This document shows, piece after piece, positions 1-64,000 of a DNA stretch of 64,000 bases. Each line of letters starts with the position of its first letter. Positions within the stretch are counted from its first letter, which is position 1. The notes under the pieces were generated by a model. That model searched no databases. It had not been told where the DNA came from and worked only from the letters and a program-made list of their open reading frames with translations. The stretch comes from an uncultured Pseudomonadota bacterium (lineage in GTDB: Bacteria > Oederibacteriota > Muellerivitia > Muellerivitales > Muellerivitaceae): contig CAWJKT010000011.1 in the NCBI GenBank assembly GCA_963843375.1, forward strand, positions 96,001 through 160,000, given 5' to 3'. The position numbers and the translations under genes are program-made.

Positions 1-851
1 TCGACATCGATGTCCAGGGCCTTGTGAAGCATTTCCACAAATTCGTCCCGGTTTTGCTCCTGTTCATCCACCGCTTCGGCGTAATTCACATAGGTCGAAG
101 CGCTCAATCCATGGTTCAGTTTTAAGGAAGCGTCGAAATGCTCCTTGGCTTTCTTCAGGGATCCGCCCATGAGAACCGGCCGGCTTCCCTCGTAAGTGAT
201 CAGGAAATCGTGGAGGGAACCCTCGTCATAATCGGGTTCCAGCTCATAAGCGCGGTAAATGAGGGCCTCTGCCTGGGGCACGTCGGACACCAAGTCCGGG
301 TCGTCTTTACCGATGGAAATGGCGGCCAGCCAGGAAACCCCCGTCCAGTAAATCAAATCGACATCCTGTTTGCGTAATTTAGCCACGGCGGCCTTGGGAT
401 TCTTAAAGATGAGGTCGGTGAAATTATGGTAATGGGTGTCCAGGCCTCTCAAGCCGTAATCCCGGGCCCGGACGTAAAGTTTTCTGGCCCTCACCTTTAA
501 GGCCCTGGATTTTTCGTAATCCATTTCGGCTTCATATTCACTGTCGGCCTGAACGAAAGCATAGCCATATTCGGTGAAACCCTTGCAGAGCGCCGTCAGG
601 AGTCCGACATGATGGGGGGTGGCGGCGAGGATGCTTTCCATGAGTTTCAGGCTGAAGGGAACGGATTCCCTTATCAAGTCCGGGTCATTATCGGCGGAGA
701 AAGTGTCGCCGGTCGAGGCTAGGCTGTCGGCCATGGAATTGACGGCCACGTCCTTGATGAAACAACCGTTGAGTAGAGGAGAAAAGGCCAGCAACCACAA
801 AAAAAGAAGGGAGCTGGATTTCAAATGACGAGAAGTTGGTGATAACCGCAA
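1..851 (-). CDS. tatT: TRAP transporter TatT (T-component) family lipoprotein, 3' end runs off the window
   Basis: Not in the ORF track; hand translation from TTG at 851 (GGAGG RBS upstream) gives MRLSPTSRHLKSSSLLFLWLLAFSPLLNGC (lipobox) FIKDVAVNSMADSLASTGDTFSADNDPDLIRESVPFSLKLMESIL...GFTEYGYAFVQ...RARKLYVRARDYGLRGL, which fits the TatT family pattern. Confidence 0.8.
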   Translation of the reverse strand, partial: MRLSPTSRHLKSSSLLFLWLLAFSPLLNGCFIKDVAVNSMADSLASTGDTFSADNDPDLIRESVPFSLKLMESILAATPHHVGLLTALCKGFTEYGYAFVQADSEYEAEMDYEKSRALKVRARKLYVRARDYGLRGLDTHYHNFTDLIFKNPKAAVAKLRKQDVDLIYWTGVSWLAAISIGKDDPDLVSDVPQAEALIYRAYELEPDYDEGSLHDFLITYEGSRPVLMGGSLKKAKEHFDASLKLNHGLSASTYVNYAEAVDEQEQNRDEFVEMLHKALDIDV

Positions 852-898
852 ATTTTCCTCCGGCAAAAAAAGGACATACCCGCTAATACGAGGGCCTT

Positions 899-927
899 GT
901 TTTACCGCCGGGAAGGAAGGCTGTCAA
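899..927 (-). promoter_or_regulatory. Putative sigma70 promoter of tatT
   Basis: Minus strand TTGACA-N17-TAAAAC upstream of the tatT start. Confidence 0.45.
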
Positions 928-1236
928 TGCCCGGGAAATTCCTAAAGTCCTGTAATTATAGTGTTTTTTAATTCGAATGGCGTCCTCGGAACTTGGATTT
1001 CGGCTTTCCTCAAGAATATTGACGTAACAAAGGCCTTTGACGATGGCCAGAAATTCAACCGGAAAAAATTCTTCCAGGAAAGGTTCCTTGTGCGCCCCAA
1101 GGGCGAATGGTTGTAGAAAAGGAAGGAAAAAAGAATTAAAAGATGCCGTTCCAAGGACAACGCCAGCGCATGGGAATGGCGAAATGGACCTTGGCTTTTT
1201 CCGGACGGGATTTATCGGGGAATCCTCAGGTGGCAT

Positions 1237-1271
1237 AAAAAAGCCGGGCAGAGATTCTGCCCGGCTTTTTT
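1237..1271. terminator. Intrinsic terminator (bidirectional shape)
   Basis: AAAAAAGCCGGGCAG-agatt-CTGCCCGGCTTTTTT: perfect stem with A/T tracts on both sides, just downstream of the 1312-1707 gene. Confidence 0.85.
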
Positions 1272-1311
1272 GGTTTGGGAAAAAATGATCGAGAGGGATG
1301 AATTTCCTAGA

Positions 1312-1707
1312 TCAGGGATTGGTCGACGGGGTGGAAGTATCTCCGTGTTTATCCCCGAAGATGGCCAGGGAACTCTCATCCAACAATTGATTCAATTGCT
1401 GGAACTGCTCGTCGGTCAGCCCCTTCTGTCCGCTTTGCTTGTTTTGTTGAAAATCGCTTCGCATTTGTATTCGGACCGCCTCGATCTTGTTCTCCAGGGT
1501 TTTTGCCTCATCCTGTGTGAGTTTTCCGCTTTTCAGTCCCGCCGCGATACGTTCCCTTTGGTTTTTCATGCGAGTATGGATTTCGGTAAAATGGGGGTTA
1601 TCCCACTTCATGGAGGGTTGGGCACCGGGAGTGGCGTTTTGAGCAAAAGCCAAACCAGTTGAACCGATCAATAAAAGTAAAGCCACAAAAGTAATTATAC
1701 GTTTCAT
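1312..1707 (-). CDS. Exported alpha-helical hypothetical protein (131 aa)
   Basis: Start MKRIITFVALLLLIGSTGLAFA is a signal peptide, with AGGAG RBS; helical repeats GLKSGKLTQDEA and GLTDEQFQQLNQLLD. Confidence 0.8.
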   Translation of the reverse strand: MKRIITFVALLLLIGSTGLAFAQNATPGAQPSMKWDNPHFTEIHTRMKNQRERIAAGLKSGKLTQDEAKTLENKIEAVRIQMRSDFQQNKQSGQKGLTDEQFQQLNQLLDESSLAIFGDKHGDTSTPSTNP

Positions 1708-1750
1708 AAATTCTTCTCCTTCAATTATTTTTCTCTTTAATAATATAATA

Positions 1751-1779
1751 TTAGACGTCCCGGTTTTAAGAAAGTACCG
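1751..1779 (-). promoter_or_regulatory. Putative ECF-sigma promoter
   Basis: CGGTAC-N16-CGTCTAA, 44 bp upstream of the 1707 start. Confidence 0.5.
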
Positions 1780-1822
1780 ATGACAACCTAATTTACCCGG
1801 AATTGGGGATGTTTTGAGAACT

Positions 1823-1856
1823 AAAAGCGATCCGGTCACAAAACCGGACCGCTTTA
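1823..1856 (-). terminator. Intrinsic terminator of the small basic protein gene
   Basis: Minus strand AAAGCGGTCCGGT-tttgtg-ACCGGATCGCTTTT hairpin followed by a T run, downstream of the stop at 1897. Confidence 0.65.
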
Positions 1857-1896
1857 GGACATCTTTGGGGCTTTGAGGCCCTTGTTCGAGCCGGAA

Positions 1897-2067
1897 TTAC
1901 TTGGCTGGAGCTGTTGAAGTTGCAGAGCCCTTTTTCTTGTGGTGTTTCTTGTGGCTGTGTTTTATGGACTTTGTCGCCGGGGAAGCCGCAGTTCCTTGGG
2001 CCAAAACCAGACCGGAAGTCGCGGTGACGAAAAACAGCGCCAAAACCATTGCCAGAACTTTTTTCAT
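1897..2067 (-). CDS. Small exported His/Lys-rich protein, acid shock protein Asr-like (56 aa)
   Basis: Not in the ORF track. MKKVLAMVLALFFVTATSGLVLA-QGTAASPATKSIKHSHKKHHKKKGSATSTAPAK*; AAAGGAGG RBS, signal peptide, own promoter and terminator. Confidence 0.85.
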   Translation of the reverse strand: MKKVLAMVLALFFVTATSGLVLAQGTAASPATKSIKHSHKKHHKKKGSATSTAPAK

Positions 2068-2130
2068 TTTTCCTCCTTTGATTGTTGAACCGGTTTAATT
2101 AGCAATTTTTATTACAAATTTCATTGTGGT

Positions 2131-2160
2131 TTAGACGGCATATTCAGGTAAAAAGTTTCA
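2131..2160 (-). promoter_or_regulatory. Putative ECF-sigma promoter
   Basis: TGAAAC-N17-CGTCTAA, matching the Bacillus SigM/SigW-type ECF consensus, 64 bp upstream of the 2067 start. Confidence 0.7.
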
Positions 2161-2234
2161 CGCTTTTCCCTTTGAAACAAGAGGCTTTAAGAGTTCCTCT
2201 TTCTGGGTCTAAGGATGTATTTTTTCAAGTTTCG

Positions 2235-2263
2235 TTGACATTCAACCGACCGGTTGGTAGGTT
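2235..2263 (+). promoter_or_regulatory. sigma70 promoter of tetR with TetR-type operator in the spacer
   Basis: TTGACA(2235)-N17-TAGGTT(2258); near-palindrome ACCGACCGGTTGGT at 2245-2258, typical of AcrR/TetR autoregulatory operators. Confidence 0.7.
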
Positions 2264-2272
2264 TATGCCCCC

Positions 2273-2884
2273 ATGACGAAGCTCATCAATGAACAAAAAC
2301 ATTCGGACCAGCGCATGCGGCTTTTGTCGCACGCCCGGCGGTTGATTGCCAACCAAGGGTTCAAGGAAACAAGCATGGCTCAGATCGCCAAGGCCTGCAA
2401 GGTGACCAAAGCGACCCTCTACCATTACTTCAAAAGCAAAGAGGCGATTCTTTTGGCGATCTTGGGATGCCACGAGGATGAAATGGAATCGCTCAAGGGT
2501 GAACTAGCCAAAGCCCACAACCTCAAGGAGGTTTTTTACGCCATCGCCCATAACCACATGGAAAGAATGGGCCGTCCCGAAAACCTGGAATTTCTCAAGA
2601 TCCTCGTGAACGAGTCCATGACCAATCCGGGAGTGAAAAAATTCTATCTGGGATTCATCAAGGAATCCCTTACTACGGTGGCCCGAGACATCCTGGCACC
2701 TTTTGTGAAGGAAAGATTAAACGAAGTGGAGATCCGGCGGACCTATTTCCAATTTCTAGGAGCGCTATCTCATTACACCTGGCAGGTGAAAATGGTCGGT
2801 GGGTTATCTGACATCATCGGGGACGACGAATCTTATATCCGGCTTTTATCGAAGGTTTACGCGAACCAGTTCATGAACGGATAA
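2273..2884 (+). CDS. TetR/AcrR family transcriptional regulator
   Basis: N-terminal HTH GFKETSMAQIAKACKVTKATLYHYFKSKE. Confidence 0.95.
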   Translation: MTKLINEQKHSDQRMRLLSHARRLIANQGFKETSMAQIAKACKVTKATLYHYFKSKEAILLAILGCHEDEMESLKGELAKAHNLKEVFYAIAHNHMERMGRPENLEFLKILVNESMTNPGVKKFYLGFIKESLTTVARDILAPFVKERLNEVEIRRTYFQFLGALSHYTWQVKMVGGLSDIIGDDESYIRLLSKVYANQFMNG

Positions 2885-3001
2885 ATTTCATCAAGAGACC
2901 GGTGAACAAGACTGAAGCATCGAAAGTGAAATAGTCCGTTTTGGATAGACTAAAGAGGCTTGGGGCGGATCTATCCAGTGAGCGAGGTTTAAGACCAGGC
3001 C

Positions 3002-3556
3002 ATGAACGATTTTCGACAAGCAGAGGCTTTCCAGGCTTTTGTGGCGGAACACCGGGAACTGTGGGTGCGCTTGGCGCGCCGGGTTCTGGGAAACCGGGAG
3101 GAAGCGGAAGACGTGGTCCAGGAAACCCTGGCCATCCTTTGGGAACGCCGCGAGGAGTTGGAGATCGAGAATCCCGGTGCCTACACGGCCCGGGCGGTTT
3201 GGCTGAACGCGCTCAAGCGAGGGGCGAGACGTAAATACCATCTCCCTTTGGAGATGGCCGAGTCGGCGGACATGAAAAGGTTGGGGGAATATTTTCTCCC
3301 GGCGCCGGTGGATCTCCAGGACCTGGAAAAGGCCCTGGAGAATCTTCCGGAGGCCCAGAAGACGGTCCTTAGGATGAAGTATCACCTTGGATTGTCCTTC
3401 AAGGAAATTGGCGAGGCTTTAGAGATTTCCTTGAACACGGCGGGCAGCCGCTGCCGTTACGCCCTGGGGGCCTTGAGGGCCGCCCTGGGAGCCCATCGCC
3501 ATCTGCCGAAGAGGCCGAAAGGCGGCCCCGGATCAAGAGGAGTGTCAGATGAGTGA
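3002..3556 (+). CDS. ECF RNA polymerase sigma factor
   Basis: Region 2 EAEDVVQETLAILW; region 4 LPEAQKTVLRMKYHLGLSFKEIGEALEISLNTAGSR. Confidence 0.9.
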   Translation: MNDFRQAEAFQAFVAEHRELWVRLARRVLGNREEAEDVVQETLAILWERREELEIENPGAYTARAVWLNALKRGARRKYHLPLEMAESADMKRLGEYFLPAPVDLQDLEKALENLPEAQKTVLRMKYHLGLSFKEIGEALEISLNTAGSRCRYALGALRAALGAHRHLPKRPKGGPGSRGVSDE

Positions 3557-4007
3557 GGAATTAAAAAATCCGCAGAAGATCCACGCGAACGTTTTGTTTG
3601 GAGAAGGAAACCATATCGCTGTGACGGGAATTGTCGGGGGAGTCGTGCTGGCCCTGGGTTTTTCCTGGATTGTATTGGCTTACGGCCAGGCTTTGGGCTC
3701 GACCCTATTGGTGATTTTCGTCCTTTCGGGGCTCATCGCCGGAGGGCTGGTGGCCTTGACTTCCGCCTTTTTCGGCCTAGTCATGCCCCGCCAAGTGGAT
3801 GGGGGTGCGCCCGGCGCGATCAAGGACTGGATTCGCTTGGGGCTGGAACGGAAAAATTGGAGCGAAAAAGATTGGAAGGATTGGGCGGAGGGCAGCGATG
3901 AGCCTGATGCTGATTGGTCCGAACCCGACGTCCAAAATTGGACCCTGCAGGATTGGAAGGCTTGGGGCGAAAAGATGAAGGCGAAGTACAAGGGAAAGTC
4001 ATTCTAG
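3549..4007 (+). CDS. Two-TM membrane protein with Trp-rich C-terminal repeats, candidate anti-sigma/partner
   Basis: Overlaps the sigma stop; two hydrophobic segments; repeats NWSEKDWKDWAE and NWTLQDWKAWGE. Confidence 0.7.
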   Translation: MSEELKNPQKIHANVLFGEGNHIAVTGIVGGVVLALGFSWIVLAYGQALGSTLLVIFVLSGLIAGGLVALTSAFFGLVMPRQVDGGAPGAIKDWIRLGLERKNWSEKDWKDWAEGSDEPDADWSEPDVQNWTLQDWKAWGEKMKAKYKGKSF

Positions 4008-4031
4008 CTCCTGACTGGGATTGATGGGGGT

Positions 4032-4070
4032 CGTTACATTTGGTTACAAACCGAAACAAGGCTGAAAAGC
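4032..4070 (+). promoter_or_regulatory. OmpR-family response regulator binding box upstream of tolC
   Basis: GTTACA-N4-GTTACA-N4-GAAACA with 10-bp period; 33/39 identical to 46394-46432; TATATT -10-like hexamer at 4091. Confidence 0.75.
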
Positions 4071-4155
4071 AAAAAGTCTTGATCTGGTTTTATATTGAAG
4101 CGAGGCAAGGATGGGATGGCTTGCGGTTTTAAATCGAGCAAGGTGGAACGGGAAC

Positions 4156-5622
4156 ATGGGAAAGCGATTTGGGCTGGTAATGGCTTTATGGCTGGCGGCA
4201 GGAGCGGCTTTCGCCCAGCAAAAACTGTCGCTGGAGGACTACTTGGGGCAGGTACAGTCCCAGGGAGCGGATTACCAATCCTCCCAGGCAGCCGTGGAAG
4301 GCTATGAGAAACAGTCCCACCAGCAGGATCTGACTTATTCGCCCCAAATGGTGGCCGGTTATAACCATTTGGACGACAAAGAACAGCCCAATGGCCTCAG
4401 CTATCCCCACGCACTGACGGACACGGCGGGAGTCTCCTTTACGGACAAATTACCCTTCGGGCCATCCCTTTCGGTGGGTTACGCTTTTACCAACTTTAAC
4501 GCCAGCGTTAATCCTGAATTGAACGACATTGTCTTTAACGGGGTATCACTGGGGAGTGTTTTCCCCACTTCCTATTACCAGGTAGCCCCGGTGATCTCGC
4601 TTTCGGTGCCTCTCTTGAAGGATTTTGGGGGCGCCCAGACTAGCGCGGGGGTCCACCAGGTCCAGTACCAATTTGAATCCTCGGCCAGTTCCGCGGCTTA
4701 CCAAAGTGCCCAGGCGCTTTACAACGCCAAGGTGGCCTATTGGAACTTGGCACTTGCCCGGACCCAAATCAAAATCTATCAGGACACTCTTGACCGCAGC
4801 CAGCAGATTTGGGATTGGACCAAGCGGCGCGTGGCGCGCAACCTAGCCGACCCGCCCGACGCCTTGCAGGCCGAGGCCTCGGTACGGCTGGCCGAATTGG
4901 ATTTGGAACAGGCGACCGAGAGCGAAAGATCGGCCCGGCTCCAATTCAACCGTTACCGTGGGACGCGAGAGGACAATGTTCCCGAGCAACTGGATAACCT
5001 CGACGACTCCCTATCGGGATTAAAAGTGGAACTCCCCGCCGCCTTGCCCGACCGCTTGGACCTGAAAGCCACCCAAAAAACGGCGGACAGCCAAAAAGCC
5101 GCTTACGATCAGGCTGCTCAAAATATTTATCCCGATATCACCCTCAACGCCTCCTGGCGGGGGAACGGATTGGACCCCACCTTTGAGCCCGCCGACCAGA
5201 CGGCCTGGGCCTTCAATTATCCCACTTGGAACATCGGCGCCCAGTTCAACCTTCCGCTGGATGTCTTCACGGCTTCCCGAGTGGCCGAGGGCTACAAGCG
5301 GACTTACGAGAGCGCGGTCCTGAGTTTGAAGGACAAGCAGTTGGAAGTAGGCCAAGACTGGCAGGATTGGCGCAACCGAATGACCGACGTGGACAAACGC
5401 CTCGCCATGACCACCGAAATCGAGGAAATCCAGAAAAACAAGGCGGATCAGGAGAGAAAACGACTGGAGTTCGGCCGCACCACTGAGTTCCAGCTTTTGT
5501 CCTTTGAGAACGACTATAACGCCGCGCGCTTGAACCGCCTGGCGGTCATCGCGGAAAAACTGAACCTCCTGGCCCAGGCCCAATGGTGGCTCTCGACGGA
5601 AAAAGAAAGTTCTAAGTTTTGA
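4156..5622 (+). CDS. TolC family outer membrane efflux protein
   Basis: Signal peptide MGKRFGLVMALWLAAGAAFA, LSLEDYL start of mature protein, OEP-type helical repeats (VKVAYWNL-like NAKVAYWNLALA, RLEFGRTTEFQLL). Alternative start at 4111. Confidence 0.88.
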   Translation: MGKRFGLVMALWLAAGAAFAQQKLSLEDYLGQVQSQGADYQSSQAAVEGYEKQSHQQDLTYSPQMVAGYNHLDDKEQPNGLSYPHALTDTAGVSFTDKLPFGPSLSVGYAFTNFNASVNPELNDIVFNGVSLGSVFPTSYYQVAPVISLSVPLLKDFGGAQTSAGVHQVQYQFESSASSAAYQSAQALYNAKVAYWNLALARTQIKIYQDTLDRSQQIWDWTKRRVARNLADPPDALQAEASVRLAELDLEQATESERSARLQFNRYRGTREDNVPEQLDNLDDSLSGLKVELPAALPDRLDLKATQKTADSQKAAYDQAAQNIYPDITLNASWRGNGLDPTFEPADQTAWAFNYPTWNIGAQFNLPLDVFTASRVAEGYKRTYESAVLSLKDKQLEVGQDWQDWRNRMTDVDKRLAMTTEIEEIQKNKADQERKRLEFGRTTEFQLLSFENDYNAARLNRLAVIAEKLNLLAQAQWWLSTEKESSKF

Positions 5623-5712
5623 GTTTAAATTTTGAGTAAGGGGAGCTTTTGAACCTTTGGTTTAAAAGCTTGATTATTTATAAACTCAAAACCCAAAACA
5701 TTTAGTCTCAAA
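5616..5712. repeat. AT-rich nested inverted repeat in the tolC-RND spacer
   Basis: GTTTTGAGTTTA (5616-5627) and TAAACTCAAAAC (5681-5692) form a perfect 12-bp IR enclosing an inner hairpin at 5644-5670; extra TTTGAG/CTCAAA copies flank it. Confidence 0.7.
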
Positions 5713-5750
5713 CTGAATAGGGAACTAAAAGTGCTAAAGGAGCACAAATA

Positions 5751-8700
5751 ATGAATCTGCCTAAACTCGCCATCGACCGGCCGGCCTTCATCACTTGCGT
5801 GGCCATCCTCATCATGATTTTGGGCATCATGGCCTATCGGTCCCTCGGTATCGATCTTTTCCCCGATGTTAGCTTCCCGGTGGTTTCAGTCACCACAAAC
5901 TATAAGGGAGCGGCACCGGAGGAAATCGAGACACAGATATCCAAGCCCATGGAGGAGCAGTTTTCCTCCCTCCAGGGCGTCAAACAGATCAATTCCACCA
6001 ACCAGGAGGGCTATTCGGTGGTGACCGTCCAGTTCACCCTGGAAACGGACAGCAAGGAAGCGGAGCAAAGGGTGAGGGACAGCTTGTCCCTGGTGCGTCC
6101 CAAACTGCCCAAGGACGTGGAGGAGCCCGTCATCCAACGGTTGGACCCCTCGGACCAGCCCATCATGATCCTGGCATTGAAGTCCTCCCTCACCTCTCCC
6201 CAGGCCTACGATCTGGCCGATCAGTTTATCAAACCCCAGTTAGCCCAATTGAACGGGGTCGGCGTAGTGGACATTTTTGGAAGTTCCAAACGGGAAATCC
6301 GGGTGGAGTTGGATCGAAACAAGCTCAACGCTTACCACATTAGCGCCAGTTCGGTGGCTGACAATATCGGATTGAACGGCCAGAACATTCCCGTGGGCAA
6401 ATTCGAATTGAACGGCAAAAACATCCTTTTCCGTTCGGTGGGAGAATACAACGACTTGGATCGTCTGAGGCACACGGTGATTAATTTCGTGGGTTCGGAC
6501 GTACCCATTACGGTTGATAAAGTAGGGACGGTAGTCGACACCGTCGAGGACGCCCAAAATTACAGTTCCTTCAAGGGCGAGCCTTCACTGTTCCTGCAGA
6601 TCCACAAGCAAACCAAGGCCAATACGGTGGCGGTGGTGGACGAGGTCAAGGGGGCCATCGATTCCTTGAACGAACTGCTGAAAACCCGGCAGGGGGGCGC
6701 CCAACTTTCCCTAGTGCGTGAGGATGCTTGGGGCATCCGCTTGAATCTGGACGACGTCAAACAAACCATCTTCCTGGGCATCCTATTGACCGTCCTGGTG
6801 GTGCTGCTTTTTCTGGGAAGTTTCCGCTCTACATTAATCACGATCACCGCCCTGCCCACTTCGCTTTTGGGGGCCTTCATCCTGATGAATTGGATGGGCT
6901 TTACCCTGAATTTCATGACTATCCTGGCCCTTTCCCTCGCGGTAGGGCTTCTTATCGACGACGCCATCGTCGTGCGTGAAAATATTTGGCGGCACATGGA
7001 GGAGGGGGAGGAGCCGAAGAAAGCCGCCATCCACGGCACTATGGAAGTCGCCTTGGCGGTCGTGGCTACCACCGGTGTCATCATTGCCGTTTTTCTTCCC
7101 ATCGCCTTTTTGAAGGGCACGGTGGGCCAGTTCTTCAAACAATTTGGGATGACAGTCTGCTTTGCCATGGTCATCTCGTTGTTCGAGGCCCTCACCATGG
7201 GTCCCATGCTTTCCGCCTATTGGGCGGGGAAGAGGGGAAAAGCCGAATCCAAGCTGGCCTTTTTCCAATGGTTCGATGACCTTCAAACGCGCATGGAGAA
7301 GGGCTACGAGAAGGTCATCGGATGGAGCATCCACCACCGTAGGTGGGTCGTCCTCACGGCTTTCTTTATCTTTTTCGGAAGCCTGTTCTTGGGCAAATTT
7401 ATTCCCTTTACCTTTGTGCCCAATGCGGACAATCCGGAATTCCAAGTGACCTTGAAGGGCCCTCCCGACATGGCCCTGGACGCCACAAGGGATTTGACCA
7501 GCAAGATCGCGGCGATCGTCCGGGCCCATCCGGAGATCGACGTCACTTCCGAAGTCGTGGGGGATACTCAAGGAAACGAGAATGTCGCACTGATATACGC
7601 GAAGTTGATCAATTACCGTCTGCGCAAACTGACGGCCGCGGAACTGAAGGTCGCCATTCGGAAGGAATTGGAGCCCTACCGGCAGTTGATGCAACCCCAA
7701 GTGGGGGACCGGGATGCCTTGGGCAACCAGGCTCCCTTCAGCCTCGACATTGTGGGAACCGACTATAAAGTGCTGGAACCGGTGGTTGACCGTCTCAAAG
7801 AAAAGATCAAGGCCATCCCCGGGTTAGAGGACGTCGAGACCAATTACGACGGGGGGAAGGCGGAGTTCCAAGCCGTCCTGGATCCGGCCAAATGCCGCCA
7901 ATTGGGCGTTCTTGGACATCCAGGCGGGTGACGAGCTTCGCACCCAGATCGAGGGTACGGTCCCCGCCAAGTTTAGGGAGAACGGGCTGGAGTACGACAT
8001 CCGGGTGCGAATGCAGGAAGACCAGCGCAATCTCCAGACAGGACTTCAATGACGTTTACGTGCCCAATACCAATAACCGCATGGTCCGGCTCTTGGACAT
8101 CGCCCAACCGGTCACCACCGAAGGACCGTCCAAGATCAACCGTCTCAACCGCCAGCGCTATATCGAAATTACCGGGCAATTGGGCGCGAAGGGGGCTCTG
8201 GGCACCATCATCAACCAGGCAAAGGCGATCCTGGCGAAGGAAACCTTGCCGCCGGGCGTCACTTATAGTTTCGTGGGACAGGGCAAGGACCTGCAGGACC
8301 TCTCGATCAGCATGCTGGTGGCCATGGTTTTGGCTCTGCTTTTCACCTATATGATCCTCACCAGCCTCTACGACTCGCCCATCATTCCCTTTTCCATCAT
8401 GATTTCCATCCCCTTGGCCATCGTGGGGGCCTTCGTGGCTTTGCTGGTGACGGGCCAGAGCCTGAATATTTTCACCATGATCTCCCTTATCATGCTTATG
8501 GGGCTGGTGACGAAGAACGCCATCCTCTTGGTGGATTACGTGGTGCGCATGGAAGGCCAGGGGATGTCTCGGGACGAGGCCATCAAGAAGGCGGGAATCA
8601 TCCGCCTGCGGCCCATTCTCATGACAACAATGGCCCTCATCATGGGGATGATGCCGGTGGCCCTGGCCCTGAGCGAGGTCGGCAAGTTCCGCCAGTCCAT

Positions 8701-8875
8701 GGGCGTGGCGGTCATCGGCGGTCTCGTCAGTTCGCTCTTTTTGACACTAATCGTGGTCCCTTCGGTCTATGGATATATGGACGATTTAAGATTTTGGTTC
8801 CGGAACCTTTTCGGTCTGGGAGCCGATAAGCCTGTATCGAAAGGAAAGAATCCAAAGGCCGCAAAGGCAAAGTAG
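5751..8875 (+). CDS. RND efflux permease (AcrB/AcrD/AcrF family), interrupted by two apparent frameshifts (~7914, ~8040)
   Basis: MNLPKLAIDRP, GLLIDDAIVVRENI, GLVTKNAILLVDY and RLRPILMTT motifs; a third frame bridges the two ORFs (DIQAGDELRTQIEGTVPAKFRENGLEYDIRVRMQEDQRNLQ). Confidence 0.92.
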
Positions 8876-8995
8876 CGGAATTAAAACGGGACGAAATGAC
8901 GGCGGGAAGCCAAGCCAGCGGGGAAGAGACGTCTAAAGTTCAAATATCGAAATAAGCCTTCTGGCTTTGAAAACTACCGGATTAGGAGGAAGTTC

Positions 8996-9616
8996 ATGCT
9001 TCAAGCTATCAAGGCTTTCGCCCTCTTGGGGGGCGAATGGGTTCTTTACATTCTTTTGGGACTGTCCATCTGGAGCATTGCTGTCATTTGGGACCGGTTT
9101 TTCCTTTTCAAGAAGAAAGTCCAGGATACGGAACTGTTAGAGGAGAGGGTGCCGGACCTGCTTTCGAAAGGAAACATCAAGGAAGTCCAAAAACTCGTCG
9201 AGAATACGGCTTCACCCGCGGGCGCCATCCTGAAAGTGGGCTTGGCCAACCTTTCGGCGGGACCGGAAGCCCTGGGGCAAATCCTTGAAAGCCAAAGAAT
9301 CCACGAAAAAATGGTGATGGAGAAAAACCTGTTGGTACTGGGTACCCTGGGCAGCAACGCGCCTTTTATCGGCCTGTTCGGGACCGTCTTAGGAATCATC
9401 AAGGCCTTCAACGATCTGGCTTTGGCGGGCACTTCCGGACCCACAGTGGTCATGCGGGGGGTTTCCGAGGCCCTGGTGGCCACCGCCGTGGGCCTCCTCA
9501 TCGCCATTCCCTGTGTGGCCACTTATAACTATTTCCAAAATCTGGTTAAGCTTTCGCTGGCGAACTCCGACCGACTTTCGGGCCTATTGTTGGCCTATGT
9601 CCAAAGGAAAGACTAA
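8996..9616 (+). CDS. exbB: MotA/TolQ/ExbB proton channel protein
   Basis: [24 protein letters not shown] and [18 protein letters not shown] motifs; AGGAGG RBS. Confidence 0.92.
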
Positions 9617-9619
9617 GAC

Positions 9620-10024
9620 ATGGCTGCTTCCACCCATGATCCGGATGAGCCCATCACGCAAATCAACGTGGTCCCGCTGGTTGACATTATGCTGGTGCTT
9701 TTAATCATTTTCATGCTGACCGCCAGTTTCATCGCCACCCCTTCGGTTCCGGTGCATCTGCCAAAATCCTATAGCACCGATCCTTCCCTTCCCAGAAGCA
9801 TCTCCATCGTTTTGAACACGAAGGACGAACTCTTTTACCAGGGCAAGAAAACCGAAAAAACTGATTTGTCCACTCAACTGAAGGAATCTGCCATCACGAA
9901 CCCCGAATTGCGGGTGGTACTTTCCGCCGACGGTTCGGTGGACTACCAGAAGGTTATGGAGGTTTTGGATTTAGTTCGCCAAGCGGGGGTCAGCCAGGTC
10001 GCCCTGGGAGCGGAGAAACCGTGA
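9620..10024 (+). CDS. exbD: ExbD/TolR biopolymer transport protein
   Basis: INVVPLVDIMLVLLIIFM and LSADGSVDYQKVMEVLD motifs. Confidence 0.93.
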   Translation: MAASTHDPDEPITQINVVPLVDIMLVLLIIFMLTASFIATPSVPVHLPKSYSTDPSLPRSISIVLNTKDELFYQGKKTEKTDLSTQLKESAITNPELRVVLSADGSVDYQKVMEVLDLVRQAGVSQVALGAEKP

Positions 10025-10614
10025 AACACCGAGACTTCCTTTCCCTGCCTCCCTTACCCTGGGCCTTGTCCCTAGGAACCCACCTGGCCTTTATCCTGGC
10101 AGTGTTTTTGGTGGGGCACACGCACTTCCTTGACATGACTACGGTCACAATGGATTTCGCTCCCTCAAAGGTATCGTCCCTTTACCAACCGCCGAAGGAG
10201 GATATCTGGCAAAAGCCAATGCTCCGAAGGATGAGCCGCCTTCCCATTCCCAAGCCCAAAGTGGTGCCGACTCCCCCGCCCGCCGCTGCCCAAGTGTCCG
10301 AAGTGGGACAGGGAAGCGGTGCAATTCGGTCCGTTGCCCAAGTCAGTCAATTGCCCCGTTTCATCAACCAGGTCAAGCCCCTTTACCCGGATTCCGCCAA
10401 ACATGCGGGCATTGAGGGCGTTGTGATATTGCAAGTGGACATCGACGCCACGGGTGCGGTGATGGATGTGGAAGTACTCCAAGGTCTGGGATCGGGTTGC
10501 GACGAGGCGGCAGTGGCGGCCATGAAGCAATCGACCTTCACACCCGCCTATGCGGGCTCGGAGCCGGTGCCGGTGAGGATCAAGATACCTTACCGGTTTG
10601 AGATTAACGGATAA
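10021..10614 (+). CDS. tonB: Energy transducer TonB
   Basis: TM with SLGTH (SxxxH), Pro-rich linker, C-terminal domain PLYPDSAKHAGIEGVVILQVDIDATG. Confidence 0.9.
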   Translation: MKHRDFLSLPPLPWALSLGTHLAFILAVFLVGHTHFLDMTTVTMDFAPSKVSSLYQPPKEDIWQKPMLRRMSRLPIPKPKVVPTPPPAAAQVSEVGQGSGAIRSVAQVSQLPRFINQVKPLYPDSAKHAGIEGVVILQVDIDATGAVMDVEVLQGLGSGCDEAAVAAMKQSTFTPAYAGSEPVPVRIKIPYRFEING

Positions 10615-10676
10615 AACCATAGTTAAATTGCTGTCATTGATGGGATGAAAGCTATTAACTCTAAAAAGGGATAGCG

Positions 10677-13037
10677 ATGAAAATTTCGGTAATTAAATCA
10701 TCCCTTTTGATCTTGTTCCTATTAGGTTCCTGGAATTTCGTTCAAGCCCAGACGCCCAGCCCCGAAACAACTCCTACCGGCGTCCTTTATCAACTCTCGG
10801 GACGAATTCTCGAAAAGGGAAACCGGGCTCCGGTTATCGGGGGCAGCCTTTACTTGGAGGCGTTGGGTAACACTCTTACGCCCGAATCCACTCCCGCGAC
10901 CGGGGAAACTTCAACGACCCTTGCCTCCTATTCCGCCGACGCGGATTTGAAAGGGAACTACAAGCTTTCGGTTCCGCTGGGCACTTACCGTCTGACGGTC
11001 GCAGGGGAGGGGTTCAAGAAAGTCACCTTGGCTTCTTTCGAACTCACCCGGGAAATGAGTAAAAATTTTTATCTTGAAAGGGACGGATTCACTTTGCCGG
11101 AAGTGATTGTCACCACCGATAAAATCCCCAAAACCCAGGTCAGCCAGGAATCCCTCTCGAAACAGGAACTGACGAACGTGCCCGGAACTCAAGAAGATGT
11201 CCTCAAGGCTCTCCAAGCCTTGCCGGGGGTCATCACCGCCGGTTCTCTCGACGGCCAGCTTTTGGTGCGGGGCAGCGGGCCCGACGACAACCAGTATTAC
11301 GTGGACAACGTACCCATCGCCTTTCCCTACCACTTCGGGATCGTCTCAACACTGGATTCAAACCTGATCAAGGACATCGATTTTTATTCCGGAGGCTTCG
11401 GACCCCAGTTTCCCAATTCCATGGGAGGCTTGGTGGATCTGACCCAGCGGGACCCCCGCTCCGACCGGTGGGGTTTCCGCGAGGACGTGAACCTTTTCCT
11501 TTCCGAGATGGAACTCGAAGGGCCCGTAACTTCCGATAGCTCCCTGGCCCTTGCTGGGCGCCGCAGTTACCTGGACCTTTTCCTAAAGGATTTTTCGGGC
11601 AGCCAGGGTGATATCGAAGTGCCCGTCTTCAGCGATTACCAGGTGAAGTACAGTATCAACCCCTCCCCCCAAGTACATTGGGATTTCGTCGCCTTCGGAA
11701 GCGCCGACACCGTCAGCGGATCCATCTCCGCCGCGGCCACCGAGGCCGTCAACGACCCCGATTTGGCGGGGGCCTTTGACTTCAGTGACGGCTACAACAG
11801 CCAGGGAGTGAATTACCGGGACACTTCCGACCCGCAAAACACCATCGCCAACACGGCCTACCACACCAACAGCTATTTCAACTTCAACCTGGGGCCCGGT
11901 CTTTATGAGGACAATAGCATCGAGGATTTCGGGGACAAGTTTTCCGTCAAGCACGAGTTTGATTCCGACACCAGCCTGGAAGGAGGCGTCCAATACGACC
12001 ATTTCATCGATTCCTTGAACGCCTTTTTCGTGATTGAACCCAGTGAAAGTGAATACCAGAATTTCAACCTGACCACCGCCAGCAAATTTATTTCCCAGGA
12101 CCAGACCAATTCCAATGACGCCTCCGCCTACCTGGACCAAAAATTCAAAGCGTTCAACAGGAAACTGGAATTTTCTCTGGGGGCCCGCTTGGATTACGTG
12201 GATTCGGACGCGATGGTTTACCTCACGCCGAAGCTTTCCACCGCCTACCATTTGACGGACGATGCCACTCTCAAGGCTTCTTTCGGCTATTACGACGAAG
12301 CGCCGGATAGGATCATCGGGGCACCCTACCTGGATCAAACCCTCGGAAACCCCCATTTGGCGCCGCAACAATCCATTGCCACCGTCCTAGGAGTGGAACA
12401 AAAACTGGATTCCTCGGGGCTGCTCTTCCGGGTGGAAGGATATAACAAGGAATTTTCCAGCCTGATCGTCTCCAACCCGGATAGCATTCCGGGGGAGGGC
12501 TACCTGAACAGCGGCACGGGCTACGCCCGGGGTGTTGAGTTTTTCCTGCGCCAGCCCCCGACATCGCGGTTTTTCGGTTGGATCGCCTATTCCCTCAGCA
12601 CCTCCCAACGGCAGGATGCTCCCGGAGGCTACATTTATCCCTACGAGTATGATGAGCCCAATGTCCTGACCGCCGTGGGAAATTACAAGTTGAACCCGGG
12701 CTGGGACATGGGATTCAAGGTGCTTTACTCCACCGGCCATCCCTGGACCCCGGTTATATCCGCCCCCTCAACAGTCATCGCCGGGCCCACGACCATATAC
12801 GACCCGCAATACGCCTCCACCGATTCCGCCCGGCTTCCGGATTACTTCCGGGTGGATTTTTCCACCTCTTTCAAGACCGTTTACGACACCTGGGAATGGA
12901 AGGTTTATCTGGATATCGTCAATCTTTTCCACGCCCAAAACGTCCTGGGATATCAATACAACAGCAATTACACCCAAACTACGGCGGTCCTGGACTTGCC
13001 CTTTTTGCCCTACCTAGGGGTGGAAGTGACCTATTAG
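10677..13037 (+). CDS. TonB-dependent receptor with N-terminal carboxypeptidase-regulatory-like domain
   Basis: Signal peptide; plug motifs DVLKALQALPGV, LLVRGSGPDDN, FYSGGFGPQF; barrel end RLPDYFRVD...NLFHAQN...LGVEVTY. Confidence 0.9.
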   Translation: MKISVIKSSLLILFLLGSWNFVQAQTPSPETTPTGVLYQLSGRILEKGNRAPVIGGSLYLEALGNTLTPESTPATGETSTTLASYSADADLKGNYKLSVPLGTYRLTVAGEGFKKVTLASFELTREMSKNFYLERDGFTLPEVIVTTDKIPKTQVSQESLSKQELTNVPGTQEDVLKALQALPGVITAGSLDGQLLVRGSGPDDNQYYVDNVPIAFPYHFGIVSTLDSNLIKDIDFYSGGFGPQFPNSMGGLVDLTQRDPRSDRWGFREDVNLFLSEMELEGPVTSDSSLALAGRRSYLDLFLKDFSGSQGDIEVPVFSDYQVKYSINPSPQVHWDFVAFGSADTVSGSISAAATEAVNDPDLAGAFDFSDGYNSQGVNYRDTSDPQNTIANTAYHTNSYFNFNLGPGLYEDNSIEDFGDKFSVKHEFDSDTSLEGGVQYDHFIDSLNAFFVIEPSESEYQNFNLTTASKFISQDQTNSNDASAYLDQKFKAFNRKLEFSLGARLDYVDSDAMVYLTPKLSTAYHLTDDATLKASFGYYDEAPDRIIGAPYLDQTLGNPHLAPQQSIATVLGVEQKLDSSGLLFRVEGYNKEFSSLIVSNPDSIPGEGYLNSGTGYARGVEFFLRQPPTSRFFGWIAYSLSTSQRQDAPGGYIYPYEYDEPNVLTAVGNYKLNPGWDMGFKVLYSTGHPWTPVISAPSTVIAGPTTIYDPQYASTDSARLPDYFRVDFSTSFKTVYDTWEWKVYLDIVNLFHAQNVLGYQYNSNYTQTTAVLDLPFLPYLGVEVTY

Positions 13038-13224
13038 GGTAAGGGGATAGAACTTCAGTTTGACGTCCTTCCAAAGAGCAAGGCCAATAGGCCCGAATGG
13101 CGAGGTCGGAATATCAGGTTGTGCGGTTTTTGGAGAATCCCGCAAGGGGCTGCGGGAATTCTGGCAAGCAACAGGCAGGTTAGGAAGCGAATAATTTTTT
13201 TGTATTTCTCTTTGGGGACCGGTC

Positions 13225-14175
13225 TTACTTGGGAGCCGGCGAGTTAAGGGCCTCAAAATCGTATTTAAAGCCAATCTTTAAAATGTCGTAAACGATGTTC
13301 TCCGCGCCGGTAGATGTTCCCACGCCGTTGGATTCGATAAAGAGATAACTGCCCGATTGCATTTTGATGTCGATTCCCAAGGCCAAGCGGAAGGCAAAAT
13401 CGCTGCTCACCAAGCCCGTCGAACTCTCAACATTAAAGGGATAAGTCTCCTCCGTGACAGTAACGGGTTGGGCGTTATAAAAGGCTACTCCGAGTCCCAC
13501 CACCCCGTAGGGCACAACTGGGTTGTCCTCGGGGATAAAGCGGAATTTGCCGCTGACCATGACCAGGGCATCCGACAGCGCCCCCCCCGTGACGCCATAT
13601 CCCAACGGAACCGAAGTCTCATTCAGCGCGAAGGAATTGAAATCCGCGCTTACGATCAAGGAAAAAATCCTAGATATGCCGAAACCTATTCCCGCCCCCA
13701 CGGTGAAACTGGGGTTGTAACTGGTCTGGAAATCAGCCGGGCTATAGGGATTGGTACCGCCGAAATCAAAGTAAAGGCTTTTTGTTTTTTCCGGATATAA
13801 AGGAGTACCGGTTGAAGGAGCGGGTTTCGGCGGGACGTAATCCGGAACGGTAGTGGCCCCGATTTGACTGTCCAAGCGGTCCCGGAATTTTACGAGCGGG
13901 TCGTTTTTGGGATTAATTTTGAGGCTGGTATCACAGGCCGCCAAGGCCTCGGCCATTCGGCCCTGCTTGTAGTAGATATACCCTAGAACCTCGTAAGCCT
14001 TCCAGAGTTGTGAGTCCTTTTGGATCGCGATGTTCAGGTATTGAATTGCCGCATTCAAGTCATCGTTGTGGTAGGCAGCCAAGCCTTCGCTCAGTTCCCC
14101 GGGTTCGGTATCGGCGAATAATGACACGTTTACGCACAGCAAGAGGCCAATCAAAAGTAAAATCCTCTTTTTCAT
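13225..14175 (-). CDS. Exported TPR + outer-membrane beta-barrel domain protein
   Basis: Signal peptide MKKRILLLIG; TPR (WKAYEVLGYIYYKQGRMAEALAACDTSLKINPKN); Pro-rich linker; barrel-like strands (PYGVVGLG, FRLALGIDI, KIGFKYDF). Confidence 0.75.
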   Translation of the reverse strand: MKKRILLLIGLLLCVNVSLFADTEPGELSEGLAAYHNDDLNAAIQYLNIAIQKDSQLWKAYEVLGYIYYKQGRMAEALAACDTSLKINPKNDPLVKFRDRLDSQIGATTVPDYVPPKPAPSTGTPLYPEKTKSLYFDFGGTNPYSPADFQTSYNPSFTVGAGIGFGISRIFSLIVSADFNSFALNETSVPLGYGVTGGALSDALVMVSGKFRFIPEDNPVVPYGVVGLGVAFYNAQPVTVTEETYPFNVESSTGLVSSDFAFRLALGIDIKMQSGSYLFIESNGVGTSTGAENIVYDILKIGFKYDFEALNSPAPK

Positions 14176-14411
14176 GTTTTTCACCACCGAAATAATTTAA
14201 TGACAATTTGGAAGCATTTTAACCTGGAAAAGGGGCTTGAAAAGTAAATTAGAAGGCAGGCCGGGAAAGGCCGACATTCGCTGTTATTTATTCATACAAT
14301 AATAATGGATCCCGCCCCTGTTTAAAGGGTTGAAAAAAAGCTGGTGGAAAAGCAGCTTTCAACCTGAAACGAAAGCGCGGTTCCTAAAAATGTGACGGCG
14401 GGGAGGATGGT

Positions 14412-16545
14412 TTGCCCGGGATTCAAAAAGAATTTTTCGCTGGACGAATAAATTTTTCCAATAATCTTTGGTTGTATTTCCCTGTTCTTTTAATCTTTAA
14501 TGCGGTTCTTTCCTATTGTCCCTTCGATCTTCCTGCGCAACTCGAGCTTTTTTTCTTCGGTATTGCCGTTCCGTTTTTTTTCGCCCTGCGTTCAAGACCG
14601 AACCAACCCCGGGATGAAAGTGAAATTTTCCATTCTGAAACTTTTTCAAAACCGAGCCGATGGATTTGGATGCTGTTTTTGGCCGGGGCTTTACTTTTCC
14701 GTTTTTACCGCCTTGGCGATTTGGCGGCTTGGCCGCTTTTGGACGAGGGCAAGAATGCCTTTTTCGGGATGGAATTAAGCCGACATTGGAGTGGGAGGTT
14801 GTTTTACGACATTTGCCAAATGCCGCCCTTTTCCTACTGGGTCTCGGGGCTGTTTTTCAAGGTTTTCACGCCTTCTCTTACTACCCTTTGGCTTTTACCC
14901 GCGTTCATTTCCCTGGCAGTTCTGCCCATAGGATATGGCGCCGCTCGGTTCTATTTTTCAAAAAGTTTTTCCCTGCTTTTTCTTGGTCTCCTAGGCCTGA
15001 GTCTCTATCCGGTATACGTGGGGCGGTTCAACCTCCAAGCCGTCGATCTTCTGTTTTGGGAAATGGCCGTCTTCCTGGCTTTGGGTCGGGTGATCCAATT
15101 AAAGACATCCGGAGCGGTTTTGCTTTTGGGTCTTTGCGTGGGCGCGGGATTTTACATTCACTTCGCCTGGGCCTTGGTGGCGCTAGGGATAGGGCTTTTA
15201 ACCCTGGGAATCTTTTCAAAAGAGAAAATTACTCGAAAATTAAAAGTTTTCGGCTTTCTGGGTTTTTCCATCTTTGTAGTCCTGGCGCCTCTTCTTTGGG
15301 CTGCTGAAAGGGAAGGATTCGGAAGTTATATTCGGAGTCTATTTCTGGATAATCCGGGTGAAAATTGGGGGGGGCGGCTTTACGATTCCCTTTCCTATGT
15401 GACGGTTCTTTTTTGGGGGAGCTCAAACTGATTCGCACGCTTATAAACCTTTCTGGGGGGGATACCTGAACCCCTTGTCGGCGACCTGCTTTCAAATCGG
15501 TTTGGTAGAAATATTTCGGCTGAGAGGAAGGGCTTACTCCAAATCGATTTTAACCTTGTTGGCCGTGTTTCTACTTCCGGCTTTTCTCAGCCAAGGAACG
15601 GAATATTTCCGTATAGTCCCCGTCCTACCGGTGATTTTAGTGGTGGTGGCCGTGGGACTAAATGTTTTGGGAACCGGACTGCCACCCGGGAAAAAAAACC
15701 TGTTTCTCTGCTCTTTTCTGGCGATTTCCCCAGCTCTGGATTTTTACCACTTGGCGGTTACCTATCCCCGGGCCTGCCTTTCAGGGTTCGGCCATTGGAA
15801 CGATTATACGAAATCGGTGGAACGCTGGAGAGCCTACCATATTTTGAAAACAGTCGCGGGTGAAAAGGGTCCCGGTGTTTATCTCTCAAATTTCGATCCC
15901 TATCCGTTCGATAGGTCCTTAGAGTTGGCCTCGGGAGACTTTAATTTGGAAGAAGGGTGGACTGCTTCCTTGAACCCGCCAAAATGGACCGCTTTCTTGG
16001 CTAACGTGAATGATAAGCCTTTCCTGTCCCAAAGGTTTCCCCTGGCAAAAATCATTTGGCTTGATCCCGACTTGGAAGAGGGGGACGAAGGTTTGATACT
16101 GGTGGTGATTCCCAGAGGGGGAATCGACCTGCGGACTTTTAACCAATGGGCATTGGCCGACAGGGCCTTAGTGTCCGTTTCGATGGAGATGTTGAACCGG
16201 CCTACTAATGGAAGGCGTGGAAAAATTCTCCAGGAATTTTCCAAAATTTATCACTTTTTCCAAGGCGATCCTTTTCTCGAATCCCTGTTTTGGAACCAAG
16301 TTTACTTAAACCACAGCGCGGATGGGGATTTGCCCTCGGCCCTTTTTGACCTTCGGCAGGCCATCCGGCTGGGCTATCCCTCTGCTTATTTTTATAACGA
16401 AGCGGGCGCCTTGCTCTTTTCGGAAAAAAATCAAGAGTGGGCTCGCGAGGCTTTCACCCGGGCCTGCAAATCGGAATTTAATAAGACCCCGGCTGTGGAT
16501 AATTTGAGAGAAATGGACAAGCAGGAAAAAAATAATCGGCCTTGA
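14412..16545 (+). CDS. GT-C fold (ArnT/PMT-like) membrane glycosyltransferase with C-terminal TPR-like tail; one apparent frameshift (~15415)
   Basis: FRFYRL...WPLLDEG motif; the frames join as VLFWG..TDSHAYKPFWGGYLNPLSA, matching the intact paralog at 40651 (VLFWG...AYTPVKGGFLNPF). The shift lies in a T/G homopolymer run. Confidence 0.8.
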
Positions 16546-16594
16546 ATGACTGGATTATAAGGTTGAAGTAAAAAGAGTCAAACCCTCTTTTACT

Positions 16595-17827
16595 TCAACT
16601 ATCGATTCCCTTAGGAGATTGGTCCGTGGGGGAGTATTCCAGGCGGCTAGGATTACCACTGGTGACGGGGGAACCGTCGGCACCAAAAACTTGAAAACCG
16701 CCGTCATCGGTGAGCACCAGGATCTGCAATTCGCCCCCCTTGAGGGAATACTTTACCCCCGCCACGTGGGAACTCAAGAAAACGGGTTTGGAGTCCTTCC
16801 CCCCCACCACGTTATAAAGAAAGGCGTCGCCGGTATCGCCCTGGATGCGAACCATGCGCAAGCCGTCGGGGCTTTTAAAGACGAGGGGATCCTGGCCTTG
16901 ATCGTCATCCTTTTGGGCTGATTGGTTGGAACCGGAAGATTCCGCGTTATTGTTAGCTCCCTGGCTTGCGTCAGGAACCTGGTTTCCAGAACGATCGGCG
17001 TAGTAGTTGTTATTGTCCTCACTGGTGTTGTTGGAAGATCCAGCGGAGGAATAATCACCGTTGTCATAAGCATAAATCGCATCCGAGTCGGGGTTCTGCC
17101 ACAGCCAGTTGCCGTTGTTCCAGTAGCACCAATTTGCGCCGGCCGGGTCATACCACCACCAGTTGCCCGCGTAAAATTGGGTCCAAAAAAAGCCGCTTCC
17201 CAGATTCCATCCGTACCAGTCGGAACCCCATCGGCCATGGTAATGACAAAAGCTCACGCCGTTCCACGAGTGCCAGGCGTACTGGCCCGGCCGATTTTCC
17301 ATGGCATCGTAGGTGTTGACACGCCCCAAGAAACGAGCGTCGTGGACGATACCGGACATTTGGTTACGAACCGAGGCCGAACCCATACCGCGGGAGGAAA
17401 CCATGGACGAAGAAAAGGGTTGGCCGTTGGGGCCGCGTGAAGGGAAGCCCGAGATGGGGTTCCGCAGGCTTCCGGGTAAATCGGGGCCGCGGGTTACGAA
17501 CCGGTGGAAGCCGGCAACACCATCACTTTGAAATCGCGAGGATAAAGACCGGCTGGCATAGGAATTGGAATAACTCGAACCGTTTTGGCCGTAAGCCCGG
17601 CCAAAGGAATGATTGAAACTCTGGCCGGCATAACCGCCGCCATTGGAATGGGAGGAAAAGGAATGGGAAACCCGCCCGGCGGAGCCGAAAGACCGGAAGG
17701 AACCACCCCTGGAAACACGGGCCGAGGATGAAGCCCCGCCACCTCTGCCGGATGAACTTTTCGCAGCAAGAGCCGGTATGGAGGAAAGTAGAAGGGTAAT
17801 CAGCGGAAAAACGAGGAATTTTTTCAT
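16595..17827 (-). CDS. Exported hypothetical protein with Gly/Ser/Arg low-complexity and Trp-rich segments
   Basis: Start MKKFLVFPLITLLLSSIPALA with GAGG RBS; ECF-type promoter upstream. Confidence 0.8.
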   Translation of the reverse strand: MKKFLVFPLITLLLSSIPALAAKSSSGRGGGASSSARVSRGGSFRSFGSAGRVSHSFSSHSNGGGYAGQSFNHSFGRAYGQNGSSYSNSYASRSLSSRFQSDGVAGFHRFVTRGPDLPGSLRNPISGFPSRGPNGQPFSSSMVSSRGMGSASVRNQMSGIVHDARFLGRVNTYDAMENRPGQYAWHSWNGVSFCHYHGRWGSDWYGWNLGSGFFWTQFYAGNWWWYDPAGANWCYWNNGNWLWQNPDSDAIYAYDNGDYSSAGSSNNTSEDNNNYYADRSGNQVPDASQGANNNAESSGSNQSAQKDDDQGQDPLVFKSPDGLRMVRIQGDTGDAFLYNVVGGKDSKPVFLSSHVAGVKYSLKGGELQILVLTDDGGFQVFGADGSPVTSGNPSRLEYSPTDQSPKGIDS

Positions 17828-17898
17828 ATAGACCACCTCTTCGGAGGGGTTTAAGGCCATGTCGTCACAAGAATGATTTTTAATCCCTCGCCTATTAT

Positions 17899-17928
17899 TA
17901 TGACGCTTTTGGAGTTGAAATTGTTACT
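17899..17928 (-). promoter_or_regulatory. Putative ECF-sigma promoter
   Basis: AGTAAC-N17-CGTCATA upstream of the 17827 start. Confidence 0.6.
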
Positions 17929-18039
17929 CCTGAAACAAAAGAGACAATTGGGGGTCGCCCTTTGGCCCCAAAAGGCTTAAAAACGCCAGGTTTGTTATGT
18001 TCTTGGAATCAGGAAATCCGAAGAGAATAAAGGTGCGGT

Positions 18040-19143
18040 TTATTGAATTTCCCGTATCAGGTCGTTGTTCGAGTCCCCGACGTAAACATTCCCGGAAGTA
18101 TCGACCGCGATTCCGGCTGGACCATTGAACGACGCGGCAGTCCCTGTTCCGTTGGCCGATCCGGAAGAACCGGACCCGGCAAGGGTTGTCACGACTCCTC
18201 CGGGGGTTATTTTTCGAATCAAGTTATTGCCCCAGTCCCCTACATAGACATTCCCGTTGGAATCCACGGAGATTCCAACGGGGGTTTTGAAGGAAGCAGC
18301 GGACCCCGTTCCGTTGGATGATCCGGAAGAGCCGGACCCAGCCAGTGTCGTCACCACACCACTCGAAGTGATTTTTCGGATCAAACTGTTCCAATTATCC
18401 GCGACATAAACATTTCCCGAAGAGTCCACGGCGACTCCAAAGGGATTATTGAAGGAGGCCGCGGTCCCAGTCCCATTGGAGGAGCCGAAAGACCCGGACC
18501 CCGCCAGAGTCGTCACCACGCCACCCGGGGTGATTTCTCGGATCAAGTTGCTGTGGGAATCCCCGACATATACATTTCCATTGGAATCGACCGCGATGCC
18601 AACCGGCTGATTGAACGATGCGGCGGTCCCCGTTCCGTTGCCGTTCCCGGGAGACCCGGATCCCGCCAGGGTCGTGACCACGCCACCTGAAGTGATTTTA
18701 CGAATCAAGTTGTTACCCGAATCCGCGACATAAACATTTCCAGAGGTATCTACCGCGACGCCTTGAGGCTTTCTAAAAGTTGCGCCGGTCCCCGTTCCGT
18801 TGGTTGAGCCCGAGTTTCCCGACGATCCCGCGAGGGTCATTACGGTTCCTCCCGAGGTGATTTCCCGAATCAGGTTGTTGTTGGTATCGGCGACGTAAAC
18901 GTTATCGGAGGAGTCCACCGCGACTCCAAAGGGATAGCTAAAGGAGGTGTTTGTTCCGGATCCGTTCGTTGAACCCGCTACTCCTGTTGTTCCCGCAAGG
19001 GTTGTAACGACCCCTGGACTGGAAGAAGCCAGGAGTTGGGCGGGTAAAATCGCGCCAAATGAAAGAAGCAGCAGGCTTGAACCAAGCCGAAAAAAGCTCC
19101 ACAGCAGGAGGGCCGCTTTAAAATTTAATCTACGCATAGTCAC
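18040..19143 (-). CDS. Exported NHL-repeat beta-propeller protein
   Basis: Six ~54-aa repeats GVVTTLAGSG...NGTGTAASFNxPxG(V/I)AVDSSGNVYV(A/G)DxxNNLIRKIT after a signal-like N-terminus. Confidence 0.9.
   Translation of the reverse strand: MTMRRLNFKAALLLWSFFRLGSSLLLLSFGAILPAQLLASSSPGVVTTLAGTTGVAGSTNGSGTNTSFSYPFGVAVDSSDNVYVADTNNNLIREITSGGTVMTLAGSSGNSGSTNGTGTGATFRKPQGVAVDTSGNVYVADSGNNLIRKITSGGVVTTLAGSGSPGNGNGTGTAASFNQPVGIAVDSNGNVYVGDSHSNLIREITPGGVVTTLAGSGSFGSSNGTGTAASFNNPFGVAVDSSGNVYVADNWNSLIRKITSSGVVTTLAGSGSSGSSNGTGSAASFKTPVGISVDSNGNVYVGDWGNNLIRKITPGGVVTTLAGSGSSGSANGTGTAASFNGPAGIAVDTSGNVYVGDSNNDLIREIQ
18045..19020 (-). repeat. Intragenic ~162-bp tandem repeats (NHL blades)
   Basis: GACATA(A/T)ACATTTCC recurs at 18403, 18565 and 18727, a 162-bp period. 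Confidence 0.85.
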
Positions 19144-19411
19144 ATCCCGTCAAATTTATTAAGAAGCATTATTATTGAAGATAGTTTACCGCTGCTCTTG
19201 CCGCTGGAACAAAATTAATAAATCAAAAAAGGTATATCCTTTAATAAAAGGTAAAAAAGACGAAAAAACAGGAAGAAAAAGGGTTTCACCCCCCTCTGTT
19301 TTTATTAACTCAGTATCCTGTTAAACTGCTTCTGTCATTTGATGTTCTAAGTGTCTTTGTGGTTATGTAGGCCTATTATTGAGAGTTCTCAGTCATCTGC
19401 CGGAGGTTTTG

Positions 19412-20074
19412 GTGGATACTAGCCGCCTGGATGAACGCCATGTGATGGTGAAGGAACAACTGGAAAAGCGGGGTATCCGTAATCCCTGGGTGCTCCAGGC
19501 AATGCTGGATATTCCCCGCCATCTCTTCGTCCCCCTTGACGATCAGGACAAAGCTTACGCGGACGGACCTCTGCCCATTGGTGGAGGCCAGACCATCAGC
19601 CAGCCCTACATCGTTGCTTCCATGATCGAACTTATCGAACCCAAGATTTCCGACAGGGTGTTGGAGATCGGCGTGGGAAGCGGATATTCATCGGTTATCC
19701 TTTCCCGCCTCGTAGCCGAGGTTTATGGGATGGACAGGGACGGCCTCCTGCTGGCCGGGGGGGAAAACCGGTTTAAGGAGATAGGAGTCTCCAATATCCA
19801 TTTGAAAGAGGGGGACGGCACCTTGGGCTGGCCGGAAGAAGCCCCTTTTGACGCCATCCTGGTGACCGCCGCCGCGCCCCTAATTCCCAAGTCCCTGCTT
19901 CGACAATTGAAGATTGGTGGCGTCATGGTGATACCCGTTGGAAAAAGAACGGAGCAGGAGTTGGTTCGGGTAATCAAACGTTCGGAAGACCATTTCCAGG
20001 AAAAAGTCCTTTATGCCGTGAAGTTCGTTCCGCTGATCGGAAAAGAAGGATGGCCAGAAAACTCTAACGGATGA
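19412..20074 (+). CDS. pcm: Protein-L-isoaspartate(D-aspartate) O-methyltransferase
   Basis: AYADGPLPIGGGQTISQPYIVA, VLEIGVGSGY, GDGTLGWPEEAPFDAILVTAA; GTG start with GGAGG RBS (the track starts at 19379). Confidence 0.95.
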   Translation: MDTSRLDERHVMVKEQLEKRGIRNPWVLQAMLDIPRHLFVPLDDQDKAYADGPLPIGGGQTISQPYIVASMIELIEPKISDRVLEIGVGSGYSSVILSRLVAEVYGMDRDGLLLAGGENRFKEIGVSNIHLKEGDGTLGWPEEAPFDAILVTAAAPLIPKSLLRQLKIGGVMVIPVGKRTEQELVRVIKRSEDHFQEKVLYAVKFVPLIGKEGWPENSNG

Positions 20075-22232
20075 GACCAAAAGCCGTGGCGGGCACGACT
20101 TCCCAATTCGACTCACCCGGTTTTTTCCAGACTAAATGAAGGGCCATGGCGTCGCCGCCGTCTTTTTCGAAATCAAGCCGCAACGCATGGGCTTTGATGG
20201 TGAGTCTTATCGGTTTCTCCAACTGGACCGGTTTTCCATCCAGCCATAATTGGCCGCTGTCTGTAGTGAGGACTTGGAATTGGTAATCGCCCGCTTGGTG
20301 AACATTAAGGTTTCCCGACCAACGGATACGGAAGGGTGGAAAATTGGTAAAAGGGAAGTCGTATTTGGAAATGAAGTTCAAAACAGGGTCCGATTGAACC
20401 ACTGCGGGTTTTGAATTCCAATCGGAAGAGTTGATGTAAGCCCCCTTTAAGCCGCGGGTCCAGGGTTTTATTTCGCCTAAATGATTCGGGGAGGCGGTCA
20501 TCGTATAAAACAAAAAATGATTCTTGGGTTGTTCACGGTAGGATATTTCCACACCCGGACAAATGGTTTTTATAAAATCTACGACTCCCGATTTGCCGGC
20601 CTCCAAAAAAATACAAGCCGTTTTATCCTTGGGCAAGTCTCCCCTGGCCCAATCCTGCAGGTTGAATTTCGAGGTGTCTTCCCGCGCGGGATAAGATAAA
20701 AAAGCTACCGTATGATTTTGGAAATAAGAAGAACCGATGAAGAAATGATACTGCTTGGCGTGATATTGGTTCATAACCTGAATATCCCGTCCAATATAGG
20801 TCTGCTCCAAGCCGAAGGCATTTTGGCATTCTTCATTGTTGGCTTGTTCCACGAAATAGGTATAGGTGTTTTGGAAACTGAGGATGCTTAATAGCAGGAA
20901 TAAGATAAACGCCACCAGCCCCGGGCGTTTAAGGGAATTTTGAGCCGCTTGGCGGAAAAAATTCAGGGTGCTTCCGGCGAAAAAAGCGACGAAGGGTGTC
21001 AGAGAGACCAAACGGTTGGAATGGGCGGGGTCGGTGGATAGAAGACCGGTCAGGCTCATCACGCCGAAGCCCACCAATGGATAGAAGAATCCAGGCTCCT
21101 TCCGGTGGCGCCAGGCCAGGGCCAGACCGAGGATGAAAAAGACTGCGGTGACATCGTCTAGCATTCGGTGGCCGGGAATATTATGGCGTGGGTTGGTATC
21201 GCCCGCCCGGTTGAACATGAGGGCGGTTCCCGTCCAGACATCCCACAGAGGTTTTAAGCTGCTTTCCTGGAGAACCTTCGTGCCGATGAATAAGCCCGCT
21301 TCCCGGTGGCCGATTTGGCCCCTTTGCGCCATGAGAACCAAGAGAGGTGAGATGAGCGCCAGTATCAAGATAAAATATAGAAGAAAGGGCTTCAGTGACT
21401 TTTTCTTTTGGCGAAAATACTCATCAATGGCGAAGATGGCCATGAGCAAAGGTACGATCTTGAAAGCCTGATAGGTATAGAAGCCGACTCCCACGAAAAG
21501 AGCGGAGAAAGTGAGAGCCCATTTCTTCTCATTCCGGTGGCCGTAAAACCAAAAGGCGAGGGCTCCAAAGAGGTAGAAAGGAACTTGGATGCTGGGATAA
21601 CCGTTGCGGGGCTCTATCCAATTCCAACGCATTACCGCAAGAATGAAAAGAGAGAGGAGGGCGGTGCCTTGGCCCGCCCATTGGCGGATCATCCAATAAA
21701 TCAGGGGAAAGGCGGCGAGGGAGAGAGTCGTGAAGAAAAGATGGAAGGTGAAATAAGAGGAACCAAGCAGGCCAAACCATCCGGCCATCTGATAGAAAAG
21801 GACGGTTTCAGGAACCTCGTAATCGAAGACTTCCCCGAAAGGCCGCCAACCCTCGTGAAGAATACGAAGGGCGCATTGTCCGATAAGCCCTTGGTCGGTG
21901 TGCATGCCGGCCGGAATGGAATCGATTCGGTAAATCCTGAATCCAAAAGCCAATATCAATATTGAAAGAAAGAGAACCCCTTCCGTCCGTCGGGAAAAGG
22001 ATTTGGTTTCCAAAGGGGCAATGGAGGAGGAATGGTGGAACAACCAAAGGGCTAGAGCGTAAAAGGCCAGGCCTGGAAAAAGGGTCCATGACAGTTGCGA
22101 TTGAGTGAGGAAGAACTGGCCCACTGCCGCCGAAAGAAGGGTGCCGGCCCAGAAGTGGGGAATCCAGCTTTTCGATGAAGTGAATGGGGTCAATGGGTCT
22201 CCAAGGGTTTTCCCGTCATCGCCTTTTATCAT
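20064..22232 (-). CDS. GT-C fold (ArnT/PMT-like) glycosyltransferase fused to a C-terminal PA14 domain
   Basis: FRIYRIDSIPAGMHTDQG loop motif, multiple TMs, GDTNPRHNIPG; C-terminus GLKGAY...FRIRWSGNLNVHQAGDYQFQVLTTDSGQLWLDGK...LHLVWKKPG is PA14-like. Start may be TTG at 22193. Confidence 0.8.
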   Translation of the reverse strand: MIKGDDGKTLGDPLTPFTSSKSWIPHFWAGTLLSAAVGQFFLTQSQLSWTLFPGLAFYALALWLFHHSSSIAPLETKSFSRRTEGVLFLSILILAFGFRIYRIDSIPAGMHTDQGLIGQCALRILHEGWRPFGEVFDYEVPETVLFYQMAGWFGLLGSSYFTFHLFFTTLSLAAFPLIYWMIRQWAGQGTALLSLFILAVMRWNWIEPRNGYPSIQVPFYLFGALAFWFYGHRNEKKWALTFSALFVGVGFYTYQAFKIVPLLMAIFAIDEYFRQKKKSLKPFLLYFILILALISPLLVLMAQRGQIGHREAGLFIGTKVLQESSLKPLWDVWTGTALMFNRAGDTNPRHNIPGHRMLDDVTAVFFILGLALAWRHRKEPGFFYPLVGFGVMSLTGLLSTDPAHSNRLVSLTPFVAFFAGSTLNFFRQAAQNSLKRPGLVAFILFLLLSILSFQNTYTYFVEQANNEECQNAFGLEQTYIGRDIQVMNQYHAKQYHFFIGSSYFQNHTVAFLSYPAREDTSKFNLQDWARGDLPKDKTACIFLEAGKSGVVDFIKTICPGVEISYREQPKNHFLFYTMTASPNHLGEIKPWTRGLKGAYINSSDWNSKPAVVQSDPVLNFISKYDFPFTNFPPFRIRWSGNLNVHQAGDYQFQVLTTDSGQLWLDGKPVQLEKPIRLTIKAHALRLDFEKDGGDAMALHLVWKKPGESNWEVVPATAFGLIR

Positions 22233-22329
22233 ACTTCAAAGGTCCGCCGCCGCCCTTCTCATTTCAAAGATGAAGGCTAAATCCCAACCTGCTAGGATAG
22301 GCCGAATTTTACTGATCAAAGGAATCCCA

Positions 22330-22851
22330 TTGAAAACCGCTTCCTGGTTTCTCACCCTGCTTCTGGCGGGGCTTTTGGTTTATGCCTTCGGCCAAGTCCC
22401 CTCCAAACAGGATGCTTCCTCCGCCCTTTCGTCGCATTTGACCTTAAGGTACCAACAGCGGTGCGGGGCCGAAACGGGAATTTCCTCACCCCCGGAGGCG
22501 GTGCTTGCCGATTACCGGAGTTTTGATCTTTTGGCGGTGGCGGTTCTTTTTTCTTCGGTGGCCCTGGTTATCCTGCTTTTTTTCTCACGTCCCCCTTCCC
22601 TTGGAGTCCTTTCTTCAACTTATCTTTGGCTGGGCCTAGGCGGCGCGATAATTTTGGGTCTTGGTTTTTTAAGCCTGAAAGTCGGAAGCAATTTTCTTGA
22701 TTATGAGGCTCTGGCCGCTTGGGCCCCACCCGCCCAGGCCCGGGTAGAAGGGGCCGTGATCCTTTTGGTGGGTGCTTTGATTTCATTAAGCGGGCTTTTG
22801 GCCATAACCCTTCGATGGAGCCGATCGCCGGAAGGTTCCAATGGACGTTAA
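22330..22851 (+). CDS. MrpB/MnhB-related (MbhE+MnhB-like) membrane subunit, divergent
   Basis: AVLADYRSFDLL resembles the AVLADYRGFDTLGE motif, and GSNFLDY resembles MnhB; coupled to an mrpC-like gene. Confidence 0.6.
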   Translation: MKTASWFLTLLLAGLLVYAFGQVPSKQDASSALSSHLTLRYQQRCGAETGISSPPEAVLADYRSFDLLAVAVLFSSVALVILLFFSRPPSLGVLSSTYLWLGLGGAIILGLGFLSLKVGSNFLDYEALAAWAPPAQARVEGAVILLVGALISLSGLLAITLRWSRSPEGSNGR

Positions 22852-23152
22852 CATTGGAAACCTAGTTCACTTTGGCTTTTCCCTGGCGTTTTGCCTTATT
22901 GGTTTTCATGGAGTTTTCTTTTACTCGAACCTTTGGCTCAAAATGACGGGATGGTGCCTGTTCCAATTGGGTTTAATGTTGTTTCTCGCGGCACTGGCGC
23001 CACCGGCAAGCCCCTTGCCTTATGTTCTTATTCTTTTGATGCTGGTTTGTACTTTCGCGGTGGGGATCCTTCTTTCCGTTTTTTGCTTAAAAATAGGTAA
23101 GCAGTATAAAACGCCCGGGGGCGGGGAAACCGCCAAGCGGGGTTCCAAGTGA
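22841..23152 (+). CDS. mrpC: MrpC/NuoK-like small membrane subunit, divergent
   Basis: 103 aa, 3 TMs; LIGFHG...NLWLK and SPLPYVLIL resemble MrpC (NPLPxxLILTAIV); lies between mrpB- and mrpD-like genes. Confidence 0.65.
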   Translation: MDVNIGNLVHFGFSLAFCLIGFHGVFFYSNLWLKMTGWCLFQLGLMLFLAALAPPASPLPYVLILLMLVCTFAVGILLSVFCLKIGKQYKTPGGGETAKRGSK

Positions 23153-24663
23153 ATGAACATTTGCCCATTTTGATGTCCCTCTTTCCCCTTTTGGGATCCT
23201 GGCTGGCCTTGGGTTTTGGCATTTTTTCTTACCGACTTTCCCGCTGGACGATCTTTGGGACCCTTTTGCTGACTTTGCTTTTTGTCATCTTGTCTTTTCC
23301 AAAACTTTTTTCGGAGGGGTTTTGGGGTTATTCCCTCGGGGGCTGGGCGCCTCCCTGGGGGATTGAACTTTGGATCACGCCCTTCTCGGCTTTTTTGGCA
23401 TGCTTTATCCTTTTGTGTGCCTTGATCGTTTTTTTCATCTTAGGTTCCTTCGGGTTGATGGGAGGACTTTTGAAATCCCGGGAAAGCCTGGGAGGGTCCT
23501 TGTTGTTGGTTTTGGTTTCGGCCCTTTTAACTCAGCTTTGGGTCAGGGATGGTTTTACCCTTTACCTTTTCCTGGAAATTTCCCTGGTGGCCGCCGCGGG
23601 TCTTTTGGTCTGTGTGACCCGACAGGGCTGGTTGGACGGATTTTATCTTTTGCTGGGGGGAAGTTTGGGGGCCTCTTTTCTCTTGGCGGGTTTTCTTCTT
23701 CTTTATTCGGCAACGGGAACACTCCATCTGGACGATCTTTTAGCCCAGCTTTTCATCACAAAAAATTTTTCCATTGCCCTGACCGCTGGTTTTTTTCTGG
23801 TCTGCGCATGGGCCTTTCACTTTTCATTTCCGACGCCTTTTTATTTCAGCCGCCTGCTGGACCAGACGCCTCCTTTCCTATTGGGTTTTTTCTCCTCGAT
23901 CTTGGTGCGCACCTCGGTTTATCTTTTATTCCTTATTCTTTTCTTCGTGCTGAACGTTCCTGGTCTGGATCCCCCCGCTTGGCTCACGGGTTTGGAATAT
24001 CCTCTGGCCCTCTTTTTTCTGGTCTATTTTGTGGTCGCTGCCCGGCAGAAGGATTTCCTCCATTCGGTGGCCTTTCTCAGCGTGGCGCAGTTGGCTTTTC
24101 CCTTGATGGGCTTCATCACCGGAAACAAAAGCGCCCTCACGGGGTCCTTGATGGAAATTCTCAGCCAAATTCTGGTCGTGATGGGACTATTCACGGCGGT
24201 GGGAATCCTGAGCCTGAAACCCACTGGGGCTCATCCCTTTGCCAAACTGGCCGGCCTGGGACGCTATGATTTCAGCCCGGCCCTCTGCCTAGTGGTTTTT
24301 GCCTTTTCCATCGTGGGGGTGCCGCCCACAGCGGGCTCATTTGGGAAGTTCTATCTGCTTCAAGGCCTTTTCGAAAAACGGGACTGGTTCCTGATCGTCC
24401 CCTTAGGCGTGGCCCTTCTTTTCAACCTCTGGACTTCGGCGCGGTTCCTTTGGCTTTTGTTCGAGCATCGCAAGGCGGCATCCTTTCACGCCCCGTTATC
24501 CTTCGGTTCCAAAGCCCCCTTATTTCTTTTGGCCCTGGCAGTTCTTTTGTTAGGAATATTTCACCAAGAAATTGTCCATTATTTTATTGAACCCGCCCTG
24601 CCCAAGGCCTATCAAAACATCCCCTTGCCCAACGTGCCCTTCTTGGGCCACGAAGTGGAATAA
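23149..24663 (+). CDS. mrpD: MrpD/NuoN-like antiporter subunit, divergent
   Basis: YSLGGWAPPWGIEL, FTLYLFLEI, LYSATGTLHLDDL and GVPPTAGSFGKF motifs. Confidence 0.8.
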   Translation: MNEHLPILMSLFPLLGSWLALGFGIFSYRLSRWTIFGTLLLTLLFVILSFPKLFSEGFWGYSLGGWAPPWGIELWITPFSAFLACFILLCALIVFFILGSFGLMGGLLKSRESLGGSLLLVLVSALLTQLWVRDGFTLYLFLEISLVAAAGLLVCVTRQGWLDGFYLLLGGSLGASFLLAGFLLLYSATGTLHLDDLLAQLFITKNFSIALTAGFFLVCAWAFHFSFPTPFYFSRLLDQTPPFLLGFFSSILVRTSVYLLFLILFFVLNVPGLDPPAWLTGLEYPLALFFLVYFVVAARQKDFLHSVAFLSVAQLAFPLMGFITGNKSALTGSLMEILSQILVVMGLFTAVGILSLKPTGAHPFAKLAGLGRYDFSPALCLVVFAFSIVGVPPTAGSFGKFYLLQGLFEKRDWFLIVPLGVALLFNLWTSARFLWLLFEHRKAASFHAPLSFGSKAPLFLLALAVLLLGIFHQEIVHYFIEPALPKAYQNIPLPNVPFLGHEVE

Positions 24664-24732
24664 AAATCACTTTTCTCTTTTCAAATCCTGAAAATAAAGA
24701 GACACTGATCTTATTCCAAGTTTGGTGGTATT

Positions 24733-25077
24733 ATGAATCGTCTTGTCGAAAAACGTCAGTACGACCGGATGCCTTTCCAGAAACCCATTGAGATTTATCC
24801 GGTATTTCCCTCCTACCTGGTAGATTCCGACGAAACCGTTCTTTCGGGTCTGTCCCAGGACATCAGCGGCGGAGGTCTTTGTTTGAAAACATCCAAACCC
24901 CTGCGAGTTGGATCCTACTTGAAATTGCGCTTCGATATGAGCCGAGACCAGATCGTGGAATCATTCGGGAAGATTGTCTGGGCCCGGGAGGCCTTTTGCG
25001 GGTTCCGGTTTTTTCCGACTTCGGAGATGATTGAGGGCAATCTCCAGAATTTCCTAGACGGTTCACAAGCGGAATAA
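24733..25077 (+). CDS. Stand-alone PilZ domain protein (c-di-GMP receptor)
   Basis: RQYDR (RxxxR) and DISGGG (DxSxxG) motifs. Confidence 0.88.
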   Translation: MNRLVEKRQYDRMPFQKPIEIYPVFPSYLVDSDETVLSGLSQDISGGGLCLKTSKPLRVGSYLKLRFDMSRDQIVESFGKIVWAREAFCGFRFFPTSEMIEGNLQNFLDGSQAE

Positions 25078-25128
25078 ATTCGCGTTTTTTACCCATCACC
25101 CTTATGAATCATGAATGAAGGGCTCAAT

Positions 25129-25164
25129 AAAAAAAGCCGAACAGGCATCCTGTCCGGCTTTTTT
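25129..25164. terminator. Bidirectional intrinsic terminator
   Basis: AAAAAAAGCCGaACAGG-cat-CCTGTcCGGCTTTTTT between convergent genes. Confidence 0.85.
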
Positions 25165-25187
25165 GTTTTTCGCCCAAAAAGATTCGA

Positions 25188-25430
25188 TCAGAGAGTCTTA
25201 TGGGTGCCGTCGCAATAGGGCTTGTTCTTCGAATGCTTACATTGGCACAGGAAGGCTGTCTTGGATTCCTCGGCCTTGAAAATCAGCGGAACGAAGGGAG
25301 GATGGGCTTGGTGGGAGCCGTCACAAAAGGGTTGGCTCTTGGAATGCCCGCAGGCGCACCAGGCGTAGGTTTTACCTGATTCCAGTTCGACTTTGGCTGG
25401 GGCTTTTGCGGCGATATTGGGTTCGGACAT
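25188..25430 (-). CDS. CDGSH iron-sulfur protein (two-motif MiNT/CISD3-like)
   Basis: WCACGHSKSQPFCDGSH and LCQCKHSKNKPYCDGTH. Confidence 0.95.
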   Translation of the reverse strand: MSEPNIAAKAPAKVELESGKTYAWCACGHSKSQPFCDGSHQAHPPFVPLIFKAEESKTAFLCQCKHSKNKPYCDGTHKTL

Positions 25431-25600
25431 GTTTTCAATCTCCTTGAAATCGTTGATTTGGAACTAATTCATGTTAGCCGGGAATTCGACAAAAATATAT
25501 CCTCTCGATCACGCAAAAGTAACTTTAACCTATGAAAAAACACTCTCAAAACCTTTATGATGGGTGGGTCAATAGTCTGAAATTTCCTTCAAGAGGCGCC

Positions 25601-26743
25601 ATGAAAGCCATCGCTGTTTTTCCAGCTCAAAAGCAAGTGCAATTGATAGACGCCACGGTTCCTCCCCTGCAAAATTCAACCGAGGTGAAACTTAAAATGC
25701 TCGATATCGGCGTTTGCGGGACCGACAAGGAAATCTGTTCCTTTGAATATGGCACGCCCCCTGTGGGGTCCGATTATTTGATCCTAGGCCACGAATCGCT
25801 GGGACGTGTGATGGAAGTGGGGTCCGACGTGAAGAGCCTGAAAGAGGGCGACTTGGTCGTCACCATCGTGCGGCGGCCCTGCGGAAACCCCAACTGTATC
25901 CCTTGCCGCGTCGGCCGCCAGGATTTTTGCACCACCGGCGGTTTCAAGGAAAGGGGCATCAGCGGCTTACATGGTTTTATGACCGAAATGGTGGTGGATG
26001 ATGAAAAATACATGAATCCCGTTCCGGTGGAATTGCGGGATGTCGGGGTGCTCACCGAGCCACTAACCATCGCGGAAAAATCCCTCTTCCAGGTTTGGGA
26101 CATCCAAGCCCGGTTGCCCTGGGCCTGCCGCCACGACCAGCATCCGCACCGCCAAGGCGAGAAAATACCACCCTCCGAAATAGGATATCCGCATAACGCC
26201 GTCGTTTTGGGGGCCGGGCCGGTCGGGCTTTTAGGCGCCATGCTTCTTTGTTCTTACGGGTTTAAGACTTTCGTTTATTCCAAGGAACCGGCGGAATCCC
26301 CGAAGGCCCAACTGACTCGGGAAATTGGCGCCACTTATATTTCTGGGTCCACCACCAACCTGGAACAGTTAGCGGTCCAGGTCGGTAACGTGGATTTGGT
26401 TTACGAAGCCACGGGCGCCTCCCGGCTGTCCTTCGAGATGATGAAATACCTGGGGACCAACGGTGTTTTCGTTTTTACCGGTGTGCCGGGCCGGAAAGCC
26501 CCCATTGAGGTAGACACGGATTTATTGATGCGCGACCTAGTTTTGAAAAACCAGGTGGTTTTCGGGTCGGTGAACGCGGGCAAGAACGCCTATGTCAAAG
26601 CCATTGAGGATTTGGCGGTTTTCAAGAAACGCTGGCCTCATGCTATCCAAGCGCTGATCACGGGTCGGTTCGCGCCGGATAAGCACAAGAACTTGCTATT
26701 GGGCGATCCGGGCGGTATCAAAAACATAATTACGTTCGAATAA
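25601..26743 (+). CDS. gdh: Zn-dependent glucose 1-dehydrogenase (archaeal-type MDR family)
   Basis: GVCGTDKEI, LGHESLG, VRRPCGNPNCIPC..GRQDFC, ERGISGLHGFM, GAGPVG, FGSVNA. Confidence 0.88.
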   Translation: MKAIAVFPAQKQVQLIDATVPPLQNSTEVKLKMLDIGVCGTDKEICSFEYGTPPVGSDYLILGHESLGRVMEVGSDVKSLKEGDLVVTIVRRPCGNPNCIPCRVGRQDFCTTGGFKERGISGLHGFMTEMVVDDEKYMNPVPVELRDVGVLTEPLTIAEKSLFQVWDIQARLPWACRHDQHPHRQGEKIPPSEIGYPHNAVVLGAGPVGLLGAMLLCSYGFKTFVYSKEPAESPKAQLTREIGATYISGSTTNLEQLAVQVGNVDLVYEATGASRLSFEMMKYLGTNGVFVFTGVPGRKAPIEVDTDLLMRDLVLKNQVVFGSVNAGKNAYVKAIEDLAVFKKRWPHAIQALITGRFAPDKHKNLLLGDPGGIKNIITFE

Positions 26744-26760
26744 AATCAACAGGAAATCAA

Positions 26761-28695
26761 ATGTCCCTACCCCTTAATCGAGAAACCGAATGGTTGGAAA
26801 CGGATGGCCTGGGAGGTTTCGCTTCCGGAACAACTATCGGCATCCGAACCCGGCGGTACCACGCCATGCTTTTATCCGCTGTTACGCCTCCCACCGGACG
26901 CATGGCTCTGGTCAAAAGTTTGGACGCTTGGGTCGAAATCGACGACAGCCTTTTTCACCTATCTTCCCACATGTATTTCCCAGGTGTTATCACGCCAAAC
27001 GGGTCCGAATCCATCGAGTCATTTCAAACCGACCCTTGGCCAAAGTGGGTTTACCGGCTTCCCCGAGGTATGACGATGGAAAGGGAAATTTTCATGCCTC
27101 ATGGGGTTCCGGCGGTAGTGATTTCCTGGAAGCTTCTAAACGCCAAGGAACCGGTGAGGCTTTCGGTGAGGCCTCTTCTTTCCTTCGTGGATTATCATTC
27201 ACTCCAGCACGAGAACAAAGAATTCCAATTTGACGCGGACATTTTCGAGAAATCCGTTTATTGGAAACCCTATCCCCAAGCGCCTTTACTGACGGCTCTG
27301 CACAACGGCCATTACCACCACCAGCCCGACTGGTATCGTCAGTTCCTTTATGAGCAGGAGCAACAAAGGGGGCTGGACGCAGTAGAAGATTTAGCCACGC
27401 CGGGACTTTTTCAATGGAATTTCACCAAGACCCGGGCCTTGCTTATTTTTCAGGCAGGGGGAGAGAAGCCGAGTTCTTTACAGGAGTTGCAAAGGGTAGA
27501 AGAGGTTTTCGATCGTTATCGAACCCAGGAAGAGGATCGTCGTAAGTCTTTTGCCACCCCCCTGGCCCGCTCCGCCGACCAATATTTCGCAAAAAGGGGA
27601 GAGGGCGAAACGATTATTGCGGGTTATCCCTGGTTTACGGATTGGGGCCGAGATACCTTCGTTTCCATCCGGGGCTTGGGACTGGCCATGGGTCGGTTGG
27701 AGGAAACCCGGAAAATTCTTCTGGAATGGGCCAAAGCCATTTCTCAAGGCATGGTTCCAAACCGGTTCCCCGATTCGGGAGAGATTCCGGAGTACCACTC
27801 GGTGGACGCGTCCCTCTGGTACGTGATCGCCGTTTACGATTATTTGAAAGCTGCCAGGGAAGGGAATATTTCCAAAAAGGATTGGAGCGAGTTCCAGGCG
27901 CCCGTCGAGAAAATTCTGCACGGTTACTTCCACGGCACCCGTTGGGGGATTAAGGCGGACGATGACGGCCTGCTCTGGGCGGGTGAAGGGGATGATTCCC
28001 TGACTTGGATGGACGCTCGAGTCAACAACAAAGCGGTCACACCCCGGGTGGGTAAACCTGTGGAGGTGGAAGCCCTTTGGATCAACGCCCTTTGGATCGG
28101 GGGACATTTTTCCGTTCAATGGGAAGAGTTATTCAAGAAAGCCTTGGTCTCCTTCCAGAACCGGTTTTGGAAAGGTGCTGGTCGTTATTTGTACGATGTG
28201 GTGGACGTGAAACGGCAGGCGGGCACCGGGGACTCCTCTTTCCGGCCTAACCAAATTTTCGCGGTGGGAGGATTACCCTTGACCCTCCTGGACGATGAAA
28301 AATCAAAACTCGTTGTTCAAGCGGTCGAATCGAAACTACTGACACCCTTGGGTTTGCGGTCGCTGGCCATTGGCGAGCCGGGATTCCGCCGGCACTACCA
28401 GGGCGGTATCTTGGAAAGAGACAGCGCCTATCATCAGGGTACGGTTTGGCCCTGGCTGATGGGACCTTTTGTGGAAGCTTGGGTAAGGGTGCGAGGAAAC
28501 ACATCCCAAGCCAAAGAAGAAGCCCGCGAAAAATTTTTGAAGCCCCTGTTGGAACATTTAAATAAAGCCGGGCTGGGACACCTGCCGGAAATCGCCGATG
28601 GAGAAGACCCTTTTACTTCTAGAGGCTGTCCCTTCCAAGCCTGGTCCCTAGGCGAAGCCATCCGTCTGGACAAAGTAGTTCTTGAGGACAAATGA
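26761..28695 (+). CDS. Amylo-alpha-1,6-glucosidase / glycogen debranching enzyme (archaeal-type, GH133-like)
   Basis: EWLETDGLGGFASGT, TRRYH, IAGYPWFTDWGRDTF, LTWMDA, AYHQGTVWPWL, GCPFQAWS. Confidence 0.93.
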   Translation: MSLPLNRETEWLETDGLGGFASGTTIGIRTRRYHAMLLSAVTPPTGRMALVKSLDAWVEIDDSLFHLSSHMYFPGVITPNGSESIESFQTDPWPKWVYRLPRGMTMEREIFMPHGVPAVVISWKLLNAKEPVRLSVRPLLSFVDYHSLQHENKEFQFDADIFEKSVYWKPYPQAPLLTALHNGHYHHQPDWYRQFLYEQEQQRGLDAVEDLATPGLFQWNFTKTRALLIFQAGGEKPSSLQELQRVEEVFDRYRTQEEDRRKSFATPLARSADQYFAKRGEGETIIAGYPWFTDWGRDTFVSIRGLGLAMGRLEETRKILLEWAKAISQGMVPNRFPDSGEIPEYHSVDASLWYVIAVYDYLKAAREGNISKKDWSEFQAPVEKILHGYFHGTRWGIKADDDGLLWAGEGDDSLTWMDARVNNKAVTPRVGKPVEVEALWINALWIGGHFSVQWEELFKKALVSFQNRFWKGAGRYLYDVVDVKRQAGTGDSSFRPNQIFAVGGLPLTLLDDEKSKLVVQAVESKLLTPLGLRSLAIGEPGFRRHYQGGILERDSAYHQGTVWPWLMGPFVEAWVRVRGNTSQAKEEAREKFLKPLLEHLNKAGLGHLPEIADGEDPFTSRGCPFQAWSLGEAIRLDKVVLEDK

Positions 28696-28741
28696 GTCTT
28701 TAAAACAAATCATTAGAATCACTCAGAACCAGGCGTTTTTG

Positions 28742-30178
28742 TTAACTCGATCCTCGATCATTCCAACCTAACTCAAAAGATGAAAGCAACATCGCCATGG
28801 AAAAGACCGAAAGAGTAACCGTTGGATACAAAAACCGGAAGTCACTTCCGGTTGCACAAAGAAAGTAGGCACACCCGTAAAAAAGAGCTGATAGAGCGCT
28901 ATAAACTGAAATTTCGCTAAAAATGGTCCCCCGGAAGCGGTTAAACGACGCGAGGAAAATTACTCCTATCGATAAAAGAAAGTAGAACCACCCTTTGAAA
29001 AGAAAGGAGTTTCCGAAAAACCAAAAGTAATATTTTAATGAAACCCTTAATTTGGCGATGCCTTGTTCTTTTAAACCAAAGGGGTTGGGGTTGACCGCCA
29101 GTTGGAAGGGGTAATAAGTTTCGGTTTGTCCAATCCGAATCAGGCCGTTAAAAACCGCCCATCTGTGCTGGAAATAGGCGGTGGGAAAATGGAAGATGGC
29201 TTCCTTCCATTTAGCTTGAAGTTCATCTAACTGTGAAAGATCCGTTGTGGGTCGTACAAGATCGTTTCTAAAAAGGCCCGTCCATAAAAGATTGAGATTA
29301 GTGGGGTCGTAATTTTCGCGCAATAATTCCGGAGTCAGATCCGGATTCATTTTTTTCCAGTAGTCTGGAATCAGCCCCTCGTCCCCGGTCCGGACAAAAA
29401 TCCCCACAATGTCGTGAATTTTAATCGCCTGTTCTACATGGGTCTTTTGGGCTTTCAGAAAACCGTAGACGAAAAGATGCACCGCGATGAGACTGGTGCC
29501 GATGATGAGAGAAGTTCTCATCAGAGAGGGAAGAAAAGATTTTCCACCTTCCTTTCTTGTTGCTACATACCATGCCAAAGGCAATAAGGCAGGCAGAGAA
29601 TTGAAACGGATGGCCGTGCAATAAAAAAATAATAAAGCGGCCACTGAAAACAAAACATAATCGAAAGCCGCCAGATTCTTTTTCTGCCATGGTTTTTCAA
29701 GCCCGATGCGAAAGGCGAATAAGTATGCCCCCAACAAGCCAATCGAAAGCTCCGTGTCTTTCCAAAGAACAACGGATTGGGACCAAAGGGGTGGTAGGGC
29801 CGCCAGGCTTAATGCCACCAGCTTCCATTTCAAGTTTTTGAAAGTCATTAGGGAAAGAAGGCACCAAAAAAACCAATAAAGAATGTTGTTTAAAATGAAG
29901 AGGGAACCGGGGCAGTGAGTAACCGAAAGCAAGAAACGCCAAAGGGCCGCCATGATAGGCGGATGTAAATCGGAAAAATGTCCTGAAAGAGCCTGTGAGT
30001 ATTGGTAAAGGGTGTCAGTCGACATCTCACCTGGGTAAAAAGCGAAAATCGTTAAGAGGAAGAAGAGGATTGATAAAATGATGAGGAACTGGTTTTCCCA
30101 CGCAAAGACCCAAGAATTAAACCATGGCTTTATTGAGGCCTTTGTCCGGTTAAGGGGCAAGGTCATTTGTTGCTTCAT
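28742..30178 (-). CDS. Polytopic membrane protein, GT-C/DUF6020-like putative glycosyltransferase
   Basis: FYPGEMSTDT, DLHPP, LWKD, IRFN and DFRFLYP motifs with ~11 TMs; family assignment is from recall only. Confidence 0.6.
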   Translation of the reverse strand: MKQQMTLPLNRTKASIKPWFNSWVFAWENQFLIILSILFFLLTIFAFYPGEMSTDTLYQYSQALSGHFSDLHPPIMAALWRFLLSVTHCPGSLFILNNILYWFFWCLLSLMTFKNLKWKLVALSLAALPPLWSQSVVLWKDTELSIGLLGAYLFAFRIGLEKPWQKKNLAAFDYVLFSVAALLFFYCTAIRFNSLPALLPLAWYVATRKEGGKSFLPSLMRTSLIIGTSLIAVHLFVYGFLKAQKTHVEQAIKIHDIVGIFVRTGDEGLIPDYWKKMNPDLTPELLRENYDPTNLNLLWTGLFRNDLVRPTTDLSQLDELQAKWKEAIFHFPTAYFQHRWAVFNGLIRIGQTETYYPFQLAVNPNPFGLKEQGIAKLRVSLKYYFWFFGNSFLFKGWFYFLLSIGVIFLASFNRFRGTIFSEISVYSALSALFYGCAYFLCATGSDFRFLYPTVTLSVFSMAMLLSSFELGWNDRGSS

Positions 30179-30401
30179 CTAATTTTTTACTCCCCTCATT
30201 CCCCAAAAAATCATTCCTTCACCCGATCGAACGATGCTTTATTATACTTAAATGGAAATTCAATCCGGGGATTTCAGGCTTGGAGCGCAATCAAAATTGA
30301 TCGTTATCGTTTCCAGGCGGTTTTAAGCCTATGTGGTTTAACGGCATCTCTTCGCTCAAGCCGCAGGTCCCCTGTGACGTGTCCCGGAGTTAGGAGTAAA
30401 A

Positions 30402-33035
30402 ATGCTATCCGCCACTGATCCTGAATCCCAACGCCTCAACCTTTTCGTCAAAGGCAACCATCCCTGGAAAAAATGGGGGCCCTACCTTTCGGAACGGCAA
30501 TGGGGCACGGTAAGAGAGGATTATTCCCCCAACGGCACTTGCTGGGACTATTTCCCACATGATCAGGCCCGAAGCCGGGCCTATCGCTGGGGAGAGGACG
30601 GTCTGCTGGGATTGTCAGATACCAAGGGATTGGTTTGTTTCGCCACCGCCCTTTGGAATGGAAAGGACCCCATCCTTAAAGAACGTCTATTCGGCCTGAA
30701 TGGAGAAGAGGGTAACCATGGGGAGGATGTGAAAGAGTCCTATTTTTACCTCTCCGCTTCGCCTACCCATTCCTATATGAAAGCCCTCTATAAATATCCA
30801 CAGGCGGAATTTCCTTACGCTTGGTTGGTAGAAGAAAACCGAAGAAGGGGCAAAAAGGACCCGGAATTCGAACTAGCCGACACGGGAGTTTTCAACGAAA
30901 ACCGTTACTTCGATTTTTTCGTGGAATACGCCAAGGCTTCGCCCGACGACATCTTGATCCGTTTGACTGCAGTGAATCGGGGGCCTGAAACTGTCTCTTT
31001 ACAGGTGCTTCCAACTCTGTGGTTTCGCAACACATGGGATTGGGGTCGAACCCAAGAAGACTATTGGCCTAAATCGGTCATTCAAAAAGGTAAGGACGGA
31101 ATTTCTCTCCAGCACCCGGCCTTAGGGTCTTTGTTCCTCAAAGCCGAAGGTAAACCCGAAATTTTATTCACCGAGAACGAGACCAATTTCGAGAGGATAT
31201 TCCAATCAAAAAACAAATCACCTTATGTAAAAGACGCTTTTCATGAGGCTTTGATAAAGGGAAAACAAGGGATTGTCCATTCCAGCCAAGGAACTAAAGC
31301 GGCTTTTAGTTACAAACTCAACCTGTCACCGAAGGGACAACAAGTTTTACGGCTTCGACTTAGTGACCAAGATATTCCCCAAGCTTTCGGGTCCGATTTC
31401 GACCGAGTCTTCGAGGATAGGATCAACGAAACCAAGGCCTATTACGACCTAAAGATACCCAAGGGACTTTCCGGGGAGGAAAGGGTTGTGGCGGAGCAGG
31501 CCTACGCGGGGCTTTTATGGTCCAAACAATATTACTATTACCAAGTGGATGAATGGCTGGAGGGCGATCCCACACAGCCGCCGGTGGACGAAAACCGAAA
31601 AAAAAATCGCAACCATGACTGGCGCCATTTCGGGGCGGAGGACGTCCTTTCTATGCCCGACAATTGGGAGTATCCCTGGTTCGCAGCCTGGGACCTGGCC
31701 TTTCATACTATTCCTTTCGCGCGGCTGGACCCCTTTTTCGCCAAGCATCAGCTCATCCTTCTATTGCGAGAATGGTATATGCATCCCAACGGCCAGATCC
31801 CGGCCTACGAATTCGCCTTTTCGGACGTCAACCCGCCCCTACACGCCTGGGCCGCTTGGCGGGTCTATAAGATCAGCGCTCCCAAGGGACAAAGGGACCG
31901 GATGTTCCTTTCCCGGGTCTTCCAAAAGCTCCTTCTCAACTTCACCTGGTGGGTCAACCGGAAGGACGCGGAGGGAAATAACCTTTTTTCAGGCGGATTC
32001 TTGGGATTGGACAATATTGGAGTCTTTGACCGGGGGCAGTTGAAACCGGGAACGCTTTTGGAACAGGCCGACGGCACGGCCTGGATGGCCTTTTATTGCG
32101 GCACCCTCCTTTCCATGGCCTTGGAACTTTCCCTGGAGAACCCCGCCACGGAGGATATGGCGACCAAGTTTTTCGAGCATTTCCTTTCCATCGTCAACGC
32201 CATGAACAACTTGGGCGGAAGCGGATTATGGGATGAGGCTGACGGCTTTTACTATGACCAGATACACTGCAACGGCTCTGTAATTCCCCTCAAAATCCGT
32301 TCGGCAGTGGGAATCATCCCGCTTTTCGCCGTGGAAATCCTCAGCGAAGAAACCCTGGAAAAACTGCCGGAATTTTACAAACGCATGAAGTGGTTTATGC
32401 AGCACAAACCCAAGGAAGCTGCCTCGATCTTGAGGCGGGACGAAGGTGAGGTTGGAAAGGGCTGTTACCTGCTGGCGGTTCTTTCGAAGGAAAGGCTGCT
32501 CAAGGTTCTTAAGTATGTCCTGGACGAGAATGAGTTTTTATCTCCCTTCGGCATCCGGGCTCTTTCTAAATTTCATCGGGACCACCCTTATGTTTTAGAT
32601 TTGGACGGCGAGCAGAGCCGCATTGGCTACGAAGCGGGGGAATCTCAGTGCGGTATCTTTGGGGGTAATTCCAATTGGCGCGGCCCGGTTTGGATGCCGA
32701 TCAATTTCCTCTTGGTGGAATCGTTGGAACGGTATCATCACTTTTATGGGAACGATCTCAAGGTGGAATGCCCAACGGGTTCAGGCCATTGGATGAATTT
32801 GGGGGAGGTAGCCCAATTCCTGGGAAGACGATTAAACCTTCTTTTCCTGCCGGACGAAAAGGGGAACCGTCCCAGCCATGGGGGCGAACCTCGATTCGCC
32901 AATGATTCGGATTGGAAGGAACTGATCCTCTTTTACGAGTTTTTCGATGGGGACAACGGCAAAGGCCTGGGTGCCAGCCACCAAACGGGCTGGACTTCCC
33001 TGATTGCCAAATTATTGGAGAGTTATCCTATGTAA
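30402..33035 (+). CDS. MGH1-like glycoside hydrolase (GH63) glucosidase
   Basis: WGPYLSERQWGTVREDYS, MPDNWEYPWFAAWDLAFH, GGNSNWRGPVW, GLGASHQTGWT. Confidence 0.93.
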   Translation: MLSATDPESQRLNLFVKGNHPWKKWGPYLSERQWGTVREDYSPNGTCWDYFPHDQARSRAYRWGEDGLLGLSDTKGLVCFATALWNGKDPILKERLFGLNGEEGNHGEDVKESYFYLSASPTHSYMKALYKYPQAEFPYAWLVEENRRRGKKDPEFELADTGVFNENRYFDFFVEYAKASPDDILIRLTAVNRGPETVSLQVLPTLWFRNTWDWGRTQEDYWPKSVIQKGKDGISLQHPALGSLFLKAEGKPEILFTENETNFERIFQSKNKSPYVKDAFHEALIKGKQGIVHSSQGTKAAFSYKLNLSPKGQQVLRLRLSDQDIPQAFGSDFDRVFEDRINETKAYYDLKIPKGLSGEERVVAEQAYAGLLWSKQYYYYQVDEWLEGDPTQPPVDENRKKNRNHDWRHFGAEDVLSMPDNWEYPWFAAWDLAFHTIPFARLDPFFAKHQLILLLREWYMHPNGQIPAYEFAFSDVNPPLHAWAAWRVYKISAPKGQRDRMFLSRVFQKLLLNFTWWVNRKDAEGNNLFSGGFLGLDNIGVFDRGQLKPGTLLEQADGTAWMAFYCGTLLSMALELSLENPATEDMATKFFEHFLSIVNAMNNLGGSGLWDEADGFYYDQIHCNGSVIPLKIRSAVGIIPLFAVEILSEETLEKLPEFYKRMKWFMQHKPKEAASILRRDEGEVGKGCYLLAVLSKERLLKVLKYVLDENEFLSPFGIRALSKFHRDHPYVLDLDGEQSRIGYEAGESQCGIFGGNSNWRGPVWMPINFLLVESLERYHHFYGNDLKVECPTGSGHWMNLGEVAQFLGRRLNLLFLPDEKGNRPSHGGEPRFANDSDWKELILFYEFFDGDNGKGLGASHQTGWTSLIAKLLESYPM

Positions 33036-33101
33036 CAAGATTCGCTTAAATCAAAAATTACTTGTTCATGAATTATTTTTCGAAATTCTCAAAGGATCGG
33101 T

Positions 33102-33782
33102 ATGAAACCTAAGGCCACGCCTTGGAATGATTGGTGGAAACCGGTTCTACTACTGGTACTCTTAACGATCTTGTTTGTGGCGGCACAATTGTTTCACTTT
33201 GGGTATCAATTAAAGGCCTTGGGGGTGTGGATTAAGTCATTGGGAGCGTGGGGCCCAATCATATTCATTCTTATATACACCGCGGCAGTTGTGGCCATTT
33301 TACCCGTTTCCTTGTTCGCGTTTATGTCGGGAATCTTGTTTGGAACGTTAGAAGGATCGGTGGTGGCCAATATTGGAGCCACCCTGGGGGCTTGTCTCGC
33401 TTTTCTAACCGGCCGTTATTTCGCCCGCGAAGCGGTGAACCACTTTCTAGGGAAATACGAAAAGTTTAGGGAATTAGATCAATGGACAGCTTCCAAAGGG
33501 GCCTTGATTGTCGCCGTAAATCGCTTGTTTCCGCTTTTGCCTTTTAACCTGGTTAATTACGCTTTTGGTTTGACCAAAATTGACTTTTGGCCCTATGCCT
33601 TTTGGTCCTGGATATGCATGATTCCCGCCATCATTGTGTATGTGGCCGGCGGCGATGCTGTGCGCCAGGGAATGTCCGAAGGAAGAATTCCTTGGAACTT
33701 GGTTATTGTGGTGGGGGTCATTGTCGTTTTTTTACTGCTTGTTGCCCTTTTTTTAAAACGAAAGAACCCGAAAATTTATTGA
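33102..33782 (+). CDS. TVP38/TMEM64 (DedA/VTT) family membrane protein
   Basis: GATLGACLAFLTGRYFAR and RLFPLLPFNLVNYAFGLT motifs. Confidence 0.92.
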   Translation: MKPKATPWNDWWKPVLLLVLLTILFVAAQLFHFGYQLKALGVWIKSLGAWGPIIFILIYTAAVVAILPVSLFAFMSGILFGTLEGSVVANIGATLGACLAFLTGRYFAREAVNHFLGKYEKFRELDQWTASKGALIVAVNRLFPLLPFNLVNYAFGLTKIDFWPYAFWSWICMIPAIIVYVAGGDAVRQGMSEGRIPWNLVIVVGVIVVFLLLVALFLKRKNPKIY

Positions 33783-33825
33783 TGGAAAAACTGTTATCGC
33801 ATTTTTAAATGGTAAAGGCTTCCCC

Positions 33826-35948
33826 ATGAACTTGTCGGCCCGTTATCGTTCGGCCCCCTTTTTTTTCACCCTATTGTTCCTGACCCATTGTTTGGCATCC
33901 CTTTCCGTTTTTTCCATCCCCACCCGACAATGGATTTGGATCGGAGGAACCCTAACGGCGTTTTTCTGGATGATACGAAAGGGAAATGAATATGTTGAAA
34001 GTCTTTTCGATTCAGAATTAAAAGAAAAAGGTTTTTATCCTCCCTGGGTTTGGGCCCTTTTAATCACGGCGGGTTTATTCCTTCGCTCCTTAAGATTTTG
34101 GGCCTTTCCCCATTGGCCTTTATTGGATGAGGCTTCGATTATTCAAGGAGCTTCTGGAGGTGAACCGGCATTGGGATTGGAAATTTTTCTATACCGAAGG
34201 ACAAATTCCGCCGGTTTTGATTTGGGCCACTGGGTTTCTTATGAAAATTTCTAGTAATTCTTTTTTAGCGCTCCTATTCCCGGCCTTTCTCATTTCCTGT
34301 CTCACCCTAATCATGGGTTTTTGGGCCTCCCGCCGTTTTTTACCCGAAAACCTGGCCTTTCTTTCAACCGCATTCCTGGCTTTGGCTTATTGGCCAATCT
34401 ATTTGCAGGGATTGTCCCTCCAAGCCATCTGTTTGCCCGCTTGGGAGATAGGGGTTTTTTTTCTTCTGGCTGAAACGCTTAAAAAAAGCCAGAAGAAATC
34501 GAGTTGTCCCCTTTTCTTCGTTTTTGGAGCTTGGGTCGGTCTAGGTTATTGGACCTATACTTCCTGGCCGGTGGTGGCGGTGACCGGGCTATCTATCCTA
34601 TTGATCGTCACCCTGCGAAAAGAATGGGACAATCGAATCCTCCTTTTTTTGGTAGCGGGCCTATTCACGACAGGGTTTTATTTTGGAATCGCAGTCTTCC
34701 AAAGTGGTGGTTATGGGACACACTTGATTGGTTATTCGATCTTCCATGGTTGGCTTCGTGGAAACCAGGCTTTGTTTTCGGGGTTGGATTATGTGAACTG
34801 CCTTTTTTGGGGTTGCTCGTCCGGGGGAAGTTATGTCCCCGGTCAAGGTGGATTTTTAAATCCATTGATGGCTGCGCTATTCTGGATGGGAATTTGGGAA
34901 ATTTTCGGGGAAACAAGGCCTCCCGCGATTGGTTCGTTGGATAGGCCCCATCTTTATTCTTTTCCTTCTTCCGGGATTACTTTCTCAGAACCTCCAAGGA
35001 CTGAGAATCATCCAGGTTATTCCCCTGGCTTTGGGATTATCCGCGTTGGGAGCATGCCGTTTCCTCTTAAGCCTTCCCGTCCAAAAACGCCAGCTTTATT
35101 TAGGTTTCCTTCTTGTGGCTATTTTCGTTTGGGACGCGACCCGGTTGAAGACGACCATGGAGACTTTGGAGGACCAAACTTCCCAAATTCGCATGGTTTA
35201 TGGGGTTTTGGAAAAAATCGCTCGAGACCAGGGACCGGGGATAATCCTGACACAATTCAAGGTCCAAAACCATCCACTACAAGGTCTCACCGTCCATCCC
35301 GAAGAAAATTTGGCGGGAGCTGTATTCCCTTTTAACTCGGCCGAAAATGAAAAACTGGATTTTCAACTTTCCCGATGGGCAATCCTTTTAATTCATCCTG
35401 ACGAGGTCCCTTTCCTCCGTGGGGACCTTCCGGGGGCCCAATGGTGGAGACTTCCCGCGTCATCCGGCGGGGATGAAGAATTAACCGTTGGATTGATTCC
35501 CGTCGTCCAAAGGGAGAGAAGCCGCATGGAAAAATGGGTGGAAGCGGATCGATGGCTTCAAGAAGGAGATTGGAAATTTCTTGATGTCGCCAATGCCAAA
35601 AGCTACCAGGAAGCAATCCAATACTGGTTGCATCCGCCTTCATTCATGGCGGAGGACCGATTTCTCCAGGCCTGTTATTGGGAACGCCTGTCGGAATTTT
35701 ATTATTACCGCGGTTTTGAAACCCATTATGACCTTCAGGTGGACGCCTTGAAAAGGGCATTAACGGAAGGTTATCCAGCGACCCATTTGTATTACGATTT
35801 AGGATGCCTCTTGATGCGCAAGAAAAATTATCCGGAGTCAAGAAGAGTTTTGGAAACCGCCTTGCGTTCGGATCCCTATAATCCCGATCTGGAAAATGCC
35901 CTGAGACTTCTGGGGGCAATGGATAAACAAAAATCATCCCATTCTTAA
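33826..35948 (+). CDS. GT-C fold (ArnT/PMT-like) glycosyltransferase paralog with TPR-like tail; two apparent frameshifts (~34152, ~34906)
   Basis: WPLLDE motif in ORF 33826; RHWDWKFFYTEGQIPP and GGFLNP in ORF 34127; DRFLQACYW...GYPATHLYYDLG in ORF 34929; collinear with the paralogs at 14412 and 40651. Confidence 0.78.
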
Positions 35949-35983
35949 GAAACTAGAGGATTTTTGCTTTATAATGCCGCCCT

Positions 35984-36667
35984 ATGAAAAAGTCATATCG
36001 ATTATTTTTCGCAATCGCGCTGACCTTTGGCCTCGGATCAAAAGTTTTTCCGCAGGTCCAAGCCGAAGATGAAGACTTGCGTTTCCATACCGTGGAAGCC
36101 AAAGGTATGGTGACGGCTTACCATGACGAAAACGACGAGACTTCCCGTCTCTACCAAAGTCAGACTTTGGATGACGGGGACAAGGTTGTCACCGGACCCG
36201 ACAGTGACGCGGTCTTAAGGCTCAAGGGAAAGGTCTATCTTTACCTGGCGCCCCGCACGAAAATCCGAATCACACGTCTTCGCGGAGGGGATAAGGGATT
36301 TCAATGCGAAATTAATCTGGTAACGGGGCGGATGTTTTGCCAATTGGACCAAACCCCCACATGGTCTTTCGGGGTTTCGGCGGGAAGTGTTTTGTGCCAT
36401 GCTCATGGCACTTTGTTCGAATTTGTACGAAAAGAAGAGGCATTGAAGATCGTTTCCTATGAAGGGGCGGTCGTGGCCGATTTCCACGGTCAGACCAAAA
36501 TGACGAAAACCAATGAAGTCATCCAGTTGGATCATGGCAAATTCCGTTACCGCAACCACCATCTCAGGATCGACGAGCAGGGCGACCTGCAAGCCTGGCA
36601 GGTCCTTTTATCAAAACTGGAAGAAAAAGCGCCCACGCCAGGCCTTAATCTTTTTTTGCGGGCTTAA
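35984..36667 (+). CDS. Exported FecR-domain protein
   Basis: Signal peptide; LDDGDKVVTGPDS, LAPRTKIRI, LVTG and HGTLFE FecR-like strands. Confidence 0.75.
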   Translation: MKKSYRLFFAIALTFGLGSKVFPQVQAEDEDLRFHTVEAKGMVTAYHDENDETSRLYQSQTLDDGDKVVTGPDSDAVLRLKGKVYLYLAPRTKIRITRLRGGDKGFQCEINLVTGRMFCQLDQTPTWSFGVSAGSVLCHAHGTLFEFVRKEEALKIVSYEGAVVADFHGQTKMTKTNEVIQLDHGKFRYRNHHLRIDEQGDLQAWQVLLSKLEEKAPTPGLNLFLRA

Positions 36668-36738
36668 TCCTCCTTGACTCTCCCCTCAAATCATCCGAAA
36701 ATTGCCCTCCTTAATTCGACCCAGGAGACTCGAGACAA

Positions 36739-38410
36739 ATGATTTCGGCTAAAGATGTTACCCTTCGTTTCGGAAAAAAAACCCTCTTCGACCACGTCAC
36801 GGTCAAATTCAACCCGGGCTATTGCTATGGCCTCATCGGCGCCAATGGGGCAGGCAAATCCACCTTCATGAAGATTCTGGCGGGCCAGATCAAACCGGAC
36901 GACGGTGAGATCGCTGTGGATCGGGGCGTGAAAGTGGCCATGCTCAAACAGGACCAATATGCCTATGATGAGTTCAGCGTTTTGGACACGGTTCTCATGG
37001 GTCGGGAAGACCTTTGGAAGATCCAGCAGGAAAAAGATGCTCTTTACGCCAAACCCAATATGACCCATGACGAGGGAATTCGAGCCGCCGAACTGGAATC
37101 CCATTTCGGGGATATGGACGGCTACGCTCTGACGGCCGGGGCCGGGGAACTTACTGGAAGGCCTGGGAGTCGAAACCGAAAAGCATGATTGGAAAATGAA
37201 ACAACTTACCGGCGGCTGGAAAGTCCGGGTCCTTTTGGCCCAGGTTCTTTACGCCAAGCCCGATGTGCTTTTGTTGGACGAGCCCACCAACAATCTGGAT
37301 ATCCGCACCATCGATTGGCTGGAAGACTACCTGAATTCTTATGACGGAACCATCATCGTCATATCCCATGACCGGCATTTCCTGAACCACATCTGCACCC
37401 ATATCGCCGACGTGGATCGGGAAAAGGTCACGGTTTATTCGGGCAATTATGATTTCTTCGTAATGGCTTCCAAGCAGACTCTCGACAGCAAAATGACTGA
37501 AAATGCCCGCAAGGAAAAACAAATCGCCGAACTCAAAGCTTTCGTCGCCCGTTTTTCCGCCAATGCCTCCAAGAGCGCTCAGGCCACCAGCCGGGCTCGG
37601 CTTTTGGAGAAGATTGAACTGGAAACAATCATCCAATCCTCCCGGCAGTATCCCCGGCTTTTCTTCAAGGAAAAGCAGCCGGCCGGAAAAGACATACTGA
37701 ACATCAAGAGCATCAGTAAGTCCTATGGCGACCTGAAGGTTCTCAAGAAGATCACCTTCATCGTGGGTAATGGCGACAAGATCGCCATCATCGGTTCCAA
37801 CGGTATCGGGAAAACCACCTTGATCAAATGTTTGGTGGGAGCCTACAAAGCCGAGGGTTCGAATCTGGCCGAGTGGGGCCTGAAGATCGACGAGGGGCAG
37901 GTAATTTGGGGAAGCACGGTCAAGCTTTCTAGCATGCCGCAAGATGTCAAGGAAGAGTTGACCCGCGACATGACGGCGCTGGAATGGCTTCGTCAGTTTT
38001 CCCCGCTGGAAGAAGGCCAGGTCATCCGGGGAATGCTGGGGCGCATGCTCTTCACGGGCGAGGAGCAGGATAAGAATGTGAAGGTTCTTTCGGGTGGAGA
38101 ATGCCAGCGCATGGTGTTATCCCGGTTGATGCTGGAAGGCGGAAACGTGCTCATTTTAGACGAGCCTACCAACCATATGGATTTGGAATCCATTGAATCC
38201 TTAAGTACCGCGCTGGCCGAATATACGGGTACCATAATCTTTTCTTCACACGACCAGGATTTGATCGGTAAAGTTGCCAACCGTATATTGGAATTGAAGC
38301 CTGACGGAACTTACGCGGACTTCAAGGGAACTTACGCGGACTATGTGGAATGGACGCTCTTGGAAGCCAAAAGGGCAAAGGAAGCCGCAAAAAGCGGATC
38401 TAAAAAATAG
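36739..38410 (+). CDS. ybiT: ABC-F family ATPase (YbiT-like); one apparent frameshift (~37150)
   Basis: [43 protein letters not shown], a second Walker [10 protein letters not shown] and LSGGE; frames join as [29 protein letters not shown]. Confidence 0.88.
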
Positions 38411-38474
38411 TTTTTGTCCTTATGCCCGGGCTTATAATGCATTGTCTTAAAGAATGGGAAGGTAAGGAGTTTCT

Positions 38475-38786
38475 ATGGCGGATAACGATTGGCAGGCCAG
38501 AATAAAAACGGGACGTAATGACGAGTGTCCCTGCGGCTCAGGAAAAAAATACAAAAAGTGCCACCTACAGGCGGACGAAAAGGCTCAAAGCGCGGCCCTT
38601 TCCAAGGTGAACGCTGATGCGGCCGCCAAGGTTAAGGCCGAGGAGCATGACCACGATCATGAACACCCTCACGACCATCCTCATGACCATATCCACAAGC
38701 ATGAAAAGGGAGGACCCGCCCGGCCGCATACTTCCACGAATACCGCCCGGCAGATAAGCGCTCCCCGGAAAACAGGCGTCGGTTAA
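38475..38786 (+). CDS. SEC-C metal-binding motif protein with His-rich tract
   Basis: [18 protein letters not shown] followed by [19 protein letters not shown]. Confidence 0.9.
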
Positions 38787-38853
38787 TTTTACGGGGCAGT
38801 ACTCCGGGCTGCCGTTTTGAACATATGAATTTATTTCATCCAAGGAGTTACAG

Positions 38854-39243
38854 GTGGCTAAAAGGGAAAATATCAGCACCGGATCCAAGTGGGAACCCGT
38901 TTTGGGATATTCCCGAGCGGTGAAAGTTGGTTCCTATATCCATGTCTCCGGCACGACCGGCGGCGGGCCCGATGGAAAAATTGTTGGGGTGGGCGATCCC
39001 TATGTCCAGACAGTCCAAGCTTTGAAAAATCTCCAGGCTGGCCTGCAAAAGGCGGGAGCAGACTTTAAGAACGTCGTGCGAACCCGTTTATTCGTCACAA
39101 AGATCAACGAGTGGGAGAAGTTTGGCAAGGCTCACGGCGAAATTTTTGGCGAAATCCGTCCCGCGATGACCATCGTGGAAGTCTCCAAGTTGATTGACCC
39201 GGACATGCTGATCGAGATTGAGGCCGACGCTTACCTCGACTAA
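38854..39243 (+). CDS. RidA/YjgF/UK114 family protein
   Basis: [37 protein letters not shown]. Confidence 0.92.
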
Positions 39244-39266
39244 GAATTAAACGCCTTACAGGAGTT

Positions 39267-39776
39267 GTGGGAATGAATGCCCCTCTCACCCCCCCGTGGC
39301 GGTTCCGCCCCTACCAGACTTCCGATAAGGAAGCCTGTATTAAGGTTTTTGAAAGCAATACACCCAAATATTTTCTGCCCGTCGAGAAAGAAAAATTTTC
39401 AGCCTACCTCGAGGAGTTCCCTCGTGATTATCTTTTAGTGGAAGACGACGGCCGCCAAATCATCGCTGGAGGCGGTTACATCCTAGGACTGGATGGCGGG
39501 GCGGCCACCCTCTGTTGGGGCATGGTTCACAAGGATTGGCACGGTCTTGGCATCGGCCAATTTATGTTGTGGAACCGCCTTTCCAAGCTGGCCCAAATCC
39601 CCAAGATGAAGCTCATCCGGCTGGACGCCACCCAGCACAGCGTTGAATTTTTCATGAAGAAGGGTTTTAAAACTTACCGCATCACCCAAAATTATTATGG
39701 TCCCGGTCTGCACCGCTACGAAATGTACATGATTTTGGACGATGAAAAAATCCGAGAGATTTTGACGGCAAAATAA
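39267..39776 (+). CDS. GNAT family N-acetyltransferase
   Basis: GMVHKDWHGLGIG acetyl-CoA motif and FFMKKGF. Confidence 0.88.
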   Translation: MGMNAPLTPPWRFRPYQTSDKEACIKVFESNTPKYFLPVEKEKFSAYLEEFPRDYLLVEDDGRQIIAGGGYILGLDGGAATLCWGMVHKDWHGLGIGQFMLWNRLSKLAQIPKMKLIRLDATQHSVEFFMKKGFKTYRITQNYYGPGLHRYEMYMILDDEKIREILTAK

Positions 39777-39817
39777 AGGCTCAAACCTTTGTTGTTTCGA
39801 CGGTAAAAAAAGTTTTT

Positions 39818-40576
39818 TTAGTCCTTGTTGTTTTTGGCGAGTTTGACGGTCGATTTTTGAAGAAGGTTTTCTACCACCGGAAGCACTTGGATGTCCAACT
39901 TCTTCGCCTGCTTTCTCAAGGTCTCAAAAGTGGTTTCGGGCCAGCCTTCCTGGAAAAAATTCACCAACCACTTGGGAACAGCCCCTTTAGGATCACAATG
40001 TATTTCCGCCTCCACGTAAGTCTCATCGGACATGCTCATGGGAACCATTTTGAAAACGCAGATCATCGTCCCCCGGGTGTATTTTTTCAAAACCGGGGCT
40101 TGGTCGTCCTCGGTAGGCATGTAACTGACCGTAATGCGCTGATCCAAGGGGTCGGAAGTAAGGAAGACATGGGAAACAAAATCCCGGTCCGACATGACGG
40201 TGTCGAAAGGAAAAGGGATGCCCACATGGTCGTACTCGATAAATTCGGTTGGAGAGATATTACGCACCACTTTGGAAGCCACCAGGCTGTCGATCCATTC
40301 GGTGGCACGAGTTGTATCGATGATGATAGAGGCGACTTTTTCAATCGGTGCGTCCACAATACCTTCCCCTTTGAAGGCGATGACTTTGCTTCCTTCTACC
40401 TTTGACCAATAAATGGTCAGGCCTTCGGTATTACAAGATTTCTGCCAGTGATAATTGGGAATCTTGACGGAGTCCGCCAAGTCCGATTCGGTTTTTTTGG
40501 AAGTGTCAGCGTTTGACTGGGAACAGAAAACCAAGCCCGCGAAAGCCAAAACAACGCCACCCAGAAGATGTTTCAT
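39818..40576 (-). CDS. Exported START/SRPBCC lipid-binding domain protein
   Basis: Signal peptide; PFP..SDRDFV and DPKGAVPKWLVN motifs. Confidence 0.85.
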   Translation of the reverse strand: MKHLLGGVVLAFAGLVFCSQSNADTSKKTESDLADSVKIPNYHWQKSCNTEGLTIYWSKVEGSKVIAFKGEGIVDAPIEKVASIIIDTTRATEWIDSLVASKVVRNISPTEFIEYDHVGIPFPFDTVMSDRDFVSHVFLTSDPLDQRITVSYMPTEDDQAPVLKKYTRGTMICVFKMVPMSMSDETYVEAEIHCDPKGAVPKWLVNFFQEGWPETTFETLRKQAKKLDIQVLPVVENLLQKSTVKLAKNNKD

Positions 40577-40650
40577 GGTTCTAACCTCATTGCTGATAGT
40601 TGAGAAATCATAACTCGATTTTTAAGACCCGACCAATTCTTTTTATTTTT

Positions 40651-42798
40651 TTAATGGGTTTGGGCTTTTAAGGTGGCCAGGATTTCGGCGGAGGGAGTCA
40701 AATCCAAGGGGGCTTGGGTGGCTTTCAAATAAGCCAGCCGCGCCTGAGCCAACCGCCCTTTTACCCTAAATAATTCTCCCAATTTAAAATAAAGATCAGC
40801 TGTGGGATAGCCCTTGGTGACGGCCATTTCGTAGGAAAGAAGCTGCTGGTCATAGTCCAAGTTTACGTACTCATAGGCGGCCCGTTTGTCCCAATAAACC
40901 GATTCCAAGAACGGGTCGCCTTTCACAGCGGGGAAAGCGGTTTCCAAAATTTGAATGACAGGATATAGGCTTCCCTCGTTTTGCAGGAATCTCCGCTGGT
41001 CCGCCGCCAGGAAAATCCCGTGAGCCCCGCACCAGGCATAAAGCGTTGCCGCGTTTTCAGGGGTGATCGGGAGAATTCCCAACATATCCCCGCCATCGGC
41101 AAGGGAAAGTCCACTCGAAACCCGAAACCATTCACCTTCCGAAAATCTTTTTTTCAGGAAGGGTTCGTATTGGGCGTTCACGAAAACCGCCAGCCATTTT
41201 ACTGGTTGGTTTTCGCTGGCCAACTCATGAAGAAGAGTGGTGTTAACGGCGGTATTGAAGGGGTAGGTCATGACCGAGAGAGTTGGGTCATTAAAGGAAT
41301 TGGTATCGAAATCGGTCAAAATAAATCCCGGGCCGTTGTTTTTTTGAAACTCGTCCAGAATTTGATAAGCCCGATACCGTTCCAGGGATTTAACGGGCCT
41401 GCCAAAATTCTCCGGATGTTGGTCTGGATTCCGGTAAGGGGCAATTAGAAGGTTGAAGTCCAGAATGCCGGAAATTAAAAAGAGGACTGCCAGGAACCGC
41501 CATTGTCTACCATAAGGCAGCGTTTCCAAGGTGGATTGGATTCCCATGGCGCAAATAAAAAAAACCAACGGAAGAACCTGGGCTACCCGGAAGGTTTCGA
41601 CGTTGAGGGATAAGGCTCCCGGAAGAAGAAAAAGGAAAAAAGCAGCGACAATCCAATGGGTCAGCGGATTGTTCCGAAACCGAAACAATTCCACCATGCC
41701 TAGGAAGAAAAGAGAACCCAGGAAGGGGTTCAGGAATCCGCCCTTTACCGGTGTATAGGCTGGTTCGGGATCACTTACGCCCCAAAAAAGCACGGTAACA
41801 TAATCCAAAGTATTTGGAATGAGTTTGGAAAAGTGGTACCAACCGCTTAAGGGGGACAATGAAATGATATGGGTTCCGTATCCTTCCCGGAAGACCGCCA
41901 AGGTAAAAGGGACCAGCGTAATTCCCATTGATCCTATAGCCAGGAGAAAATAGAAGAGATTTTTCCCCGAACGAATCCCCCAGGTCCAAAAGAGCGAAAG
42001 GAGGAGAAAAAAAGTCACAATGGGCCAGGGCGTAAAAATAAAAGAACCTAATCCCATCGCGATTCCCAGGCCCAGGGCCCAATTCCTTTTAGCCGATTTA
42101 TCTTTTGCAAGGTTGAATCCGCCCCAGACTCCCAAGCAAAGGTAGACCCACCAAGGCAGCCAGATGCCCTGGTGGCAGAGCCGTCCTAAGAAAAGAGGCC
42201 AGTAGCTGAAACTCAGCAAGCCCGCGCTCACCAGCGAAAACGATTTGGAAAACCATTTTCGAAGGGCCCAATAACCGGTGAATAGGGTAAGGAGGGAAAC
42301 TAACGCAGGTGTAAGCCAAAGGCTAAATATTGGTGAAAAACCCAGTTTAAAAAGAACGGCAACCAACCAAACCGTTAGGGGAGGGGTTTCGCCAAAGGTG
42401 TAAAAGAATTTCCATGACCAGTGGCGTGAAAGTTCCAGTGCGTTAGTTCCAATCCATCCCTCATCCAAATTGGGCCAGCAAAAGAGGTTTTCCAATCGGT
42501 AAAAACGCAGGAAAACGGCGAAATAGAGGCCCACCATCCCAATTAAAAGTGGTGGAAAAACTCCGAGTTCCTTTAAATAGGTTGGTTGTTCCTGGAGGCC
42601 GGGTTTGGCGGAATTCCGCAGGGCCAAATAAAGAGGTAGGGCTAAGCCGATGACCCCGGCCGCCAATTTAGCTTCGAACGAAAGGGCTATATAGGAAAGC
42701 AGAAAGAGAGTGAGGCAGAAAAGTCCCCAATATGCCCAAGGAATTTTTTGAGGGCTCAAATCAAGAGTTAAGGGCTTCAAAAAGGGAACCTCGTCCAT
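40651..42798 (-). CDS. GT-C fold (ArnT/PMT-like) glycosyltransferase paralog with TPR-like tail (intact)
   Basis: LRFYRL..WPNLDEG, ELSRHWSWKFFY, GGFLNP, GDPFLESVYW, GYPTADLYFKLG. Confidence 0.82.
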   Translation of the reverse strand: MDEVPFLKPLTLDLSPQKIPWAYWGLFCLTLFLLSYIALSFEAKLAAGVIGLALPLYLALRNSAKPGLQEQPTYLKELGVFPPLLIGMVGLYFAVFLRFYRLENLFCWPNLDEGWIGTNALELSRHWSWKFFYTFGETPPLTVWLVAVLFKLGFSPIFSLWLTPALVSLLTLFTGYWALRKWFSKSFSLVSAGLLSFSYWPLFLGRLCHQGIWLPWWVYLCLGVWGGFNLAKDKSAKRNWALGLGIAMGLGSFIFTPWPIVTFFLLLSLFWTWGIRSGKNLFYFLLAIGSMGITLVPFTLAVFREGYGTHIISLSPLSGWYHFSKLIPNTLDYVTVLFWGVSDPEPAYTPVKGGFLNPFLGSLFFLGMVELFRFRNNPLTHWIVAAFFLFLLPGALSLNVETFRVAQVLPLVFFICAMGIQSTLETLPYGRQWRFLAVLFLISGILDFNLLIAPYRNPDQHPENFGRPVKSLERYRAYQILDEFQKNNGPGFILTDFDTNSFNDPTLSVMTYPFNTAVNTTLLHELASENQPVKWLAVFVNAQYEPFLKKRFSEGEWFRVSSGLSLADGGDMLGILPITPENAATLYAWCGAHGIFLAADQRRFLQNEGSLYPVIQILETAFPAVKGDPFLESVYWDKRAAYEYVNLDYDQQLLSYEMAVTKGYPTADLYFKLGELFRVKGRLAQARLAYLKATQAPLDLTPSAEILATLKAQTH

Positions 42799-42813
42799 TG
42801 AACCGCGAGACAG

Positions 42814-44442
42814 TTAAAGATAACTTACCCGGCTTTTGGGAGGATCGGGTGTCTGGGTTTTGGTTTTCTTCTTCCGCCGGTTGGGTTTGGCGTTGGATTT
42901 TTGTTGGAAATGCAGCAAGAGAAAGACTCCTCCCACCAGGAGGTACATGAGCCCGAACTTGGGTGAAATGGCGTTTCCAAAACCATTCTGGACCCCCGTG
43001 TCGGAGAGCCGATAGGCGTGAATGAGCCCAATGAACGAAAAAGCGGAAGCGGAAAAAACCCACCAGGCAGCCTTGGCAAATTTCCGCTCGATGAGAAAAA
43101 CCATGATGGCGGCGAAGATCATTGAGATCAGCAGGGAACCCTGATTGAGCACAATGATCCCCCGGATGAACATGTTTTCCCCGGTAAGTTTGTCTGCCAT
43201 GGCAACGCTCAGGGGAGTGCCCGCCACCCGCAAGGTGGTTTCGATTAAATAAAAACAATAGGCGGCGAAAGCCGGTATTAATCCGAAAGCCACGGCCAAG
43301 GAATGCTCCTTAGGGATTTCCATGAAGGCTTGAGCCGTAATGATAATGGCAATCCAAAGGAGTATCCCGAAAATGCATTCCCGCGGAACGATTCTGAGGA
43401 ATAAACCGACTCCCCCAGTGAGACAGACTAGGGTAATGAGAGAACCGTTTAAGATGGAATAACCATGACGGGCACCCATGGCCTTCCAACCCGGATGTCC
43501 AATGTAGATGGTGGTAGGGAAAGGGCTTCCCAATAAACCGGCCAAGAGGGTGGCGAAGCCGTTCCATAATAAGGAAGGTTTGGTGGGGAAGCGGTCTCCT
43601 CCCGCTTCCGCACTTTCCAGGTTTTGTAGGGAGCCGATTACGTTGAAAAGGCCCATGGGGAAAATGACAGCCAAATATTTCCAGCCGGTGGAATTAAAAA
43701 GAAGGGCGAAAAGGTCGGCAGGAACCGGTTTGGGGAGATAAAGGGACCAACTGATGGGGTCGGTGGACATATTGGAGGAAGCTAATGCGGGATTAATGGC
43801 GTGGAAAATCCAATAAAGAAGTGTGCCGACCAAAACCGCCAGGAATCCTCCGGGAAGAGACAAAGGCCATTTCAGCCTGGCCGCATAAGACAGGAGTATC
43901 AAAAAAGTCGGAAGGATGCCAATCAGGGGATTGGCGAAGATCTGGAAAATGAAATCCATGGCGATGAAAGTTATAGCGATTCCAGCCAGAGCGCACAGCA
44001 AGGCCGCCCGGGGAGTGTGGTTTCTTAGCCAATCTCCCACGAAAGCGCCGCCGATTTCCATCAGGCCGTTGAGGAAACAGGCGAAAAGCCCGGCTTGCCA
44101 GGCAAGCTTGAAGTTGCCCGTATCCCTGAAAACGGGCGCCATGATAAGAACGATAAAAGCGATCAGGCTGGGGGTATTAATTCCAAACGGCAAGGCCGTT
44201 ATGTCGTTACGGCCGGTTTTGAGGGCGAGTTGACGGGCCTGCCAGGCGTAAAAGAGGTTCCCCAAAAGAATTGAAAAGGCCGCCCCCGGAAGAACTTGTC
44301 CGGTAATGAAATCCGCCGGAAAGCCGCATAAAACCTTGCAAAGATATCCGATCAACATGAGTTGGAGCAGGTTGTCGATGAAAAGGCCGAAAAAACCGTC
44401 CAAATCTCCCCGAGTGAACCAGGGAAGGGCTTCGGGCTTCAT
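42814..44442 (-). CDS. NCS2/AzgA-like nucleobase permease
   Basis: WFTRGDLDGFFGLFIDNL, TALPFGINTP, PTTIYIGHPGWKAMGAR. The track start at 44529 is probably too long. Confidence 0.85.
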   Translation of the reverse strand: MKPEALPWFTRGDLDGFFGLFIDNLLQLMLIGYLCKVLCGFPADFITGQVLPGAAFSILLGNLFYAWQARQLALKTGRNDITALPFGINTPSLIAFIVLIMAPVFRDTGNFKLAWQAGLFACFLNGLMEIGGAFVGDWLRNHTPRAALLCALAGIAITFIAMDFIFQIFANPLIGILPTFLILLSYAARLKWPLSLPGGFLAVLVGTLLYWIFHAINPALASSNMSTDPISWSLYLPKPVPADLFALLFNSTGWKYLAVIFPMGLFNVIGSLQNLESAEAGGDRFPTKPSLLWNGFATLLAGLLGSPFPTTIYIGHPGWKAMGARHGYSILNGSLITLVCLTGGVGLFLRIVPRECIFGILLWIAIIITAQAFMEIPKEHSLAVAFGLIPAFAAYCFYLIETTLRVAGTPLSVAMADKLTGENMFIRGIIVLNQGSLLISMIFAAIMVFLIERKFAKAAWWVFSASAFSFIGLIHAYRLSDTGVQNGFGNAISPKFGLMYLLVGGVFLLLHFQQKSNAKPNRRKKKTKTQTPDPPKSRVSYL

Positions 44443-44593
44443 GTGTTTGACGCGAACGAGGAACCGTAGGTAAGAGGGGGTTTTAAAGGAGGACAACTGC
44501 GCTTTCAAGAACGCCAGTGCTTTATCCATAGGAAAAGACTAAACGCCACCCTCCGGATGGTCAAGCTTTTTCGTGGAACTTTGGGCGAAGAGG

Positions 44594-45643
44594 TTAAAGG
44601 GGAAAATAAAGGGTTACTTTTGTTCCATGGCCGGGTTCGCTTTCAAGCCTGATGTCCCCGCCGTGGGCGAGCATGATTTCCCGGCAAAGGCTTAAACCCA
44701 ATCCATAGCCGCCGGTGTCCTTGGTGCGGGACTTATCCACCCTGTAAAAGGGTTCAAAGACCTTTTCCTGATCCTCCGGGGAGATGCCCTGACCGTAATC
44801 CTGAACGGTGATCAGCACTTCCTTTTCACCGGATAAGAGGCTGACTTCCACTTGCTTTTTCCGCCCCGCCGAATATTTGAGGGCATTTTCCAATACGTTT
44901 TGCAAAACGGTTTTGACCCTGGCTTCGTCGACTTGGACAACAAGTGTAGTTGGCTTTACCCACCATGGTTACTGCCGGTTTGCGGGTTTTTAAATTTGTC
45001 CAGGGTCTCCCGGGCTAGGACGACTAGGTCCAACGGCGCCAGGGCTAATTTTCCATTGCCGTTTTTCAGACGCTCGGTTTCCAGGAGTTCGGTGATCATC
45101 GTTTCCATTTCTAAAACGTCCCGCAACATGGAATCCTTCATCTTGCCCTTAGGGGTCATTTCCAAGGCCACCTTGAGGCGGGTCAAGGGGCTTCGGAGCT
45201 CATGGCTGACATCCAGCAGAAGTTGATCCTTGGACTGCATCATTTCCCGAATCCGCTGGACCATCAAATTGAAGCTCTCCGCCAGGTAATGGATTTCGCC
45301 ATGGCGCCCCTTTGCCTCGAATTGGAAGTCCAGGTTGCCCTCGGAAACCTCCTTGACGCCCTTCAAAAGCATGCGCAAGGGGCGGAACATCCGGCGCAAC
45401 ATAAAAAAGAAAGGCACCATGACCAACAGGGTCCAGCCAAGGTAGATGGGGTAGGCGTTGAAGGGAAAAGCTGCCGTTGGAAAAAAAGGAAATCAGGGTC
45501 CAAATCACGCTGACCCAGAAGAAGAGCATGAAAATTCGCATGAAAAACCAATGACGGGGTGGACGTGTCCCTTGCCATGCCCAGGGGCCGCGACTATGTT
45601 TCCGGTAGGGGTAGGGACACCATTTTGGATTTTTATTTTCCAT
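44594..45643 (-). CDS. HAMP-domain sensor histidine kinase (two TMs, tiny loop); about three apparent frameshifts (~45467, ~44985, ~44955)
   Basis: H-box DVSHELRSPLTRL, N-box NVLENALKYS, G boxes DYGQGI and GGYGLGL spread across three track ORFs; start overlaps the response regulator stop. Confidence 0.85.
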
Positions 45644-46343
45644 GGTTCATTCCAACCTTGCCGATAAAAAGATAGCCCTCGCCCCACACGGTTTTGAAGA
45701 ATTTGGGATGGGCCGCAGGGTCCTTGAGTTTTTTGCGCAAGCGGCTGACAGCGATATCAATGGAACGGTTGAAGGCCTCACATTCGATGCCTTTTAGGTA
45801 TTCCATAATTCTATCCCGATTCATGACTATCCCTGGATTTCTCATGAAGAGGGCCAAGATTTCGAATTCGGTGGTGGTTAGACCCAAATCCTTGCCTTTA
45901 AGGGAAGTTGTCCGTTTGTCCAAATCCACCACCAAACCATCAGACTTCATCAGCCCTCCCGGGACGGGGGAGGGTGCTAGACGCCTCAGGACGCTTTGGA
46001 TGCGGGCCACCAATTCACGGGGCTCGAAGGGTTTTGGCAAATAATCGTCGGCCCCGATCTCCAACCCTACTACCCGGTCGGTGACGTCTCCACGGGCTGT
46101 CAGCATGATGATGGGGACTTTCGAGGTTTTGCGGATTTCCTTGCAAACCAAAAAACCGTCTTTGCCCGGAAGCATGACATCCAATATGACCAGGTCGGGA
46201 CTCCTTTTTTTCAGAAGGTCCAGGCCCTCGTTTGGATGGGTGGCCGCCATCACGGTCATTTCGAATTTCACCAGATAGCTTTTCAACAGCTCATTGAGTT
46301 TCTGATCATCGTCGATGATCAGAATTTGTTTTTTGGGAATCAT
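45633..46343 (-). CDS. OmpR/PhoB family response regulator
   Basis: IIDDD, LDVMLPGKDG, GADDYLPKPF, winged helix RSIDIAVSRLRKKL...TVWGEGY; start MIPKKQ at 46343. Confidence 0.95.
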   Translation of the reverse strand: MIPKKQILIIDDDQKLNELLKSYLVKFEMTVMAATHPNEGLDLLKKRSPDLVILDVMLPGKDGFLVCKEIRKTSKVPIIMLTARGDVTDRVVGLEIGADDYLPKPFEPRELVARIQSVLRRLAPSPVPGGLMKSDGLVVDLDKRTTSLKGKDLGLTTTEFEILALFMRNPGIVMNRDRIMEYLKGIECEAFNRSIDIAVSRLRKKLKDPAAHPKFFKTVWGEGYLFIGKVGMNHGK

Positions 46344-46393
46344 TGTTTTACCTTCTCTGGATTGTAACACGCGTGTTCCATCCCGGGCTCGAA

Positions 46394-46432
46394 CGTTACA
46401 CTTTGTTACAAAACGAAACATCGTTGAAAAGC
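46394..46432 (+). promoter_or_regulatory. OmpR-family binding box in the divergent RR / small membrane protein intergenic region
   Basis: GTTACA-N4-GTTACA-N4-GAAACA; 33/39 identical to 4032-4070; TATAAA at 46452. Confidence 0.78.
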
Positions 46433-46507
46433 TTTTTATTTCCCCACGCCTTATAAATCATCCATGGAAAGCTTAGGCCTTCCAATTGAAACTCAAGGAG
46501 AAATACG

Positions 46508-46825
46508 ATGGAACTTAACGAACAAGACAAGGAACGGATTATCGCGGAAGAAAAGCTTCGCATGGAAACTCGGAAAGAATTTTTCAAGGAAAATTTCGGT
46601 GGTATGCGCGGCATGGGACGCTGGGGAGGGGGCTGGAACGGTTATGGCTGCCATGGCCATCGTTGTGGCGGCGGGGTATTCAAAATTTTGATCCTGGGTC
46701 TGGTGATTTTCGGCCTCTGCCACCTTTGGCACCGGCCTTGCGGAGGTTGGGGGCCCGGTTATTACGGTAATCCCGCCTACCCAGCGGCCCCCCAAGCCCA
46801 GCCAGCGCCTCCGGCAAAAAACTAA
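46508..46825 (+). CDS. Small single-TM membrane protein with Gly/Cys/His-rich flanks
   Basis: AAGGAG RBS; charged N-terminal helix, GCHGHRC before and CHLWHRPC after the TM, Pro/Ala tail; followed by a terminator. Confidence 0.8.
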   Translation: MELNEQDKERIIAEEKLRMETRKEFFKENFGGMRGMGRWGGGWNGYGCHGHRCGGGVFKILILGLVIFGLCHLWHRPCGGWGPGYYGNPAYPAAPQAQPAPPAKN

Positions 46826-46840
46826 TCAAAACAAAAATGA

Positions 46841-46881
46841 GCCCGGACCTGGAAACGATTGCCGTTTCCGGGTCCGGGTTT
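46841..46881 (+). terminator. Intrinsic terminator/hairpin
   Basis: GCCCGGACCTGGAAACG-attgc-CGTTTCCGGGTCCGGGT followed by a short T run. Confidence 0.7.
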
Positions 46882-46907
46882 CCCCCTGGTTAAATTTGAA
46901 AAGGGTA

Positions 46908-46948
46908 TTGACACTCCTGCTGATAATCAGTATTACTGACTATCAGCA
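46908..46948 (+). promoter_or_regulatory. marR promoter with tandem palindromic operators
   Basis: TTGACA at 46908; 31-bp near-perfect IR TGCTGATAATCAGT-ATT-ACTGACTATCAGCA made of two CTGA(T/C)(A/T)ATCAG sites. Confidence 0.75.
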
Positions 46949-46968
46949 AATTGAATTTGAGAGGCTCC

Positions 46969-47463
46969 ATGACCCCGATATTGAAATTGAAAAAATCCCT
47001 TCCCGAAGGCCATGAAATTCCGGAAGCCGTTCTGGATCGCATGGGATTCCTTTTGAGCCAATCCGCCCAAAAACTCAGGGAGGCCACCGAAGAAGCCCTT
47101 GAGTCCTATGGTCTTACTGGAAAACACCTGGGCATTATGGCTACTATCCGGGAAAAGGGATCATTACCCCAACAGGAAATTGGGAAGTGCATGCACGTGG
47201 ACCGAACTACCATGGTCGCTATCATTGACGATCTCGAAAAACTAGGTTTCGTGGAACGCAAGCCCCATCCCACGGATCGGCGAGCCCACATCATCTACCT
47301 GACCGCCAAGGGAAGAGAAACGCTTCCCCGGGCCATGCAACTGGGGTTGGCTGCGGAGCGAAAGTTTTTGTCGTTCCTCCCCGCGAACGACCGGAAGGAT
47401 TTGAGCCGGATTTTGAAACACTTGGTGTTGTCCCTTCATTTAGAAGCGATCAAGGAGAAATAA
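46969..47463 (+). CDS. MarR family transcriptional regulator
   Basis: VDRTTMVAIIDDLEKLGFVERKPHPTDRRAHIIYLTAKG. Confidence 0.93.
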   Translation: MTPILKLKKSLPEGHEIPEAVLDRMGFLLSQSAQKLREATEEALESYGLTGKHLGIMATIREKGSLPQQEIGKCMHVDRTTMVAIIDDLEKLGFVERKPHPTDRRAHIIYLTAKGRETLPRAMQLGLAAERKFLSFLPANDRKDLSRILKHLVLSLHLEAIKEK

Positions 47464-47467
47464 TTTC

Positions 47468-48831
47468 ATGAAACATATTCGATGGATCTCAGCGTTATTA
47501 TTCGTTTCGTTCCTCGGCTTGGCCCGGGCACAGGAAGGGGCTTCTCCTATTGTTTCAGGCAGCTTGACCCTGGAAGACGCCCAAAAGGAGGCTTTGGATC
47601 ATTCGCCTGTTTATCGAAAGGCCCAGGATGTTGAGCGGGAGGCTGGATGGAGTCAACTGGAAGCCGTCTCCGATGGATTCATACCGCATGTTTCCGCCAA
47701 GGGGCAGGATTTTTTAAGGGGTGATGCTATTAAATATGCGAGTGAGGAAGTGAATTTTGGGGGAACTCCCATCAACTTTCCCGAGAATTTTCCGGAAACC
47801 ACATTATCCTTAGACGCCAGTTTCGATCTCTTTGACGGATTCCGGAATATTCATAAATTGGATGCGGCTAATAACAGCCACGAAGCCGCCCGAATCCAAT
47901 CGGATTTTTCCCTTCTTCAACTGGAGGAAACGGTTCGCCTCAAGTTTTACGAATCCCAGGCTTCCCAGCTGCTTTCCGACATGGCGGACGAAAACGTGAA
48001 GACCTTGCAAGACCATCTGCGCATCGTCCAGGATCAGTTGGACAACGGTCAAGCCACCAAATACGACGTGCTTCAGGTGCAAGTGGAATTGTCCGAGGCC
48101 CAATCCGACAGATTACCGCGCATGACAATTTGACCTTGGCTCGGGAGAGCCTGGCCTTGGCGATGGGCCTGAAAAAAGATGACCGGCCCTTGTCGGGACA
48201 ATTGCCGGCTTTGGATGAGAATGAACTTTTAAAAATCGTCTCGGATGCAAATTTCAAGGACAGCCCGGATTTGAAAATCAAAGAACTTCAGGCCTTGGCG
48301 GCTGGGGACCAGAGCGCGGCTTCCCATAGTTTCTGGTTTCCGAAGGTTGCCCTTATCGGCGAATACCAGTGGTACGACAGCCAAAGTGTTGTCTTGTCCC
48401 CTTTTTCCCTAACCAACACAGGGAATTATCAAAACAGCTATTTCATCGGCGCTTCCGCCACTTGGGACTTATTGGATGGTGGACTTTCAGTGGCCAAGGC
48501 CAACGAGGCGGATGAAAAGGCCAAACAAGCAAAAGATGATTACGAGTCGGCTCAGCTCCAAACGCCTTACGATTTCGACCTTTGGAAAAGGCGGCTGGTT
48601 TCCAGCCTAGCCCTCTACAAAGCCAAACTGACGAATGTGGATACGGCCAAGGAAAACGCGAGATTGGCTACGTTGGGATTCAAGGCGGGCACACGCACAA
48701 CCAATGATGTTTTGACCGCGGAGTTTGACGAGTATCGTGCCTCAGCGGGGTTGGTTCAGTCCCAATTGGATGCGTTGGAGGCTCTCATTAATTTAGAATT
48801 CGTGACAGGAAAGAGGTTATCCCATGACTAA
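47468..48831 (+). CDS. TolC family outer membrane protein; one apparent frameshift (~48109)
   Basis: Signal peptide, LTLEDAQKEAL, LFDGF, GQATKYDVLQ; continues ITAHDNLTLARESL...FKAGTRTTNDVL. Confidence 0.85.
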
Positions 48832-49706
48832 GACGACACCTCACACCCCGGGAGACCAGGGGAAGAAAAAACCGATACTGCCGGTCATCGGCATTGTGGC
48901 GGCGGTGGTTGCCGCCTACTTCATCGTGAAAAACTATCGCTACGAGGGTACCGACGACGCCTACATTCAGGCCCACACTCTCATGTTGGCGCCCCGTATT
49001 GGCGGAACGGTGGAAAAAGTCATGGTCAACGAAAATGACAAAGTGAAAGCCGGACAACTCTTGGCCCAATTAGACGACCAGGATTATTCCACCGCTTATA
49101 GCCAGTCGGTGGCCGATCAGGCTTCCGTACAGGCGGACCTGGAACAGGCCGCCCAAGATTACCAGCGTATCGCCAAACTCTATCAGGAAGAGGCGGTCCC
49201 CAAACAGCAATTAGACGCCGCCGTGGCCCGTTACCATAATCTGGCTTCGCGCCTCAAGGCGGACGAAGCCAAGGCCGACCAAGCCAAAATCAACCTAACC
49301 TACACCCTGATCACAGCCCCCGAGGACGGCACCATCGCCAAGAAATCGGTCGAACCGGGGATGGTGGTTCCCCCGGGCCAGGCTCTTTTCGGGTTTGTCT
49401 CCTCCCAGGAGACGGTGGGTGACTGCCAATTTCAAGGAAACCCAGATTGCCCGTATCAAGCCGGGGCAAAAAGTGAACGTGGACGTGGACGCAGTCTCGG
49501 GCAAGAGTTTCGAGGGAGTGGTAGACAGTATTGGTTCCGCCACAGGATCGACCTTCACGCTTCTGCCCCCGGACAATTCCACAGGCAACTTCACCAAGGT
49601 GGTTCAACGCGTGCCCGTGAAAATCAACCTGGAAAATCTCTCGGCCGAGGATATCGACCACTTGGCGGCGGGTTTGTCCGCAATCGTGAACGTAAAGATA
49701 CATTAA
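48824..49706 (+). CDS. emrA: EmrA/HlyD family membrane fusion protein; one apparent frameshift (~49414)
   Basis: TDDAYIQA, ITAPEDGTI, then WVTANFKETQ and PPDNSTGNFTKVVQRVPVKI in the next frame. Confidence 0.88.
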
Positions 49707-49796
49707 AGGATTGCGCCTAAATCCAAGAGAGCATTTAAGTTATTTTTTCTAAAAGTCCCTTTTCTGCAGATAGATTGTTGATTTTAGGAGTCGCAA

Positions 49797-51389
49797 ATGA
49801 CTGAACAGCCGGAAAAAGGAATATCCCGGGCGGCGATGATGGTGGTCATTACCGCCGGCCTGGCGTCTCTTCTGGAAATCGTGGATACGTCCATCGTTAA
49901 CGTGGCCATTCCCACCATGATGGGCAACTTGGGAGCTACCCTGGATGAGATCGGTTGGGTGGTGACGGGATACATCATTTCCAACGCCATCATCCTGCCC
50001 ATTTCGGGTTGGCTTGGCAACCGGTTTGGCCGTCGGAAATATTACATCACTTGCATCCTGATGTTCATCGTCGCTTCGGTGGCCTGTGGCTTGGCCCCCA
50101 ACCTTTGGACCCTGGTCCTTTTCCGCGTTGTCCAAGGCGCCGCAGGTGGGGCGCTTTTGCCCACCTCCCAGGCCCTGATCCAGGAAGTCTTTCCGGGCAA
50201 ACGTTCCGGCCTTGGTAGCGCCCTTTATGGAATGGTGGTCATCATCGGCCCTACTATCGGTCCCCCTTTGGGGGGGTACCTGACCGACCATTTTGGCTGG
50301 CGCATGATCTTCAACATCAACCTGCCCTTAGGAATATTGGCCGCGTTCCTGGCGACCCTCTATGTGACGGACTATGCGGAGGATGGGGAACACGCTGCAG
50401 CCCGCCAAGCCATGAAAAGAGCCCCGGTTGACACCCTAGGCCTCACCTTTCTTATCGTGGGGGTCGGCTGTCTACAATACGTGTTGGAACGGGGTCAAAC
50501 GGACGACTGGTTTTCTTCACACCTTATCCTGGCCTTTAGCCTGACGGCGGCCTTTTGCATTCCGGCCTTCATTTGGTGGGAACTGACAACTGAACATCCC
50601 ATCATGGACCTTCGGCTTTATAAAAACCCCGCCCTCATTAACGGCACCATCATGATGGCCTGTGTGGGAGGGATGCTTTACGGCCTGATCTTTTTTATTC
50701 CTATCTTTGCCTCGACTATTCTGGGCATGGACGCGGGCCAGACAGGCAACCTTTTTACCCCCGGTGCTATCGCCTCGGGGGTGATGATGCCTATTATTGG
50801 AAGCCAATTGCGAAAAAGGGATCCGCGGCTTTTTATGGTCTTCGGTATTTGTGTTACCGATACGGCCCTGGTTCTGATCGCTCATTTCACCCCTCAGTCC
50901 ACTTATTGGAACCTATTCTGGCCCCTTCTGATCCGGGGGTTGGGCATGGCGGCGCTCTTTATTCCCATTAATGCGCTCGTCCTGGGAGGTTTCACAGGCC
51001 CGGCCTTGGGTCAGGCGGCCGGCATCATGAACCTGTCGCGGCAATTGGGCGGAAGCCTGGGAATCGCCATCCTTTCCACCATGTTTAACAAGTCCACGGA
51101 CGCCGCCTATGACCACCTTCGTCAGTACATCAGCCCCCTCAGCATGGGCTTCAGCCAATGGGCGCAGGGGGCCAAGGGTTTGGCCTTCCGGTTTTCCAAT
51201 GAGGTGGGGATTTATAACCCCGATAACCTTTTAATTAAGGAAGCCTATTTCCGAGTGAAGAAACAAGCATTCGTCATGGCTTTTGACCAGATGGGATGGG
51301 TGATGGTCATCGGGTTCGCCATCGCGGGTATTCCTATTTTTTTCCTGAAAAAACCCGAACATATGGGGAACCCAGCGGATGCGCATTAA
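49797..51389 (+). CDS. emrB: DHA2 family MFS efflux permease (EmrB-like)
   Basis: LEIVDTSIVNVAIP, WVVTGY, GPTIGPPLGGYLTDHFGWRMIFNINLPLG, VLERGQTDDWFSS. Confidence 0.92.
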   Translation: MTEQPEKGISRAAMMVVITAGLASLLEIVDTSIVNVAIPTMMGNLGATLDEIGWVVTGYIISNAIILPISGWLGNRFGRRKYYITCILMFIVASVACGLAPNLWTLVLFRVVQGAAGGALLPTSQALIQEVFPGKRSGLGSALYGMVVIIGPTIGPPLGGYLTDHFGWRMIFNINLPLGILAAFLATLYVTDYAEDGEHAAARQAMKRAPVDTLGLTFLIVGVGCLQYVLERGQTDDWFSSHLILAFSLTAAFCIPAFIWWELTTEHPIMDLRLYKNPALINGTIMMACVGGMLYGLIFFIPIFASTILGMDAGQTGNLFTPGAIASGVMMPIIGSQLRKRDPRLFMVFGICVTDTALVLIAHFTPQSTYWNLFWPLLIRGLGMAALFIPINALVLGGFTGPALGQAAGIMNLSRQLGGSLGIAILSTMFNKSTDAAYDHLRQYISPLSMGFSQWAQGAKGLAFRFSNEVGIYNPDNLLIKEAYFRVKKQAFVMAFDQMGWVMVIGFAIAGIPIFFLKKPEHMGNPADAH

Positions 51390-51477
51390 TTTAATTAGGA
51401 AACTGAAAAATCCTGATTGCAGCCAATCAGCTGAGGAAAAAGTTTAAATCATTTCCAAAGTTCATTTTAGGAGAGAG

Positions 51478-51508
51478 AGGGGGCGGCTCCCTGAACCGCC
51501 CCTTTTTT
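51478..51508. terminator. Intrinsic terminator between the convergent efflux operons
   Basis: GGGGCGG-ctccctgaa-CCGCCCC followed by TTTTTT. Confidence 0.75.
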
Positions 51509-51557
51509 ATTTTGTCGGCCAAAAATTGAAGGAAGGCTATAACTCGTTTAAATCGTC

Positions 51558-53162
51558 TTATTCCATGGAAACGGATTCTTTGTTTCCTGCCACAGGTTTG
51601 TTGGGGAGCAAAAGTGCCGGAAACAATCCCAACGCACAGATGATCGCCCCAAAAAGAAAAGCGTCGTCAAAGGCTTGCACCGATCCCGCCAATCCCAACT
51701 GCCCCGCCAAGGCCTGAATCCCCACTATCCGTGAAACGGCGTGGTTTGTCCCTAATAGGCGTGCCTGGGTGGCGACATCCGTGACAACCTGGGCATTGGC
51801 TCCCACTAGGGAGCTGATCTCGCTGGAAATGATCATTTGATGGAAATGGGTACGGTGGTCCAGGAAGGTTCCCAGGACAGCGATGCCAATGGAACCCGCC
51901 ACTTGCTGTAGCAGGTTCATAATCGCCGACCCCATGCCCGCGCTATGCTTGGGGATAACATTCAAGGCCGCCGCCATGACGGGAGCAATAAGCAGACCGA
52001 TGCCTACCCCCCGAACCAGGGTGGGAAGAATAACGTCCCAAACCGTGGTGTTCACGTCCAGGGCCCGGTACATGTACATGAAGATGACGATCCCTACCAA
52101 CCCTGCCAAGGTTGGCCAGCGGGGCCCGTACTTGTCGCTCAACTTTCCTGAAATGGGCATGAAGAGGCCGATGACCATGGCCCCCGGGAGCATGATAAGA
52201 CCGCTCTGGATCTCGTCGAAGCCCATGAGGTTCTGCAGAAAAATGGGCAAAAGAAACATCCCGCCGAAAAGGGCCACCGACCGCATGCAGACCACCAGCA
52301 TGCCGGCAGAAAAAATGGGATACCGAAAAAGCTTTAGGTCGATGATGCCGTGGGGAACAATACTGTCCACCGTAAGAAAACCCACCAGGCCGATCGCTCC
52401 AGTCACGAAACAAGTGGAAATATAAAAAGAAGTCCAGCCCTTTTCCTCCCCCTGGGAAAGTCCCAACAAGGATCCCACCAGGAAGGCCGAGAGAAAAAAG
52501 AAGCCGGCGAAATCAAAAGGCTTCTGGTGCTCTAGTTTGGGGACGTCCTTTCGAAGCAGGGCCACCGCCAGCAGGAAACCCAGGATGCCCACGGGGAGAT
52601 TCACCAAAAAGATAGAACGCCAGCCAACGGTATGGGTGAGGAAGCCTCCAAGAGTGGGGCCAAAAGTGGGGCCTACGATCACTCCGATACCCCAATAGCC
52701 CAGGGCCTTACCCCGTTCTTCTGGCGGAAAGACGTCGGAAATCATAGCCATGCCGGTGGGTGTGATAGCCCCGCCACCCAGAGCCTGGAGAACCCTAAAG
52801 AAAACAAGTGAAGGAAGGTTCCAGGCCAAGCCGCATAAAAGGGAGCCCAGAGTGAAGATGACAAGGCTGATGAGGTAGATGTTACGGTAGCCAATACGGT
52901 CGCGAAACCAAGAAGTCAGGGGCATCAGGATCGAAAAGGAGAGCATGTAGCCGGTGATGACCCATTCGATGTCGTCCACGGTAGAGCCGAAGTCAGACAT
53001 GATATCGGGAAGGGAAATATTCACGATGCTCTGATCCAGGGCCGCCATCAAAGTCCCGATCATGACGACCCAAAGCACCTCCCACTTGTAATGTAGGTCG
53101 GCGATGGAGGCGGGTACGTGGATGCCCGAGGAAGCGATCCTTATCTCTTTTGTGTTCGCCAT
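51558..53162 (-). CDS. emrB: DHA2 family MFS efflux permease (EmrB/QacA-like)
   Basis: MAALDQSIVNISLP, WVITGYML, GPTFGPTLGGFLT..GWRSIFLVNLPVG. Confidence 0.92.
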   Translation of the reverse strand: MANTKEIRIASSGIHVPASIADLHYKWEVLWVVMIGTLMAALDQSIVNISLPDIMSDFGSTVDDIEWVITGYMLSFSILMPLTSWFRDRIGYRNIYLISLVIFTLGSLLCGLAWNLPSLVFFRVLQALGGGAITPTGMAMISDVFPPEERGKALGYWGIGVIVGPTFGPTLGGFLTHTVGWRSIFLVNLPVGILGFLLAVALLRKDVPKLEHQKPFDFAGFFFLSAFLVGSLLGLSQGEEKGWTSFYISTCFVTGAIGLVGFLTVDSIVPHGIIDLKLFRYPIFSAGMLVVCMRSVALFGGMFLLPIFLQNLMGFDEIQSGLIMLPGAMVIGLFMPISGKLSDKYGPRWPTLAGLVGIVIFMYMYRALDVNTTVWDVILPTLVRGVGIGLLIAPVMAAALNVIPKHSAGMGSAIMNLLQQVAGSIGIAVLGTFLDHRTHFHQMIISSEISSLVGANAQVVTDVATQARLLGTNHAVSRIVGIQALAGQLGLAGSVQAFDDAFLFGAIICALGLFPALLLPNKPVAGNKESVSME

Positions 53163-53203
53163 ATCAAGGCTCCCAAAACAAACGATGAACTATAAATTTG
53201 ACT

Positions 53204-54058
53204 TCAATGCACTTTAATTTTGATCTCCACTGATTCACCAACCTTCAGGGCAACACCGGGGTGATCGTCCAGGCGTATCTTGATGGGGATGCGCTGGACT
53301 AGTTTGATAAAGTTGCCAGAGGGATTTTCCATAGGGATCATGGAAAACTGGGATTCGGAAGCAGAGGTGATTTCCGATACTTGACCGGTCAGTTTTCCAC
53401 CCGCGTCCACTTGGATACGGACGGGTTGACCGATTTCCACTCTTCCGACCTTGGTTTCTTCGACATTGGCCGCCACCCAGGCGTGACCGATATCAGCCAA
53501 GGTCAGGGCGGTCTGGCCTCGCTCTAAAATATCGCCCACCTCAACCGTACGCTGCACCACGATCCCGTCGAAGGGACTTTTCAGGTAAGTGTCGTTCAAT
53601 TCGATTTGGGCTGATTCCAAGTCGGCTTGGGCTTCCTGATCGGCGGCTTTCGCCAGATCGTAATTACGGGTGGCAATGGCTTTTTCGGCGGACAGGTTCT
53701 GGGCCCGCACCCAGTCCTCGCGGGCCACAATGGCCCTCGACTGGGCTCTGGCTAGGTTTTCCTGGGCTTGGGCATGGTCCAGTTCCACTAACACCTGCCC
53801 CGAAACGACCCGGTCCCCTGCGTCCACCACGACTCGTATAACCGATCCACCCACGCCCTGTGGCGCTAGACGCACCATTGTTGCCGCCACCCGGGCATCG
53901 TCGGTGGAGACGTAGGGGAATACAAAGATGAGCCACGCTACTAGGCCCAAGGCGCCTACAGCAAAGGTGATTTTACCCGTTAGCACGGCTCGGGGGTGTT
54001 TCCACCACGCCAGGGTCTCTGGTGGGGTGGTGGATTTGTGGGATGTTTTAGAGTTCAT
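53204..54058 (-). CDS. emrA: EmrA/HlyD family membrane fusion protein
   Basis: YVSTDDARV, LKSPFDGIV, WVAANVEET, ENPSGNFIKLVQRIPIKI. Confidence 0.9.
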   Translation of the reverse strand: MNSKTSHKSTTPPETLAWWKHPRAVLTGKITFAVGALGLVAWLIFVFPYVSTDDARVAATMVRLAPQGVGGSVIRVVVDAGDRVVSGQVLVELDHAQAQENLARAQSRAIVAREDWVRAQNLSAEKAIATRNYDLAKAADQEAQADLESAQIELNDTYLKSPFDGIVVQRTVEVGDILERGQTALTLADIGHAWVAANVEETKVGRVEIGQPVRIQVDAGGKLTGQVSEITSASESQFSMIPMENPSGNFIKLVQRIPIKIRLDDHPGVALKVGESVEIKIKVH

Positions 54059-54060
54059 AT

Positions 54061-54504
54061 TTATTCCTCCTTTGGTTTCTGCGAGTCCGGCGGGGCGGTG
54101 AATGAATCCAGGATTTTATCCAGCAGCCGTAGGAAAACCTTTTTTTCGGCGGGAGACAGGGGGTCCACCAGCTTTCGGGATACGGAGGCGTAAAGCCCCT
54201 CAACCCGTCCGGCCAAGTTCTGTCCCTTGGGGGTGAGGGAAAGCTGCCAACGCCTTTGGTCGGTGGCGTGTTCTTCGCGCCGAACCAAGGTTCTTTTTAA
54301 AAGAACCGCCACGGCGCGGTTGACCGCCGCGGGATCCGTCACCGTGGCGCGGGAAAGACCTGTCGGGGAACTTGTTCCGTGACTGGAAAGATAATGAAGG
54401 AGGATGGCCTGTTTCGGTCCGATTCCCAGGGGTTTCAGGCTTTGAGTGAAGGAAAGATTCAACCGTCGGCGCAATTTTCCGAATTTTTCCAATGCTTGAA
54501 TCAT
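54061..54504 (-). CDS. MarR family transcriptional regulator
   Basis: DPAAVNRAVAVL...DQRRWQLSLTPKG; start MIQALEK with AAAGGA RBS. Confidence 0.9.
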   Translation of the reverse strand: MIQALEKFGKLRRRLNLSFTQSLKPLGIGPKQAILLHYLSSHGTSSPTGLSRATVTDPAAVNRAVAVLLKRTLVRREEHATDQRRWQLSLTPKGQNLAGRVEGLYASVSRKLVDPLSPAEKKVFLRLLDKILDSFTAPPDSQKPKEE

Positions 54505-54518
54505 GAGTGTTCCTTTCT

Positions 54519-54545
54519 TTGATACATCAATCATTGATATATCAA
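54519..54545. promoter_or_regulatory. Tandem MarR-type palindromic operators
   Basis: TTGATACATCAA (54519-54530) and TTGATATATCAA (54534-54545) directly upstream of marR. Confidence 0.8.
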
Positions 54546-54620
54546 CAAAGTAAGGCTGAATCAAGAGAGCTTTTTATGAGAATGATCGAGTTTTAAGAGA
54601 GGGACAGGCTGGTAAGGGCC

Positions 54621-55043
54621 TCAGGGCCCGCTGACGGTTAATAAATTGCAAGGCGAGTTTATAGAGATTTCAACTACATAAAGATTGCCTGAGTTTGCCT
54701 GGAAAGTATCGGCGTAGTTGCCGGGTGGGTCAGATTTAGGATTGGAATTGGCTATGGTACAAGCGGAGTTATTACAGGTGTTTCCTTCCGGATTTAAATT
54801 CACGGTATGGGACCCCGGAGCAGCCAAAGGAAAAGTGTAAACCGCTCCGTAGCTGATTGCCACTGTGTTGGCTCCATCAAGATTCACGTCGACCGGACAA
54901 CCCGTGCTACCACCAACATTAGTAGAAGTAGGATAGCTGACCTCAATGGTAGCTTTGGAGGATTGGGGACTGAACAAATTGCAACCCATCGACAAGGACA
55001 TCAAGACCAGGGATAAGGCTAATAAGAAAATGCTTTTTTTCAC
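54621..55043 (-). CDS. Hypothetical lipoprotein (beta-rich, Cys-containing)
   Basis: GTG start with GGAGGA RBS; lipobox LSMGC. Confidence 0.75.
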   Translation of the reverse strand: MKKSIFLLALSLVLMSLSMGCNLFSPQSSKATIEVSYPTSTNVGGSTGCPVDVNLDGANTVAISYGAVYTFPLAAPGSHTVNLNPEGNTCNNSACTIANSNPKSDPPGNYADTFQANSGNLYVVEISINSPCNLLTVSGP

Positions 55044-55200
55044 GGAAAATCCTCCACAAAAATGACGATCGACTAAAATCTTACCCCAAACTCCTTTGGT
55101 TCCCAACCTTCTTTTGACGATAGTCTAATGCCAAATGAGCCGCCAACCGAAAGGGTAAATCGGTGCAAATTACCCATTTACAACATTCCTGGCCCAAAAC

Positions 55201-56013
55201 TTATCGAAATTCCACGCAGCGCATGGACAAATTGCCATATTCAAAGCCTTGATGGGGAAAAGTGATCATGGCTTTGGGGCCTTCTGCTCCCGCTGCTGCC
55301 GCGACCAGTAAGGGTGTGTAATGATCATCGGTTGGGTGGGCTGTCCGGGCGGACGGGGCTTCGTTCATATATCGGGTTAAGGTCTCAAAATCGGCATCTT
55401 CCAATTTTTCCTTAACCCATTCATCGAATTCTAGAGCCCAACCTTCCGGTTCTCCATAACGGTCCGCGTAATTAAGAATCCTCAAATTGTGGGTGATATT
55501 CCCGCTTCCCAAAATAAAAACTCCTTCCGATCTAAGCGGGGCCAAGGCTTTACCTAATGCGAGATGTTGGTCCATTGGAACTCTTGTTCCAATGGAAACC
55601 TGAAGAACAGGAATATCGGCATTCGGAAACATATGGACCAGGGGCACCCAGGCGCCGTGGTCCAGTCCACGGCTGGGGCTTTCGATGGGCCTCAAGCCTG
55701 CTTTAGAAAGGAGGGAAAAAACTTCCCTTCCCAATTCGGGGGCGGACGGGGCAGGGTATTTCACCTGGTACAACGACTCCGGGAAGCCATAGAAATCGTA
55801 AATGAGCCCGGTTTCCTGAGTTGGGCCGATATGAACCGGGCGCTCCAGCCAGTGGGCGGAAACCATTAAAATAGCCTTGGGTTTTGGAAGGGACCTTCCC
55901 CAATTTCTCCAAGACTCGACGGTTAGGCCTGTTTTTTCCAAGCCGAGAGTGGGAGCGCCATGGCCCACGAAACCCACAGGCATAAAGCTGGATTGTTTAA
56001 GTACCGGGTTCAC
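55201..56013 (-). CDS. 4,5-DOPA-type class III extradiol dioxygenase (LigB/YgiD family)
   Basis: GHGAP, SAHW, IYDFYGFP, RGLDHGAWVPL, GSGNITHNL, AHPTDDHY. Confidence 0.92.
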   Translation of the reverse strand: MNPVLKQSSFMPVGFVGHGAPTLGLEKTGLTVESWRNWGRSLPKPKAILMVSAHWLERPVHIGPTQETGLIYDFYGFPESLYQVKYPAPSAPELGREVFSLLSKAGLRPIESPSRGLDHGAWVPLVHMFPNADIPVLQVSIGTRVPMDQHLALGKALAPLRSEGVFILGSGNITHNLRILNYADRYGEPEGWALEFDEWVKEKLEDADFETLTRYMNEAPSARTAHPTDDHYTPLLVAAAAGAEGPKAMITFPHQGFEYGNLSMRCVEFR

Positions 56014-56093
56014 CCCTACCTTCTTTCACATTCAAGATAAGTGTTTTTAGTCAAAAGTTAAGTGTGAAATGGAGATAGGGAATATAAATAAAG

Positions 56094-56107
56094 TTACCAT
56101 AAGGTAA
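56094..56107. promoter_or_regulatory. Palindromic operator upstream of the dioxygenase
   Basis: TTACC-ATAA-GGTAA next to a minus-strand TTGACC hexamer (56112-56117). Confidence 0.45.
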
Positions 56108-56288
56108 GGGTGGTCAAAAAAGGCTATTAGTTTCCGCCAATAGAGGGTGAGTTTTTGAAATTCCTGCGTCAAGCCCATAAGAAAGGGGTTGGGGGTTCGG
56201 TTCCTTTTGCGCTTTTGGTTCAACTGGGCAGGAAGAAATCCATTCCGTGGAAAATAGTTTGGATTGAGCGATTATGGTTGGGGAGCGT

Positions 56289-56576
56289 TTACAGGAACTT
56301 GATGATCCTCAGTTTTCGGCTCTTGCGGGAAGGATTGAAAACTCGCAGTAACAGTAGCAGAATCACAGCGCCGATGAGAGACATGGCCAAGGCGCTAAAA
56401 AATCCTCCAATTCGGATATCCAACTCATCGGCTAGGAAACCCCCGATAACGGCCCCCAGGATACCTACCACCACGTCACCAATGGCACTCATGCCGCGAC
56501 CCCGGACCAAAAGGCTGGCCAGCCAACCTGTTAAAAGCCCAACTATCAGATACCAGGTAATTTCGTGTCCAAACAT
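56289..56576 (-). CDS. GlsB/YeaQ/YmgE family (transglycosylase-associated) membrane protein
   Basis: LIVGLLTGWLA...DVVVGILGAVIGGFL...IGAVILL. Confidence 0.9.
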   Translation of the reverse strand: MFGHEITWYLIVGLLTGWLASLLVRGRGMSAIGDVVVGILGAVIGGFLADELDIRIGGFFSALAMSLIGAVILLLLLRVFNPSRKSRKLRIIKFL

Positions 56577-56858
56577 ATTGTTCTCCCCGGACTTGCCCGA
56601 AACCGGCAAAGCCCACCTCTATTTAATTCCCTTTGGAAAGGAAAAATAAAGCGGGTGGGACGAAAAACCACTTTCGACGTTTTCCCAGGGGAGTCCCATT
56701 GGGAAATTGGCGGTGAAGCTTTTTTTGACGGGTTAAAAAACGATTTTAGACACCTCGAAAAGGGAAACTGAAGCAATCATTCAAGTGGTTACTTGCTTTG
56801 AAAAAGGAAGGGTCCTAGATTTTATTAAGTCTAATCATCAGTCCATAAGGAGGCGGCC

Positions 56859-57296
56859 ATGAAAAATTTTATTGTTCTGGCTTTTTGTTGTTTTGCCTTA
56901 ATGGGTTGCAGCCCGGTCATTGCGGAAGAGGCAGTCCAAACCGTAACCCAGGACACCCAAAAAACTCTGGACGATACTGGAAAATACATCAACGAAAGAA
57001 AAGAAGATTATGAAATTAGAATTCGGAAGGATTTGAACCGCTTGAAGGCAAAAATCAACCTTCAGGAACAAAAACTCTCCTCGGACGCGGCTCGTATGGG
57101 AAAGGACGTCGATAAAGACCTTCAGAAGCAGATCCACGGCTTGCACCGGCAGGAAAAAGCCTTGGACGCTCAATTACCAAAAGTTGAGAAAAGCGGTGAA
57201 AAAGATTTGGACCAACTTAAATCCGATATTGACAAGGGAATGAAAAATTTGAAAAAGGGCTATGACGACCTGTTGGAAAGCATGAAAGCCAAATAA
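56859..57296 (+). CDS. Coiled-coil lipoprotein, hypothetical
   Basis: AAGGAGG RBS; lipobox-like LMGC; Lys/Glu-rich helical body. Confidence 0.8.
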   Translation: MKNFIVLAFCCFALMGCSPVIAEEAVQTVTQDTQKTLDDTGKYINERKEDYEIRIRKDLNRLKAKINLQEQKLSSDAARMGKDVDKDLQKQIHGLHRQEKALDAQLPKVEKSGEKDLDQLKSDIDKGMKNLKKGYDDLLESMKAK

Positions 57297-57312
57297 TCCC
57301 CGGGGCTCGAGG

Positions 57313-58047
57313 TTATTTATCCGGAGGGGTTTCCGATACTCCTCCGGGTTTCCATTCCTCGGCGCGTTTTTTGGCTTCGTCGGTTTCCTTACCGGTCATG
57401 CGCTTTTCGAGCCACTCGATATCGTTTCTTAGTTCGGATACCTGGCTGCTTTCAAGGGTATGGTACTTAAGGGCGAGAGAAAACCATTTGTGAGACTCGA
57501 CGTAATCCTTGGGACCGCCTTCCCCCAGGGAAAGCATTTGGCCCAAGTTCACCTGGGAATCAGCGTCATTTTGCTCGGCTGCCTTTTTGAACCATTCCAA
57601 GGATTGAACGTAATCCTTGTGTACGCCGACGCCCCTTCCATACATTAATCCCAAATTACCTTCCGAAGAGGCAAGGCCTTGAGCTGCGGCTTTCTTGAAC
57701 CATTTCAAAGCTTCGGAGTCGTCCTCCTTCACTCCCATGCCCTGGGTGTACATGAATCCCAGGTTGTTCTCCGTATCCGCGTCGCCTTTTTGGGCGCCCT
57801 TTCGCAGCCACTTTAGCGCCTCGGCTTGGTTTTTTTCACACCCTAAACCCTTCACATACATAAGTCCAAGGACACCCATGGCTTTGGCGTTGCCTCGCTC
57901 CGCCTCCCTCAGATTGTAGTGAAAAAAATCTTTGGCATTTAGAGACGAAGTGTTGAGGGAGTCCCCTCCTGAAAGTTCCTGGGCAGTTAAAATGGAAGGG
58001 GGCAAAAGAAGCGTAAATGAAAGAAGAAAGGGACAAAAGGACTTCAT
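57313..58047 (-). CDS. Exported Sel1-like repeat protein
   Basis: Repeats LGxMYxxGxGVxxDxxEALKWFKKAAxQG. Confidence 0.92.
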   Translation of the reverse strand: MKSFCPFLLSFTLLLPPSILTAQELSGGDSLNTSSLNAKDFFHYNLREAERGNAKAMGVLGLMYVKGLGCEKNQAEALKWLRKGAQKGDADTENNLGFMYTQGMGVKEDDSEALKWFKKAAAQGLASSEGNLGLMYGRGVGVHKDYVQSLEWFKKAAEQNDADSQVNLGQMLSLGEGGPKDYVESHKWFSLALKYHTLESSQVSELRNDIEWLEKRMTGKETDEAKKRAEEWKPGGVSETPPDK

Positions 58048-58137
58048 GGTTCACGCTCGAATCATTTTTCAGGTTTTTCATCAACAAGGGTATAAAAAAA
58101 AAGTGGAAACCGCAATGGATCGGCTTATGCTAGGTCC

Positions 58138-58491
58138 ATGAAGAAATTGACGCTTTTGGGATACTTCATCGCTTGGTTAGGAGCGATGGGAACGGGTTCC
58201 GCCCAATATGCCCCTTTGACGAGAAATGCATTGCCGCCACGAGCGGGATATTCTGTTTATCCCAAGCCGGTAAAATCGGCTATTCCGAAATCCCGGATGT
58301 TGAGAAAAAAAGGCACGGCGACCGTTTCCGCTCCGAAGAAAGGCGGATTCATCCCTCTTTATCCTAACGCCAACTCGAAGCCGACACCCGTTCGGAATCT
58401 AACTATCCCCAACCCGCCACGGAGCGGACCCGCTTCGGTTGTGGCGCCAAGGACCATGTCTTATCCCTCCCTTTACCAGGACCCGCATTAA
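58138..58491 (+). CDS. Exported Pro-rich basic hypothetical protein
   Basis: MKKLTLLGYFIAWLGAMGTGSA signal peptide; TATGCT 6 nt before the ATG. Confidence 0.55.
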   Translation: MKKLTLLGYFIAWLGAMGTGSAQYAPLTRNALPPRAGYSVYPKPVKSAIPKSRMLRKKGTATVSAPKKGGFIPLYPNANSKPTPVRNLTIPNPPRSGPASVVAPRTMSYPSLYQDPH

Positions 58492-58501
58492 CCCCGAGAG
58501 A

Positions 58502-59098
58502 TCAATGGTTTCCTTTGCCCCAGATATTATCCAGGTATTCGTCGCGGCCTGAATTCATGTGGTACATTTCGTAATGCATTGGGTTTTTCTTGTAAAAGTC
58601 CTGGTGGTAATCTTCGGCGGCGTAGAAATTGGTGAACTGTTTAATAGGCACCACAATGGGTTTGTCGTAACGGCCAGACTTATCCAACTCATCCCGTGAT
58701 TTTTCTGCCAGTTTCTTCTGGGACAAATCGTGATAAAAAATCGCCGCGCGGTAATGGGGTCCCCGGTCCACGAATTGCCCATTGGGATCGGTGGGATTGA
58801 TCTGCTTCCAGAAAACGTTCACCAACTGGGCATAGGTGATTTTGGTAGGGTCAAAAGTAATTTGAACCCCTTCAGTGTATCCCTTATCCCCGTAGTCGTC
58901 ATAGGTAGGATTTTCCCCTTGGCCATCGGCATAACCCGCCACTACTTTCAAAACACCCTCCAGTTTTTCAAAAGGAGGTGTCATGCACCAAAAACAACCG
59001 CCCGCGAAGGTGGCGATTTCTGTTTTTGCCTGGGCAATCGCCGTCAGGCTGATCAAGAGAAATAGAAAAAAGGCCGATTTTCTAAAAAATATTGTCAT
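58502..59098 (-). CDS. msrA: Peptide-methionine (S)-S-oxide reductase with signal peptide
   Basis: ATFAGGCFWC, NPTY, GQFVDRG, FYAAEDYHQDFY. Confidence 0.95.
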   Translation of the reverse strand: MTIFFRKSAFFLFLLISLTAIAQAKTEIATFAGGCFWCMTPPFEKLEGVLKVVAGYADGQGENPTYDDYGDKGYTEGVQITFDPTKITYAQLVNVFWKQINPTDPNGQFVDRGPHYRAAIFYHDLSQKKLAEKSRDELDKSGRYDKPIVVPIKQFTNFYAAEDYHQDFYKKNPMHYEMYHMNSGRDEYLDNIWGKGNH

Positions 59099-59125
59099 GA
59101 TGCTCCTTTGGTGGGGTCTAAAAGG

Positions 59126-59154
59126 ATATACGCTGGGTTGTAGATTTGGTTACA
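59126..59154 (-). promoter_or_regulatory. Putative ECF-sigma promoter of msrA
   Basis: TGTAAC-N16-CGTATAT. Confidence 0.65.
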
Positions 59155-59166
59155 TCAGACAAAAAT

Positions 59167-59200
59167 AAAAAGGCTGGAATTTTGAAATTCCAGCCTTTTT
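59167..59200. terminator. Intrinsic terminator
   Basis: AAAAAGGCTGGAATTT-tg-AAATTCCAGCCTTTTT perfect hairpin downstream of the 59223 gene. Confidence 0.85.
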
Positions 59201-59222
59201 AGTAAAAGAGTATTTAAACCGC

Positions 59223-60470
59223 TCAGAAGAAAGTAAGCCCGACTCCCGCCTCAACGCCGGTGTAATCCAGCGTGGCATAATGTTCACCGCCGTTGCCGAT
59301 ATTGCCAGTACTGTCGGCGCCAAGCACTCCATTTCCAAACATAACCAAACCGTAATTATCATAATTACCGTTGGCGTCGGTAAAGCTTCCGTTGATGTTG
59401 GTAATTTTACAATAACGGCCCCGGGCGAAAAGACGAAGTCCCAGACGGTTGCCGATCTCGAAATCTCGGCCGATTCCAAGTTGGAATCCCACGTTTCCCC
59501 CATACATATTACCGGCGATCTCGTCGGCACCGGTAGTTGGTTGGGAAATGGTGTAATCGTAGTTATCATCAACGTAAGCCACGGCAAAATAATATCCCAC
59601 GCCGGCGGTGAGGAAGAACCGGCCGTCATGATCGGGAAGGAATAAATAGTAATCCAAAGTGAGTGGCAGGACATAAGGCTGAATGTTGACGGTTTCGAAG
59701 TCTCCACCGTTATTCAGTCTCAAGTTGGATTGGTAAGAATTAGTTTGAACGCCCCTTACGCCGATCGCGATTCCGTTATAGGGGTTCAGGAGGAATCCCA
59801 GTTCAACTCCCCCTTCAATGCCCCCATGATCCGCAGTGGCAATCCCGGTATCGGGCGGGTTATTACTAACAAAGGAATTGAAACTCGTCACGCTGCTGAA
59901 AATATCGGCCTGGTTGGACCAGTTATAAGCTAAATCAACATTAATCCAGTACCGTGCGTGGTTGATGGGAGCCAAGCCGTCTTTATAATCGACCATGGGC
60001 TGGGTCCGCCTCCAGGGATGTCGCCTTTGGACCATAACCGTGGTGGGCTGGCTTTCATCCCATTGATCCCCATTGGAGGGAGGAGGCGCCACATTGGGAT
60101 GGTCTTGGGACAAATTATTGAAATTGGACTGGTCCTGGGCTTGAGGAGTCCCCGAACTCTGTAAACTATTCACCTGTGTTTGTACTGTGGAATTATTCGG
60201 ATTAATTTGGAGGCTTTTTTGGTAGGCGGCTAGGGCGTCCGGGTTATCGTTCATTTTCATGTAAGCGTCGCCCATATCCTCATAGGACTGCCAATCATTG
60301 GGATTGGCTAGGACTGCCTGCTTGTAGTAATCCACGGCTTTGGCGTAGAGGCCTTTTTGGTAAACCGCATTTCCAAGGTCTTGGTAATCTTGGGCGGTTT
60401 GGGCAAGCAAAGCCACCGGCGACAGAAATAAAAGTAAAGCAATCAAACTGATAGCATTTTGATTTTTCAT
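59223..60470 (-). CDS. Exported TPR + outer-membrane beta-barrel domain protein
   Basis: Signal peptide; TPRs (LGNAVYQKGLYAKAVDYYKQAV, ALAAYQKSLQINPNN); Q/P linker; barrel strands ending EAGVGLTFF with terminal Phe. Confidence 0.8.
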   Translation of the reverse strand: MKNQNAISLIALLLFLSPVALLAQTAQDYQDLGNAVYQKGLYAKAVDYYKQAVLANPNDWQSYEDMGDAYMKMNDNPDALAAYQKSLQINPNNSTVQTQVNSLQSSGTPQAQDQSNFNNLSQDHPNVAPPPSNGDQWDESQPTTVMVQRRHPWRRTQPMVDYKDGLAPINHARYWINVDLAYNWSNQADIFSSVTSFNSFVSNNPPDTGIATADHGGIEGGVELGFLLNPYNGIAIGVRGVQTNSYQSNLRLNNGGDFETVNIQPYVLPLTLDYYLFLPDHDGRFFLTAGVGYYFAVAYVDDNYDYTISQPTTGADEIAGNMYGGNVGFQLGIGRDFEIGNRLGLRLFARGRYCKITNINGSFTDANGNYDNYGLVMFGNGVLGADSTGNIGNGGEHYATLDYTGVEAGVGLTFF

Positions 60471-60487
60471 TTTTCACCTCGTGTATT

Positions 60488-60517
60488 TTTGACGAGTCAG
60501 AGGTCTAAAACGTTACG
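60488..60517 (-). promoter_or_regulatory. Putative ECF-sigma promoter
   Basis: CGTAAC-N17-CGTCAAA just upstream of the GAGGTG RBS of the 60470 gene. Confidence 0.6.
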
Positions 60518-60597
60518 GAAAAAATTTAAAATCCCAGGCAAATCTTATTAAATCAACGAAATATAAAATATTCCAGAAATCCAGGGATTTTCAAGGC

Positions 60598-60975
60598 TTA
60601 AGAAACAGGATTGGGGGTGGGAGCAAAGGCCCTTTTTAGCGCGTCTTCCGAATTTGTGAATGAGCGGATCACTTTATTGTATTCCAATAATTCAAAGGCT
60701 TCATGAACCTCGGGTTTCATCCCTGACAAAACAAAGTTCCCGCCTTGATCGCGGAAACGCTGAAAGGTAGTGATAAGAAAGGCCCATCCCCCGCTGCTAA
60801 TGTAGTTTGTTTCCGCCAAGTCGAAAATTAAGTTTTTTTTAGTTGAGGCAAGAACCGCTTGAATAGCTTGTTCGATTTGGACAAGCGTATTGGCATGGAT
60901 AAATCCTGTCATTCGAAGCAGAACGACATCGGGGTTTAAGAGCGGATGGACAACGTCAATGGTGATGTTTTCCAT
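60598..60975 (-). CDS. STAS domain anti-sigma factor antagonist
   Basis: LIFDLAETNYISSGGW and VHEAFELL motifs. Confidence 0.9.
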   Translation of the reverse strand: MENITIDVVHPLLNPDVVLLRMTGFIHANTLVQIEQAIQAVLASTKKNLIFDLAETNYISSGGWAFLITTFQRFRDQGGNFVLSGMKPEVHEAFELLEYNKVIRSFTNSEDALKRAFAPTPNPVS

Positions 60976-61106
60976 AAATCCTCAGGAAAATGGAATGCTA
61001 TTTCACCTCAAGAATTACATTAAAAGGCCAAGAGCGAAAGGGAAATGTCTTTTAATTTAGGGCGTCGGTTTAACCTGAATTTATCCCGGCATAAGAAAAC
61101 GTTTTT

Positions 61107-62804
61107 CTACAACTTGGTGCCGTGTGAGGAGATCGAAGTGGGAACGGAAGGAGCCGGGAGCGTATTGTTTACCAGTGCTCTTTTTTTAAGTTGGCTTATC
61201 AGGTTTAACACTGTCCGATATTGATTAGGAAGATTTTCCTTTTTGTAGACCTCCGCCGCTTCGGAATAAGCTTGAAGGGCCCCGTCGAGGGCCTGTCCCC
61301 CGCCGGGGAATTTCGAGAGCAGAAGAAAATTATTTCCCAAATTAAATTGAGCCTCAGCGTAATCAAGCGGGGATTTATCGGCAGTCCATACTTTCAAGGA
61401 TTCTTGACAACATCGGATGGCGGCCAGGGCATTTTGTTGCTTGTCATGGATGAGCGCCAAGTGGTTATAAACCAGAGCTAGGTCGTAGGCCAGCTTGGCG
61501 TAATCGTTGGGATATTTTTCAAGGCTGCACACATTGAGGGCATCGTTATAGCTCACGATGGCCAGGGAGAAATTTTCCTTGGGATTCTTGAGGGATGCGT
61601 AAAGTCCAAAAATATTCCCGAGGACTAATTTCATCGTGAGGTAATTATAAGGATAGGTGTCCGGTTTGAAGATTTTCATGGCCTCCTTTTCCGCGTCCAA
61701 GGCTTGGTCCAAGAACCCCGGCTTCTTTGTGTATTCAAACTTATGGCATAAGATTTTCGCAATGTCGTTTTGAACGGTGGCGTAATAATAAGGGTAGGTA
61801 TCCTCCTTGAAAACTAGAAAGGAATTTCGAAAAGAGAGAAGGGATTCTGTAAGGAGCCCTTGGCTATTTTGGAGTTGATACCAATAGGAAAGGGTTTCGC
61901 CTTTATTCATTTGGGTAAGGGCGTAATCCTCGGGGTCACTGTCTATGGAAGCTACTTTCACGGCCGATTCATAGGCCGCCAAGGAACTTTGGATGTTTTC
62001 CAAAGTTGGGGAAGTTTCGGTCAGGCGCAGGAAGGCTTTGCCGATGCTGTTACAAAGTTTGACATATTCTTTTGGATGGTCTTCCGGGGTGAAATACTTG
62101 AGAGCCTCCTGATCAGCGTCCAGGGCCTTTTTTAAATTATCCAGCCGGTCTTTTTCCTCGGCCAGCTTCATGTAAACCGTACCGAGATTGAGCAGAATGG
62201 TAGCGGAAAGGCCTGCGTCCTTTTGATCCCGGGCCGCTTTTAGGGCCTGGTTGTACCAATCAATGCTCTCCTCGAGACGGGGTACCGTTTCCTTGATATC
62301 GGAAAGGATCGAGAGGGAATCACCCAAGGCGTTCAGCGCGCGGGAAAGTTTTTCGCGGTCGGCATGGATCAGGTCCTTTCCATAAATGGTTTTCAAAAGG
62401 TCCATTACGTCGTTGAGAGCGTCCACTGATTGTAGGGCGGCTTCCTTACCCCTGTTTTTTTGGGCTTGGCTTAAATAACAAAGGGCCAAACCGGTTTCGG
62501 CATCGGCATAATAAAGTGCGTCGTCTTTTTTCGAAAGTTTTGAAAGAGCGTCCTTGTAGTAACGGATGGCATCGGGCAGGGTCGATTCCTCCCGGGCAAG
62601 GCTCTCAGCTGTCTGTAAATCTAAACCGGCTTGGCGGATTTCGTCGGCCTTGGCCCGATTTTCTTCCATGACATAGGTGGACACCAGGGAGACGACTAAA
62701 ACCAAAAGCCCGCCTAAAATGGTGGCCATCAATGATTTGGCGTCGATAAAATCCGACCAGGGTTTTTTGGCTTTGGTTGTAGATTTCTTTTTGAGAGTAC
62801 GCAC
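61107..62804 (-). CDS. Membrane-anchored TPR-like repeat protein
   Basis: N-terminal TM, then ~47-aa repeats (PxxYAxxQxNLG type). Confidence 0.8.
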   Translation of the reverse strand: MRTLKKKSTTKAKKPWSDFIDAKSLMATILGGLLVLVVSLVSTYVMEENRAKADEIRQAGLDLQTAESLAREESTLPDAIRYYKDALSKLSKKDDALYYADAETGLALCYLSQAQKNRGKEAALQSVDALNDVMDLLKTIYGKDLIHADREKLSRALNALGDSLSILSDIKETVPRLEESIDWYNQALKAARDQKDAGLSATILLNLGTVYMKLAEEKDRLDNLKKALDADQEALKYFTPEDHPKEYVKLCNSIGKAFLRLTETSPTLENIQSSLAAYESAVKVASIDSDPEDYALTQMNKGETLSYWYQLQNSQGLLTESLLSFRNSFLVFKEDTYPYYYATVQNDIAKILCHKFEYTKKPGFLDQALDAEKEAMKIFKPDTYPYNYLTMKLVLGNIFGLYASLKNPKENFSLAIVSYNDALNVCSLEKYPNDYAKLAYDLALVYNHLALIHDKQQNALAAIRCCQESLKVWTADKSPLDYAEAQFNLGNNFLLLSKFPGGGQALDGALQAYSEAAEVYKKENLPNQYRTVLNLISQLKKRALVNNTLPAPSVPTSISSHGTKL

Positions 62805-63003
62805 GATTTTCCCAGTTTTTGAAATGGATCCCTTTTTTGAAAGTCAGTGGAATAAGAATGGGGTTTGAGAAGGGGATTTTCAATGATTTTTTGGTCTGGT
62901 TCAGAACGGGGAAGATAAAGGGCGGGCGGCTTTCGGCTGGATTTACTTCTTTTTACCCTTTAGAGTACCGAACTGTCTTCAATATAAATAAACAGGAACC
63001 GCC

Positions 63004-63825
63004 ATGATTTCTGCCTCACCTTTAATTGTCTCTAACCTCTCCAAGCGGTACAAATCCCGATATGGAGGGGATGAGGTGGAGGCCGTACGTGGCATTTCTT
63101 TTGAGGTGGCGTCGGGGGAGTGTTTCGGACTTCTGGGCCCCAACGGGGCCGGCAAATCCACAACCATCCAGTGCATTTCCGGTTTTTATCCCCTCACCGG
63201 GGGCGAGGTGCGGGTTGCGGGATATAATGTCCATTCGCAGCCCAAATTGGCCCGCAAGTCTTTAGGCGTCTGCAACCAGGATGAGACGTTGGATAGTGAT
63301 TTCAATTCTTTCGATCAATTGGTATTGCACGCAAGCTATTTCCGGATTCCCCCCGCCGAGGGAAAAAAGCGCGCCCATGAACTTTTGGAAAGATTCGGAC
63401 TAACGGACAAGGCCAAGGTGAACATCGAAGCCCTTTCGGGCGGAATGAAACGCCGCCTGCAGGTGGCCCGGGCCCTGGTTTCAAAACCCAAAGTTTTGGT
63501 GTTGGACGAGCCCACGACCGGACTGGATCCCGACGTAAGACGGATGCTTTGGGAGGCGTTAACCGAATCCCGTGCGCAGGGAACGGCCATCCTCCTTTGC
63601 ACCCATTACATGGAAGAAGCCGAGCGGCTTTGCGACCGGATCGCCATCCTGTCCCAGGGTAAAATTTTAGACGTGGACTCACCCGAACAACTCATCGCCA
63701 AGCATATCGCCCGGGATGAGGTGGAGGAAGAAGTGAGGCCAGGGGTAGTCTGGATACGGCGGCCCAACCTGGAGGACGTCTATCTCAAACTGACCGGAAG
63801 CCGTTTGGGGGTGGAGGGACTATGA
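63004..63825 (+). CDS. ABC-2 type exporter ATP-binding protein (NodI/DrrA-like)
   Basis: GLLGPNGAGKST, LSGGMKRRL, LDEPTTGLDP, THYMEEAERLCDR. Confidence 0.93.
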   Translation: MISASPLIVSNLSKRYKSRYGGDEVEAVRGISFEVASGECFGLLGPNGAGKSTTIQCISGFYPLTGGEVRVAGYNVHSQPKLARKSLGVCNQDETLDSDFNSFDQLVLHASYFRIPPAEGKKRAHELLERFGLTDKAKVNIEALSGGMKRRLQVARALVSKPKVLVLDEPTTGLDPDVRRMLWEALTESRAQGTAILLCTHYMEEAERLCDRIAILSQGKILDVDSPEQLIAKHIARDEVEEEVRPGVVWIRRPNLEDVYLKLTGSRLGVEGL

Positions 63826-64000
63826 TTCCCGATTCACTTTGGGGCGTCTGGCGCGTTTGGAGGCGTTACTATGCCGCATTCATGAAGAGCCTGGTTTATT
63901 ATTTGCTCACGACCTTCCTGGAGCCCATCTTCTACCTGCTTTCCTTCGGAATAGGGGTTGGTGCCCTAGTGGGAAACATTACCACGCAGGGCGTTCACCT
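63822..64000 (+). CDS. ABC-2 type permease (NodJ-like), truncated by the window end
   Basis: ATGA overlap with the ATPase gene; MIPDSLWGVWRVWRRYY...FLEPIFYLLSFGIGVGALVG. Confidence 0.85.
   Translation, partial: MIPDSLWGVWRVWRRYYAAFMKSLVYYLLTTFLEPIFYLLSFGIGVGALVGNITTQGVH

Follow-up and report, generated by a model that had tools for sequence, protein, structure and literature searches.

A 39-bp box that occurs twice in the window (the whole stretch of 64,000 nucleotides that was analysed) is, on the strength of comparative sequence data, a conserved promoter element, and with a probability of roughly 80% it serves as the activator operator of a multi-pump efflux regulon read by the OmpR/RstA-like response regulator encoded beside one of the two copies. 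In the proposed circuit, box 2 would drive a small Cys/His membrane protein and perhaps, by read-through, a MarR-OEP-HlyD-MFS operon, box 1 would drive a TolC-RND locus, and a two-hexamer site upstream of an ABC-FtsX exporter would provide a third output. The initial annotation had this regulator activate both boxed loci. The co-occurrence of the box with orthologues of the regulator supports that proposal, but we infer that the regulator binds and that it activates instead of repressing, as well as the stoichiometry and the signal, and activation is read from the position of the box alone.

The two boxes and the elements that follow them are:

4033..4069, plus strand: box 1, with hexamers starting at 4033, 4043, 4053 and 4064; matrix score 43.4
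4091..4096, plus strand: -10-like TATATT, 21 nt after the GAAAAG of box 1, with AGCAAA at the -35 position (2/6 match to TTGACA)
46395..46431, plus strand: box 2, with hexamers starting at 46395, 46405, 46415 and 46426; the best-conserved block in an alignment of 15 orthologous upstream regions
46452..46457, plus strand: -10-like TATAAA(T), 20 nt after the GAAAAG of box 2, with AAGCTT at the -35 position (1/6)
46466..46483, plus strand: 5'-UTR stem-loop, its stem sequence differing between genera

Direct reading of box 1 (4032-4070, cGTTACAtttgGTTACAaaccGAAACAaggctGAAAAGc) and box 2 (46394-46432, cGTTACActttGTTACAaaacGAAACAtcgttGAAAAGc) confirmed the previously noted match at 33/39 positions with every mismatch in a spacer: two of the six fall in spacer 1, one in spacer 2 and three in spacer 3, and all four hexamers are identical. 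The layout is GTTACA-N4-GTTACA-N4-GAAACA-N5-GAAAAG, four direct hexamers, and the periodicity of about 10 bp described earlier holds in both copies, with hexamer starts 10, 10 and 11 bp apart. Such (G)TTACA-like direct repeats in a 10-11 bp phase are the arrangement of an OmpR/RstA-type operator, and the same geometry was found at 29 sites. Box 2 is identical in contigs of sequencing runs X2, X3 and X5. A search for sequencing runs that contain positions 45700-47500 listed DNA runs but no RNA run. Rfam had no match at box 1; at box 2 it returned an atpB match below threshold (14.5 bits vs 37.4) and nothing else.

It is extremely improbable, and largely refuted, that the similarity has no regulatory meaning and came about by chance, by duplication of a promoter fragment, as a dispersed repeat or as an ECF promoter. 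Intergenic DNA often contains short A/T-rich repeats, and box 1 is closely preceded by an ECF sigma gene, but the counts go the other way. A pattern of the first three hexamers with up to three mismatches has exactly two sites in the window, where shuffled sequence is expected to give 0.01, and none of 100 shuffles gave two, which excludes a chance origin of the pair. With up to two mismatches, the same pattern finds just box 1 and box 2 in the whole assembly of 4,051,312 bases (4.05 Mb in 32 contigs, 80% complete; G000 below). A weight matrix made from 13 orthologous promoters of the small membrane protein, with box 2 among its training sites, scored box 2 at 63.4 and box 1 second at 43.4 over the 8.1 million positions of this genome, followed by 20.2, 11.8 and 10.9. 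The similarity between the two boxes stops at the box edges. A dispersed repeat of the REP/MITE kind was rejected, given two copies in this genome, one to four in its relatives, and a constant orientation toward the downstream gene; the high copy number that would mark such an element is not seen. The reading as an ECF-sigma promoter was rejected as well, given a -10 of the form TAnnnT, which is not ECF-like, and the fact that most boxes have no sigma gene nearby.

Comparison with 31 genomes of the family, one of which (G001) belongs to the same genus, shows how the box is distributed; these genomes are kin and not independent samples. The four-hexamer pattern with up to three mismatches gave 29 sites in 15/31 genomes, one to four per genome, and a reversed control pattern gave none across the 31. 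In 30 genomes from other families of the phylum there was no genuine box, only two three-hexamer matches, both lacking the fourth hexamer. The box is kept at orthologous promoters in nine genera, which argues against a similarity devoid of meaning. Thirteen of the 29 sites point at orthologues of the small membrane protein, which we call small105; one (G016) precedes a methyltransferase gene followed by small105, and one (G003) a ferredoxin-like gene, after which come another box and small105. Five precede TolC-RND genes (G000, G001, G018, G023 and G025), and a G014 site was grouped with these, its contig ending after the box. The G008 site precedes a string of ECF sigma, W-rich and TolC genes, three sites precede MarR-OEP-HlyD-MFS (G003, G019, G027), two an operon of ABC ATPase, FtsX, FtsX and LolA-like genes (G014, G025), and single sites lie before a YceI-like gene (G014) and a GT9-like gene (G027). 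The link between TolC-RND and the small Cys/His protein is supported by comparison, the box recurring upstream of both sets of orthologues in other genera. The regulon of two loci first described turned out to be wider, taking in EmrAB-like MarR-OEP-HlyD-MFS and MacB-like ABC-FtsX operons as well.

Because these sets of sites were partly found with the hexamers themselves, hexamer conservation in them is partly built in. GAAAAGC is present at all true sites of the first scan, though that scan used only three hexamers. A second set was chosen by protein and not by motif, namely the 15 best small105 matches, one per genome. The box lies about 90 nt upstream of small105 in 13/15 of these and one gene further up in G016; the G015 orthologue has no box within 230 nt upstream. 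An unguided MAFFT alignment of the 15 upstream regions conserved G-TAC, TGTTACAAA, G--AC and GAAAAGC while the spacers varied, so that in relatives, too, spacers are less conserved than hexamers; the cross-genome profiles show two exceptions, a T ahead of hexamer 2 and the AA behind it, both of them conserved.

For TolC, the small105-derived matrix was run over 24 orthologous loci with at least 57% identity, leaving out 6/33 matches (three partial ones without an N-terminus, L075, L076 and L081, and three without a locus, 39%, 35% and 59% identical). It scored 39-46 in 6/24 loci and no higher than 6 in the remainder, with the box at -73 to -84 before TolC in G000, G001, G018, G023 and G025 and before the ECF sigma gene in G008. 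With six loci of 24 boxed, the TolC link is real but confined to part of the family.

The spacing of the downstream element was outside every search pattern. TA starts exactly 20 nt after GAAAAG at 25/29 family sites and 21 nt after it at 2/29, namely box 1 and its G001 counterpart, and the hexamers at this place are TATAAA, TATCCT, TATTGT, TAAGGT and similar. The -10-like TATA(T/A) hexamer that had been noted some 20 bp downstream of both boxes is accordingly present as TATATT at 21 nt and TATAAA at 20 nt. A sigma-70 consensus scan reported no promoter at either box. A -10 at a fixed distance and no -35 hexamer are the marks of an activator-dependent promoter; lacking a -35, RNA polymerase would need the bound regulator. 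Laid out in this way, the array would span roughly -72 to -34. Four direct hexamers at 10, 10 and 11 bp would amount to two tandem 20-bp sites, probably occupied by two head-to-tail dimers of the phosphorylated regulator. In the leader that follows, single-sequence ViennaRNA folds place a hairpin at the same position in 11/12 orthologous small105 leaders; RNAalifold on the MAFFT-aligned leaders predicted no pairs because the stems are out of register in the alignment.

The genes and sites of locus 2, in which kinase and regulator lie on the minus strand and box 2, small105 and the MarR operon follow on the plus strand, are:

44594..45643, minus strand: histidine kinase (Pfam HAMP, HisKA and HATPase_c on three ORFs; three frames in the window)
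45633..46343, minus strand: OmpR/RstA-like response regulator, the proposed box-binding protein (Pfam, NCBIfam, structure comparison)
46361..46369, minus strand: conserved TGTTACAAT (TGnTAnnAT, extended -10-like), between the regulator start codon and box 2
46508..46825, plus strand: small105, a single-pass membrane protein of 105 aa whose helix is flanked on either side by Cys/His/Trp/Gly-rich segments
46909..46948, plus strand: TTGACA-17-TATTAC promoter overlapped by the palindromes CTGATAATCAG and CTGACTATCAG, the MarR operon's own promoter and operator
46951..51389, plus strand: MarR, OEP, HlyD-type adaptor and EmrB-type MFS (Pfam; NCBIfam efflux_EmrB 421.5 bits vs a cut-off of 230.2)

The same regulator might bind the box as a repressor, or as a dual regulator, with the pumps derepressed, for example, through shut-off of its own promoter or occlusion of polymerase; we regard this as unlikely. 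In its favour, about 25 nt separate box 2 from the TGnTAnnAT element that is conserved at the divergent regulator operon, TetR and MarR repressors are encoded locally at the pump operons, and OmpR of E. coli acts in both directions, with 12 genes reported as repressed in the available part of PMC5438342. Against it, the array always stands upstream of the TA-start -10, at the fixed 20 nt and in place of a -35, a geometry that fits activator-dependent promoters and not occlusion, and the box is always oriented toward the downstream gene. Box 2 sits 50 nt from the start codon of the regulator and faces away from it, and there, just upstream of the divergent regulator promoter, it could repress or autoregulate. 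The TGTTACAAT element is kept as attgtaacacg, attttagcacg or ttaacacg where the regulator adjoins the box, and may be either the promoter of the regulator operon or a fifth, inverted half-site.

Activation through the adjacent regulator remains the preferred reading, and the domains of that protein are those expected. Its receiver domain matches Pfam Response_reg (8.5e-31), with DDD 11-13, D55, T82 and K104 aligning with BaeR, and its C-terminal winged helix covers positions 1-77 of the 77 in Pfam Trans_reg_C (1.3e-21). Among solved structures, those of RstA (71.2 bits) and OmpR (65.6 bits) come nearest to the DNA-binding domain, and the best full-length relative is BaeR (166.5 bits). The best NCBIfam model is OmpR NF007005 at 225.2 bits, under its 331-bit equivalog cut-off, and RstA NF007977 gives 171.6 bits, under its cut-off of 330; the protein falls below the equivalog cut-offs for OmpR, RstA, BaeR and CpxR alike, although its predicted DNA specificity is OmpR-like. 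As far as the available parts of PMC5438342 and PMC7315122 go, the E. coli OmpR motif is GTTACAnnnnGTTACA / GTTACATTTTGTTACAT and that of RstA is TACAtntngtTACA, and both fit the first two hexamers exactly, in keeping with the earlier statement that E. coli OmpR recognises such half-sites.

That the box is read by a different factor, an OmpR-family paralogue or an unrelated protein, with the adjacency of the two-component genes reduced to inherited synteny, is decidedly unlikely. The genome carries seven OmpR-family regulators in an assembly that is 80% complete, and one relative, G018 (99% complete), carries a box in front of TolC and a pair of hexamers in front of ABC-FtsX, yet its best relative of the regulator is just 42% identical; boxes without an orthologue mean either that another regulator can read them or that the orthologue was left unassembled. 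On the other side, orthologues with at least 67% identity occur in 14/31 genomes and 13/14 of these have the box, while both box and orthologue are missing from 15 family genomes. At least 10 genomes (G000, G001, G003, G008, G011, G014, G016, G019, G023 and G027) have the box directly beside the regulator gene; in G011 the regulator is split over two contig ends. The other six OmpR-family proteins of this genome agree with it at just 23-29 of about 105 positions in the domain and their recognition helices differ, whereas its own domain matches RstA and OmpR, binders of this very repeat in the portions of the sources cited above. The fourteenth genome, G004, has a regulator 67% identical and, beside its gene and facing the ABC-FtsX operon, a variant box, GAAACA-N4-GAAACA-N4-GAAACC-N5-GAGAAG, followed after 20 nt by TATCTT, a pattern that suggests joint change of regulator and operator.

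In the 10 relatives where it is intact (alignment A2), the kinase has an N-terminal tail rich in His, Trp and Arg with PPRHWFF at its end, followed by two membrane helices, HAMP and the kinase core. The loop between the helices has about 10 residues in this alignment and there is no periplasmic sensor domain, which makes sensing at the membrane or inside it probable. For the cytoplasmic part, the models of CpxA, RstB, MtrB and EnvZ give the highest scores, none of which reaches its cut-off, with NCBIfam values of 182 bits for CpxA (best; cut-off 800) and 146 for BaeS (cut-off 500). The three frames in the window have a simple counterpart in contigs about 98.6-100% identical (four soil runs of one other study), which are without one base each at 44958, 44984 and 45447 and carry an extra T after 48110, near which the OEP of the MarR operon changes frame. 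By frame arithmetic, these differences restore both kinase and OEP to single frames, so that the breaks in the window are either assembly errors or private to the strain. Should the three kinase breaks be genuine, this strain would have no working circuit.

On comparative grounds, small105 is the core member of the regulon. It is the most constant member and is usually divergent from the two-component genes. Its order is an N-terminal amphipathic helix, a Gly/Trp/His/Cys-rich stretch, the membrane helix, CHLWHRPxC and a Pro/Tyr-rich tail. Neither Pfam nor NCBIfam has a match and the protein atlas gave no usable one; 44 clusters among 5.8 billion proteins include 13 labelled 'hypothetical protein' and otherwise unnamed entries, with no functional name. 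A related-locus search with small105 returned five relatives and one spurious match from Gemella. It is conceivable, though doubtful, that small105 is more than an output and acts as the membrane partner of the kinase, as a feedback modulator or co-sensor, by analogy with MgrB-PhoQ, CpxP-CpxA and LiaF-LiaS, which are precedents for kinase-partner proteins. The kinase tail HWGGGPW...PPRHWFF precedes its first helix much as a stretch of like composition, GRWGGGWxGYGCHGxRC, precedes the helix of small105. A complex prediction with two copies of kinase residues 1-215 and small105, run without controls, scored 0.00, a value that speaks neither for nor against the pairing. If such a partnership existed, a membrane-embedded metal, redox or membrane-damage sensor would govern RND, MFS and ABC pumps together, and it would sit in a candidate phylum without a cultured member.

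The MarR-OEP-HlyD-MFS genes downstream of small105 encode, by their domain content, an EmrAB-like tripartite pump. This operon has its own TTGACA-17-TATTAC promoter, and box 2 could reach it only by read-through. The same arrangement of TTGACA and CTGAT is found at three other loci (L020, L025 and L026).

Locus 1 runs from a regulator gene and a sigma gene through box 1 into the efflux genes:

2273..2884, plus strand: TetR-family regulator gene (Pfam TetR_N 3.8e-18)
3002..3556, plus strand: ECF sigma factor gene (Pfam Sigma70_r2 and r4_2; NCBIfam sigma70-ECF 74.8 bits vs a cut-off of 42.9)
3549..4007, plus strand: membrane protein of 152 aa with Trp-rich C-terminal repeats, overlapping the stop of the sigma gene
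4111..5622, plus strand: TolC-type outer-membrane efflux protein (Pfam OEP 4.1e-25)
5751..8875, plus strand: RND (HAE1-type) efflux permease (Pfam ACR_tran 1.4e-175 and 1.2e-69; NCBIfam RND_permease_2)
8996..13037, plus strand: ExbB, ExbD, TonB and TonB-dependent receptor (Pfam)

The TetR protein is the likely local repressor of the TolC-RND operon, and an orthologue of its gene lies directly upstream of box and TolC in G018, G023 and G025. The 152-aa Trp-rich protein has no Pfam or NCBIfam match; in relatives, the ECF sigma gene invariably accompanies its gene, and it is a candidate anti-sigma factor. The box stands upstream of the ECF sigma orthologue in G008 and, weakly, in G025. The annotation had also held that gene order alone does not show the link between the two loci, but part of it does show in G025, where the regulator adjoins the same ECF-sigma/W-rich pair as stands ahead of TolC in the window. 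The true TolC start is likely ATG 4156, which would give a signal peptide; relatives align from residue 6-22 on, most of them from about 15. A 13-pair hairpin lies between TolC and RND (5643-5671), and the RND gene is in three frames; compared with the unbroken 1043-aa gene of G001, it carries a surplus base near 7917 and a second one near 8030. The ExbB-ExbD-TonB-TBDR genes, which the initial annotation had counted as part of the box-1 locus, follow TolC-RND in G001 only and not in G018, G023 or G025; their membership of the box-1 unit is doubtful and, outside the genus, not supported.

The proposed third output in this genome is a two-hexamer site (GTTACAttttGTTACA, matrix score 20.2) at position 126446 of contig C1, upstream of an orthologue of the ABC-FtsX operon that is boxed in G014 and G025. 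With a second, partial match in G004 (L163) left out, hexamer pairs lie upstream in 8/17 ABC-FtsX loci and are absent from 9/17, that of G001 among them. The ABC ATPase gene on C1 is read in more than one frame.

These results provide a testable regulon for an uncultured soil lineage, in which, as far as sequence comparison can tell, one OmpR/RstA-like regulator appears to coordinate RND, MFS and ABC exporters together with an uncharacterised small membrane protein. The GTTACA direct-repeat specificity of OmpR and RstA from enterobacteria appears to extend to a distant phylum. As a design, the circuit has precedents, since RstA/RstB, BaeSR and others already activate unlinked pumps. Among the matches listed by a literature search there was no paper on regulation in this lineage, which does not prove that none is in print.

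Among known systems, the layout of the promoter recalls that of PhoB, in which the pho box takes the place of the -35 with two repeats and ends about 10 bp from the -10. Here, too, direct repeats stand upstream of a -10 without a -35, and polymerase recruitment would need the bound regulator, but there are four repeats and the last hexamer ends 20 bp from the -10. In BaeSR and CpxAR, one two-component system turns on unlinked pumps and a small envelope protein, as with mdtABCD, acrD and spy, and cpxP is divergent from cpxRA. BaeR is the best full-length solved relative of the regulator described here and CpxA the best NCBIfam model of the kinase. However, the scores are under the equivalog cut-offs, the binding motifs differ (CpxR binds GTAAA-N5-GTAAA), the kinase lacks a periplasmic sensor, and small105, a membrane protein without a Pfam match, does not resemble Spy or CpxP.

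In E. coli, the sites of OmpR form arrays, each of several 20-bp units, that lie upstream of about -40. With the operators F1-F3 and C1-C3 of EnvZ/OmpR, the box shares tandem direct repeats in 10-bp phase, and its first 16 bp, GTTACAtttgGTTACA, fit the OmpR repeat GTTACAnnnnGTTACA / GTTACATTTTGTTACAT as given in the available parts of PMC7315122 and PMC5438342. Unlike that system, the regulator is not an OmpR equivalog, the kinase is without the periplasmic domain of EnvZ, and the genes targeted encode efflux pumps and a small membrane protein; no porin gene was seen next to any box.

The closest precedent is RstA/RstB of Pseudomonas fluorescens, a system of the same subfamily which, according to the available part of PMC8562477, directly activates the RND pumps EmhABC and MexCD-OprJ at separate loci in a phosphorylation-dependent manner. 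The RstA DNA-binding domain is also the closest solved relative of that of the regulator (71.2 bits). The differences are that the regulator is not an RstA equivalog and belongs to a lineage in a different phylum, that the box has four hexamers and not TACA-N6-TACA, and that the regulon described here spans RND, MFS and ABC pumps together with small105.

More distant paralogues of small105, the 105-aa single-pass membrane protein encoded at 46508-46825, occur in four related genomes (G010, G018, G016 and G025), and their upstream regions (loci L046, L047, L048 and L051) do not carry the box, the predicted operator GTTACA-N4-GTTACA-N4-GAAACA-N5-GAAAAG. Found in its place are a conserved GTGGCTTGCTTCTTGCT-like element of the sigma-54 type, TGGC-N7-TTGC, and, upstream, a second conserved element, 'ctctcaatttgat'. 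Since the paralogues have a sigma-54-type element instead of the box, the small105 protein family seems, judging from these upstream regions, to be controlled by two different stress circuits. A hairpin of 5-7 bp (46466-46483) lies where the small105 transcript is predicted to begin, and it is found at the same position in 11 of the 12 orthologous leaders, with stems that differ in sequence (GGAAG/CTTCC, CGGGG/CCCCG, CTAGGG/CCCTAG and GGGAAA/TTTCCC), which looks like compensatory change.

Between box 2, which precedes small105, and the start codon of the OmpR/RstA-like regulator gene, a conserved TGnTAnnAT (46361-46369, minus strand) could be either an extended -10 promoter from which the regulator and kinase genes would be transcribed or a fifth GTTACA half-site in inverted orientation. 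As the regulator-kinase promoter, it would leave a very short leader. Directly 3' of the kinase gene lies a further gene:

42814-44529, minus strand, polytopic membrane protein of 571 aa

This protein has no match in Pfam or NCBIfam, and it possibly belongs to the regulator-kinase operon, because its place downstream of the kinase is kept in the related genomes G005 and G025 (74-79% identity).

No gene for a periplasmic adaptor (membrane-fusion protein) was seen alongside the TolC-RND pair (4111-8875), and TolC also directly adjoins RND in three related genomes (G018, G023 and G025); the RND reading frame of G025, at 1170 aa, is above the usual length. Three further features of the window were recorded:

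3549-4007, 152-aa protein predicted to have two membrane helices, with successive W-x-x-D/E-W repeats at its C terminus
18074-18947, tandem array of a 162-nt unit in five to six copies that are 66-74% identical
46909-46948, MarR operon promoter, consensus-like sigma-70 (TTGACA-17-TATTAC)

The gene of the 152-aa protein overlaps the stop of an ECF sigma gene, a pairing that is constant in relatives, and the protein, which has no known domain, is a candidate anti-sigma factor. The tandem repeats probably encode a repeat-domain protein. Two palindromes overlap the MarR operon promoter in a layout kept in relatives and are presumed to be MarR operators.

Four genes of this genome (G000) are split over frames by single-base indels:

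5751-8875, RND gene
44594-45643, minus strand, kinase gene
47468-48831, outer-membrane efflux protein gene of the MarR operon
126561-127199 of contig C1 (L135), ABC ATPase gene

The RND gene is unbroken in G001, of the same genus, and the kinase and efflux protein indels are absent from near-identical contigs of four runs from another study, which suggests that the indels are assembly errors; they may partly account for the completeness estimate of 80%.

In two related genomes the box seems to occur in a degenerate or alternative form. In G020 (L063), three GTTAC(G/A) hexamers in 10-bp phase precede the TolC orthologue by about 170 nt, without the GAAACA/GAAAAG half, and G005 has a remnant of two hexamers at -105. 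In G004, the box is made of GAAACA repeats (L095, contig C82, about 2251-2293), with spacing and -10 offset unchanged from the standard box. It adjoins a regulator of 67% identity, is pointed at an ABC-FtsX operon and is a candidate natural specificity variant.
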